A DNA stretch of 63,880 bases, counting the filler, from Basidiobolus ranarum (Eukaryota), in the NCBI GenBank assembly GCA_040143965.1. It is 55 parts of 55 records of this genome, joined end to end, with 100 filler letters (N's around TTAATTAATTAA, not from the genome) between each part and the next. Parts side by side here need not be neighbours in the genome. Positions count along the whole stretch, not along the records: positions 62,823 to 63,880 come from JASJQH010006636.1; 54 more parts are not named here. One strand, written 5' to 3'. Numbering within the stretch: position 1 is the first letter of the stretch; each line of letters opens with the position of its first letter. The position numbers were made by a program, and so were the translations under genes. Below the pieces are notes generated by a model. That model worked only from the letters and a program-made list of their open reading frames with translations, did no database searches and had not been told where the DNA came from. Positions 1 to 63,880 of this stretch are shown piece by piece.

Positions 1-386
1 ATTTTAATTTTCAAACTTGATAATTGGTTCCATCCAATTTTTCAGAAGAGGGAAAAGTTCCAGAAATTTGAGAAGTAGACATTACAGAGAGTGCAAGCTT
101 GGGGCTCATAGCCTGTTAAAGTATTTGGGAGCCTGTTGGAAGTGGCTTGGAGAAATAGAGAAGTTGGTGGTTTTCACTTATTGATTTATTGAGTTGAAAG
201 TTGCAAAGTTTGGAGCTTCTAGCACAAGTTTGGAAAATCAATATATCTGAGAACTTCTAAGTTGGTGTCAATGTTCTAAGTAAATTCCAATTGACAATAA
301 TGAGTAATATCTTAGTGGAATATAAGATAACTAAATACTGAGCTATATATAACTGTATAGGCGTTTAGGCTATGCTAATTTCAACA
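1..386 (-). mobile_element. Copia family A 5' end: LTR (386-114, internally deleted), PBS (113-102), gag start (ATG at 82)
   Basis: Minus strand reads TGTTGAAATT...TTTAACA then GGCTATGAGCCC then the same gag start as at 2515 and 30859. Confidence 0.85.
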
Positions 387-1068
387 GGAACAACTTGTTT
401 ATACCTAAGTTATTAACTTCATATTAACCCCTACCTTGGTATATAAAGGATATCAAGGAAGGGTCTGTTTGCCTGGTATTTATAAATCATTTGCATCATA
501 AACTTTAGTTAATTCAGATTTACATCTGATTACAAATTTAACTGTATGGAGTTTTTCCACCACAACACAAAAATGGTCATAATTTATATAATAACAAAAG
601 TAAGAAATTGAAAGGAAATCCAAGGTTTGAAGTATTTCATCAGAATTGAGAAAACTGTAAGTAAAATAAAAATAGTTTTTAGTAGCGAAGTGATTTAATA
701 AGGGTTGGGATTAGATATCAAGACAATGGTGTGACAAATCAAAGTTGTGTTTTGGAAATTGCAAGGATCGAAAAAGGGAACAAGGCCACTACTGTGGAGT
801 TATCAATTAAATAGAGGCGAATTTGTACCTAGTCTGTTACTGTAATTCAGCCCAAAATACCCCCGAGTGGTGTAGGATCTACGATATCTAAAATTGACCT
901 CCGCGGGGCAACCTTTTATAAATATGCCGTTACTAATATAGCAGATCACCAGACTTACGCCTACAACACCCGAATATTTCCTGCGCCGAAAATAAGTGTC
1001 AACTGATTTAAAAGCAATAAGGTTCATATTTCGGGATTGTAAGGGAATGATCTATATCTGGGCACCAT

Positions 1069-1168
1069 NNNNNNNNNNNNNNNNNNNNNNNNNNNNNNNN
1101 NNNNNNNNNNNNTTAATTAATTAANNNNNNNNNNNNNNNNNNNNNNNNNNNNNNNNNNNNNNNNNNNN
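1069..1168. other. Artificial contig-joining spacer (first of 54)
   Basis: 44 N + TTAATTAATTAA (stops in all six frames) + 44 N, recurring every ~1.16 kb; contig lengths fall monotonically from 1068 to 1058 bp. Confidence 0.99.
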
Positions 1169-2236
1169 TACATCATGGGAAAGGCTTGCTGCCCAATAAT
1201 TTTAATCAACTTAAATCTTCCTCCTTCTGAATGGTATAAGAGTCTTTATATTTGATGCCATCCATCATATCTGGCCTAAATCACAAGTGCTTATAAATAG
1301 CTTCTTGAAGCCTTGAGTGCAGAATTTGAATGGTTATCTAATAGGGGTCAAATGGGTGAATATTTTATAAATGCTTATATCATTATATGTATTGGTGACA
1401 CTCCTGCCATCAGTAAACTTGGAATTTTTTGTGGGCACAATGCACTATCTCACTGTAGATTTATCAAATCAATAAAGTTTACTCCTTCATGCATATGCAT
1501 TACTAATATCCAAATACAACACTAAGCTGCATGATTTTACCATCAAGAGCCCAGTAAGATTTTAACATGATCACTGATGTCAATTCACCCAATAGTCAGT
1601 CTAACATCAAACGTGGTATTAACAATAAGCCTAAGATTATATTGCTAAAGAGGATCAGCTGGAGCCAGAGCTCCCCATTAGGCACTATGCACTTAGTATT
1701 TAACAACATTCAAACACTACTTACTCAGCTACATGGTGAAAAATTCAATATGTATGAGCTATTTGAGATAGGATCAAAGTTTGAATCAATGGGCAAAATG
1801 CTAGAAAACATCAAGATACCATCATATATTACCAGGACTCCTGCAAGTATCCACTCTTCTATGCATTTATTTAAATGCAAAGACTGGAAGTATTGGATTT
1901 GTATATATTCAGGTGGAATTTTGAAAAGATTTCTGCTTGATAAGTATTGGCAACATTTGGAGTTATTTGTTAAAGTTATTAATACATTCTTATGGCATTA
2001 ACTCTCATTAGCAGATCCCAGGCACATACAGCAACTGTCCAAAGATTTTGCAATTGGATATTAAAAACTTTGCTATAGATTTAAAAAAGTGTGAGTGCAT
2101 CTATGCTGATATTCAATACCTTCGCTTGTGGAACTTTGACAATGCTTAGAGATTATAGGCCCTTGCTATACATTATGGGAGTTGCCAATGCATTTCACCT
2201 TTTGTGAATTGATGATCCAAATGAAATTGGCAGAAT
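1169..2236 (+). mobile_element. EnSpm/CACTA-type transposase pseudogene, central to C-terminal part
   Basis: NLNLPPSE, CIGDTPAISKLG, HLFKCKDWKYWICIYS motifs with stops and frameshifts; many near-identical copies in the window. Confidence 0.85.
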
Positions 2237-2336
2237 NNNNNNNNNNNNNNNNNNNNNNNNNNNNNNNNNNNNNNNNNNNNTTAATTAATTAANNNNNNNN
2301 NNNNNNNNNNNNNNNNNNNNNNNNNNNNNNNNNNNN

Positions 2337-3181
2337 CTTCATTAACACATTCTACACATTAGTTTGCTTACATCTTGACAAAACTACAAATGTCAACTGA
2401 AAACTCAATAAATGAATAAATGAAAACCTCCAATTTCTCTAATTCTCCAAGCCACTCCCAACAGGATCCCAAATACTTTAACCGGTTATGAGGCCCAAGC
2501 TTGCACTCTCTGTAATGTCTGCTTCTCAAATCTATGGAACTTTTCCCTCTTCTGAAAAATGGATGGAACTAATTATCAAGTTTGGAAAATTAAAATGAAA
2601 ATGCTGCTGCAAGAAAAAGGACTTTGGGACACTGTTGTAGGAGAAGAAAACAATGAAAAGCTATCTGAAACCAAAGCTTTACTCCAGGTTAAAAAAGAAC
2701 AAAGTGCCTTTAACACCATTTGTCTTAATGTTAAAGACAAATTGCTCATTCAATGTTCAAGAGCTAAAACTGCCAAAAAGGTATGGAAAGCCTTGGAAGA
2801 CACCTACCAAACAAGTTCTGCTGCCAAAAAGATGTTTCTAAGAAGACAATTCTCTAACTTAAATATGAAGCCAGGAGATGACATTAAATCACTAATTAAT
2901 AGTCACTATTTTAGTGGATGAAATGGAATGCATTGGAGTACTTACTACTGATCAAGATATCATAGTTACAGTCCTGAATAGCCTGCCACATGAGTTTCAG
3001 AGCCTAGTAATGGCTCTAGAAACAAGAACTGAAAACTTTGACCTTAAATTATATGTTTGGCAGACTTTGGGATGAAGATTTATGCAAATCAGGATCCAAC
3101 TAAAAGAATGAAGAAAATGCTTTAATAGGCTATGGTAAATCTTCCTATAAAGGTCAAAAGCACTTTAAGAAGAAAAGTAAC
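2337..3181 (+). mobile_element. Copia family A: LTR end, PBS (~2484-2496), degenerate gag
   Basis: DGTNYQVWKIKMKMLLQEKGLWDTV gag N-terminus; LTR matches 30487-30834. Confidence 0.88.
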
Positions 3182-3255
3182 TGTCATGATTTTAATCTTG
3201 GCATACTCATCCACTGCAAATAGAACTCCTCTGTTATTAGATTATGACATCAAAT
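3182..3255 (+). mobile_element. Gypsy LTR-D 5' stub inserted in Copia-A gag
   Basis: TGTCATGATT... matches LTR starts at 11227 and 35310. Confidence 0.8.
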
Positions 3256-3404
3256 TGTTGAAGTTTATTGTCTTTATTATATATGTTATCTCTCTCCTTA
3301 TACACCTAACTATCTCATATATGACATATAAGTTAGCTAACATTACTTAGTTAAATATCACTTAACTGAAAATCAGAACATATATTATTTATATATGTGA
3401 GTAA
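3256..3404 (+). mobile_element. Copia LTR-B 5' part inserted in LTR-D
   Basis: Starts TGTTGAAGTTT; reverse complement of the LTR end at ~9440-9590. Confidence 0.8.
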
Positions 3405-3504
3405 NNNNNNNNNNNNNNNNNNNNNNNNNNNNNNNNNNNNNNNNNNNNTTAATTAATTAANNNNNNNNNNNNNNNNNNNNNNNNNNNNNNNNNNNNNNNN
3501 NNNN

Positions 3505-4572
3505 CTTGACCATTCAAATCGGAGCCAGCAGATGCCGCTGTGGGACTACTGTTAGCAACAGTGTTAGTTGCCGTCTCATTAACATACACTCTATCGAGTG
3601 GAACATTCAAGGTCTGAGCTGCGATTTGTGCCATCTTTGTATGAATACCTTGGCCCATCTCAATACCTCCGTGGGTAAGAAGGACAGAGCCATCGGTGTA
3701 GACATGGACCAGAGCGCCTGCTTGATTGAGATGCTTAGCAGTGAATGAAATACCGAATTTGGTCGGAATGATGGCAAGTCCTCTCTTCTTGAATGTATGT
3801 GCCTGATTGAACTCATCGACCACACGACGTCTGGTGTCGTAGTTGGAGCTCACCTTGATCTTATCCCACATCATGGGGATATGCCAGTCGGTAAGCTTCT
3901 GGTTGAAGTGAGTGATTTGACCCTCTTTGTACATATTGATCTCGCGGAATTTCTCCACCGGGATGTCAAGGTGATCAGCAACCTCATGTACCCAGTTCTC
4001 GCAAATAATCATACCCTGTGGCCCACCAAATCCACGATAGGCTGTGTTCGAGTGAATGTTGGTGATGCAAGCTTTGCCCACTGTACGGACATTCGGTATC
4101 CAATAGCAATTGTCACTGTGCGACATGGCACGCTCCACAACTGCCATGGTCAAGTCAGCAGACCAACCGGCATTAGCGTACACTTTAACATCTAGAGCTT
4201 GGAGTTTACCATCCTTGTTCACTCCTACCTTCCATCTCCCAAGGAACGGGTGTCTCTGGCCAGAAATCAGCATATCTTCGTCACGGTCAAGCATGATTCG
4301 GATGGGCTTGCGAAGGTGATGTGCTGCCACTGCCAAAGGAGCCGTAAGCATCACTGTTCTACTCTCTTTGCCACCAAAGCCACCGCCAAGACGCTTAGTA
4401 CGAATGATCACTCTGCTGTCAGAGCACCCGAGTGCCTTGGCAACTACGTGCTGCGACTCGGTTGGATTCTGGGTACTACTGAAGATCTCCATCTCATCAC
4501 CTTCCTTAGGAACGGCAATTCAAGCGTTGGGTTCGAGGTAAAAGTGTTCCTGCCCTCCGATCTTGGTTTCAC
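3505..4572 (-). CDS. xdh: Xanthine dehydrogenase, molybdopterin-binding domain (partial; in-frame TGA at 4522-4520)
   Basis: GGQEHFYLE, KRLGGGFGGKE, AYRGFGGPQG, GIEMGQG, SPTAASAGSD motifs; no intron in this contig. Confidence 0.95.
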
Positions 4573-4672
4573 NNNNNNNNNNNNNNNNNNNNNNNNNNNN
4601 NNNNNNNNNNNNNNNNTTAATTAATTAANNNNNNNNNNNNNNNNNNNNNNNNNNNNNNNNNNNNNNNNNNNN

Positions 4673-4970
4673 TTGGAGCATGCTCAATCCCAATACAAGA
4701 ACTCTGCTGATAAGAAAAGAAAGCCAAGCCCAAATCTCAAGCTGGGAGATTATATTTGGCTACTCTAGTAATTGATTACAAAAGACTAGGGCCTCTTAAG
4801 ATTAATTAGCAAATCAATTCCATAGCCTTCTGCCTTGAATTCCCAGCCCATTTCAAAGTCCACAATGTATTCCATGTGTCTCTCCCAGAGCCACATGCTA
4901 GAAACACCATCCAGGGTCAATCTTTTCACCCTTCCCCAGGAATCCAAGTGGAAAAACATTTTGAATATGT
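4673..4970 (+). mobile_element. Gypsy/chromovirus integrase C-terminal fragment
   Basis: DYKRLGPLK...[11 protein letters not shown]; homologous to ~35500-35710. Confidence 0.8.
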
Positions 4971-4974
4971 TTAG

Positions 4975-5210
4975 CAATTCTTCCACTATTAGTTTGCTGG
5001 TAGAGCACATTGATGTTGTTGAGTTATCTCTAATAAGTCAAGTATGTGGATATGTAGAGACCAACCACAATGAGATTCTTGTATTTTTTGATTCTCATTA
5101 TGGCTGGAATACAAAGGCTAAAAGATCTGAATAAAGGCATGCATATTAGTTTGAATTCCTACCACAGTAAACCCAGTTATTTGCCATTTGAAAACTAGAT
5201 TTTTGCAAAA
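4975..5210 (+). mobile_element. CACTA transposase probable C-terminus and 3' flank
   Basis: Reverse complement of ~50955-51135, which runs into the CCC terminus; frame ends ...FFDSHYGWNTKAKRSE* at 5134. Confidence 0.65.
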
Positions 5211-5740
5211 AAATCCAATACTTCCAGTCTTTGCATTGGAATAAACACCTAGATGCATGGATATTGATGGGAGTCCGGGCAAAATATGATGGTATCTTGA
5301 TGTTTTCAAGCATTTTCCCAATTGATTAAAACTTTGATCCTATCTTGAATGGCTCATTCATATTGATTTTTTCACTATATAGCTGAGTAAGTAGTATTGG
5401 AATGTTGTTGAATAGTAAGTGCATAGTGCCTAATGGGAAGCTCTGGCTCCAGCTGATCCTCTTTAGCAATTAAATCTTAGGCTTTTGGCTAACACTAAGT
5501 TGGAAGTTAGACTGACTATTCGGTGAATTGATATCAGTGATCATGTTTAAATTGACCAGGCTCATGATGGCAAAATTATGACCTTCAGTGTTGTATGTGG
5601 ATAATGGTAACACAAATTTGTGTTAGAGTAAACTCCATTGATTTGACTTAATCTACAGCCAGATTGTGCCTTGTGCCCTCAACAACCTCCAAGTTTACTG
5701 ATGGCAGGAGTGTCACCATTACATACAATGATATAAGCTT
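5211..5740 (-). mobile_element. CACTA transposase pseudogene fragment
   Basis: Matches the GDTPAISKLGG...SWSQSFPLGTMH...CKDWKYW region of other copies. Confidence 0.85.
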
Positions 5741-5840
5741 NNNNNNNNNNNNNNNNNNNNNNNNNNNNNNNNNNNNNNNNNNNNTTAATTAATTAANNNN
5801 NNNNNNNNNNNNNNNNNNNNNNNNNNNNNNNNNNNNNNNN

Positions 5841-6907
5841 TTGCACCATCAAAATCCCTGGCAGAATGCAAGCCATCAATATTGTGAAGGTTCTCTGATG
5901 GTTTTGCTCTTTTGGAGGGTGGATCCAATCCGGATCAAATCAATTTTATTTTTGTTAGGGTAACATACAACATCTTGCTTTAGATTTTGTCAAATCAATG
6001 TAATTTACTCTATCAGGCATACACATTACTACTATCCAAATACCACACTACACTCCATGATTTTACCATCAAGAGCCCAGTCAGATTTCAATTCGATCAC
6101 CAATAGGAAGCCAATTTTGATTTAGATTTTGAATGCTTTTTGAATGGCATTGAAATTTTCAGATGGTAAACTGGGTGTAATGAAAATGCTTAGGAACAGC
6201 TTATAATAAACTAAAATTGCCATCCATTGTTGGAAATATCTTGTAAATCCCCGGATGACTCATCTGTGAGACCATTTCATCATCAGCTGATGATATTGAT
6301 GTGTTATACCTAAAATACCACCCTTATGTAGGAGGTGTTTTTTTTCTACAATATCCTTCTCATGCCACAAAACAAATATTTGAAGAAGCTCTGCTATTAT
6401 TGTCACAAATTCTTGTGCTATAAAAGCTGGAGGCTTCATGGAAAAAATAATTACAAGCATGGTCACTGTACAAAGCCAACAGCTGCACAAAGCATGGTGT
6501 ATAATAACAGCAATAAGTGCACTAAATTGACTTTAGTTTTGCTCAATGAGTCTACTGACAATACTTTGCCTCAGAGTTTTGGCAACACTGCCAAAAGTCA
6601 AGCTACTGTGGAGTTACCACAGCTATATGGCCAGAATGATGTAGGTAGAAATGCAACTTTGGTCAAACCAATAAGTCCAGACAACTTTGAGGACTTGCTG
6701 CTAGATGTTGACCTTAGTTATTTCAGTATCAGTGGTAGTATATCAGAAGTTGAAGAATAAGACAATGGTTTTGTTATGGACTCTTTGTTATTGGCAAACA
6801 TTAGTACACTCATAACACTTACTTTAAAGGAATCAACTTTGAATATTGAGGGGTGGAGAGTTTAATCCAATCTAAGCAACCAGGTGTTTATTGGTTTTCT
6901 TACACTT
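5841..6907. mobile_element. CACTA mosaic: terminus ending at 5960, ORF2 start (-, ATG 6150), 211-bp spacer, transposase N-terminus (+, ATG 6362)
   Basis: ...TTTTTGTTAGGG end shared with 31601 and 50746; the same divergent junction occurs at 33159/33371, 48140/48353 and 62932/63145. Confidence 0.8.
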
Positions 6908-7007
6908 NNNNNNNNNNNNNNNNNNNNNNNNNNNNNNNNNNNNNNNNNNNNTTAATTAATTAANNNNNNNNNNNNNNNNNNNNNNNNNNNNNNNNNNNNN
7001 NNNNNNN

Positions 7008-7252
7008 TTTTTGTTTTGTCATACTGTAAACAAATAGACATGTATAATGTGTTAAGGAAGGTGCTAGGAACCTGTGTGCAAAGTTTAGGGCTTCTTGGAA
7101 AAGTCTAAATATGTGAGAACTTCTGAGCTGGTGGGACTATTCTAAGTAATTTCTGATTGAGAATTGTGAGTGAAATCACAGTGAAATATAGAGTAACTAA
7201 ATACTAAGCTATATATGACAATATACATGTTTAGGTTATGCTTATTTCAACA
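7008..7252 (-). mobile_element. Copia LTR-A, partial
   Basis: Homologous to 30487-30834; ends ...ATTTCAACA on the + strand. Confidence 0.8.
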
Positions 7253-8174
7253 GACATATCATAAGTTTGGCTTTTTGATATTCATTCCTGCAAACTTTCC
7301 ATCCTCTATGGATATGTTCCCAATTGCTATTACTCTGGCACTTTTGCTGCATTTCCACGCACTTAGAATTCCTGGGAGTATGCGAACTGATATTGGATCA
7401 CAGTGTGTTTTACAGGTTATCAATTCTTGTCATAGCTCTGAACTTTAACGCACACACTGATCTTTAATTACTCTATTCGGTGAAACTTCGATCCAAAAGC
7501 TGCTGAGACAAGTCCAGTATAGCAATTGGTTGACAGTGCAGGGAATCAAGTGGCCGTATCAGATCTTGGGCTACTGCCAGTATAAGAGAACATACTCTGT
7601 AACTTTTGCGTCTCCAGACATGTGTAATTGGAGTACACACTCTCAGTGTCAGCCATTTGAAAGCCGGGAGGCTCTGGTAAGAGGAGTAATTATGACCAGA
7701 TCCACTAAGCATGAAGTACGTGTGCTTAGTACTAGTTTCACCAAGCAGAGTCCTATATAAAGAGAATGTAATGCATCAAACTAGCTCACGCTGCATACCC
7801 GAGGCATACACGACTACTGATTTTGAACTGAATCATTAATCGCCCAAGCAAAAACTTGCTATATTTAGGATATTCATGTATATATATTCCCATGACTTCA
7901 TTTCAGACCGTTGTGCCATTCACTTTAGTATTTGCTGAGAGAAATTCTTGACCTTTACTAAGCTTATAATGATCAATTATTGTTACAGGCTGCTAATCTC
8001 CGTTCATTATGGATATGGACAAAGGAATGAATCTCGAACAGGTCATGGTGGGATATGGCTCACTTGAACGTTGCNNNNNNNNNNNNNNNNNNNNNNNNNN
8101 NNNNNNNNNNNNNNNNNNTTAATTAATTAANNNNNNNNNNNNNNNNNNNNNNNNNNNNNNNNNNNNNNNNNNNN

Positions 8175-8475
8175 TTGACTGCTTCACTATGGAGAAAGAT
8201 ATATCCAGTGATAGATCTTCCGTCCTTAATATCACATCCCCAATCTGCATCCCTAAGCCCAATTAGATCCTTATTCTCCTCAGAATATGGGTATTATAAT
8301 CCCATATCAATTGTCCCCTTCAAATATCTGAAAATCCACTCAACTGCTGCTTAATGTTCAGATCCAGAGTTTTCACATGTTGGCTAAGTAGTCCCACTGC
8401 AAAAGAGATAGCTGGCTAGGCTTTAGTCATAGCATGGATCAAACTACCTACCATAGATTGATAAGGGAACTCAGG
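8175..8475 (-). mobile_element. Copia RT/RNase H junction fragment
   Basis: FPYQSMVGSL, WIFRYLKGT, DADWG motifs. Confidence 0.85.
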
Positions 8476-8559
8476 GCTTTTGAATGATATATTCGGATGA
8501 TAATTTAGCAGAAAATTTGTAATCAGTGAGTAGAGCTACATCTGAGGGATGTTGGTTTA

Positions 8560-9241
8560 ATTTTGATCAAAATAGCTGTACAATCAGCAATCAAAAAGGG
8601 AATTACATAGCTTGTTGAGCTAAGCAAATAACTTGTATAAACTTCATTATATTAGGCCACTATATGCACAAGTTGATATTGCCACAATTGAAAAGATAGA
8701 CTGGAAAATCTGGCATTGAAGATTGAGTCATCCAGGAGCTGAAAATATGAGAAATTAGTCAAAAACAAGATGGTTTTGGGACTAAATTCCATGCATCCAG
8801 CAAATCTGGAGCTATGTGAAGGTTGCCTATATGGTTGGCAACACAGACAGCCATTTGTGAGCTCCGGAATAAGCCAAATTGATCAAGAATTGGGCCTGAT
8901 ACACTCCAATTTATGTGGCCCAATGCAGACAAAGTCCTTTGGTGGAAAAAGGCACTTTATGACCTCGATGATAAGACAAAGTATACTTTGGTGCTCTTTC
9001 AGGCCAGTAAGGATGGAGCCTTTGAAATCATCAAGAAATTCAAAGCAATGATGGGGACTGAAGCAGGTCTAGATTAAAAATATCCCTACTGATGATGGTG
9101 AGCAATACACCTCAAAACTTTTCTCTAACTTCTGCTAAAGTGGCCAATTCTCCACAGCAGAATGGAGTAGCAGAACATGGAAACAGAGCAATAATGGAAA
9201 AGGCAAGATCAATGCTTCATGATCAAGATTAACCAAAACAG
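8560..9241 (+). mobile_element. Copia GAG-pre-integrase and integrase fragment
   Basis: CEGC, LIHSNLCGPMQT, PQQNGVAE motifs. Confidence 0.88.
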
Positions 9242-9341
9242 NNNNNNNNNNNNNNNNNNNNNNNNNNNNNNNNNNNNNNNNNNNNTTAATTAATTAANNN
9301 NNNNNNNNNNNNNNNNNNNNNNNNNNNNNNNNNNNNNNNNN

Positions 9342-9590
9342 CTGGGGTTGTGTTCAGAACATCTGTGGGAGTAAAATGAGCTATCTTTAGGGCAATTTGG
9401 ATGAGTTTGAAATTTCCAATATGGAATTGCTAATTCTCACATTATTCACATATATATATAAAATATGTTCTGATTTTCAGCTAAGTGATATTTGCCTAAG
9501 TAATGTTAACTAACTTATATGTGATATGTGAAATAGTTAGGTGTATAAAGATAGAGATAATAAATATGATAAAGACAATAAACTTCAACA
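9342..9590 (-). mobile_element. Copia LTR-B, 5' portion
   Basis: Overlaps ~57870-58089 and ends AAACTTCAACA. Confidence 0.8.
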
Positions 9591-9739
9591 GAATTACTGT
9601 AATAAATCAAGTATTGATGTACCTATGAGCAATTGAATATTCTTGTTCTTTATCTTTATCTGTAAAATATTATAAGATAGCAATAGATAATTTTCTTCCT
9701 ACTTATTACATGCAAGATATGATTGGAGTATTTCTAACA

Positions 9740-10408
9740 CTACAACATATGAATGTCAATGCAACAATCTAGCAGAGCAGAATATGTGTTGGACCATTAA
9801 GCCTACACAACAACCCAAAATTGCTTAGGCACATGAAAGTAGAAATATTGTAGGAAAGTTGGCAGACCTAGAGACTCTGGATGTAGGAGCTGCCATGACT
9901 AGCTCTGAAAATGAGTGCTTTAGCATTTTGGATACTATGTGGAATCTTGCTCTAAATCATCTTGATTTGAGCTAATTGTGGAAAAACCAAAAACCAGGTG
10001 TTACTTTGATGATTCCTGACTTATTTCATGTAGCATATCTTGGGTTTTTGCAAGCAAATGGCAATTGGGCTAGTACAGGCCTATTCATCAAACATCTCAA
10101 AAATGTACGCAATTATTGACTTTGAAAAGAAAAAACAGCAGCTAAAGAAGTACTCAAGGAGCAGGAAGTTAGTAAACACAGGCAAAAAGCAAAGGAGCCA
10201 GTGAGCTCAGCCTCCACTGCCCCACTTACCAAATTCCTCACACCATTATCAAGATCTGTATTTCCAGAGGCAGATATACCGGCAGAAAAGCTTAATATTA
10301 CAATGGAACCTGGTACACCAGTTGGAAGAGTGCTAAATTTGGAAGTTTATCCAACACCTCGCATCTCTCAACAAGCCAAACCAGCTGCAAATAAAACTCA
10401 TGGCTCTC
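9740..10408 (+). mobile_element. CACTA ORF2 (unknown protein), central part, pseudogenised
   Basis: NHLDLS*LWKNQKP...FLQANGNWASTGLFIKHLKNVRNY; homologous to ~15340-15800 and 63770-63880. Confidence 0.7.
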
Positions 10409-10679
10409 NNNNNNNNNNNNNNNNNNNNNNNNNNNNNNNNNNNNNNNNNNNNTTAATTAATTAANNNNNNNNNNNNNNNNNNNNNNNNNNNNNNNNNNNN
10501 NNNNNNNNCTTGATTAATTCTCAATACATCCATACTCAAAGATATCCATTGAGAGCTCTAGACTTAAGACACTATGAATAAAGCTTTCATTATCTTTTGA
10601 ATGTGCAATAATGTCTAAATGTACTTTTCTTAAACATACCACATAAGTAAAATAAACTGTTTCCAAAATGGTATATAAC

Positions 10680-10768
10680 ATCATGCCAGATAGTGCCCAA
10701 TCATGCTAATTTGTGCTGGCACACTTTTTAGCTGGCCTGATCTGGCTCAATAAAATGGAACAAGTCTA
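10680..10768. mobile_element. End of an unclassified DNA transposon
   Basis: AATGGAACAAGTCTA abuts transposase sequence; inverted match TAGACTTGTTTCATT at 25383; subterminal block shared with ~11705-11775. Confidence 0.5.
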
Positions 10769-11226
10769 ATATCATTGTATGCATGGGTGACACTCCTGCC
10801 TTCAGCAAACTTGTAGGTTTTTGTAGACACAATGCACTATCTTGCTGTAGATTTTGTCACATCAAAGGAGTCTACTCTATCAGGCATATGCATTACTACT
10901 ATCCAAGAACAAAACCAAACTCCATGATTTTACCATCAAGGCCCCAGTCAGATTTAAACATGATAACTGATATCAATTCAGCAAATGGTCAGCCTAACAT
11001 GAAACTTTATATTAGCTGTAAGCCTAAGATTATCTTGTTAAAGGGGATCAGCTGGAGCCAGAGCTTCCCATTAGGCACTATGCACTTACTATTCAACAAC
11101 ATTCCAATAATACTTACTCAGCTATGTAGTGGAAAATTTAATATGAATGAGCCATTCAAGATAGGATCAAAGTTTGAACTGATTGGGAAAATGCTTGAAA
11201 ACCTCAAGATACCATCTTATATAACC
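10769..11226 (+). mobile_element. CACTA transposase fragment
   Basis: GDTPAFSKL...HNALSCCRFC...SWSQSFPLGTMH. Confidence 0.85.
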
Positions 11227-11575
11227 TGTCATGATTCTGATCTTGGCATGCTGATCCACTGCAAATAGAACTCTTCTATTATTTGATTATGACATCATAT
11301 CTGCTGTGCCATCCCTTCTTGGCAACCTTGTGTTAGTTCATCCAGATTACCTTATATGGAAGTCATGTTCTTTGGAACTTTCCACAAAACCTAACCAATC
11401 ATGTCATCGCACACATAGTGTATTTCCACCAAGACCTTCCATGGAAGGTCACCTCATCATCCCTACATCATCCCTCTTTGTATTGGTCCTTGTCATCCCC
11501 AACACCCCAACTCTTGAACTTGCCACAGTATATTCCCTATTCAGTATATTATGTTTCACCTTGCAATATCTATAA
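11227..11575 (+). mobile_element. Gypsy LTR-D inserted in CACTA transposase
   Basis: TGTCATG start; near-identical to 35310-34971, which follows a polypurine tract. Confidence 0.85.
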
Positions 11576-12020
11576 NNNNNNNNNNNNNNNNNNNNNNNNN
11601 NNNNNNNNNNNNNNNNNNNTTAATTAATTAANNNNNNNNNNNNNNNNNNNNNNNNNNNNNNNNNNNNNNNNNNNNGGTAAATAAGATCTGGCCGCATACT
11701 GCGCTTTCATGCCAATTTGTGCTGGCACACTTTTTAGCATGACAGTTATGGATCAATAAAATGGTAGAAGACTACTGTCTCCTATTCTTTCAAGTGGGCC
11801 TTCAAGAATTTACACTTGCTAGGTTCTGCATAGTGCTGGTTAACATGGAGTTTTGCTTAGATATTCCTCAAAAATTACATATGTTCCTTGCCGTTCTTGC
11901 TGTAGATTTGTGTGCTACTATGATAAGTAGCAACCAACTAGTCTGTGAGAACTTGCTACACATAGCATCTTAAGTTTTAGTTAAGCTCTTCACTTTTGAG
12001 TATTTTCCCCAGATCACTTT

Positions 12021-12468
12021 TGTCAACCCCACAGGTTCTCATTTATCTGTATATTAATGGTACTAGTAAGTGGTTGTAGTATGTTCCAGTGATTAGTCAA
12101 AGTAGGTCAGATGAGAAGTCTGATGATCAAATTCCATGGAAGGTCACATAACTTTATCCCTTTCCCCCTACTAGGTCATATGATCATATCTATTATACCA
12201 TCCCAACAGGCATCTGCTGATTGCTCTGCCAGCATAGGATGTCTCAGTTGACAACTATGCTATTCTATTATGACATAACCTGAACCTGATGTAATAATTG
12301 GCTTATTAACCAGCTTAATAGTTGTTAATCATCCAAGCTATCTGCTGATATATAAAAACAAGAATATCTCCCTTGATCAACTTCAGCCTGGTTTCAGTAA
12401 ATACATTACTAGCCTACACAACCCTGTATAATTCTGCTACTTAAGAATTATGACAATGGTAGCAGCAA
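12021..12468 (+). mobile_element. Putative complete 5' LTR (12021-12455) plus PBS TGGTAGCAGCAA
   Basis: TGTCA...TGACA termini, internal TATATAAAAA, CCATGGAAGGTCAC shared with LTR-D, PBS identical to 29369-29380. Confidence 0.65.
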
Positions 12469-12841
12469 CTGGTTATCCTCAACCCTTAAGAATAACCTTG
12501 GCCATGTCTGGAATACCCATACAGTTCTGTCTTAGAATCAATCATTTTGTCAAGAAGTACTATGAGCATCAAAGTTAACGAATACCATTGTAAAGTTGAT
12601 TAAAATCTTGGAACTTGGATCATTCTGCTGGCCTTAACAGAAACTTGAGGATTGATATTACAGGGGAACTGTCACAATTTAATCTACTTTGGATTGACTA
12701 CCTACTTACTGTTATAGTATTAGCAAGTTAGATTTGATTGTNNNNNNNNNNNNNNNNNNNNNNNNNNNNNNNNNNNNNNNNNNNNTTAATTAATTAANNN
12801 NNNNNNNNNNNNNNNNNNNNNNNNNNNNNNNNNNNNNNNNN

Positions 12842-12965
12842 TAGTTTGCTTACATCTTGACAAAACTATAAATGTCAACTTTCTACTCAATAAATCAATA
12901 AGTGAAAACCACCAATTCCTCTAATTCTCCAAACCACTTCCAACAGGCTCCCCAATACTTTAACA
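12842..12965 (+). mobile_element. Copia LTR-A 3' end inserted into LTR-B
   Basis: ...AATACTTTAACA followed directly by internal LTR-B sequence. Confidence 0.8.
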
Positions 12966-13907
12966 CATTTTGCTCTCACAGATGTTCTGAACACAACCCT
13001 AGTGTAAGTTCTCTGTATTTCCACCAAAATGTATAAATGCTTCATTTCTGGACAATAAATATTTATCTCACAAAGCTATTCACAACTCCACTTTTCTAAA
13101 GTTCCTCCAAACAGCCCTTATTTTCCCAGTAGGTTATGAGCCCCATTTTCTAACTTTTACAGCATGACAGAAATCACTACCGTCACTTTTATTCATTAGT
13201 GTTGCAAAGCTTGATGGAGAAAATTACAATATCTGGAAGTTCAACATGTGAATCATGCTTGATGACAGGAAGCTTTGGGATGTAGTCTCTAGAGATGAAA
13301 AGGACCCTTCTGACCCTTCTTTATTGGAAGCTTACAAGAAAAGACACTAGAAGGCCTTTAATGTCATTTGTCACAGTCTGAAGGATTCACAACTTATGAA
13401 TAATCAATATGCAAAGATTTCCCATCAAGCTTGGACTATATTGGAAGAGTGTTATGAAGCAAAGAGTCTTGCTAATAGACTCTTTCTCAGAAAAAAATAC
13501 TTCAATACAAAGATGGAAAAGTCTGAAAGCATGGTTACTCATATTGCAAATGTGAGATCTTTGGCAAAACAACTGGAAAATATTAGTGCAACTTTATAGG
13601 AAGAAGATGTCATTATGACTCCTCTAAGTAGTCTACTGGAATAGTATTCAAACTTGGTCATAGCTTTGGAAGCAAGATCTGACAAGTTATCTTTGGAGCT
13701 TGTGATGGGAAGACTAATGGATCAACATCTCAGAAGTAAGAATTTGGAAAAAGAATCTGAGGAAGTGGCTCATTTTGGAGCTGGAAAACATAGCTTTGGC
13801 AAGTGCCAAGGTTACAGAAGAAGGAAACCAGGTTTATGCTATGGTTGTAACAAACCAGGACATCAGTTAAAAGAGTGTAAATCAAGAAATTACAACAAAA
13901 ATGATAA
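12966..13907 (+). mobile_element. Copia family B: LTR end (13131), PBS GGTTATGAGCCC (13132-13143), degenerate gag (ATG 13164)
   Basis: KLDGENYNIWKF gag start; CYGCNKPGHQLKEC zinc knuckle. Confidence 0.9.
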
Positions 13908-14958
13908 NNNNNNNNNNNNNNNNNNNNNNNNNNNNNNNNNNNNNNNNNNNNTTAATTAATTAANNNNNNNNNNNNNNNNNNNNNNNNNNNNNNNNNNNNN
14001 NNNNNNNGGGTGCTTGGATATTACTATGTGTATCTCCCAAAAGAGGTATGAGAGATTTGCAAAATGATTTTGTGTAATCCTTGTTTAAGTATTCAGTAAT
14101 TCACCGTTTGTCCTACATTGGTTCTCTTAGTTTGCCATTTATACAATTCAGTGATTCTCCAGTGTAGAAATCCCGACCACTCCATCTTGCATCAAATAAC
14201 TGCAATTCTTGAATTTGTATTTCGAAGCGACATGTACTACATATATGCCATACACATCCACTCCATTTAGCATTCGCGTTTGCAGCTATGGGTCTTGATT
14301 ATACCTCAAATGTAAGATGGTTAGTACACCTAGTGTATTTAGGTCCCAGCATTTATTCATCAGTTTCTGGTTAGTTGCAAACAATATGCACAGCGAGTAG
14401 TCTTTTTTCGCACGATAAACCCAAAATGCAGAGAAAAAAAGACACAAGTGATTGCTACAATGGCGTATTTTATTGAAAATATGGAAGTACAAGGCACCTA
14501 ACATTAGGAATATTCTACTGTTCATTTCTAGAAAGCTTGTAATTATAGTATTGGAAAACAAGCGTAAATATCTCATTTTGGAAATTAATGCCACTCTCTT
14601 GCAATTAAATTTTAGGTGTCTAGCTTAAAAAAAGCATATTAATGTTATTGCCGCTGGATAGTGGCGCGGTACGGGTATATCAGTGTTCTATATTCCGGAA
14701 TAATTAATTAGTATAATTGCAATTTACGCATTCACAAATATAGGCTTATACTTGAGTTTATTTATTTATTTAAATGCGATGATTATATCCTGTCATGTTC
14801 TAGGATTGAAATAACTTGTCTACGTTAATCAATTTCAAGTGTATGCAGTTATTTCAAATCTCAAGTATATGCAGTTATTTCAAATCTCAAATATATGTCA
14901 CCAGGATGGAAAAAGAATCTTGGCTAAGCAAAAAAATGCACTTGGAATTAGTTGAACT

Positions 14959-15073
14959 TGTTAAAGTATTTGGGAGCCTGTTGGAAGTGGTTTGGAGAAT
15001 TAGAGGAATTGGTGGTTTTCACCTATTGATTTATTGAGTAGAAAGTTGACATTTATAGTTTTGTCAAAATGTA
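14959..15073 (-). mobile_element. Copia LTR-A 3' end
   Basis: TGTTAAAGTATTTGGGAGCC as at 114 and 58458. Confidence 0.8.
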
Positions 15074-15173
15074 NNNNNNNNNNNNNNNNNNNNNNNNNNN
15101 NNNNNNNNNNNNNNNNNTTAATTAATTAANNNNNNNNNNNNNNNNNNNNNNNNNNNNNNNNNNNNNNNNNNNN

Positions 15174-16239
15174 CAATAATGCCACAATATTGCAATTAAT
15201 GCAGCATTCGGAAGCAACTAGTCAACAGTTAGAGAGTCACTCAACAATGATACAAGACCTTCAAAATGCTGTACTTGAGCTACAGCAACATGCTGCTCCC
15301 TCCATCCATTCTCATATGGGATTTCAATCAATCCCATACAATACATATGAACGTCACTGTGACAATCTAGCAGAGCAGAATATGTATTGGACCATTAAGC
15401 CTACACAACAACCCTAGATTACTTGGGAGCATGAAAGTAGAAATCTCATAGGAAAACCGGCAAACCAAAAGACTCTGAATGTTAGAGCTGCCATCACTTG
15501 CTCTGATGATGAGTGGTTTAAAATTTTGGAAACCGTGAGGAATGTTGCCCAAAATCACCTGGATTTGAGTCAATTGTGGAAAATCAAAAACCAGGCATTA
15601 CTCGGAAGGTTCTTGACTTATTTCATGTGGCTTATCCTGGGTTTTTGCAAGTAAATGGCAATTGTGCTAGTATGGGCCTATTCATGAAACATCTCAAAAA
15701 TGTATGCAATTATTGACTTGGAAAAGAAAGAAAAGCAGCTCAAGAAGTACTGAAGGAGCAGGAAGTTAGTAAGCCCAAGGGAAAAGCAAAGGAGCCAGTG
15801 AGTTTAGGCTCTAAACGCAGTGCAAGTATGCAGAAAGTTGCTTCAGAAGAAGAACATTCAACCTGACATTCAATCTGGTGTTGACCATGCAGATATCAGG
15901 GAAGAACTTAATACAGAGTGGCACAATATTACAGGGTATCTGCCCAATAGCTGGAAGAATGTTGACTCAGCAATGCTAATACAATGGTTGGCTTTGATGG
16001 AGATATAAATGCAAACTTGTGTTGGATATGAGCTAAACCTTGGGTATGAAATATTCCATAAAAATATTCAGAAGAATGTATCAAAGAAACTAGGAATATA
16101 AAGGTGACAAAGCAGCATTCAAGTGGTAAAGGTGTAAAATTTGAGTTACATTTTTTGCACATGCATTGATCCATAGCTCTCTGAGATTGTAGCCAATCAT
16201 GTGCAACTATTTTGCAAGAACGTGAAATATCAGTCACAA
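15174..16239 (+). mobile_element. CACTA ORF2 pseudogene (internally deleted near 15805) running toward the terminus
   Basis: Overlaps 63605-63880 at its 5' side and 22167-22215 at its 3' side. Confidence 0.75.
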
Positions 16240-17505
16240 NNNNNNNNNNNNNNNNNNNNNNNNNNNNNNNNNNNNNNNNNNNNTTAATTAATTAANNNNN
16301 NNNNNNNNNNNNNNNNNNNNNNNNNNNNNNNNNNNNNNNTGTGGTATTGTTATCGCTCTTGTCCTCTCTTATAACTGTTTTTGCCTGTGATAAGATTCAA
16401 TAAGGCGAAGCATAAGGTTGCATGTGGTTCGGGTGGTACGAATCAATCCTTGGTCAAAAGCAGTAGACTAAGCCTACTTCTTCAAGAGGAAAGTTAGTGT
16501 GAGGATAGAAACAGGCGGTGTCCAAGAGAGTAGAGAGATCACCATTATTTTAGCAGATACGGTCAATTCATAGCTCATTGATTGAAGTTATCTATCGCAC
16601 TTTAAAGGAAATCTCCGAATTCGGAGCAGCAAAGCAACAAGTATAGTTTGCATGGCTACAGCTAGTGGAGGCTTAGGATTGAGTTTATATTGAAATCTTT
16701 ATAATACCTGTATAGGATAGAAGAGATACTAGCTATCACTCATTTTGATCATGCAATACTCTAAGGCTTAGCTAACTAACTCCTCTCTTCATAGCTCTCA
16801 GACCAGTGTAGGTGATTCAGAAATTGAGAATTCAATTAGCTATGAGTATTGCAGCGATTTGTCGACGACACTTTCCATTATGACGTAAATTATTCGATGA
16901 TGCACGCAAAGTGAAGAGGTAAAATTGATGGTTAGGAGTATTAGCGGTCATACTAGCAGGTAGATCCTCATATATCCCAAATGAAGTCATTTAATGATAA
17001 TAGAGAACCCAAGAAGGAGCAATAATAATATCAATTGTTGGGTATAACTCAATGGCTTGAGCGGAGTGCAACATGTAAATCCGCCTTCTGACTGTCTACT
17101 CTAACCATAGTAGATATGGAAGATTGGGTGAAATTGGTGACTACAGCAACCCTGCAATCATTCTCAGTGAAATGAAAATCCTCAATATCATTTTTGTGCT
17201 CAATTTGTTAGTATTTAGGTTTCAAAGAGTCTCTATAACTGCTGTTGTTTTAATGTTAATCTTGGAATGATGGACTATAGATACAACATATAGCTAAATT
17301 GGAGTGAGATGTAATGAAATGAAGTGCTAAACGTCTCAGTTTCCAGATGCAACTAGAAATCAGTGTGTTATATAGAGGAAAGGACAGCGTAAGGGATGTG
17401 TAGAGNNNNNNNNNNNNNNNNNNNNNNNNNNNNNNNNNNNNNNNNNNNNTTAATTAATTAANNNNNNNNNNNNNNNNNNNNNNNNNNNNNNNNNNNNNNN
17501 NNNNN

Positions 17506-18571
17506 TGATGTTTTCAAGCATTTTCCCAATTGATTCAAACTTTGATCCTATCTCAAATGGCTCATTCATATTGAATTTTCCACTATATAGCTGAGTAAGT
17601 AGTATTGGAATGTTGTCAAATAGTAAGTGCAAAGTGCCTAATGGGAAGCTCTGGCTCTAGCAGATCCCCTTTAGCAATAAAATCTTAGGCTTATGGCTAA
17701 TACCAGGTTTGATGCTAGACTGACTATTTCGTGAATTGATATCAGTGATCATACTAAAATGTGACCAGGCTCTTGATGGTAAAATCATGAAGTTTAGTGT
17801 TATATTTGGATAGTAGTAATGCGTATGCCTGTTAGAGTAAACTTCATTGATTTGACAAAATCTACAGCAAGATAGTGCATTTTGCCCACAAAAACCTCCA
17901 AGTTTACTGATGGCAGGAGTGTCACCAATACATACAATGATATTAGCTTTAATGAAATATTCACCCATCTGAACCCAATTAGATGACCATTCAATTTCCG
18001 CAATCAAAGGCTCCAAGGGACTATCTATAAGCACTGGTGATTTAGGTCCAGATATGATGGAGAGTATCAAAATATTATGACTCTTATATCATTCAGAAGG
18101 AGGAAGATTCAAGTTAATTCAAATTATTGGCCAGCAAGCCCTTCCAACGGCATATTTGTTTAGTGAGAAACCATCCAGAGCCAATGCAAATTCATGATCA
18201 TATGTGTTCTCAAAGAAACCTTGACTTTTCAGATTCTGGTAGTGATATCCATCAAGTATATTGGTAATACCATCAGGTTCATGGTGAGTACTTTGGTATT
18301 GGATCAATGATCTATATTTTGGTGATTTCATCAAAACTTTAAGATGGGGAATCAACGGTATGTAAGCCAAATGTGAATGATATTTACCTGGTTCAGTGAT
18401 TGCCAATTGTGTGCAAACAGAACATGACTTCAGGTTTTTCAGATCACTTGTGAAAGCCAAAAAACCATTTTGACACGACGGCAGTTTAATTACTGAATGA
18501 TTATAATTAATTCAATTGACAAGTGTTTTCCACTTGTACCATATCTGTGGAAAGCAATAGTTGACAATCAA
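17506..18571 (-). mobile_element. CACTA transposase pseudogene
   Basis: ALALDGFSLNKY..ACWPII, ISGPKSP, CIGDTPA motifs. Confidence 0.9.
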
Positions 18572-18671
18572 NNNNNNNNNNNNNNNNNNNNNNNNNNNNN
18601 NNNNNNNNNNNNNNNTTAATTAATTAANNNNNNNNNNNNNNNNNNNNNNNNNNNNNNNNNNNNNNNNNNNN

Positions 18672-19736
18672 ATTGCTGTATCTGCCAGAGATCTGCCAAT
18701 GTGAGTTGATGCTGTAAGAATATATTAAAAATATCAAGAAACAACTCCCAATGTTGCCAATACTTATCAGGCAGCAATCTTTGGAAAATTCCAATTGAAT
18801 ATATACAAATCCAATATTTCCAGTCTTTGCATTTGAATAAATGACTAGATGAATGGCTATTGATGGGAGTCCTGGTAAAACACGATGGTATCTTGATGCT
18901 TTCAAGCAATTTCCCAATTGATTCAAACTTTGATCCTATCTTGAATGGCTCATTCATATTGGATTTTCCACAACATAGCTGAGTAAGTAGTATTGGAATG
19001 TTGTTGAATAGTAAGTATATAGTGACTAATAGGAAGCTCTGACTCCAGCGGATTCCCTTTAGCAATATAATCTTAGGCTTAGAGCTAATACCAAGTTTGA
19101 TGTTAGACTGACTATTTGGTGAATTGAAATCAGGGATTATATTGAAATCTGACCGGGCTCTTGATGGTAAAATCATGAAGTTTAGTGTTGTATTTGGTTA
19201 GTAGTAATGCATATGCCTGTTAGAGTAAACTCCATTGATTTGACAAAGTCTACAGCAAGATAGTGCATAGTGCCCACAATAACCTCCAAGTTTACTGATG
19301 GCTGGAGTGTCACCAATACATACAATGATCTTAGCTTTAATTAAATATTCACCCATCTGAACCCCATTATATAACCATTCAAATTCTGCAATCAAAGGCT
19401 CCAAGAAGCTATCTATAAGCTCAGTGATTTAGATCTGGATATGACGGATAGTATCAGAATATTATGACTCTTATACTGCTCAGAAGGAGGAAGATTTAAG
19501 TTGATTAAAATTATTGGCCAGCTGGCCTTTCCAACAGTATACTTGTTTAGTGAGAAACCATCCAGAGCCAATGCATATGCATGATAATACATGTTCTCAA
19601 AGAAACCTTGACTTTTCATATTCAGGTAGTGATTTCCATCAAGTATATTGGTAATACCATCTGCTTTATGGTGAGTACTTTGGTATTGGATCAATGATCT
19701 ATATTTGGGTATTTCACCAAAACTTTAAGATGGGGA
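18672..19736 (-). mobile_element. CACTA transposase pseudogene
   Basis: Same Transposase_21-type motifs with frameshifts. Confidence 0.9.
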
Positions 19737-19836
19737 NNNNNNNNNNNNNNNNNNNNNNNNNNNNNNNNNNNNNNNNNNNNTTAATTAATTAANNNNNNNN
19801 NNNNNNNNNNNNNNNNNNNNNNNNNNNNNNNNNNNN

Positions 19837-20901
19837 ATATATGTAAGTGATGTCAAGAAACTTGCCCAACAACTAAAATCAGTGAATTATGAAGTTCCTG
19901 AAATGGATATAATTCTTACCATAATCAATGATCTCCCTGAATCATATTCAGCCCTTGTACTCACTTTGGCAGCAATTGGGGATAAGCTTACTTGGCATTA
20001 TCTGATCTCTCATCTATGTCAAGAAGAATTTACAAGGAAAGACAAAAGTCAGCTTGCAGATGGAACAAAAACTACACAAGCATTTTATTCTCAAAATAGC
20101 CAACTAGAAAGGAGCACTGTGAAATGTTACAAATGTGGAAAATGGGACATATAGCACATTACAGCAGATCAACAAAGAAATGGGTTTCAAAGAAAAAAGA
20201 AGCATATAACACCACTAAAAGAGGAAATGAACACTATGTACTTATGGCAACCTCTAAATCAGGAAACAACTCTGCTGATGTATGGATTCTAGATACTGGT
20301 GCAAGTGATCATATATGTCACAATAGAAACATAATGCATGACTAAAAGGAAATAGAACCTTGGGACATCATGGTAGCTGGAAGAAACAAACTGGTCACAT
20401 ATTGAATGGGAAAGGTCAGACTTGACTTACAAATAAGTAAAATCAAAAGTGTTATGGTAACCTTGGAAGATGTCTTATATATTCCTTCATTTACAACAAA
20501 TCTGTTTTCAATTGGAGCAATTGAAAATAAACATTATGCTGTCAAATTCAGCCAAGGAAAAGCAACCATATACAAATCAAAGGACTTGATAGTAGCAACA
20601 GGAACAAGAATTGGGAATCTAAATCACCTGGATATTGCACTGATAACTGAGACTGTTTTGAACTTTGCAACAATTACTTCTAGAAACTTGATGACTTGGC
20701 ATCAGTGCTGGGATCATCTAAACTAAAATAGTGTGAAACTTTTATATAAAAATAGCCTATGTACTGGAATGGATCTTAAGCCCTCAGATATTACTAAATG
20801 TGAAAGCTGTATTCAAGGGAAAATCACCAGAAAACCATTTCCAAAAGAAGGAGCTAGCAAAGCCAAAGATTTATTGGATCTTATTCATACAGACTTATGT
20901 G
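19837..20901 (+). mobile_element. Copia gag C-terminus, zinc knuckle, protease, GAG-pre-integrase
   Basis: CYKCGK.GH, WILDTGASDH, CESC, LDLIHTDLC; paralog at 40786-41847. Confidence 0.92.
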
Positions 20902-21001
20902 NNNNNNNNNNNNNNNNNNNNNNNNNNNNNNNNNNNNNNNNNNNNTTAATTAATTAANNNNNNNNNNNNNNNNNNNNNNNNNNNNNNNNNNNNNNNNNNN
21001 N

Positions 21002-22066
21002 TTTTCTGACTACCATATTTTTCATTGGCAGAGAAAATATGCTAATTTCCAGAAGCTGATTCCAAATTATCAGTATCCTCAGAGTAATTATCAGGTTTTC
21101 AGGTATATATTGGTGCAGTTCCAGTGCTGCCTATTGTTTCACTACTTGTATAGCTGCTTGATTCCAGAATATCATATAATAGTTTGTTCTCCTTGGTTTC
21201 AGTACTTGCAGTGAAGTTTGAGACAGGATTATTGCTTTTTGGTTTTCTGCTAGGAATATTCACCACAAGGATTGGCAATGATTTGAGCTTTGTTGTATAT
21301 TCATTGGTGGATGATGTTTTAGATCTTGTCCCAGATGTGATATTTTCTAAATTTGGATAATGTTGATAGATAGTTTCAGATTCCAAGTTTGGCCTAATTC
21401 CAGTATCTATTTCCAATTTATCATTTTCAAAGTTGGTTTCAGTACTTGTTAGCTCAAGATTGGTTTCAGAACTCGTTAACTCAGATTTTAAGTTATTGAG
21501 AAATTGATTTTCTGCCAAAATCAAATTCCCTTGATTAGAAGATTTGAGATTCTCTTCAATGAAAACAATATCTCTGGAGTTGATGATTTGATTTGTGCCA
21601 GCAATTAGGAGATGATAGCCTTTGTTCTGATATCCTAATAGGATACATTTAATTGCCTTTTTGTCCAATTTCCTATGCTGAGGTTTAGGAATATGAGCAT
21701 ATACTATTGATCCACAACTTCTGAGATGATTCAGATTAGGCTTGTTTCCAGTCTTGTTTTCAATAGGAGTTGCAGAGTCATGGTTGCTACATGCTGTACT
21801 TCTATTTTGGAGATATGTAGCTGTTAAAATAGCTTCACCCCAATAGGTCTTAGGCAGATCTGAATCAATCAGCATTGTACATGCTTTCTCTACCAAAGTC
21901 CTATTCATCCTTTCTGCAACTCCATTTTGTTCTGCACTATATGGAATAGTAAATTGCTGCTGAATTCCCTTTTCTTGACAAAAGCTAGTCATGGCTTCAT
22001 TGCTAAATTCAGTTCCATTATCACTGCATAGGTATTTGATTTTTCTTCCTGTTACAGTTGTGACCA
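21002..22066 (-). mobile_element. Copia integrase core and C-terminal linker
   Basis: EQNGVAERMNRTL, YWGEA, KLDKKAIKCILLGY. Confidence 0.93.
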
Positions 22067-22166
22067 NNNNNNNNNNNNNNNNNNNNNNNNNNNNNNNNNN
22101 NNNNNNNNNNTTAATTAATTAANNNNNNNNNNNNNNNNNNNNNNNNNNNNNNNNNNNNNNNNNNNN

Positions 22167-22343
22167 AGCCAATCATTCGCAACTATTTTGCGAGATCTTG
22201 AAATTTCACTCCTGAAACTGAAAAAATTGATTAAAATCAAATCTAACTTGACGATTTTATGACGGTAAGTAAACGGTTAATCCCAAATGGATTAAAATTG
22301 TGACGGTTTTCCTACGATAACAATCCTCAAATTTCTGTTAGGG
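22167..22343. mobile_element. CACTA terminus (ORF2 side) inserted in Copia integrase
   Basis: Ends CAAATTTCTGTTAGGG then TATG of Copia; repeated TGACG(G) subterminal motifs. Confidence 0.8.
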
Positions 22344-23231
22344 TATGATCATATTCCTAAACCTCAGCATAGGAAATTGGACAAAAAGGCAATTAAATGT
22401 ATCCTATTAGGATATCAGAACAAAGGCTATTGTCTCCTAATTGCTGGCACAAATCAAATCATCAACTCCAGAGATACTATATTCATTGAAGAAAATCTCA
22501 AATCTTCTAATCAAGGGAATTTGATTTTGGCTGAAAATCAATTTCTCAATAACTCAAATTCTGAGTTAACAAGTTCTGAAACCAATCCTGAGCTAACAAG
22601 TACTGAAACCAACTTGGAAAATGATACATTGGAAATAGATACTGGAATTAGGCCAAATTTGGAATCTGAAACTATCTATCAACATTATCCAAATTTAGAA
22701 AATATCACATCTGGGACAAGGTCTAAAACATCATCCACCAATGAATATATGACAAAGCTCAAATCATTACCAATCCCTGTGGTGAATATTCCTAGCAGAA
22801 AACCAACAAGCAATAATCCTGTCTCAAACTTCACTACGAGTACTGAAACCAAGGAGAACAAACTATTATATGATATTCTGGAATCAAGCAGCTATACAAG
22901 TAGTGAAACATTAGGCAACACTGGAAATGCACCAATTTATACCAGAAAACCTGATAATTACTCTGAGGATACTGATAATTTGGAACCAGCTTCTGGAAAT
23001 CAGCATATTATCTCTGCCAATGAAAAATATGGTAATCAGAAAAAGGATATTTTTCCAGCCAATCAGGAATCAGGAAATTGGGCTCAGAAACAAGGCAATA
23101 ATTTTCTGACCAATCACATACCTAAGAAATATCCTACTCTCAATTTGGCTGATATTGGATGTAATCAATCATAACAAGTATTCAATCAATCATAAAATTC
23201 AGGCAATCAGGTCTCAGAAATCCTACCAAGT
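22344..23231 (+). mobile_element. Copia integrase C-terminal region
   Basis: Near-identical to the reverse complement of 21002-21700. Confidence 0.9.
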
Positions 23232-23331
23232 NNNNNNNNNNNNNNNNNNNNNNNNNNNNNNNNNNNNNNNNNNNNTTAATTAATTAANNNNNNNNNNNNN
23301 NNNNNNNNNNNNNNNNNNNNNNNNNNNNNNN

Positions 23332-23772
23332 TGCATTTCTTGCTTTTGGATCAAAATTGGACCAATTTTTGATTTTAATTTTGACATAAGCAATGCCTCC
23401 AAGGATCCTCAAATGTCTTACATCAGGTTTAACTCCAAACCAAGCTTGATATGGGGTAGTGTTTGACAGACTTCAAGTGAAACTGCTATTCTTCAGATAT
23501 ACAGCTCTATCAATAGATTCCATCCAAAAGTTATGAGGTATATTTTGTGCATTTATCATAGATCTTGCAGTTCTATTAAAGTCCTATTAGCTCTTTCAGC
23601 AAATCCATTTTGTTGAGGTGAATAGTGGGCAGTAGGTCCCTCCTTATCTCCATGAACTTTGCAAAAGTGCTTAAATAGTGTTGAAGTATATTCTGTACCA
23701 TGATCAATATGTATTTTCTTGATTTTAGTTCCAGTTTTAGTCTTCACAAGTGTTATTGAATCTCTAAAAATA
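23332..23772 (-). mobile_element. Copia integrase fragment
   Basis: IDHGTEY, SPQQNGFAERANRTL. Confidence 0.88.
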
Positions 23773-24396
23773 TCCTAAGAGAAATTTGAGGATTGTTATT
23801 GTAGGGAAACTGTCATAATTTTAATCTATTTAGGATTGACTATTTATCTACCATCATAAAATTTTCAAGTTAGATTTGATTTCAATCAATTTTTTCAGTT
23901 TCAAGAGTGAAAATTCAAGATCTCGCAAAATAGTTGCATACCATTGGCTACAATCTCAGAGAACTATGGATCAATGCATGTGCAAAAATATAACTGCAAT
24001 TATACACATTGACCACTTAATGCTAATTTGTCATCTTTGAAATCCCTAGTTCCATTGATACATTCTCCTGAATATTATTATAGAGTTCTTCATACCCAAG
24101 GTTCAGCTCATATCCAACACAAGTTTGTATCAATATCTCCATCAAAGCTCACTATTGTATTAATGTTGCTGAATCAACATTCTTCTAGCTAACTGGCAGA
24201 TACCCTACTATATTGTGCCACTCATATTTATGTTCTTCCCTGATATCTGCACAATCAACATCGGACTGAATATCAAGTTGAATGTTCTTCCTCTGAAGCC
24301 ACTTTTTGCATACTTGCACTGCATTTTCCCATCATACTTCTGAAAGTAGTTCTTATGCACTTTTTCTATTTTCATACATCCTTGTAGTGTTACACT
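23773..24396 (-). mobile_element. CACTA terminus plus ORF2 3' region
   Basis: TA|TCCTAAGAGAAATTTGAGG (decayed CCCTAACAGAAAT); homologous to 15820-16239 and 22167-22343. Confidence 0.78.
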
Positions 24397-24496
24397 NNNN
24401 NNNNNNNNNNNNNNNNNNNNNNNNNNNNNNNNNNNNNNNNTTAATTAATTAANNNNNNNNNNNNNNNNNNNNNNNNNNNNNNNNNNNNNNNNNNNN

Positions 24497-25382
24497 CTTT
24501 CACCGGTGATCTGAAAAACCTGAAGTCATGTACTGTTTGCACACAATTGGCAATCACTGAATCAGGTAAATATTGTTCATATTTGGCTTACATACCGTTG
24601 ATTCCCCGTCTTAAAGTTTTGATGAAATCACCCAAATATAGATCATTGATCCAATACCAAAGTACTCACCGTAAAGCTGATGGTATTACCAATATACTTG
24701 ATGGATATCACTACCAGAATCTGAAAAGTCAAGGTTTCTTTGAGAACACATATGATCATGCATTTGCTTTGGGTCTGGAAGGTTTCTCACTATACAAATA
24801 TACCATTGGAAAGGCTTGCTGGCCAATAATTTTAATCAACTTAAATCTTCCTCCTTCTGAATGGTATAAGAGTCATAATATTTTGATACTATCCATCATA
24901 TCTGGACCTAAATCACCAGTGCTTATAGATAGCTTCTTGGAGCCTTTGATTGCGGAATTTGAACGGTTATCTAATGGGGTTCAGATGGGTGAATATTTTA
25001 TTAAAGCTAATATCATTGTATGTATTGGTGACACTCCTGCCATCACTAAACTTGGAGCTTTTGCTGGGCACAATGCCCTACCTTGCTGTAGATTTTGTCA
25101 AATTAATAGAGTTTACTCTAACAGGCTTACGCATTACAACTATCCAAATACAACACTAAATTTCATGATTTTACCATAAAGAGCCCGGTCATATTTCAAC
25201 ATGATCACTGATATCAATTCACCAAATAGTCAGTCTAACATCAAACTTGGTATTAGCCATAAGCCTAAGATTATATTGCTAAAGGGGATCAGCTGGAGCC
25301 ATAGCTTCCCATTAGGCACCATGCACTTATGATTCAGCAACATTCTGATACTACTTACTCAGCTACATGGTGGAAAATCCAA
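24497..25382 (+). mobile_element. CACTA transposase pseudogene
   Basis: 210-aa ORF with WPIILINLNLPPSE, SGPKSP, DSFLEPL, GDTPA. Confidence 0.92.
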
Positions 25383-25561
25383 TAGACTTGTTTCATTGGA
25401 CCAGGTCAGATTGTGCCGCTCAATCCAGCCTGCTAGTACACCATCTGGCGCGATCTGTCAATTACCATGGCTGGGTCCTATAACACTCGCTCGGACACTA
25501 TAAGCGACAATATGGCACTATCCCACCACACTCCGACACGATGATTTTTTTGGAGATATCG
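25383..25561. mobile_element. End of an unclassified element inserted in the transposase
   Basis: Begins TAGACTTGTTTCATT, matching inverted 10754-10768. Confidence 0.45.
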
Positions 25562-25661
25562 NNNNNNNNNNNNNNNNNNNNNNNNNNNNNNNNNNNNNNN
25601 NNNNNTTAATTAATTAANNNNNNNNNNNNNNNNNNNNNNNNNNNNNNNNNNNNNNNNNNNN

Positions 25662-26725
25662 TGCTATTAGCAAACATTAGTCCACTCATTACACTTACTG
25701 TAAAGGAAGCAGCTTTGATTATTAAGAAGTGGAGAGTTCAATCCAATCCTAGCAACCAGGTGTTTATTAGTTTTCTTACACTCTTACCACAGTTGATTGG
25801 CAACTGTTGCTTGCCACAGACCTGGTACAAGTGGAAAACACTTGTCAATCATATGACTTATCATCCTTCAGTAATTAAACAACCTTCATGTCCAAATGGT
25901 TGTTTGGCTTTCACTGGTGATCTGAAAAACCTGAAGTCACGTACTGTTTGAACACAATTGGCAATCACTGAATCAAGTAAATAATGTTCATATTGGGCTT
26001 ACATACCGTTGATTCCCTATGTCAAAGTTTTGATGAAATCATCCAAATATAAATTATTGATCCAATACCAAAGTACTCACCATAAAGCTAATGGTATTAC
26101 CAATGTACTTGATGGATGTCACTACCAGAATCTGAAAAGTCAAGGTTTCTTTGAGAACACATATGATCATGCATTTGTGTTGGCTCTGGATGGTGTCTCA
26201 CTAAACAAATATACTGTTGGAAAGGCTTGCTGGCCAATAATTTTAATCCACTTGAATCTTCCTTATTCTGAATGGTATAAGAGTCATAATATTTTTACAC
26301 TATCCAGCATATCTGGATCTAAATCACCAGTGCTTATAGATAGCTTCTTGGAGCCTTTGATTGCAGAATTTGAACAGTTATCAAATGGGGTTCCGATGGG
26401 TGAATATTTTATTAAAGCTAATATCATTGTATGTATTGGTGATACTGCTGCCATCAGTAAACTTGGAGGTTTTCATGGGCACAATGCACTATCTTGCTGT
26501 ATATTTTGTCAAATCAATGGAGTTTACTCTAACAGGCATATGCATTACTACTATTCAAGTACAACACTAAGCTTGATGATTTTACTGTCAAGAGCCCAGT
26601 CAGATTTTGATATAATCACTGATATCAATTCACCAAATAGTCAGTCTAACATCAAACTTGGTATTAGCCATAAGCCTAAGATTATATCGCTAAAGGGGAT
26701 CAGCTGGAGCCAGAGCTTCCCATTA
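25662..26725 (+). mobile_element. CACTA transposase pseudogene
   Basis: CPNGC...C..C cysteine cluster followed by the catalytic-region motifs. Confidence 0.92.
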
Positions 26726-26825
26726 NNNNNNNNNNNNNNNNNNNNNNNNNNNNNNNNNNNNNNNNNNNNTTAATTAATTAANNNNNNNNNNNNNNNNNNN
26801 NNNNNNNNNNNNNNNNNNNNNNNNN

Positions 26826-27055
26826 TTCACACGAGGTAGCTGAGACTCTTCCGGAGTGACTTCGCTCTCCTCATCCAACATAAAGTTAGGGATGAAGACC
26901 TCGTTACCTTCTCTAATCATGAAACCTTCACCTACTGGATAAGTCAACCCAGAAGTTAGAAATTCGTGGTCAGAGGGGATGGACAACTTGATATGAGCAG
27001 CATTGGTCAGTGAGGCTAACAGGAAGGCGCTAATAATGGTTGGTTTGAGATACAT
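26826..27055 (-). CDS. Putative secreted protein, 5' end, unknown family
   Basis: MYLKPTIISAFLLASLTNA-A resembles a signal peptide; TATATAAAA ~70 bp upstream; frame open to the contig end. Confidence 0.6.
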
Positions 27056-29153
27056 CCTGGATAGTGAAACTGGATTGCTGAAAAGCAAAGTGAAGCTGCT
27101 TAAAAATTGAGCAATATTTGCACATTTTATATATTCCAAACAGCGCTTTATTATAGTTGAGATATAGTCATCTCTGACATAAACTATATGGGAACTAAAC
27201 ATTTACTCGTGATACAAACAGGGTAGTTTAAATTACGAGACATTTGTGTTCGAATAATGTGCATTCAACTTATAGATATTCAAGTGAAGACGACAGTTTG
27301 ATGAGTGCCATGGTGTAGTATATAACTACACAGAGTTTGATAGATGACACTGTAGATAATAATCTATATGATGTAAGTACATATTCGTATGTGCTAATGT
27401 GAATCAATATATTAATTCATTTAATAGGTTTCCGTAACTATTGAGAAAGTATAGCTAAAATAACATCGGAGAATAATTTTTAGCTGATTACCGAGAATTT
27501 TGCTTACTAAAGTTGTGAATCACGTTTTGAAACTAGAGTCAAAGAAATCTCGCTTATATATTCACTTTCTAATTCACATTTTAGATATGTCAGTTCAAAA
27601 TTCGCTTACGTTTGTATGTTCATCTTATCATCCACAATTGAGATGCATTAACTAACACTACCAATAGTTATATATGCTTTTTGTTATAAAAAACTTACGA
27701 AGAAGAGAGTTACAGATAAAATCGGTTTATTGAGTCATTTATAAGGAAGGTCACACTGAGAGCGTGATAATTTGGTAAAAGGTCATTTCAGATGGTTATT
27801 CACAATCCTCAGATTTCCAGTATAAATCTTTAACAGACACAGTCATATCCATATCCACCGTATCTACCAAATCTGCCACGACCAAAGCGNNNNNNNNNNN
27901 NNNNNNNNNNNNNNNNNNNNNNNNNNNNNNNNNTTAATTAATTAANNNNNNNNNNNNNNNNNNNNNNNNNNNNNNNNNNNNNNNNNNNNAAGTGATATGA
28001 ATATGCTTTTAATCTGGAGTTGCCATCTTTAGAAGCAAGAAATCTCCCCGCTATCTGTACATTTCTGAGTGTTCAATACTTTTCTAGACACTTGTTGGAT
28101 ACAAAATTTAGGATAAGTTTAACTAGAACTTGGTGTAGACATCAACAAGCTATATCTGTAAACATGGAAAATGGTTGAAGTGCAATCAATATTTCCAACA
28201 ATATTTCTGATTAAACACAACATTTGATTTGCTCATCCATGTACACAGGATTTCTGCTGACATTACATAAAGCTTAGAATGGACTATCCATGATTGATAT
28301 TTACGGCGATATAGAATCATTTTTGACTCTTATGCCTATTTCGCCTTAGTCCTGTTTAAAAGTAGATTGAAGCTAAGACTAATCTGAAAAACTGGGAACC
28401 TGAAAACGATACTGATGATATTTATATAGCATTGCTATATCTAATTCAGGAGCACACGAACGCCATAAGTAACTTTTAACCGGAAATCTTAAACACTTCC
28501 TTCAAGTCCCTCAAGTAGGACGATGTATACTAAGAAAACCTGTTTCGTCACTCAAGTTCATCGCAAGATCCATCGAGTAACATGTATTGTATTTGCTATC
28601 TATTTCTTAATGTAGTAGCTGCATTGCTTATGTCATAGACACTTGGACTCGGTAATGTTTTCAGAAGTCAATCATGGTTTTTTAGGGTTTCGAAGTCTAA
28701 TCCACCCTAAGTGTGTATAGTTTTGGGGTTAGGGGAGAGAGTAACCAACAGGTGAAACCTTTATTTCAAGCAAAACAAAGAAGCTATAACTACTTTTGTA
28801 GTTTCTTAATCAAAGTGTGAAGTACTGGAGTATTAGTATGAATGTTGCAAAGTAGAAAAGTTAAGTCAGTAGAGTCTAAGACACTATTAAGTGGAGTGGG
28901 AGGGAGTAACAAAGGTAAAATGATTTGTCAACAATGGAAATTAGTGGAATGAGACCAGGATTAACATAAAGCATAAAGGGAGTATGTTTCTGAAGATATT
29001 GCTGCCAAAGGTCCACTAAGTATTTAGGGTTAGGGTATAGATGTTCTGGTAAGNNNNNNNNNNNNNNNNNNNNNNNNNNNNNNNNNNNNNNNNNNNNTTA
29101 ATTAATTAANNNNNNNNNNNNNNNNNNNNNNNNNNNNNNNNNNNNNNNNNNNN

Positions 29154-30217
29154 GGAAAATCCCTATATATATATAACAAGTATGTCTTATTACTCCCACA
29201 TATCTATAATACCTTATCACACATGCTCCTGAATATCTGAAACAATTAATTTACTTTTCTACTACATAAGTCACCATATACAATCAATAATAAAGTAACT
29301 AAAGCACACTATTATAAGTTTCTTCTAATACACAAAATATACCCCAATTATTTCAATTTCCTCCGACATGGTAGCAGCAAGTGAAATAGAGTTTTCTTCC
29401 CAAAAGAAGATTACTAATATTCCAATGTTTGATGAGGAAGATTTCCATGACTGGATATGCAAGATGTAACTTACTCTTGAAGGGAAGCATGTCTAGGAAG
29501 TAATTCAACCAGATAAAGAAGAAAGCATAAACAATTATTGGTGGTTTGCAATCAATCACAGCAAGTACCATATCAGTCACAAGATTCAGGCAATCAGGCT
29601 AAGAAATCCTACAAAGTGGCAATCAGAGACACTCTGTAAGTGATACATCTGATGCTTCTACCAAGAACTTTGGATGTCTCCAATCAGAGGATGTACTCAA
29701 CAGATTCAATACAGAAAATTTGACACATGCTCTGCAATCTCAGGGAGCAACCTAACAGAGAAAAGCCATTGATGGTGAAATCCACTCCCTAATCAAGAAT
29801 GAAACATGGTTCCTGGTGGATGTACCTACTGGAAAAAAACCTATTGGGAATAGATGGGTGCTGAAGCTAAAACATAACACAGATGGATCTATCACCAGTA
29901 CAAAGCAAGATTAGTAGCAAAAGGCTATGCTCAGAAACACAATATTGACTACAATGAGACATTTTCTCTTGTTGCTATGTTTACCATCATCAGAGTAATC
30001 TCAGCCGTTACTACCCACCAAGGAATGATTTTGAACATATGGATGTTGAGACATCATTCCTTAATGGCAAAATTGATGAAGCTATATATATGGATCAACC
30101 ACAGGGGTATATTGTAAAAGGAAATGAAAATCAAATGTATAAGCTACAGACATTTCTATAAGCTCTGAAACAGCCTCCACATGCATGGAGTACTAAAATC
30201 AATCAGATCTTCATGAG
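29154..30217 (+). mobile_element. Copia family C: LTR end (29368), PBS TGGTAGCAGC, large deletion, then RT
   Basis: LTR matches 43110-43215; ~29581 matches the post-integrase linker at ~23195; [25 protein letters not shown] motifs. Confidence 0.85.
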
Positions 30218-30317
30218 NNNNNNNNNNNNNNNNNNNNNNNNNNNNNNNNNNNNNNNNNNNNTTAATTAATTAANNNNNNNNNNNNNNNNNNNNNNNNNNN
30301 NNNNNNNNNNNNNNNNN

Positions 30318-30486
30318 GATTCTGACATTGAAACAAAGAAGCCAACATGTAAAGAAGCCAGGGCAACCTTCAAAGAAAAAGACAGAATGGCATTTAGGGA
30401 AATATGTCTAAGACTGGGATCACAACAACTTATGATAGTCAGAGATGCTGACTCTGCCAAGAATTCATGGGAAATCCTAGTGGAAC
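30318..30486 (+). mobile_element. Copia gag N-terminal fragment (target of LTR-A)
   Basis: KDRMAFREICLRL...IVRDADSAKNSWEIL gag-like pattern. Confidence 0.65.
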
Positions 30487-30834
30487 TGTTGAAATTTGCA
30501 TTGCCTAAACACCTATATATTCATATATAGCTTAGTACCTAGTTTTCTTATAATTCACTAAGATATTATCCATTACTCTCAATTGGAATTTACTTAGAAT
30601 AATTCTACCAACCTAGAAGTTCACAGATATATATATTTTTCAAACTTGTGCTGGAAGCCCCAAACTTAGCACACAAGTTCCTGGGACCTTCCTTAGCACA
30701 TCCCACATGTTAGTTTGTTTATATCTTGACAAAACTATGAATGTCAACTTTCTATTCAATAAATCAATAAGTGAAAACCACCAATTCCCCTAATTCTCCA
30801 AACCACTTCCAACAGGCTCCCAAATACTTTAACA
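30487..30834 (+). repeat. Complete Copia LTR-A (348 bp)
   Basis: TGTTGAAA...TTTAACA termini, AATAAA, followed by damaged PBS and gag. Confidence 0.9.
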
Positions 30835-30858
30835 GGCACCAAGCTTGCACTCTCTGTA

Positions 30859-31276
30859 ATGTCTACTTCCCAAATCTATGAAACTTTTCCCTCTTCTGAA
30901 AAATTGGATGGATCCTATTATCAAGTTTGGAAAATCAAAATGAAAATGCAGCTGCAAGAAAAAAGACTTTGGGACACTGTTGTAGGGGAAAAAAACAATC
31001 AAAATATGTGAAACCAAAGTTTTACTCCTGGTTAAAAAGAACAAAGTGCCTTTAACACAATTTGTCTTAATGTAAAAGACAAATTGCTAATTTGATGTTC
31101 AAGAGCCAAAACTACCAAGAAGGTATGGAAAGCCTTGGAAGACACCAATCAAATAAGTTGTGCTGCCAACAAGATATTTCTAAGAGGACAATTCTTTAAC
31201 TTAAAGATGCAGTCAGGAGAAGACATTAAAGCACTAATTAATAGAGTCACTATTTTAATGGATGAAATGGAATGCA
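30859..31276 (+). mobile_element. Copia-A gag pseudogene
   Basis: Homologous to 2515-2932. Confidence 0.88.
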
Positions 31277-31381
31277 TATTGGGAAAATATGGGCTGTTTG
31301 GAGGAACTTTAGAAAAGTGGAGTTGTGAATAGCTTTGTGAGATAATTATTTATTGACCAGAAATTAAGCATTTATACATTT
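31277..31381 (-). mobile_element. Copia LTR-B 3' end inserted in gag-A
   Basis: TATTGGGAAAATATGGG, as at 57742. Confidence 0.8.
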
Positions 31382-31481
31382 NNNNNNNNNNNNNNNNNNN
31401 NNNNNNNNNNNNNNNNNNNNNNNNNTTAATTAATTAANNNNNNNNNNNNNNNNNNNNNNNNNNNNNNNNNNNNNNNNNNNN

Positions 31482-31887
31482 TCACATCATCAAAATCCCT
31501 GGCAGAATGCAAGCCAACAATATTGTGACGGTTCTCTGACGGTTTTGCTATTTTGGAGGGTGGATCCGATCCGGATCAAATCAATTTTATTTTTGTTAGG
31601 GTAAAGAGACTAGGAATTTTGAAGATGATAAATCAGCATTCAAGTGGTAATTGTGTAAATTTGAGTTACAATTTTTGCACATGTGTTGATCAAAAGTTCT
31701 CTAAGATTGTAGCCAATCATGCACAACTATTTTGCAAGATCTTGAAATATCACTCCTGAAACTGAAAAAATTGATTAAAATTAAATCTAACTTAATGATT
31801 TTATGATGGTAAGTAAGCAGTCAATCCCATATGGATTAAAATTGTCATGGTTTTCCTACAATAACAATCATCAAATTTCTGTCAGGG
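31482..31887. mobile_element. Two CACTA termini in tandem (transposase-side end at 31601 inserted near an ORF2-side end at 31887)
   Basis: ...TTTTTGTTAGGG and ...TTTCTGTCAGGG. Confidence 0.8.
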
Positions 31888-32544
31888 TCATGAAGCATTA
31901 ATCTTGCCTTTTCCATTTTTGATCTGTTTACACATTCTGCTACTCCATTCTGCTATGGGGAATAAGGCACTGTAGTCTGCTGTTTTAACCCATGTTTTGA
32001 GCAGAAGTAAGACAAGAGTTTTGATGTATATTCCCTTCAATTAAAAGTACAGAAAATCTTAATCTTTAGACCTGTTTCAGTCACCACCATTGCTTTGAAT
32101 TTCTTGAAGGTATCAAAGGCTTCATCCTTACTGGCCAGAAAGTACACCCAGGTATACTTTGTCTTATCTCCAATAAAGGTCATAAAATACCTTTTCCTGC
32201 TTAAGGATTTTGTCTGCATTGGGCCACATAGATCTGATTGGATCAGGCCCAATTTTGGATCAATTTTGCTCATTCCAGAGCTCACAAAAGGCTGTCTGTG
32301 TTGCTTCTATATAAGCAACCTTAACATAGCTCCAGATCTGGTGGAATTACAAAATTTGGTCCCAAAACCATCTTGTATTTGATTGAACTTTGCATATTTT
32401 CAGCTCCTAGATGACCCAATCTCCTATGCCATATTTTCCAGTCTATCTCTTCAGCTGTGATAGTACGAACTTGTTCAGGTATTGGCCTAATATAATGAAG
32501 CTTGTCCAAGTTATTTTGCTTAGCTCCAGAAGCTATGTAATTCA
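31888..32544 (-). mobile_element. Copia GAG-pre-integrase/integrase fragment
   Basis: IWHRRLGH, SDLCGPMQT, YFMTFIGD; same family as 8560-9241 and 48915-49975. Confidence 0.9.
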
Positions 32545-32644
32545 NNNNNNNNNNNNNNNNNNNNNNNNNNNNNNNNNNNNNNNNNNNNTTAATTAATTAA
32601 NNNNNNNNNNNNNNNNNNNNNNNNNNNNNNNNNNNNNNNNNNNN

Positions 32645-33707
32645 CTCTCTAACTGTAGACTAGTTGCTTCCAAATGCTACATTAATTGCAATATTGTGGC
32701 ATTATTACTTGTTGTGGCCTGTATAGCAACTTCATGGTTTTTGCTTTTGATTGCATACAAATCATTATAGTGTTCTGCCTGTGATTCCCTTGTTGTAATA
32801 ATTCTATCCAAATATTCTAAGGAGGATTGTTCAATAGTGTGCAAAGTAGCCATTTTGCTAGTTGATAATCTTGATGATATTTTGGTTGAACTTTGCTCAA
32901 TATTGATTTGCTACGTAATTGGGGGATTACAATCTCTTCACTTGCACTATTGCTGTCAATGGGCAAATATAGTAAATTGATCAATGCTTCAGCATTACTT
33001 GAGTTAGTTTCCTCTTGTTAATGCCTTCCAAAGTAGATAGTGGATTACTAGACTGCTCATGAATTAGGTCCTCTGTTCTTGCTGGTTTTTTCCTTTTGTG
33101 CCAGCGGCTTTGGCTTGGAAGCTGATTTTGATTGAGATTTTGATGTTTTTGAATGGCATTGTAATTTTCAGATGGTAAACTTGGTGTAATGAGATTACTT
33201 AGAAACAGCTCATAATAAACCAAAATTGCCCTCCATTAACAGAAATATCCTGTAAATCCCCTTATGACTCATCTGTGCCACTGTCTCAGAATCAGCTGAT
33301 GATATTGATTGCTATACCTAAAAGATCACCCTAATGTAGGAGTTGTTCTTTTTTCTACAATATCCTTCTCATGCCACCACAAAAATCTTTAAAGAAGCCC
33401 TGCTATCATTGTCACCAATTCTTGTGCTATAAAAGCCAGAGGCTTCATAGAAAAAATGATCACAAACACAGTCACTGTACAAAGCCACCAGCTATGCAAA
33501 GCCTGGTGTATAACAACAGTAATAAGTGCACTAAATCAACTTTAGTTTGGCCCATTGAGTCCACTGACTGTACTTTGCCTCAAAGTTTTGTTAACACTGC
33601 CAAAAGTCAAGATACCATGGAGTCACCACAGTTATATGACCAGAATGATATAGGTTGAAATGCAACTTTGGTAGAACCAGTAAGTCCAGACAGCTTTGAG
33701 GACTTGC
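32645..33707. mobile_element. CACTA centre: ORF2 (-, ATG 33159) and transposase (+, ATG 33371) head-to-head
   Basis: Both frames match other copies; 211-bp spacer. Confidence 0.82.
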
Positions 33708-33807
33708 NNNNNNNNNNNNNNNNNNNNNNNNNNNNNNNNNNNNNNNNNNNNTTAATTAATTAANNNNNNNNNNNNNNNNNNNNNNNNNNNNNNNNNNNNN
33801 NNNNNNN

Positions 33808-34750
33808 TAAAAATAATACAGAGTAAATATTAGATGCGTTTTTTTCTCCCAGCTTTTGCGTGTCAAACATATACTCCAACACATCTTTCTTGGATTTGAA
33901 AACTTTATCCAACTCTATATGGCGATATATGTGAAAACACAATTGGAATTGTGTCTTTGCGGACTCAAAATCAAAATTCCTATCTTGCAATTCATGGTTT
34001 CCATCCTCATAAGTCTTATTATATATTTTCATGCAGACTTCTCATGGCATGAAGACATAGACTTTATTGGTTTCAATCAGAATTAGGGATATTTTATATT
34101 ATTGGTTAAAATGTCAAAGTTGATTTCCTGTGGTGTGATCAAGAATAATGCATTCCACTTTGAGCCATTTCAATATGTATGCAAAATAAATTGATTCAGA
34201 TTGAACTATGATTGATTTTGCTGATGCAGTTTATTATATAATTTCCATGCAATTTTACATATTTGGAAAAATTCGGATAATAAATGCAAACACAAGTTTT
34301 ATTTTACAGAATGTAGGGAATTTTACCGTGGTAATTGAAATTCTTATATAAACAACCCATGCATGCCAGATCAATCAGTATTAAGCCAGCTCATTACAAG
34401 ATTAATATCATGCTCTCCATCTACTCTAAATTGTCATTCTTCTTCAATCCAAAGGCAACTACTAGCTTTCCTATCACCACCCTAGAAGCTATATTTGAGA
34501 AATACTGTGGATCATATACTCCAATACCTACCAGAAAGCAGCTAATCAATTTGTTTTGTTCCTACAAAAGCTCTTGTCAGATCAGATTTCAGTGCACTAT
34601 TAATGGTAGCAACAGTGGGAGAGGCTTCCATACAAGGCTTCAAGTAAGTGAGAATTATCTAGCTTCCGTGATGAATGATGTTGAAGATGCCTGGGACAAA
34701 AGATTTAGAGACTCTAATTTCCCTTCATTTTGTCAAGTATTTCTCAATAG
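33808..34750. mobile_element. Unclassified repeat with divergent ORFs
   Basis: ~33934-34390 homologous to ~38775-39522; minus ORF RNFDFE.AKTQFQLCF; plus ORF MLSIYSK...AWDKRF. Confidence 0.5.
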
Positions 34751-34754
34751 GGTT

Positions 34755-34870
34755 CATAGGGATGGATTTATTGACCCAAAACATCCTGATATGGTCTGTA
34801 AACTGCAAAAATTGCTCTATGGACTCAGGCAAGCACCCAGGGCATGGTACAACAAGATAGATACCTATTT
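34755..34870 (+). mobile_element. Copia RT fragment
   Basis: VCKLQKLLYGLRQAPRAWY. Confidence 0.88.
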
Positions 34871-34970
34871 NNNNNNNNNNNNNNNNNNNNNNNNNNNNNN
34901 NNNNNNNNNNNNNNTTAATTAATTAANNNNNNNNNNNNNNNNNNNNNNNNNNNNNNNNNNNNNNNNNNNN

Positions 34971-36033
34971 TTGCAAGGTGAAACATAATATACTGAATAG
35001 GGAATATACTGTGGCAAGTTCAAGAGTTGGGGTGTTGGGGACTACAAGGACCAATACAAAGAGGGATGATGTAAGGATGATCAGGTGACCTTCCATGGAA
35101 GGTCTTGGTGGAAATACACTATGTGTGGGATGACATGATTGGTTAGGTTTCATGGAATGTTCCAAAGAACATGATTTCCATATAAGGTAATCTGGATGAA
35201 CTGACACCAGATTGCCAAGAAGGGATGGCACAGCAGATATGATGTCATAATCTAATAATAGAGAAGTTCTATTTGTAGTGGATCAGTATGCTGAGATCAG
35301 AATCATGACAGTATCCCCTTCTTTAGTGATGGCTTCCAGACATCATAGGGCCAGGTTTGTCTGGATACACTTCATGAAACTCCTGGCAAAGTTCCTTGGA
35401 ATCGGAAAGATTTGTTGCTGGCTCCCATGATTGATCATTTGTTGGATATCCCTTCCAGTCCACTAAATATTGCAATTTACATTGATAAATTCTGGAATCT
35501 AGAATTTGCTAACTTCATATTCAGGGTGTTCTTCCACTTGGATTGCTGGGGGTGGGTCAATGGATTGGCCCTGGAAGGTGTTTCTGGCATGTGGCTCTAA
35601 GAGAGACACATGGAATACATTGTGGACTTTGAAATGGGCTGGGAGTTCAAGGCAGAAGGCTACTGAATTAATTTGCTTCATAATCTTCAAAGGCCCTAGT
35701 CTTTTATGATCATGTTTAGGGTTAGGGTAAACAAGAATATCACGTTCTTCTTGAGAGCTTGAAAAGATCAAGATATTGTCAAGGTAGATTACCACAAATT
35801 GGTCAAGATACTCTCTGAAGATTTCATTCATCATGTGTTGAAAGACTGCAGGGGCATTGGTAAGTCCAAATGGCATGACATTGTATTCAAAGTGTCCATA
35901 GCGAGTTCAAAAGGCAGTTTTTCATTGGTCTCCTGGTTTGATTCTTACAAGATTGTAAGCACCTCTTAGATCAATCTTTGTAAACACCTTGGCTGAAGCA
36001 AGCTGATCCAAGAGTGAGTTGATTAATGGCAAG
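34971..36033 (-). mobile_element. Chromovirus-type Gypsy 3' end: truncated RT joined to integrase tail, chromodomain, PPT, 3' LTR-D (starts 35310)
   Basis: [30 protein letters not shown]...YLVDWKGYP...SWEP; AAAGAAGGGGATAC|TGTCATG. Confidence 0.9.
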
Positions 36034-36133
36034 NNNNNNNNNNNNNNNNNNNNNNNNNNNNNNNNNNNNNNNNNNNNTTAATTAATTAANNNNNNNNNNN
36101 NNNNNNNNNNNNNNNNNNNNNNNNNNNNNNNNN

Positions 36134-36472
36134 GGAAATGACAGTGTAGTTCTCCCAACCAATCATACCAGTGACAATATCACCTTCCTTGTATTCAGGG
36201 TTCTTGGATTTGATCACTTCACTGACACCACCGGCTTGCATAACTTCACCTAGGGTGAAAGCAGGAGCATAAGACTTGGTTCCGGCAGGACGCATTCTAC
36301 CACGCATATATGGGTCAACTGACATATACAAGTTGCGAAGGAGAACATCATTCTCATTGAGAGTGACAGAGTTGGCATCGAATTCTTTGGTGACCAACTC
36401 GATGTCTTTGCCAACGACAGGCATACCCTCGGGGACTTGTTTGAAGATTACTTGAGTGTTATTGGAAGACAT
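36134..36472 (-). CDS. NADP-dependent oxidoreductase (prostaglandin/alkenal reductase-like MDR), N-terminal part
   Basis: LYMSVDPYMRGRM, GGVSEVIKS, GDIV.G..GW motifs. Confidence 0.92.
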
Positions 36473-37057
36473 GTTGTAGACTATTGATTTTAGAATGATA
36501 TGAATTTTAAGAAGGCAGATCGTCCTTTTTATAGCTTGTGATTTGCTTTAAAACCTTCTAAATTATTAGTCAGCAAATTGCGGATTGCAACACTAATTAT
36601 GGCGCACTATTATGCCTTTTAATTAATTATTAAAGATTTGATCTCTACAACCAATCCTATTGTTGGAAATTATTCACTAACCAATTTCTCGAAATTCAAC
36701 CAGAGCAATAAGGTCATTCGGATGTGTTCCGATCATTTGCAAATCAATAATAAAATATACTACTACAAAATTTGAAAGATAAGAAATTTACTATATTTAT
36801 ATGAATCGTCGATAAGCAAGTAAGAGTTACACTAAACCATAAGATGTGATCGGGAATCGGTTAGTCGAGTGACTACGTATATTTATATACATGAGTACTT
36901 AGAACGCCATTACATACGAGTTTTTCAAGTAATTATATTGGATAAGAATTAATATCTACCCTCGGATTTACGCTATTCAATTGTGATTTGAAATTTATAA
37001 ATTTTTTTATTATAAGTATTATATTCTAAATTAAAAACAAAAATTACACTGTTCAAT

Positions 37058-37196
37058 TTAGAGATCAGCGAGTTTAACAACTTGTTTACCAAAGTTTTCA
37101 CCTCGAAGAATACGGAGGAATGCTTCAGGTGCGTTCTCGATACCTTCCATTTTGTCTTCCTTGTACAGCATCTTGCCTTCCTTCAACCAGGTAGGC
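37058..37196 (-). CDS. C-terminus of an upstream paralogous NADP-dependent oxidoreductase
   Basis: Manual translation PTWLKEGKMLYKEDKMEGIENAPEAFLRILRGENFGKQVVKLADL*. Confidence 0.85.
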
Positions 37197-37479
37197 NNNN
37201 NNNNNNNNNNNNNNNNNNNNNNNNNNNNNNNNNNNNNNNNTTAATTAATTAANNNNNNNNNNNNNNNNNNNNNNNNNNNNNNNNNNNNNNNNNNNNATTG
37301 CTTATTAGTAATGAATTAGTGGTTATTTATTCAAAATCAGGTGATCGAGTTATCAAGTGGTGATATTGAGCCTATAAATCGCAAGATATAAGGTACATTC
37401 ATAATAGACTACTTTGAAGGTACCTACTTCGCTTACTTTTCTCGCAATATTTCTGATTACAGTGCTTCTTTCCACCACC

Positions 37480-38359
37480 TAGATCTTGCCATTTCTATTC
37501 TAGTCCTGTCAGCTCTTTCAGCAACAAAATTTTGCTGAGATGAATAGGGGCAGTAGCTTCTTGCTTAAATCCATGAACTTTGCAAAAGTGATTAAATAGT
37601 GTTGAAGTATATTCTTCACCATTATCTATACAGAGTTTCTTGATTCTGGTTCCAGTGCCAGTCTCCACAAGTGTTTTAAAATATCTAAGGACTAGGAGAG
37701 CTTCATTTTTTGTTTCCAAAAAGTAGCACAAAGTGTATCTTGTATAATTATCAATAAATGTGATTAAATGTTTTTTCTACCTAAGGATATATTTTGCCTA
37801 GGTTCACACAGACCTCAATGTATAAGATCCAATTTTTTGACAGATTCAATTGAGCCAGAGCACTTGAATGGCTTCCTGGCTTGGTTTTCATATATACAAC
37901 CCTCACATACTTTCATTCTGGTTGGAGGGTTGATTTGAATACCAGAAATCAGGCAATTGTTGATAATTTTGCTCAAAATCAAATCCATTATGGTCAAATC
38001 ACATATGCCACAATTGAATAGTTTCTTGATTGGAATATCTTATATTTACACATGAATCTCTTGGATTATATGTACATCTGTATAAGTTCTAATGCTCTTC
38101 TCCTGAAGCTGAATAATTCCCATTTAGATCAATGATGGTGCATCCTGACTTATGAAAATAGAATTTTAGTCCTTCTGAAGTGGCCTTGAATACAGATATT
38201 AAATTCTTAGCAATATCTGGAACATGTTGCACATCCTTAAAGGTATAAACTTTCTCTTCAGAAGCTTGTTTTAAATTGACTTGAATTGTTCCCATTCCAA
38301 TGGTATCTAATGTATGGTCATCTCCCATGAAAGCCTTTCTTGGGATTTCTCCATGATCC
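37480..38359 (-). mobile_element. Copia protease to integrase fragment
   Basis: DVQHVPDIAKNLISV, CEGC, LDLIH, IDNGEEY. Confidence 0.88.
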
Positions 38360-38459
38360 NNNNNNNNNNNNNNNNNNNNNNNNNNNNNNNNNNNNNNNNN
38401 NNNTTAATTAATTAANNNNNNNNNNNNNNNNNNNNNNNNNNNNNNNNNNNNNNNNNNNN

Positions 38460-39522
38460 CAAGATATTCTCCTTGTGAAATAGATACCTTGCAAGGATTC
38501 TCTTCTATTCAGAGTGATCTAGTACATCTCTGCAACAGTCTAGACTGCTCCAATTAGCCTTTGGGAATATCTTCTGTTTCAATAAATTCTTTTGCTTTTC
38601 TCTTTACACCTCAGTTGATTACTCTTGCCATAGTGTCCTGAAATGCTGTTTTGAACTCTGCAACCTCCATCAACAGTTGCTGCAGAGTCTCATTGAGTAC
38701 TGGTAGATATCTATTGAGAACATCTTTTGTTCCTAAAGATTAGGCTGCAACAGTCACTTCCAGTCCATACAAGCAAAAACACAATTGGAATTGTGTCTTT
38801 GCCAACTCAAAATCAAAATTCCTATTTCTCAATTTGTGCTTTCTATCCTCATGAGTCTTATTGTATATTTTCTTGCAGACTTCTGAAGGCATGTAGATAC
38901 AGTATTTTCTCCAAAGCAGAGTCAAAAGTTGCTTCCACTTTTGTCTAATGCCCCCTTCTCCAGCTTCTGTCAAGCTTATCAATGACTCCCATATATCCAA
39001 GGAAGAATTCATAGTGGATACCTGGGCATCTGTAAAATCATTAGGCGTCCACTGCTTTGCACTACCTACATCTTCATTTGACTGCATGCACAAAATTTTG
39101 GAAGTGGTGGTTTCCTGTACCAAGGTAGGTTGTGAGTCAGGAAGAATCTGTTTTGACATGATACATAACTACCATATATATCTATGATGTTAGACTTGTT
39201 GGTTTCCATCAGAATTAGGGATCTTTTTATATTATTGGTTAAAATGTCAAAGTGAATTTCCTATAGTGTGATCAGGTATAATGCATTCTGCTTTGAGCTG
39301 TTTTGATATGTATGCTAAATGAATTGATTTGGATTGAATTATGATTTACTTTGCTGATGCAGCTTATTATAAAAATTTCATGCAGTTACATATGATTGAA
39401 ATAATTAGCATAATAAATGCAAACAGAAATTTTATTATACAGAATGTAGGGAATTTTACCATGATAATTGAAATTCTTAGATAAATAACTTGCATGCACC
39501 AGATCAATCAGTATTTAGCCAG
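38460..39522 (-). mobile_element. Second copy of the unclassified repeat (ORF 38740-39159 and upstream region)
   Basis: Homology to ~33934-34390; CpG-poor. Confidence 0.5.
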
Positions 39523-40073
39523 NNNNNNNNNNNNNNNNNNNNNNNNNNNNNNNNNNNNNNNNNNNNTTAATTAATTAANNNNNNNNNNNNNNNNNNNNNN
39601 NNNNNNNNNNNNNNNNNNNNNNTTTTAAGTATTATAATTTTACCATAAGTAAACTGGCTACTTTTTAGCTTAATAATTCATAAATTACTTATTGAGAATA
39701 TCCTTTATATACTATTGAGAGTAATGAGGAAACTTGATTAACATTATGAATTAGTAATATTTGTAAAAACTATGTGATATTTACAAGATTAAATAAAGAA
39801 GAAAGTGAATATTAAATATATCATAATTATATTACAAATCTAGAAATATTGAAAGTATTGATAAAAGCTTTCTACTCATGTTTTACAAATATTGACATAC
39901 TACTAGCACTAAGCTCCATAGATGTTTATTTATATACAAAACAACAAAATAGTCCTTAAAATAAACTTTCGGGCTATGTAACCTGCGCAGCACAAAGGTG
40001 CTACAAATTTAAAAAAGTTGTATAAAATGCGATGTATTTGTAACTAAGGTATTTCATATAATATAAATAAAAG

Positions 40074-40685
40074 CAACGCGCACTACAGAACCCTCTATAA
40101 TTTCAAAAACCTACTAACTTTCAAGCTGCGTAGTACAGGAAATATGCCTTTATGCATTGCCCCTGATTTTATCGGGGCTACGTTGGTGGTAGACTGTCAA
40201 CGCGCACTACAAACATGAGCCTCTTTCTAAAAACTTGTTTACTTCCATAGTGCGTATAACTGTTACCATGTCATTATATTGTATCTCTGACTTTACAGGA
40301 GTCACAAAGACTGCTCATCCCTCAACATGCACTACAAATGTGAGTCTCTTTTTAAAAACATATTTACTTTTGGTGTGCGTATAACTGATACCATGTCATT
40401 ATTTTTTACCTTTGACTTTATAGGAGTTACAAAGACCGCTCATCCCTTGACGCGCACTACAAACATGAGCCTCTTTTTAAAAACATATTTACTTTTGGCA
40501 TGCGTATAACTGATACCACGTCATTATTTATCTTTCACTTTATAGGAGTTATGCAGACCGCTCATCCCTCAACATGCACTACAAACATGAGCCTCTTTTT
40601 AAAAACATATTTACTTTTTGTGTGCATATAACTTAGACCACGTCATTATTTTTCCCCTATGATTTTATAGGAGTTACAAAGACCA
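40074..40685 (+). repeat. Tandem repeat, 122-125 bp unit, about 5 copies (first degenerate)
   Basis: CACTACA recurs at 40081, 40205, 40330, 40455, 40577. Confidence 0.92.
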
Positions 40686-40785
40686 NNNNNNNNNNNNNNN
40701 NNNNNNNNNNNNNNNNNNNNNNNNNNNNNTTAATTAATTAANNNNNNNNNNNNNNNNNNNNNNNNNNNNNNNNNNNNNNNNNNNN

Positions 40786-41847
40786 AATACAGCTTTCACA
40801 TTTTGTAATATCTGAGGGCTTAAGATCAATTCCAGTACATAGGCTATTTTTATAGAATAGTTTCACACTGTTACAGCTTAGATGACCCAAGCACTGATGC
40901 CAAGGCATCAAGTTTCCAGAAGTAATTGTTGCAAAGTTAGAAACAGTCTCAGTTATTGGTACAATATCCAGGTAATATAGATTCCCAATTCTTGTTCCAG
41001 TTGCTAATATCAAGTCCTTTGATTTGTATTTAGTTGCTTTACCTTGGCTGAATTTGATATCATAATGTTTCTTTTCAATTGCTCCAATTGAATACAGATT
41101 TGTTGAAATGATGGAATATATAAGACATCTTCCAAGGTTACCATTACACTTTTGGTTTTACTTATTTGTAACTCAAGTGTGACCTTTCCCATTCCATATG
41201 CAACCCATTGGTTTCTTCCAGCTACAATGATGTCCAGAGGTTCCATTTCCATATAGTCATGCATTTTGTTTCTATTGTGACACATATGATCACTTGCACC
41301 AGAATCTAGAATCCATACATCAGCAGAGTCATTTTCGATTTAGAGGTTGCAATAAGTACATAGTGCTCATTTCCTCATTTAGTGGTGTTATATGCTTCCT
41401 TTCTCTTTGAAACCCATTTCTTCTTTGATCTGCAGTAACGTGCTATATGTCCCAGTTTTCCACATTTGTAACATTTCACAGTACTCCGTTCTGGTAGGCT
41501 ACTTTGAGAATAAAATGCTTGTGTAGTGTTTGTTTCAGCTGCAAGCTGACTTTTGTCTTTCCTTTTAAGTTCTTCTTGACATAGACAAGAGATCAGATAA
41601 TGCTGAGTAAGTTTATTCCCAATTGCTTCCAAAGTGAGTACAAGGGCTGAATATGATTCAGGGAGACCATTGATTATGGTAAGAATTATATCCATTTCAG
41701 GTACTTCATAATTCACTGAATCCAGTTGTTGGGCAGGTTTCTTGACACCATTTATATATGACAAAATATCTGAATCCTCAGACATACATGAGTTTAAGAA
41801 TTTTCTTTGTAGCATCATCAAGTGAGCAAGCCCTTTTTGCTCATGAG
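40786..41847 (-). mobile_element. Copia gag-protease-preintegrase fragment
   Basis: CYKCGKLGHIARYC knuckle, WILDSGASDH. Confidence 0.92.
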
Positions 41848-41947
41848 NNNNNNNNNNNNNNNNNNNNNNNNNNNNNNNNNNNNNNNNNNNNTTAATTAAT
41901 TAANNNNNNNNNNNNNNNNNNNNNNNNNNNNNNNNNNNNNNNNNNNN

Positions 41948-43009
41948 TGGAGTTACCACAATTATATAACCAGAATGATGTAGGGCAAAGTGCAACTTTG
42001 GTCAAACCAGCAAGTCCAGACAACTTTGAGGACTTGCTGCTAGATGTTGACCTTGGCTATTCCAGTACCTATGTTAGTCTATCAGAAGTTGTAGTAGATG
42101 ACAACGGTTTTGTTATGGGCTCTTTGTTATCAGCAAACATTAGTCCACTCATAACAATTACAGTAAAGGAAGCAGCTTTGATTATTGAGGAGTGGAGGGT
42201 TCCATCCAATCTTAGCAACCAGATATTTATTGGTTTTCTTACACTTTTACCACGGTTGATTGGCAACTGTTGCTTGCCACAGACCTGGTACAAGTGGAAA
42301 ACACTTGTCAATTGTATAACTTATAATCCTTCAGTAATTAAACTACCTTCAAGTCCAAATGGTTGTTGGGCTTTTACCAGTGATCTAAAAACCTGAAGTC
42401 ATGTACTGTTTGAACACAATTGGCAATCACTGAGTCAGGTAAGTATTGTTCATATTTGGCTCACTTACCATTGATTCCCTGTCTTAAAGTTTTGATGAAA
42501 CAACCCAAATATAGATCATTGATCCAATACCAAAGTACTCACCGTAAAGCTGATGGTATTACCAATATACTTGATGGATAACACTACCAGAATCTGAAAA
42601 GTCAAGGTTTCTTTGAGAACATATATGATCATGCATTTGCAATGGCTCTGGATGGTTTCTCACTAAACAAATATAACATTGGAAAGGCTTGCTGGCCAAT
42701 AATTTTAATCAACTTAAATCTTCCTCCTTCTGAACAGTATAGAAATCATAATATTTTGATACTATCCATCATATCTGGACCTAAATCACCAGTGCTTATA
42801 AATAGCTTCTTGGAGCCTTTGATTGTGGAATATGAATGGTTATCTAATGGGGTTCAGATGCGTGAATATTTTATTAAATCTAATATCATTGTATGTATTG
42901 GTGACACTCCTGCCATCAGTAAACTTGGAGGTTTTCACAGGCACAATGCACTATCTTGCTGTAGATTTTGTCAAATCCATGGAGTTTACTCTAACAGGCA
43001 TATGCATTA
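41948..43009 (+). mobile_element. CACTA transposase pseudogene bridging N-terminus and catalytic region
   Basis: Links SPDNFEDLLLDVD (N-terminal) to LDGFSLNKY...GDTPA. Confidence 0.9.
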
Positions 43010-43109
43010 NNNNNNNNNNNNNNNNNNNNNNNNNNNNNNNNNNNNNNNNNNNNTTAATTAATTAANNNNNNNNNNNNNNNNNNNNNNNNNNNNNNNNNNN
43101 NNNNNNNNN

Positions 43110-43215
43110 CTATATAAGTCACCATATACTCTTAAGAATAAACTAACTAAAACACACTATCATAAGTTGCTTCTAATACTCAAAGTCTACCCCATTATGT
43201 CAAGATCCTCCAACA
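43110..43215 (+). mobile_element. Copia LTR-C 3' end inserted in transposase
   Basis: Matches ~29261-29368, ends CCTCCAACA. Confidence 0.75.
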
Positions 43216-44170
43216 GTTTTCTTACACTTTTACCACAGTTGATTGGCAACTGTTGCTTGCCACAGACCTGGTACAAGTGTAAATACTTGTCAATTGTATG
43301 ACTTATAATCCTTCAGTAATTAAATAACCTTCAAGTCCAAATGGTTGTTTGGCTTTCACCAGTGATCTGAAAAACCTGAAGACATGTACTGCTTGCACAC
43401 AATTGGCAATCATTGAGTCAGATAAATATTGTTCATATTTGGCTTATATACCATTGATTCCCCATCTTAAAGTTTTGAAGAAATCACCCAAATATAGATC
43501 ATTGATCCAATACCAAAGAACTCACCGTAAAGTTGATGATATTACCAATATACTTTATGGATATCACTACCAGAATCTGAAAAGTCAAGGTTTCTTTGAG
43601 TACACGTATGATCATACATTTGCATTGGCTCTGGATGGCTTCTTACTAAACAAATATACCATTGGAAAGGCTTGCTGGCTAATAATTTAATCCACTTAAA
43701 TCTTCCTCCTTCTGAATGGTATAAGAGTCATAATATATTGATACTATCCATCATATCTGGACCTAAATCACTAGAGCCTATAGATAGCTTCTTGGAGCCT
43801 TTGATTGTGGAATTTGATTGGTTATCTGATGGGGTTTGGATGGGTGAATATTTTATGAAAGCTAAGATCATTGTATGTATTGGCAACACTCCTGCCATTA
43901 GTCAACTTGGAGGCTTTCATGGGCACAATGCACTATGTTGCTGTCAGTTTTGTCAAATCAATGGAGTTTATTCTAACAGGCATATGCATTGCTACTGTCC
44001 AAATACAACACTAAACTTCATGATTTTACCATCAAGAGCCTGGTCAGATTTCAATATGATCACTGACATCAATTCACCAAATAGTCAGTCTAGCATCAAA
44101 CCTGGTATTAGTTATAAGCCTAAGATTACATTGCTCAAGGGGATCAGCTGGAGCCAGAGCTTCCCATTAG
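43216..44170 (+). mobile_element. CACTA transposase pseudogene
   Basis: Same motifs as other copies. Confidence 0.9.
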
Positions 44171-45223
44171 NNNNNNNNNNNNNNNNNNNNNNNNNNNNNN
44201 NNNNNNNNNNNNNNTTAATTAATTAANNNNNNNNNNNNNNNNNNNNNNNNNNNNNNNNNNNNNNNNNNNNCAGCTCAATACCTTGGACAAAAGGAGCAAA
44301 TACTTACCTGGAGCCTGAACCTTTGCACATGAGAAGAGAAATACTACATTTGTAAGTTCATCAACAAGGCCAAAGGCATTACGCTCCTTGTTCTGACATT
44401 TTTCCCAGTATCTACATGTACCAACAGTGATTATGACTGCAGGTGATGAGGCTTAATCTACATCTAAATCAGCAAGCTTCAGGAGTTCAAGCACAAGAAA
44501 CAAGAAGGTGAAGAGTTTGCTCTAGTAATTAACAACAGTTTCCAATACAGTCAAAACAAGGAGAAGACTATTTGTTGACTCTGTTACCATAACCAGAGTA
44601 ATAAGCACTACCAAGTGAGATATTTGCTCTGTTTGCATCTATGTTGGAAAGTCATGACTAATTTGTACTAATTTTGATCTACCTTGAGTCCTGCTTTGTT
44701 TAGGGCACTATAACAAAGTACAGAAACATGGCCACAGACTTGATTAGCAAGGCTAGTTACACTCAAATTAGCAAGGCTGGCAAGATTGCACCAAACTTAA
44801 TTGGTTATTATTTTCACATCTTCTAGGCTGCCTTCTTTTGCTATCTCTTGTTGAGTGCATAAACCCTTTTCATGATGGTTTTGAATTTGTATTTCTCAAT
44901 AAATGGGGGTGAGGATTAGTAAGTAGGCTGTTTTACAAGGTTGTGAGTTTTGTGTTAAGTGAGTTTTGATGATTGGAATAATCTAACAAAACAACATGCC
45001 AGCAATGGCAGCACTCAGCAAAGTAGACATAATACCACACAGCATGGCCCCAAAGGCACCAATTTGAATACCAAAAGATGCAAAGTTAGCTAATCTATAA
45101 AGATAATTAATATTCAAAGATGAGGTTCTTTCCCAAAGTATACCTGCAGTAGTTAATCTACAAATGTTGTGAATTCATTGACAAATATGTTAATGGTGAC
45201 AGTCAGTAAATCAGCACTTAAAA

Positions 45224-45331
45224 TGTTAAAATTAGCATTGCCTAAACACCTATATAGTCATATATAGCTTAGTACTTAGTCATCTTATAATTCACTAAGA
45301 TATTATCAATTATTCTCAATTGGAATTTACT
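45224..45331 (+). mobile_element. Copia LTR-A 5' end
   Basis: TGTTAAAATTAGCATTGCC matches 30487 onward. Confidence 0.8.
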
Positions 45332-45431
45332 NNNNNNNNNNNNNNNNNNNNNNNNNNNNNNNNNNNNNNNNNNNNTTAATTAATTAANNNNNNNNNNNNN
45401 NNNNNNNNNNNNNNNNNNNNNNNNNNNNNNN

Positions 45432-46492
45432 CGATTAGGCAGATTCCCCAGGGGTGCAATTTGACCAAGGCCTTCCGCCTCCGTCGATTTGCGAAGCCGG
45501 GGGCCACCATTTATTTGGTAACCCCCCAAATCGGCGATCATGATCACCCCATCCAGTGATTCGCCTCCCCCCTTGACTTGAATAATCCCCCTTCCCCCCC
45601 CCCCGCTTCCCCAACCAAAGTCAGCTCCTTTCCCCCCCCCCGCCTGGTTAGCTCCTTTTGCTTTTGGCCACCGAAGGCCCCCCCCAAAGGGGGGGGGGAG
45701 GAGGCCCCCCCCCCCGCCAAGGTGGGGGAAGCGGCTCTACCCTCTCCCCCCGGGGGCCAGATGCGAAGCGGGGGTCCGGGAGGGGGGCAGGCTTTATCTT
45801 TAATAATATAAAGGTGTATATATATTTACTATAAATAAAGGGTGCCTCTCCTTTGACTCCCCCCCCCTCCCGGTAGGGGTGGGGGGGGGGGGGGGGGGGG
45901 GGGCACCCCGGGCCCGGGGGGGCCCCAATGGGGGGGACGATAAACCCCGAACCCCCCCCCACCCCCTGGGGGTGGGGGGTAGCCACCGGAGGCCGTATCA
46001 AGGGGGGAGCCCCACCCCCCCTGCCCAGGGGGCACCCTCAAATGCCTCGGGGGGCCCCCAATTTTCGAGTGAACCCCCCCCGTCTCCCCCCCCCCTCCCC
46101 CTCCCCAGGGGGGGGGCCAGGAGGGGGGCCCTCAGGGCTCCCAAGGGCCTTCGCAAACCCGCCGGAGGGATCAGGATGGGGGAGAGGAGGGTTATGGCTA
46201 ACCGGGCTATGCCCAAACACGCGGGCTTGACCGTCTACGAAACGGCATCCACCGGTTCGACAAACCGGGACTTTACTTTAAGCTACAAACCCAAAAGGGG
46301 GGGGCGGGGCACCCATTTCTCAACCGAAGGATCAGGGCTTATAACTAGATTTTCTCCTCCCCCCAAAGGGCCTCCATCTGAATTGGTGTATTATATTGTC
46401 GCACTTAGAGTAGATAACTGTCCCTTGTATACGGACATAAAATAATTGAGGCTATACTAGCATTAATCTCATTCCCGTTAAAAGTACTAGGG
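45432..46492. other. GC-rich contig with poly-G/poly-C tracts and hairpins, origin uncertain
   Basis: Long G and C runs alternating with AT islands, unlike every other contig. Confidence 0.6.
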
Positions 46493-47370
46493 NNNNNNNN
46501 NNNNNNNNNNNNNNNNNNNNNNNNNNNNNNNNNNNNTTAATTAATTAANNNNNNNNNNNNNNNNNNNNNNNNNNNNNNNNNNNNNNNNNNNNAAACCTGC
46601 GCAATTGGCTAGTAATTAATGGTCGAATTTACTTTTAAGGCTAGGCCTTGTTAATGCCCTGGCTCATATTTTAAAGTAAGAAATTATTCATAGAAAATAG
46701 GCTTGAACTTATACATATTGCATCATGTATGTGAAGATATAGTTTGCCGTTACCGCACATCATTCGTATTTAGTGCGTATTTCTTAATTTGAAATTGGAA
46801 TTCCTTATATATTGAGCATTCGGTTTTTAGTATTGTACTAAGGAAGGAAGTTATAAGTACTCTCAATTCAGATTCTAAACCAATTGAAGAGAGATGTAGC
46901 TGGTTTAGTTCACATGCACCAATATAACAATACTGGAACTGGTGTAATCGAGAGATTGAATATGATCTTGTCAATGTTATAGTCTCGAGAATAAAGTGTT
47001 TCTTCTGAGTTGGCTTCCTGGTTGTGATAGAAGAGAGAGTTATCTCTGTTTTGCTTGGCAGCATTTGATTCGTAATTTTAATTTCTCTACGGTTCTTCTG
47101 AGTTGGCTTCCTAATTACAATAGAGGATGAAATTGGCGATATCTGTACCCCCTAGAGTAGTAATCTGGCAGAGTTTTCAATGCTTGCCAGGATTATACTA
47201 CAATGATAGCAGGATATAATTATTCGTTACTAGATCAAGGTATTCTATATATTTCAACATATTATTGTTTATTTTATATCACGGAAGCTAAGCATCGTAC
47301 GCATGGCTTGAATAAATTTTTATTAAACACCGAAATATCAATGAATTAACTGTCAACATTATAGTTGAAT

Positions 47371-47652
47371 TTAACAAGCGCCCATATCCACCCAAACCCC
47401 CTTGTTTTTAGGGGATTCATCCTGAGTCCACCATTTGGCTTTCCAAAGATGACCATTGAAGGTACTCTTTTGAGAGCTATTGTATGTAGCTTTGGGGCTC
47501 CAAGCCTTGACTCCATCGCACAAGCCAGTTGTGGGACGCTTTGTAGGGGTAGGTTTAGTGGAAATAGTTTTGCTAGAAGTAGAGACAGGGGTAGTAGCAG
47601 GAGTGGGTACAGAGGGAGTTGGTACAGGTTTAGAGCCATTGTCATTACCATT
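47371..47652 (-). CDS. C-terminal P/T/S linker plus CBM5/12 chitin-binding module (probable chitinase-like enzyme)
   Basis: Manual translation ...PTPTKRPTTGLCDGVKAWSPKATYNSSQKSTFNGHLWKAKWWTQDESPKNKGVWVDMGAC*; AKWWTQ signature. Confidence 0.88.
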   Translation of the reverse strand, partial: NGNDNGSKPVPTPSVPTPATTPVSTSSKTISTKPTPTKRPTTGLCDGVKAWSPKATYNSSQKSTFNGHLWKAKWWTQDESPKNKGVWVDMGAC

Positions 47653-47753
47653 ANNNNNNNNNNNNNNNNNNNNNNNNNNNNNNNNNNNNNNNNNNNNTTA
47701 ATTAATTAANNNNNNNNNNNNNNNNNNNNNNNNNNNNNNNNNNNNNNNNNNNN

Positions 47754-48814
47754 CCTGCGATTCCCTTGTTGTGATAATTCTATCCAAATTTTGCATGGAG
47801 GATTGTTCCATAGTGGGCAAATCAGCCATTTTTGAAGTTGATGGTTTAGACGGTGTTTTGGCTGAACTTTGCTCAACTATTGATTTACTACATAGTTGGG
47901 GGATTACAATCTCTTCTTTTGCATCATTGCTGGAAAGGAACACATCTGGTAAATTGATTAATGCTTCATCATTACATGAGTTAGGTTCCGGAATGTTAAT
48001 GCCTTCCAAAGTGGATAGTGGATTGCTAGACTGCTAATCAATTAGGTTGTCTGTTCTTGCTGGTTTTTTCCTCTTGTGCCAGCAAGCTTTGGCTTGGAAG
48101 CCAATTTTGACTTATATTTTGAGCACTTTTTGAATGGCATTGAAATTTCCAGATGGTAGACTTGGTTTAATGAAATTGCTTAGAAACAGCTTATAATAAA
48201 CCAAAATTGACATCCATTACCAGAAATATGTTGTAAATTCCCTGATGGCTCATCTGTGACACCATCTCAGAATCAGCCAATGATACTAATGGGCTATACC
48301 TAAAATACCACCCTTAAGTGGGAGGTGTTCTTTTTTCCACAATATCCTTCTCATGCTGCAACAGAAACATTTAAAGAAGCCCTGCTATTATTGTCACAAA
48401 TTCTTGTGCTATGAAAGCTGGAGGCTTCATAGAAAAAATAATCACAAGCACTATCACTGTACAAAGCCTGATGTATAACTATATTTATAAGTACACTAAA
48501 TTTACTTCAATTTTGCCTATTGAGTCCACTGACTGTAGTTTGCCTCAAAGTTTTGGTAACACTGCCAAAAGTCAAGATACCGTGGAGTTACCACAGTTAT
48601 ATGACCAGAATGATGTAGGTCAAAATGCAACTTTGGTCAAACCAGTAAGTCCTGACAACTTTGAGGAATTGCTGCTAGATGTTGACCTTGGTTATTCCAG
48701 TACCAATGGTAGTATATCAGAAGTTGAAGAAGAAGACAACGGTTTTGTTACAGACTCTTTGTTATTGGCAAATATTAGTCCACTCATAACACTTACAGTA
48801 AAGGAAGCAGCTTA
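47754..48814. mobile_element. CACTA centre: ORF2 (-, ATG 48140) and transposase (+, ATG 48353)
   Basis: Third copy of the divergent junction; 212-bp spacer. Confidence 0.82.
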
Positions 48815-48914
48815 NNNNNNNNNNNNNNNNNNNNNNNNNNNNNNNNNNNNNNNNNNNNTTAATTAATTAANNNNNNNNNNNNNNNNNNNNNNNNNNNNNN
48901 NNNNNNNNNNNNNN

Positions 48915-49975
48915 AAAAGTTTCATTGTAGTCCACCCCTTCCATTTGAGAGTATCCTTTAGCCACAAGTCTGGCTTTATATCTCTCTACAGATCCATCAG
49001 CTTGCTGCTTAACTTTAAACACCCACTTGCATCCAATTGATTTTTGGTTAACAGGTGACTTAACCAAAGTCCAAGTTTAGTTATACATGAGTGACTGATA
49101 CTCCTCTGCCATTGCAGCACTCCGAAACTTTGTGTTGGGACTCTGCATAGCCTCCTGTACTGATTTGGGTTCATCAGAAAAGGCTAAATTAGCACTAGGC
49201 TCCTTTTGGCTAGTGTGAGAGTAGTAATCAGGTGGAGATCTCATCCGATTGGATCTCCTAAGATGGGAAATTGGCACTACAACTTCTGGTACCAATTTAG
49301 GCAATGAAACCACCTCAGGCTTGGTTGAGGACACTGCTGGTGAGAGATTTTCAATGTTTTTCTCACTGATCAGGATCTGGTGAGAAAAAGAAGAATTTTC
49401 ATCAATTTTCGGTTGTTTTTCTTGATCCTGGATTGTTTTGATTGAAAATTTTTCTTCTTCAGCAAATTCCACATCCCTTGACTTGATTAGCTTCTTATTT
49501 TCAGTGTCATACAGTCTGTACCCTTTTGTCCCATCACAATATCCCAAAAAAAGACATTTCTGGCTTTTTTGGTCTAATTTTGATCTCTTCTGGTCTGGAA
49601 TCAAAGCATATGCGGTACTTCCAAAAACTCTGAGATTAGCCACATCAGGTTTACTTCCAAACCAAGCTTGATAAGGTGTCATAGCCAATAGAGACCTAGA
49701 AGGACATCTATTCCTAATATATAAGGCAGTGCAACCAATTCAGCCCAGAGTTGTTTTGGTAAATCTTGATCATGAAGCATTGATCTTGCCTTCTCCATGA
49801 TTGATCTGTTTGCAGATTCTGCTGTGGAGAATGTGGCACTGTAGTCTGCTGTTCCATCCCATTTATTGAGCAGAATTTAGAGAAGAGTTTTGAGGTGTAT
49901 TCCCCTCCATTATCAGTATGGATAATCTTGATCTTTAGACCTGTTTCAGTCTCCACCATTGCTGTGAACTTCTTG
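48915..49975 (-). mobile_element. Copia integrase to RT start
   Basis: [37 protein letters not shown]; integrase before RT is the Copia order. Confidence 0.94.
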
Positions 49976-50077
49976 NNNNNNNNNNNNNNNNNNNNNNNNN
50001 NNNNNNNNNNNNNNNNNNNTTAATTAATTAANNNNNNNNNNNNNNNNNNNNNNNNNNNNNNNNNNNNNNNNNNNNCT

Positions 50078-50745
50078 TATGACCAATTATTTTTTCTTGG
50101 AGGATATCAATCTCAGCAGAACCCTACAGAAGACAGTATGCTTAAGGAATTTTATTGTTTGAGCTTGATGTCATACACTTGGGAGAAACTCTATATCCAC
50201 TCCAAAATTTGTGCCTTAGGCATAACATTTATAGGGTTGGTGAATGAGTTTGGCAATTTAATTTGATATACCAACAATGCCAATACTAGTTTTATTTACA
50301 ATGTTGACCACCAAATGTGGGTTTATCCTCCTGATGAAGTGCAACATCTTAGCACACAACAGCTTTTGGGTCAAATTACCAATGAGATTGGGTTTACAGC
50401 AAATAACTTTTCAACACAGAGTACTCCACTCAGATATTTATCTGATTTGAAGGTGCAATTGAAGGATTATCAGAAAGTTGGAGTATTATGGCTTAAAAGG
50501 ACCAAAGTGTGCTATCAAAATGCATTGTTAGCTGATGCCATAGGATTAGGAAAAACAATACAAGTGTTAAGCCTGATATTAAAAACACTGGAATTGCATC
50601 CCAATTAATTGTGGTTCCACATGGTTTAATCCTTATTTGGATGGAGGAGATTATGGAAAAAACCAACATCCCTCAAGATGATATTCACTTATTTCATGAG
50701 CAATACCAAGCTATGCAACCTGAAGATCTGGAACAAAAGTAGATA
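50078..50745 (+). pseudogene. Decayed SNF2-family ATPase N-terminus with upstream Kelch-like segment
   Basis: LKDYQKVGVLWL and LLADAIGLGKTIQ (motif I); in-frame stop and frameshift; truncated by a CACTA end. Confidence 0.75.
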
Positions 50746-51135
50746 CCCTAACAAAAATAAAATTGATTTGATCCGGATAGGATCTACCCTCTGAAATAGC
50801 AAAACCATCAGAGCACTGACACAATATTGTTGGCTTGCACTGTGCCAGGGATTTTGATCATGTGAAGGTGGTTTCTTGACGGTATCTTAGTGGTCTTCAT
50901 ACATGTTAAAATAATGATCCTCAAATTTAGCATGCGTTATTCAATATCCAGCAATTTTTGCAAAAATATAACTTTCAAATGGCAAATTACTGGATTTACT
51001 GCTGTAGGAATTCAAATTAATATTCATGCCTTTATTTAGATATTTTAGGCTTTGTATTCAAGCCATAATGAGAATCAAAAAATACAAGAATCTTGTTGTG
51101 TTTAGTCTCTACATATGCACATATTTGACTGATTA
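50746..51135 (-). mobile_element. CACTA transposase-side terminus
   Basis: TA|CCCTAACAAAAATAAAATTG; continues into the reverse complement of ~5030-5210. Confidence 0.82.
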
Positions 51136-51236
51136 NNNNNNNNNNNNNNNNNNNNNNNNNNNNNNNNNNNNNNNNNNNNTTAATTAATTAANNNNNNNNN
51201 NNNNNNNNNNNNNNNNNNNNNNNNNNNNNNNNNNNT

Positions 51237-51800
51237 GCGGAAACTATTGAAGACATGGCATCAGACTACCTCGATCAGATTCGTAGTATCCAACCAAAAG
51301 GTCCCTACTACCTGCTAGGATGGTCATTCGGTGGCAGTGTTGCTCATAGCATTGCAATATTACTTCAGCAACAAAACGAAATAGTAGCACTTTTAGCTCT
51401 AATCGATAGTACTTTAAGCTATTCCCACCAATGTAATCAATTGAGTAGGTATGTAAAACTTCCACGCTACAGTGTTAATGATCATTCAGACTCGGGTGAA
51501 CAATTATGGAAAAAAGTCCGTGGTGTAGTTGAAAACAACTTCAAGGTGGCAAAGAAGCATTCTCCGAGGATTTATTATGGTAATGTGCTCTTCTTTAGAG
51601 CAACAGTGCCGGAAGAAGAAGACCAACTCCTTATTACTCCTGACATGCTAAAACCTTTCATTGTTGGAGTCATAGATACTCGACACATCCATTGCAAACA
51701 TAGTGATATGGATAAGCCTGCACCCATTGCTGATATTGGACGTACTCTGGCTAAGAGATTAGAACCAGAATCCTTGGCATACCTTAAATCTCGATATTAA
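51237..51800 (+). CDS. Terminal thioesterase domain of an NRPS (3' end of gene)
   Basis: IEDMASDYLDQIRSIQPKGPYYLLGWSFGG (GxSxG), LALID, terminal H..M motif. Confidence 0.9.
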   Translation, partial: AETIEDMASDYLDQIRSIQPKGPYYLLGWSFGGSVAHSIAILLQQQNEIVALLALIDSTLSYSHQCNQLSRYVKLPRYSVNDHSDSGEQLWKKVRGVVENNFKVAKKHSPRIYYGNVLFFRATVPEEEDQLLITPDMLKPFIVGVIDTRHIHCKHSDMDKPAPIADIGRTLAKRLEPESLAYLKSRY

Positions 51801-52394
51801 CTAGATTCGCAATCATCAAAAATTATATATACTTTAATTAATGTGCTTCTAATAGCAGTGTATTTCGTAGCATCAAATTGATCATCCTGTGGAAAGTTAT
51901 AAGGAAAGTTATAATTGATCATCTTGTGGAAAGTTATAAACATAGTTACCGTATATCACGTCGCCATCTAGCCGTATTTCCCTACACTCCTTAAAAGTTA
52001 GGAATATCTCATTTTAATTCATTAATTGAGTTGGCGCGTGAGAGCTTATAACTGATGGATATATCATTTCTGGTATGCCTATCGGGATCCAGTTCCTTTA
52101 GTAGAATAAGAAGGTTTACTCGCAGCAAAATTGATCTACTGTCCTTGGAAGATAAATACTGAGAATCAGAAAAATATCCATACCGAGGTGAATCAAGGCC
52201 CAGTGCATCGCCTAACACAAACCGTGTATCCTGTTTACTAGTGTGAGCATCCTCCAGTTGAGATTTAAGATGACCCTTAGAAGGTGGCGAACAGNNNNNN
52301 NNNNNNNNNNNNNNNNNNNNNNNNNNNNNNNNNNNNNNTTAATTAATTAANNNNNNNNNNNNNNNNNNNNNNNNNNNNNNNNNNNNNNNNNNNN

Positions 52395-53370
52395 TTCAAT
52401 ATCTCTTCCCCAATTTGCATCTGAATATCCCATCAGATCAAAATTTGATCCAGAATATGCATATTTTAAGCACAGATCCACAGTACCTTTCAAATATCTG
52501 AAAATCCACTTAACTGCTATGATTTGATCATATCTATAATTTTGAAGATATTGGCACGTAACTCTCACAGAATGTGCAATATCTGGCCTTGTTCCAACCA
52601 TTATATACATCAAACTACCAACCATAGATTGGTAAGGAAATTTCTGGCTTTCATTTGAATCAAAGAACGGCTGATTTGAGCCATTTTTGGTCAGGTTAAG
52701 ATTTGTCTCCATTGGGGTAGATACTAGATTACATTCTTCCATTTTAAACTTCTGTAGTATATCTAGGATATACTTAGACTGGTGTAAAGTTATTGTTTTG
52801 GTAGCTCTATATATCATAACTTGGATTCCAAGATAGTACGTCAGTTCACCAAGATCAGTCATTTTGAAGTAGATAAGCTGGATTTGGTTTTCTCCAATGT
52901 CCTCAAGTCATTGGTTGCTATAATAAGGTCATCCACATATAAGGTTAATAAAACTAGGTTTGTCTTATCTGGCCTGAAGTAGATACTATAGTCAGCATTA
53001 CTCTTTTGGAATTTGAGTGTTTCTAAAAAAGCATCTATCTTGCTGTTCCAAGCTCTTGGAGATTGTTTTAAGCCAAAGAGTGTTTTCTGGAGTCTGGAAA
53101 CTTTTTTAGGGTTTTCTGGGTCCACAAATAGATCTGGCTGGTCCATATAGATCTCCTCAGCAAGCTCACCATTCAAAAAAGCTGTTTTAACTTCATTTTG
53201 AGGTATAATAAACTGATATTGAGCTGAAATTGCTAAAATCAATCTGATTGAATTAGACTTTGCTACAGGAGCAAAAGTTTTTGTGTAATTTATTCTGGTG
53301 TTTGGGAATAGCCTTTGGCCACTAGTCCTGCCTTGTACCTTTCTATATCACCATCTGAGTTGTATTTAAC
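52395..53370 (-). mobile_element. Copia reverse transcriptase
   Basis: TAFLNG, GLKQSPRAW, LYVDD, MTDLG, TRPDI, YSDANW. Confidence 0.94.
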
Positions 53371-53904
53371 ATCACGTATCCTTGAGTCGGCTGCCGAATT
53401 TACAGAAGGTGTCGCTTAGTTTTTGCCGAAATATTACTGAATATCAAGCAAAGNNNNNNNNNNNNNNNNNNNNNNNNNNNNNNNNNNNNNNNNNNNNTTA
53501 ATTAATTAANNNNNNNNNNNNNNNNNNNNNNNNNNNNNNNNNNNNNNNNNNNNTACGAATTAACCAATAAGAGCTTTAAATATAAGCTAGAGAAAACGAC
53601 CAACTACAACAAGGTTTTTGTTGTACCAGAGGATATACAAGTTTTGAAATAATGAAGTGCTTGACCATCTTGACCTAGATGTTTATTTACTTTAGAAGTT
53701 CACAAAATATCGAAACTGATCCAAATCGTTCAAGTTGGATTGTACATGAATTATTTTACCTAGTTACCAGAAAAAAAATCATAGTGTTAGTGGAAATTAG
53801 ATTATTTGACAAATTCGGGTGATTTAGAGCATAAACGCGTACTTCACGCTTATTTCAAAGTTAACCATTGATAATTCCTTCTACATTTATTTTATTTCTT
53901 TGAA

Positions 53905-54482
53905 ATGAGTGATTCCAGAAATCCAGTTGTGTTTTTTGATATCTCTATCGGTGGCCAGCCAGCAGGTCGCATGAAGATGGAATTGTTCAAAGATGTGGTT
54001 CGTAAAACTGCTGAGAATTTTCGGTAAAGTTTTATTGTTAGAATGTATTTACAGTGTTTATATGCTTATGTTCTCTTCTTTGAACTCTAGACAACTTTGT
54101 ACCGGGGAATACAGGTAATTTCACCACGATCTTCATAAATAGTTTTCAAGTGTTCATTTATACACTTTATTTAGAAAGAATGGAGTCCCTCAAGGATACA
54201 AAAACTGCTCCTTTCACAGGTATTAATAGGTGATATTATTGTCACGCCTAGTATTTCCACTAACAGATAACATAGAGTAATCAAGGATTTCATGGTTCAA
54301 GGTGGTGATTTCGTCAAAGTAATACAAAAAGACTATTCAGTACTTCTGCATATAGAAACACTCAGTTAACCTAGATTTTTACTTAGGGAGATGGAACTGG
54401 TATGATGAGTGTGTATGGGGATAACTTTGAAGATGAGAGCTTCACTTTGAAACATAGTGGACCAGGTCTCTTATAACTAACG
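53905..54482 (+). pseudogene. PPIH: Cyclophilin H-like PPIase, 5 exons (53905-54023, 54091-54114, 54175-54219, 54276-54318, 54387-54482), premature TAA at 54474
   Basis: Spliced translation [17 protein letters not shown]...[49 protein letters not shown]...GPGLL*; four GT-AG introns of 56-68 bp. Confidence 0.85.
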
Positions 54483-55871
54483 GTAATTGACTTTTAGAAA
54501 TATATAAGTTATACTGTCCTTTAGCTGAATTATGGATATTTATAGTGGCTTTTAATTTAAAGTTCTTATCTAGAGCCTTAATCAAAAGATCTAGTTCAAC
54601 TAGAGAGAAGGCNNNNNNNNNNNNNNNNNNNNNNNNNNNNNNNNNNNNNNNNNNNNTTAATTAATTAANNNNNNNNNNNNNNNNNNNNNNNNNNNNNNNN
54701 NNNNNNNNNNNNTTCTTCTTCGAAATCATGGAAAATGATCCTCCAGAGCTGTAAAATGGATAAGAAGTAACTCGTTCTAATAATCTTATCAAGAAGCACC
54801 TCACGAGGTTCAGGATTCATTTGGGTTCAGGATTCATTTGTTAAATTCTTTGTTTTGAATCATGATAAATATGATGGTTTAAGCTTGATTGCAGTCAGTA
54901 AATTTTCACATGTCGAATTAGTAAAACCTGCAGCTTTTCTATCAGAATATTGATATAATCATATTTACACCAGCATATTTACACCAGCAGAGGTTGTTTT
55001 ACCGGCTCTATTGCCACATTATTGTCCAGATGGAGAATTTATATATATAAAATTATGATAATTAACCTGATATTATTGTTACACTGTTCTTGATGTACGT
55101 GTCAACAATTCCGAACGAATTCACCCAATTGTTTCATCTAACTTGTTGTTTATTGTGCCAGTTTAAGTCGCTTGATACAAGGCAAATCCTGTTACCAACA
55201 CGCCACCTATCAAAAATAGCCAATGGTTGTATTGTATCGAATGCGATAGTTAGACATTTAGTATATCATAATATGACTCGTTCTTGCAATACTTGGTGTC
55301 AAATTAATGATGAATGCCAAAATATCTAAAAGAATACGTCACTACGGATGCATTTGTACCTGATAAAATTCCACTTCATAGCTTATATATACATAAACGT
55401 CTCTTCCCATAAGATACGTCTTTTACAGAAAGTGCCAGGACGTGGATCTCAGGGTGCCCAAGCCACCAAGAATGCGAAACAGCCAGATTGAGCACGTTCC
55501 AGCCTCGAGCGTGGTTAAATTGAATGTAATTCATTCAATGTTAGTCATAATATTCGCTAATCCGGTGGGGTAGTATTATCCTAAAAATCACTTTTATAAT
55601 GAGCTTCAATATCTGCTAACACTCGTGTGTACTCCGTTATTCTTGATCATTGGCTTAGCAGAGATATATTCAAGAGATTTATTATCTAATTCGGTTAATC
55701 GATGATAAAGAGCTTGGTACAAGTATTGCCTGTTGGAAAGGGGTATGGTTGGGCTATTGGTAAGCTCTAAGNNNNNNNNNNNNNNNNNNNNNNNNNNNNN
55801 NNNNNNNNNNNNNNNTTAATTAATTAANNNNNNNNNNNNNNNNNNNNNNNNNNNNNNNNNNNNNNNNNNNN

Positions 55872-56930
55872 GGCCTATAATCTCCAAGCATTGTGAAAGA
55901 TGCAGCAGGGAATGTATTGAATACCGGCATAGATTCAGTCTATCTTCTTTAAACCTGTAATAAAGTTTTTCATATCCAATTAAAAAAATATTTGCACAGT
56001 TCCTGTATCTGCCTGAGATCTGCCAATGTGAGTTGATGCCATAAGAATATATTAACAACATTGACAAACAACTCCCAATGTTGCCAATACTTATCAGGCA
56101 GATATCTTTTCAAAAGTCCCCTTGAATATATACAAATCCAATACTTCCAGGCTTTGCATTTGAATAAATGCCTAGATGAGTGGATATTGATGAGAGTCCT
56201 GGTAAATTATGATGGTATCTTGATGTTTTCAAGCATTTTCCTAATTGATTGAAACTTTGATCCTATCTCAAATGGCTCATTCATATTGAATTTTCTACTA
56301 TATAGCTGAGTAAGTAGCATTGGAATGTTGTTGAATAGTAAGTGCATGGTGCCTAATGGGAAGCTCTGGCTCCAGCTGATCCCATTTAGCAATTGATCTT
56401 AGGCTTACTGCTAATACCAAGTTTGATGTTAGACTGACTATTTGGTGACTTGATATCAGTGATCATGTTGAAATCTGACCAAGCTCTTGATAGTAAAATC
56501 ATGAAGTTTAGTGTTGTATTTGGATAGTAGTAATGTGTATGCCTGTTAGAGTAAACTCCATTGATTTGACAAAATCTGCAGCAAGATAGTGCATTGTGCC
56601 TGTGAAAACCTCCAAGTTTACTGATGGCTGGAGTGTGACCAATAAACACAATGATATTAGCTTTAATAAAATATTCACCTGTCTGAACCCCATAAGATAA
56701 CCATTCAAATTCCACAATCAAAGGCTCCAAGAAGCTATCTATAAGCACTGGTGATTTAGATCCAGATATGATGGATGGTATCAAAATATTATGACTCTTA
56801 CATTGTTCAGAAGGTGGATGATTTAAGTTGATTAAAATTATTGGCCAGCAAGCCTTTCCAACGGTATATTTGTTTAGTGAGAAACCATCCAGAGCCAATG
56901 CAAATGCATGATCATACATGTTCTCAAAGA
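55872..56930 (-). mobile_element. CACTA transposase pseudogene
   Basis: Catalytic region through LCRYSIHSLLHL. Confidence 0.9.
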
Positions 56931-57030
56931 NNNNNNNNNNNNNNNNNNNNNNNNNNNNNNNNNNNNNNNNNNNNTTAATTAATTAANNNNNNNNNNNNNN
57001 NNNNNNNNNNNNNNNNNNNNNNNNNNNNNN

Positions 57031-57741
57031 GTATTTGGATAGTAGTAATGCATATGCCTGTTAGAGTAAACTCCATTGATTTGACAAAATCTACAGCAAG
57101 ATTGTGCATTGTGCCTGCAAATACCTCCAAGTTTACTAATGGCAGGAGTGTCACCAATACATACAATGATATTAGCTTTAATAAACTATTCACCCATCTG
57201 AACCCCATTAGATAACTGTTCAAATTCTGCAATCAAAAGCTCCAAGAAGTAATCTATAAGCACTGGTGATTTAGGTCCAGATATGATGGATAGTATCAAA
57301 ATATTAGACTCATCTATTGTTCAGAAGGAGGAAGATTTAAGTTAATTAAAATTATTGGCCAGCAAGCCTTTCCAATGGTATATTTGTTTAGTGAGAGACC
57401 ATCCAGAGCCAATGCAAATGCATGATCATATGTGTTCTCAAAGAAACCTTGACTTTCAGATTCTGGTAGTGATATCCATCAAGTATATTGTTAATACCAT
57501 CAGCTTTACAGTGAGTACTTTGGTATTAGATCAATGATCTATATTTGGGTGATTTCATCAAAGCTTTAATCCCACACCATACATATGAATGTCACCATGA
57601 CAATCTAGCAAAGCAGAATATGTGTCGGACCATTAAGCCTACACAACAACCCAAAATTGCTTGGGCACATGGAAGTAGAAATCTCATAGGAAAAGTGCAA
57701 ACCAAAAGACTCTGAATGTCAGAGCTGCCATCACTTGCTCT
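57031..57741. mobile_element. CACTA copy lacking its centre: transposase (-) joined at ~57570 to ORF2 (+)
   Basis: Orientation fits the divergent layout with both starts and the spacer deleted. Confidence 0.78.
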
Positions 57742-58089
57742 TATTGGGAAAATATGGGCTGTATGGAGGAACTTTAGAAAAGAGGAGTTGTGAATAGCTT
57801 TGTGACTTAATTATTTATTGACCAGAAATTAAGCTTTTATACATTTTGGTGGAAATACAGAAAACTAACACTGGGGTTGTGTTCAGAACATCTGTGGTAG
57901 TAAAATGAGCTATCTTTGGGGCAATTTGGACGAGTTTGAAATTTCCAATATGGAAGTGCTAATTCTCACATAATTCACATATATATAAAATATATGTTCT
58001 GATTTGCAGCTAGGTGATATTTGACTAAATAATGTTGACTAACTAATATGTGATATATGAAATAGTTAGGTGTATAAAGATAGGGATAA
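57742..58089 (-). mobile_element. Copia LTR-B, nearly complete, inserted in ORF2
   Basis: Starts TATTGGG exactly where ORF2 homology stops. Confidence 0.85.
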
Positions 58090-58189
58090 NNNNNNNNNNN
58101 NNNNNNNNNNNNNNNNNNNNNNNNNNNNNNNNNTTAATTAATTAANNNNNNNNNNNNNNNNNNNNNNNNNNNNNNNNNNNNNNNNNNNN

Positions 58190-58250
58190 GAATAACTAAA
58201 TACTGAGCTATATATGACTATATAGGTGCTTAGTCATGCTAATTTCAACA
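58190..58250 (-). mobile_element. Copia LTR-A 5' end
   Basis: ...ATGCTAATTTCAACA. Confidence 0.75.
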
Positions 58251-58457
58251 TATATAAGCTACTCAAGAATCTTGAGTTTTAGAAATAAATATCCCAATGC
58301 CATGCTTAGCGAAAGTCGAAATTACTGCCAAGTTCTAGAGTTATATCAGATATAGTGAGAAAATAATTCCAAACCTACCAAAATTCCGTATGTTTTCCCT
58401 AACTTCCATAAACACTTAAATATCATGTATAAAATATTCAACACTCATGCTGGAAAC

Positions 58458-58805
58458 TGTTAAAGTATTTTGGGAGCCTGTTGGAAGTGGTTTGGAGAAT
58501 TAGAGAAATTGGTGGTTTTCACTTATTGATTTATTGAGTAGAGAGTTGACATTTATAGTTTTGTCAAGATGTAAGCAAACTAACGTGTAGAATGTGTTAG
58601 AGAAGGTCCCAGGAGTATGTGTGCAAGGTGTGGGTCTTCTAGCACAAGTTTGAAAATATATATGTCTGAGAACTTCTAAGTTGGTGTCAATATTCTAAGT
58701 AAATTCCTCATGAGAATAATGGGAAATATCTTAGTTCAATATAGGATAACTAAATACCGAGCTATATATGACTATATAGGTGTTTAGGCAATGCTAATTT
58801 CAACA
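58458..58805 (-). repeat. Solo LTR-A (348 bp) with near-perfect 5-bp TSD
   Basis: Flanks GAAAC and TAAAC; no PBS or PPT adjacent. Confidence 0.85.
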
Positions 58806-59348
58806 TAAACATCTTGGATTTGTAACCGGACTAAAGCTATCCCCAACTCACCACTTAATCCTTCAGTACTTTGGCAAGACAATTCGGTGATAGTTTTGTC
58901 ACATTGTTAACAAATGTAAAAATTCTTATTAATTCAATACACGCAAACCACATTTGTTTGTTAGTTAATCAAAGTATTGTCAATTTATCCAAAGTACTCA
59001 CGATACCTTGGACTAGTGCCTTTATATTTATGAAAGAATACCATTCTTGCAGTGTTGAATTCTAAGAGTTCATAGTTACATTTCAAGTATATCCATTGTT
59101 CAAAAATGAGTCTTATGATTCTTACGACTACCGGTAACAAGTTGTTCGATCTCAGAAATTTCCTGAATGATAAAGTAGATTACAAGTAGGAGATATCAGA
59201 AAATTTCATTGTTGTCTCCACCTAGAAAAGTTATCCTGATTTCAACTTNNNNNNNNNNNNNNNNNNNNNNNNNNNNNNNNNNNNNNNNNNNNTTAATTAA
59301 TTAANNNNNNNNNNNNNNNNNNNNNNNNNNNNNNNNNNNNNNNNNNNN

Positions 59349-60406
59349 TCATCCCATTTGCTTGTGGATGATAAGCTGTGGTGTGTGCAATATGTATGCA
59401 ATACTTCAAGCAGAGGTCCTGGATCAGCTGTGACATCATCTCTCCTTGGTCAGCAGTGAGTTGTCCTATAGTTCCGTATTGGCAAATAATATTTTCAAAG
59501 ATGAACTTCCAATCTGTTTCTGCTTTGTTGTAGGTGGAGCTCTGGCTTCCACCCAACCACTAAGGTCATCTCTGGCAACAACAAGATATTTTTTGTTGCC
59601 AGCTGTGGGCATATGAACAAGATCAATTCCCACCTTCTGCCATAGTGTTGGTACATAGGTGGGATAAAGTGGTTCCTCATATCTTTTGGTTGATCTCCTT
59701 TGGCATGCATCACATGTCTCCACATATGATTTGATATCCTGATATTGATTGGTCCAATAGTATCTTAGTGTTGAGTTCTTGAAAGTAGCCTCTCTGCCAC
59801 AATGTCCTCCTGGCTCTCCTTCATGGATCTCTTTAATGATCCTCTGCTTTTCTTTAGAATCAAAGATGACTCTTCTTGGTACTTGTCCTGCCTTAACCCG
59901 CTTGAAAAGTAGTCCATCCCTTACAAGAAAGTGATGGGCTTTCCTCCTGAGATTTCTGAATTGCTGGGGATCTAAGGTGTAGGGTCTCTGTAATGTAGTC
60001 AAATAATGGATAATATCTCTCCATTCTTCAGGTATAGGGGTACTGATAGAAACTTGGTGTATGTTGGTATCAAGGGAGTCTTCAAAGTTGTCATCAAAGT
60101 GTATTTCACCAGGTCTTGGTCCCATTCTTGATAGTCCATCTGCAACAACATTTGTTTTTCCTGGTATGTGTACTACCTCAAAGTCAAACATCTTGGCCAA
60201 GCCATCCACCGGTTGGTAGCATCATCTGGTAGGTCTAGTTTGTTGATCATCCCGATAATTGGTCTTGCATCTGTTTCAAGTATGAAGTGATTGAAATAGA
60301 GTTGGGCCTTTAGTTTCTTGATCATCTTTACAGCTCCAAGTAGTTCTCTCTTGATCTGGGAATATCTCTGCTCCCTAGGGTTGAATAAGCAGCTTTCATA
60401 TCTGCA
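59349..60406 (-). mobile_element. Gypsy RNase H and integrase
   Basis: HIPGKTNVVADGLSR, H..GH..YYW..CDAC, GIDLVHM, AYHPQANG; RNase H before integrase. Confidence 0.92.
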
Positions 60407-61239
60407 NNNNNNNNNNNNNNNNNNNNNNNNNNNNNNNNNNNNNNNNNNNNTTAATTAATTAANNNNNNNNNNNNNNNNNNNNNNNNNNNNNNNNNNNNNN
60501 NNNNNNGATATTTCATAAAATCAATGGGACGATCGCAAAAAATTGGAGATAAGCTCAGACACCTGGCAAAAGAAACTTACTCTGTATCAAATGTTTAGTG
60601 TTGCGATTACAACACAGGATTATTTGCTTTTTTCGTTGGTCGATTGCTGCTAGCTGACGAGATACCCTTTCTTTTATACCCGGTGGTGGAGAGAGGTTCC
60701 TTCAATCTGCAAAAACGTACACTATAAGTTAGCACATATGCAAGATGCCAATGAATTCAGCTACTGGGAAACGTTGGTGCTAGTGCTCTGCTTGATTCTT
60801 GCACAAATATATCAGTCATCGTCTACAACAATGAAGAACGTAAATGTATTCTTGGTACTATTTTGTATCTTATTTCCAATATGCGAGCCAAGGGCATAAA
60901 GATCTATCGATTATTCATCATCTTCAATAGTATTCAGAAACCAGGATGAATGTCTCAGTTTGCAAGTGTCTCCATTAGTTAATGGAAATTCGTAATCAAA
61001 TGCTAGATGAATAGTTAAGCAAATTTGGGTATTTGGCTACCGATCACATTTGAATTCCGATTGGCTAGTCTCAGCTCCCTGGTGAAAAGCAGGAAGAATA
61101 CACCATATATAGAAGATTTAAGCGATTTATAGTTATGACAAATTTATCCATGAAAAGTAGTATATTAATGGTGGGTACAATGGGGTTAGATCATCAGTTT
61201 CATTCATTTAACATTATCATTCTTGTATAGTTGACAAAA

Positions 61240-61564
61240 ATGGCTACTCGACATATCACAAAGGCCGTTTTATCTATTGCGAAAGCGGAAGGTGTAGGCG
61301 CGACTGTACGTAGAAGCATAGGAACCAGCGCACTACGAAACTTTGATCCCTTTTTAATGCTCGACGAGTTCATGGTCGAACCACCTGCTGGCTTCCCAGA
61401 CCATCCACATCGTGGCTTCGAAACTGTGACTTACATGCTAGATGGAATTATCACTCACGAAGATTTTGTAGGTCATAAAGGCGAGATTGGCCCCGGTGAC
61501 CTCCAATGGATGACTGCTGGTCGCGGGATTGTTCATGCCGAAATGCCCAAAACCAAATGTCATG
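61240..61564 (+). CDS. Pirin (cupin), N-terminal part
   Basis: EGVGATVRRSIG, DPFLMLDEF, GFPDHPHRGFETVTY, QWMTAGRGIVHAE. Confidence 0.96.
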
Positions 61565-61664
61565 NNNNNNNNNNNNNNNNNNNNNNNNNNNNNNNNNNNN
61601 NNNNNNNNTTAATTAATTAANNNNNNNNNNNNNNNNNNNNNNNNNNNNNNNNNNNNNNNNNNNN

Positions 61665-62640
61665 TCCAGGGATATGGATTTCCACTGCTGTTCAGTAATT
61701 GGAAGAGGCTGTAGGAGGCCATAGGGCCAATGTCTTGGAGTCATCACTTGAGCACAAGTATCACAGGTCAAAATATAAGTCTTGACAAATGCAAACATTT
61801 TGGGCCACCAATATTCCCTGAATGCCAACATATACAAATGAGCAACACCAAAGTGTCCTGCTGGTGGTGAGTCATGTCTTTCCTGCATGATTTTGAGTCT
61901 GGAAGTGTGGTCTTCAATGCAAAGTTGCTTCCTATAAAACAAGATTTCATTGATGATAGAGAAATGGTGGTACAGGTTCAAGCTTGAGAGGTCTTTGGCT
62001 GCTTCCTGGGCTTTCTTGATTGATATTACCAATGGGTCTTTGGATTGAAATTTGCAAATATTTTCATGGAGTGTGTTTGATCTAGGCAGAGAAAGGGCAG
62101 TTGCACTAATTTGAAGTTGTTAGGGCTTCAGTAAGGAAGTATTTTGCTGGCCAAAGGGCTCATCCCCTTCTTTAGGCTAATATTCTGCTCTACGTGATAA
62201 GGCATCAGGCTTTCCTTGCTGGCTACCTGGTCAATATGTGATCACAAAGTCAAAACTGGCAAGAAATAATGACCATCTTGCTTGATGATGGTTGAGAACT
62301 TTGGTTGTACTAAAATACTGAAGATTCTTGTGAACACAATAAACTGTGATTTTATGATTTGCTCCATCCAAGTATTGTTGCCATTGTTCAAATGCAGGAA
62401 TAATTGCTAATAGTTCCTTGTCATAGTTGATTTCTGTGGCAGAGAACTTTCTTGAGTAAAAGGCAACAAGGTGTAGTAAGTTGTCATCATCAAGCTGTGA
62501 TAATACTGCTCCTAGAGCAAGGTTGGATGCATCAGTTTCAACAATAAATTACTTGTCTAGCGTGGAATGTTCCAGGATTGGTGCTGAGGTAAAAGCACCC
62601 TTTAAAGTTACAAATGCTTGTTGGCAAGATGGGTTCTGAT
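61665..62640 (-). mobile_element. Gypsy RNase H and integrase zinc-finger fragment
   Basis: ETDASN, AFYSRKF, KPDALSR, HDSPPAGHFG, CDTC, GLLQPLP. Confidence 0.9.
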
Positions 62641-62822
62641 GGACTGATGTTATATCCACGGAATTCAACTTGAGCTTGATCAAATTCACATTTGTCAAGT
62701 TTAGCATAGAGCCCAGAGGTTTNNNNNNNNNNNNNNNNNNNNNNNNNNNNNNNNNNNNNNNNNNNNTTAATTAATTAANNNNNNNNNNNNNNNNNNNNNN
62801 NNNNNNNNNNNNNNNNNNNNNN

Positions 62823-63880
62823 TACAGTTTACCATGCTGGTCATTATTTCTTCTATGAAGCCTCTGGCTTTCATAGCACAAGAATTTGTGACAATAATAG
62901 CAGGGCTTCTTTAAATGTTTGTGTTGCAGCATGAGAAGGATATTGTAGATAAAAAAACACCTCTTATGTAAGGGTGGTATTTTAGGTATAGCCCATCAAT
63001 ATCATGAGCTGATTCTGGGACAGTGTCACAGATGAGTCATCAGGGGATTTACAAGATATTTCCGGTAATAGATGGCAATTTTAATTTATTTTAAGCTGTT
63101 TCTAAGCAATTTCATTACACCAAGTTTACCATCTGAAAATTTCAATGCCATTCAAAAAGCATTAAAAATCTAAATCAAAATTGGCTTCCAAGCCAAAGCC
63201 TGCTTGTGCAAAAGGAAAAAAACCAGCAAGAATAGAAGACTTAATTGATGAGCAGTCTAGCAATCCACTATCCACTTTAGAAGGCATTAACATGCTGGAA
63301 ACTTACTCAAGTAATGATGAAGCAGTAATCAATTTACCAGATATGTTCCTTTCCCGCAATAGTGTAAGTAAAGAGATTGTGATCCCCCAATTAAGTAGTA
63401 AATAAATAGTTGAGCAAAGGTCAACCAAGACACTGTCAAGACCATCAACTTCCAAAATGGCTACTTTGCCCACTATTGAACAACCCTCCATAGAAAATTT
63501 GGATAGAACTTTTATAACCAGGGAATTGCAGGCAGAACACCACAATGATTTGTATGCAATCATAAGTAGCAAGTACAAAATTGCCATACAGGCCATGACA
63601 AGCAATAACACTGCAATATTGCAATTAATGCAGTGCTCAGAAGCAACTAGTCAGCTGTAAGAGAGTCACTCAACAATGATACCAGACCTTCCAAATGGTG
63701 TACTTGAGCTACAGCAACATGCTGCTCCCTCCATCCTTTCTCATATGGGATTTCAATCAATCCCACACCATACATATAAACATCACCGTGACAATCTAGC
63801 AGAGCAGAATATGTGTTGGACCATTAAGCCTACACAATGACCTGAAATTGCTTGGGCACATGAAAGTAGAAATCTCATAG
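62823..63880. mobile_element. CACTA centre: transposase start (-, ATG 62932) and ORF2 N-terminal half (+, ATG 63145)
   Basis: Fourth copy of the divergent junction; 212-bp spacer. Confidence 0.82.
63031..63041. promoter_or_regulatory. GATGAGTCATC palindrome (GCN4/AP-1-type bZIP site) at the centre of the divergent spacer
   Basis: Also at 6254-6264 and ~33264; one mismatch at ~48245. Confidence 0.5.

Follow-up and report, generated by a model that had tools for sequence, protein, structure and literature searches.

A CCC-ended EnSpm-clade transposon of Basidiobolus ranarum pairs its transposase with a divergent gene whose central domain apparently accompanies distant fungal relatives

The contig at positions 62823-63880 is an internal fragment of one decayed transposon copy and carries, back to back, the 5′ end of a transposase gene and the start of a second gene, which we call ORF2 (Table 1). 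This copy is dead, its ORF2 part being 83% identical to the family sequence with 4 stops in 245 codons. The window, by which we mean the whole stretch of 63,880 nucleotides of Basidiobolus ranarum DNA that was analysed, is composed of 55 separate contigs of 1,058-1,068 bases with fixed N spacers between them and forms no continuous locus; the source genome comprises 65 Mb in 13,754 contigs. CpG is depleted across the stretch (observed/expected 0.29). Mapping to the family sequence showed that a single element of the EnSpm clade accounts for 22 of the 55 contigs and 17,828 bases, close to the approximately 21 contigs counted in a preliminary description of this DNA.

Table 1. Features of the EnSpm-clade element in the window
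Feature	Position	Strand	Basis or remarks
Internal fragment of one decayed copy	62823..63880	.	element 2873-3929, 92% to family sequence
Transposase gene 5′ end, ATG at 62932	62823..62932	-	mapping, translation
212-bp spacer between start codons; presumed shared promoter region	62933..63144	.	position
ORF2 codons 1-245	63145..63880	+	4 stops; stops short of conserved domain (predicted three-helix)
Junction, second copy	6106..6907	.	ORF2 ATG 6150 (-), transposase ATG 6362 (+)
Junction, third copy	32645..33707	.	ATGs 33159 / 33371
Junction, fourth copy	47754..48813	.	ATGs 48140 / 48353
Element end, transposase 3′ side	50746..51135	+	13-bp TIR from CCC, CCGTCA-type subterminal repeats, transposase C-terminal codons
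Element end, ORF2 3′ side, GGG; sits in Copia-like retrotransposon	22167..22343	+	element mapping
ORF2 3′ end and its element end	23774..24396	-	element mapping
ORF2 middle with conserved domain, and 3′ end	15174..16235	+	~355-bp internal deletion
ORF2 fragment over conserved domain	9745..10408	+	element 3821-4484
Transposase catalytic core fragment	24497..25384	+	Pfam Transposase_21 E 9.7e-16
Transposase fragment	25662..26725	+	Pfam Transposase_21 E 2.1e-12
Two transposase-core fragments	17506..19736	-	element mapping
Other transposase-core fragments	1178-2236, 10766-11226, 41948-44170, 55872-57569		element mapping
Copy with internal deletion	4967..5740	.	4967-5211 reversed = element 210-454, adjoining 1274-1804 (5211-5740)
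Self-nested junction	31482..31887	.	copy's end near ORF2 end of second copy, whose GGG end is kept

Other contigs of the window carry different sequences. Judged by the appearance of their translations, decayed Copia-like retrotransposon fragments are found at 21002-23231, 19837-20901, 40786-41847, 8175-9241, 48915-49975 and 52395-53453, and Gypsy-like fragments with integrase- and RT-like translations at 59349-60406, 61665-62722, 34971-36033 and 4673-4981. A smaller second repeat family common to several contigs (2-397, 2337-2933, 30318-31381, 58190-58816 and 12842-13131) lies beside a gag-like frame and probably represents LTR ends. Several stretches we take to be fragments of host genes: a xanthine-dehydrogenase-like one at 3505-4519 (-) with 49% GC, a pirin-like one at 61231-61564 (+), an NRPS thioesterase-like one at 51236-51800 (+), an oxidoreductase-like one at 36134-36547 (-) and a SNF2-helicase-like one at 50490-50740 (+). 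Contig 45432-46492 has 62% GC, is rich in homopolymers and is unlike the other contigs; it is possibly low-quality or foreign sequence. A tandem repeat of approximately 125 bp with roughly four units is present at 40197-40684.

The family sequence of 5,203 bp was obtained by extending contig 62823-63880 by script through overlapping genomic copies, and this extension reached a CCC end on both sides. The ends are inverted repeats of 13 bp, CCC..GGG, with one mismatch. Exact matches in the genome number at least 365 for one end and at least 411 for the other, lower bounds that refer to 17-base patterns counted only where A or T is found twenty bases upstream; reversed-pattern controls gave 0. 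Subterminal repeats of the CCGTCA type are present, short and few in number: CCGTCA, which contains a CpG, occurs seven times in the family sequence, six of the seven no more than 135 bp from an end. The terminal inverted repeats (TIRs) enclose two ORFs, a DDE transposase on one strand and ORF2 on the other. Its transposase places the element, 5.2 kb long, among the cut-and-paste DNA transposons of the EnSpm/CACTA (CMC/CMCT) clade. It had been described as CACTA-type, which is correct for the clade but not for the ends: because these are CCC..GGG, the strict plant definition of a CACTA element does not cover it. Animals have CCC-ended EnSpm elements.

The transposase and ORF2 start codons of the four junctions in the window lie where the preliminary description had placed them, with 211 bases between 6150 and 6362 and between 33159 and 33371, and 212 bases between 48140 and 48353 and between 62932 and 63145. 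Genome-wide, 42 of the 57 distinct hits to the spacer region span both starts. The spacer measures 210-212 bases in 41 of these 42 copies (218 in the other) and both ATGs are kept in 36, so the back-to-back pairing of the two genes is not a matter of chance. Connections to the ends, also proposed earlier, agree with the mapping. ORF2 is joined to one CCC terminus, 15174-16239 corresponding to element 3652-4292 plus 4648-5071 and 22167-22343 to 5027-5203. The opposite terminus (50746-51135, element 1-390) is joined to the transposase frame at 4967-5211 (element 210-454); the overlap that was missing here is supplied by three single genomic contigs that connect this end to the transposase, L127 (element 1-2633), L133 (1-2492) and L135 (2-2794). 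Contig C8411 runs from one end across both ATGs to element 4486, and contig C8792 from the transposase core through ORF2 to the opposite end, each with one internal deletion; together with the end-to-transposase contigs, they locate ORF2 within the ends and not outside them, a layout that had been raised as an alternative. With PF02992 matches, an enclosed ORF2 and closest named ORF2 records from Basidiobolus ranarum itself, the proposed fungal EnSpm element with a bidirectional two-gene layout is borne out.

Among the genomic loci mapped, no whole copy was found on a single contig; the assembly breaks inside nearly every copy and both ends never occur on one contig, as would be the case if the pairing were an artefact of stitched short contigs or if ORF2 came from a separate nested element. 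We consider this explanation very improbable in view of the constant spacer in the spanning copies and the two contigs that bridge end, transposase and ORF2 and transposase, ORF2 and end, respectively. Furthermore, P0008, a transposase with 93% identity, is assigned by its protein record to an unrelated contig of 5,233 bp, about the size of the element, and the layout recurs in another lineage (L363, see below).

The transposase gene is located on the minus strand of the element with its start at element 2981 and encodes 878 amino acids, assuming removal of one inferred GT-AG intron of 58 nt; P0008 diverges from the transposase directly after the inferred donor site. The protein matches Pfam Transposase_21 (PF02992) with an E-value of 1.8e-16, above the curated cut-off, and the Pfam scans, which give PF02992 and DUF1258, returned no Plavaka family. 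The family translation keeps the D, D, E triad and the C(2)C, MH and H(3-4)H motifs, and D260, D344, E609, CxxC, MH and HxxxH are invariant in all five aligned relatives, in an alignment led by P0008. After P0008 the next relatives share 25-36% identity, the named ones being from Rhizoctonia and Ceratobasidium. The longest stop-free stretch seen in the transposase is 366 amino acids. At family position ~1480 the transposase, for example in P0005, P0006 and P0008, reads GTMH, as against DxMH in the four aligned relatives.

In the family sequence ORF2 runs as a single intronless open frame for about 585 codons and comprises, in this order, a basic N-terminus, a low-complexity stretch, a conserved domain of roughly 95 amino acids at approximately residues 245-340, another low-complexity stretch and a C-terminal region that is helical; weak hits to coiled-coil families make a coiled coil after the first low-complexity stretch probable. 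Natural stop-free stretches of 355, 323 and 239 amino acids were found. Variants common to several copies are synonymous in 14 of 30 cases, compared to 252 of 1370 for singletons (p 0.0005), and a +1 frame control gave 7 of 30 for the shared variants (p 0.47). The comparison shows ORF2 to have been apparently kept under purifying selection, by a test that is weak and noisy, since the transposase itself is not significant in it (12 of 45 shared variants versus 309 of 1742 singletons synonymous, p 0.17).

No Pfam family matched any of five ORF2 stretches significantly at E-values up to 5, and Transposase_23/24 (the TnpA families) and Tet_JBP gave no match with a library that detects Tet_JBP in another locus (L422, see below). 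A HMMER search with ORF2 against 1.84 billion representatives retrieved seven proteins, all unannotated or hypothetical, with no known host gene among them. Four are B. ranarum fragments, two share 38-41% identity and the last is a Tulasnella protein (P0032, E 7e-4); the closest named records are Basidiobolus ranarum hypothetical proteins with 73-90% identity. A word-index search returned nothing with one ORF2 protein and only its own inputs with a 4-row profile, and in the ESM Atlas the central domain gave only Basidiomycota clusters at 0.92-0.94 and the C-terminal domain nothing. Sister families were sought in the same genome with the diverged homologue P0028, yielding none that is distinct (best matches 30-53% identity); the same query found 0 of 121 candidates in metagenome contigs. 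One database protein, P0033, reads through ORF2 codon 334, where most copies have a CpG-derived stop. This protein of 257 amino acids, nearly identical to ORF2, comes from a 1,000-bp contig labelled Ascosphaera pollenicola, a label that reflects either contamination or horizontal transfer.

AlphaFold2 modelling of the conserved ORF2 domain from a 6-row alignment gave three main helices with a mean pLDDT of 60.8; in residues 61-110 of the piece modelled, the values are 78-85. Structure searches with this model reached a best Z of 6.3, none attaining Z 8, and Foldseek against the PDB found no hit at E 0.001. BEN, homeodomain and Myb/SANT domains are among the best-scoring folds and share that rank with unrelated helical bundles; BEND6 aligns with Z 6.1 and rmsd 2.4 over 63 residues, Bsg25A with Z 5.5. 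The model of the C-terminal part is a low-confidence helical domain (best Z 5.3) and is uninformative.

Most of the family has by now been inactivated by CpG decay and heavy self-nesting. The 321 segments compared with the family sequence have a median non-CpG divergence of 5.6% (range 0.6-24%). CpG positions are mutated in 42-48% of cases as compared to approximately 5.5% for C-to-T or G-to-A changes elsewhere, an excess that we interpret as the mark of methylation decay. The longest copies examined all have stops or gaps. Among 301 distinct ends, 94 are inserted in the element's own copies. Close to the ORF2 end, several ends share one four-base insertion site, element 4915-4918 (L119, L140, L253, L280, L300 and, in the window, 31601-31603), which is either part of an amplified composite or a hot spot.

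The target duplication appears to be 3 or 4 bp. Ends were paired through known empty sites, namely self-insertions and other repeats, and end pairs with agreeing shared bases were obtained at three sites for 4 bp and at three sites for 3 bp; one of the 3-bp cases is the product of a targeted search, and two further targeted searches for partner ends were empty. Unmatched pairs were obtained as well, at offsets of 2, 3, 5, 6, -6, -7 and -11, with bases that conflict or have no overlap. Since chance alone should yield about 0.2 self pairs at each offset, separate insertions may account for some of the pairs. A symmetry score slightly favours 4 bp (1.0, versus 0.2 for 7 and -3.4 for 3). Chapaev elements have a 4-bp target duplication. 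Four junctions in the window had suggested a TA-specific target, which was rejected with TA flanks at only 60 of 301 ends. In the insertion flanks, A/T is mildly preferred from -1 to -3 and T at -8. These preferences, and the frequency of ends inside the element, would fit an ORF2 that is the element's DNA-binding protein acting as a negative regulator or as a selector of target sites, for example into other repeats. We regard this as quite unlikely: self-nesting is expected of a very abundant repeat in short, repeat-rich contigs, 22 of 55 here, and the family reached many hundreds of copies with ORF2 intact.

Metagenome contigs were scanned with the transposase alignment, which confirmed 155 relatives. 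The best 80 of these 155, with 25-38% identity, were examined with an ORF2-domain profile of five blocks that allows introns and leaves out each locus's own family. Eight of these 80 loci (L362/363, L366/367/429, L393/397 and L386) have the ORF2 domain upstream on the opposite strand with scores of 62-90, the background elsewhere being at most 12.6. By our own grouping of the same best 80 of 155 loci, 13 distinct elements have at least 3 kb upstream, 4 with the domain head to head and 9 without it. Another locus carries the domain in three exons 5 kb downstream of the transposase and on the same strand (L378:10501-11166 (+), score 95), which is either another arrangement or a neighbouring element. 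As L378 and the nine elements that lack it upstream show, an element need not carry the domain there.

Each of the five spliced domains accommodates two GT-AG introns whose positions match between them, with a middle exon of 93-96 nt among the candidate splice solutions; the Basidiobolus ORF2 gene has no introns at those two positions. A profile built from the five spliced domains alone recovers ORF2 with E 8.6e-10 and the Tulasnella protein with 1e-14 among 8,762 targets and matches none of the transposases among these, E-values that are inflated, the metagenome domains having first been chosen with an ORF2-seeded profile. It is for this reason that the intron positions count as independent evidence. 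ORF2 is thus apparently no orphan: its domain goes along with transposases of distant fungal EnSpm elements, in most cases with unchanged orientation. The preliminary description had named a candidate for an undescribed system; the two-gene layout stands, but a one-off it does not appear to be, since an upstream, divergent ORF2 domain in other fungal EnSpm lineages points to an old design.

Of the relatives in which TIRs were sought, L358 (CCC), L360 (CACTA) and L363 have clear ones, and the low-GC loci, including L367, L386 and L397, gave only chance-like candidates. L363 has a CCC end at 3772, where the similarity to L362 starts and ~320 bases past the stop of the divergent gene, and its contig ends within the matching inverted repeat; it has 47% GC and its transposase groups with basidiomycete ones. 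Judged by its sequence, L363 repeats the Basidiobolus layout in a CCC-ended element of ~5.1 kb. L358:1711-7222 (CCC ends) and L360:778-7375 (CACTA ends) are complete-looking fungal EnSpm elements. Within their TIRs both have long divergent ORFs without the ORF2 domain, which may be other accessory genes in the same position. Elsewhere, ~1 kb downstream of a low-GC fungal Transposase_21 gene, locus L422 contains a Tet_JBP-like gene (9005-10432 (-); Pfam E 4.4e-7, short of the curated cut-off); this is possibly a TET-carrying EnSpm element outside the groups that Kojima lists.

On a quick transposase tree with long branches the carriers of the domain fall into three separate groups, the starred branches forcing three changes, which indicates either an old feature with losses or repeated capture. 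Such scatter, and the absence of the upstream domain from most of the distant elements with its downstream location in L378, are what one would expect if ORF2 were cargo of long standing, derived from a host gene for a chromatin protein or transcription factor, of indirect or no help to the element's survival and present in many fungal DNA transposons much as TET/JBP genes are; fungal transposon families pass cargo genes passively according to the available parts of PMC12730594. We nevertheless find cargo an unlikely explanation, as the four distant elements and the Basidiobolus family agree in side and orientation, ORF2 appears to be under purifying selection, and the seven homologues from the 1.84 billion representatives include no known host gene.

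The reading that we prefer, with slightly more confidence than doubt, is that ORF2 is a fungal analogue of TnpA, a separately encoded DNA-binding helper. The predicted fold and the CpG-holding CCGTCA motifs near the ends led us to this comparison with the plant protein. One short bidirectional promoter in the ~212-bp spacer would co-express transposase and ORF2, and ORF2, with its basic N-terminus, probable coiled coil and three-helix domain, would bind the CpG-containing subterminal repeats. As a counterpart of plant TnpA it could help to pair the element ends and/or protect the activity of ends and promoter from methylation, with cutting and joining left to the transposase. Against the analogy, the models of ORF2 give one three-helix domain where TnpA has two tandem tri-helical units, the second helical domain of ORF2 being modelled with low confidence. 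In a wider and more tentative proposal, a fungal EnSpm lineage that reaches across several deep groups of fungi might have split off a TnpA-like regulator of its own, independently of plants. This three-helix DNA-binding protein, head to head with the transposase and driven by one short promoter, would act on the CpG-containing end repeats as helper and anti-silencing factor, with the CCC-ended members forming a distinct CMCT branch, possibly with 4-bp or variable duplications; to this we give rather less than even credence.

If true, fungal EnSpm elements would have, in a conserved, separate and divergent helical protein, an independent second answer beside plant TnpA, and ORF2 would be a named target for studying what, in the absence of a TET enzyme, keeps the transposons of methylating fungi active. 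With a profile of its domain, a set of fungal "hypothetical proteins" could be annotated as transposon genes. The family itself is an ordinary decayed repeat; the recurrence of the domain in distant relatives hints at a helper or anti-silencing role for ORF2.

In plants, EnSpm elements with two genes are a textbook case, and maize TnpA and TnpD are made from one co-oriented transcript. Plant CACTA elements are characterized, in the available passages of PMC4158355, by two ORFs, CACTA ends and 3-bp duplications. The Basidiobolus element shares with plant En/Spm the PF02992 DDE transposase, two ORFs inside short TIRs, subterminal repeats and a separate accessory protein. It differs in its ends (CCC..GGG versus CACTA..TAGTG) and in its ORF2, which lies on the opposite strand with its own start and is without Transposase_23/24. 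Plant TnpA is described, in the accessible part of a 2026 structural survey (10.64898/2026.08.24.746577), as a tri-helical DNA-binding regulator whose domain consists of two tandem tri-helical HTH units. The same portion states, from 962 Repbase Spm proteins, that TnpA-like proteins are apparently confined to flowering plants, that in fungi and animals the tri-helical HTH domain is typically fused to the transposase, and that HTH units occur in other accessory proteins too. BEN, homeodomain and Myb/SANT proteins resemble the ORF2 domain model over ~60 residues (Z 4.6-6.1), without support from sequence.

Within the fungi, the "huge expansions of CMC-EnSpm" in Basidiobolus reported by Muszewska 2017 in a domain census (PMC5751038) concern the same host group and superfamily, and the passages available give no structure, ends or second gene. 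As to its layout, the system is undescribed within the literature searched, which covered few subscription papers and contained no description of a divergent helper in fungal EnSpm elements; the expansion of EnSpm in Basidiobolus was already published. PMC11075540 and PMC12477816, in the parts at hand, added no layout for fungal EnSpm; the term "head-to-head" is absent from the available text of PMC12730594, as is "Basidiobolus" from its supplement. That paper, in the same text, gives the CMCT clade CA..TG ends "in most cases" with 2-5 bp duplications, and rust EnSpm families CAC ends, 3-bp duplications and TET/JBP cargo, while Cryptococcus CNIRT6 and CNEST have one gene annotation each in the portion seen of 10.1101/2025.05.19.654958. 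Like these fungal EnSpm elements (PMC12730594, CNIRT6), some of which carry extra genes in the passages available, the Basidiobolus element has a fungal host and a CMC-type transposase with C(2)C and H(3-4)H; unlike those with CAC ends and rust TET/JBP cargo, it has CCC ends and an ORF2 that is not TET/JBP. ESTA and CNEST, which make TA duplications according to the parts seen of PMC12730594 and 10.1101/2025.05.19.654958, belong with Plavaka to the fungal CMCT elements as well, and the Basidiobolus element differs from them in having no TA duplication and no Plavaka Pfam match. What is new in comparison with these systems is the recurrence of the central ORF2 domain, predicted to be a three-helix fold: of the 13 distant fungal EnSpm elements with enough flank, profile matches place it upstream of the transposase and divergent from it in 4, with two introns at shared positions.
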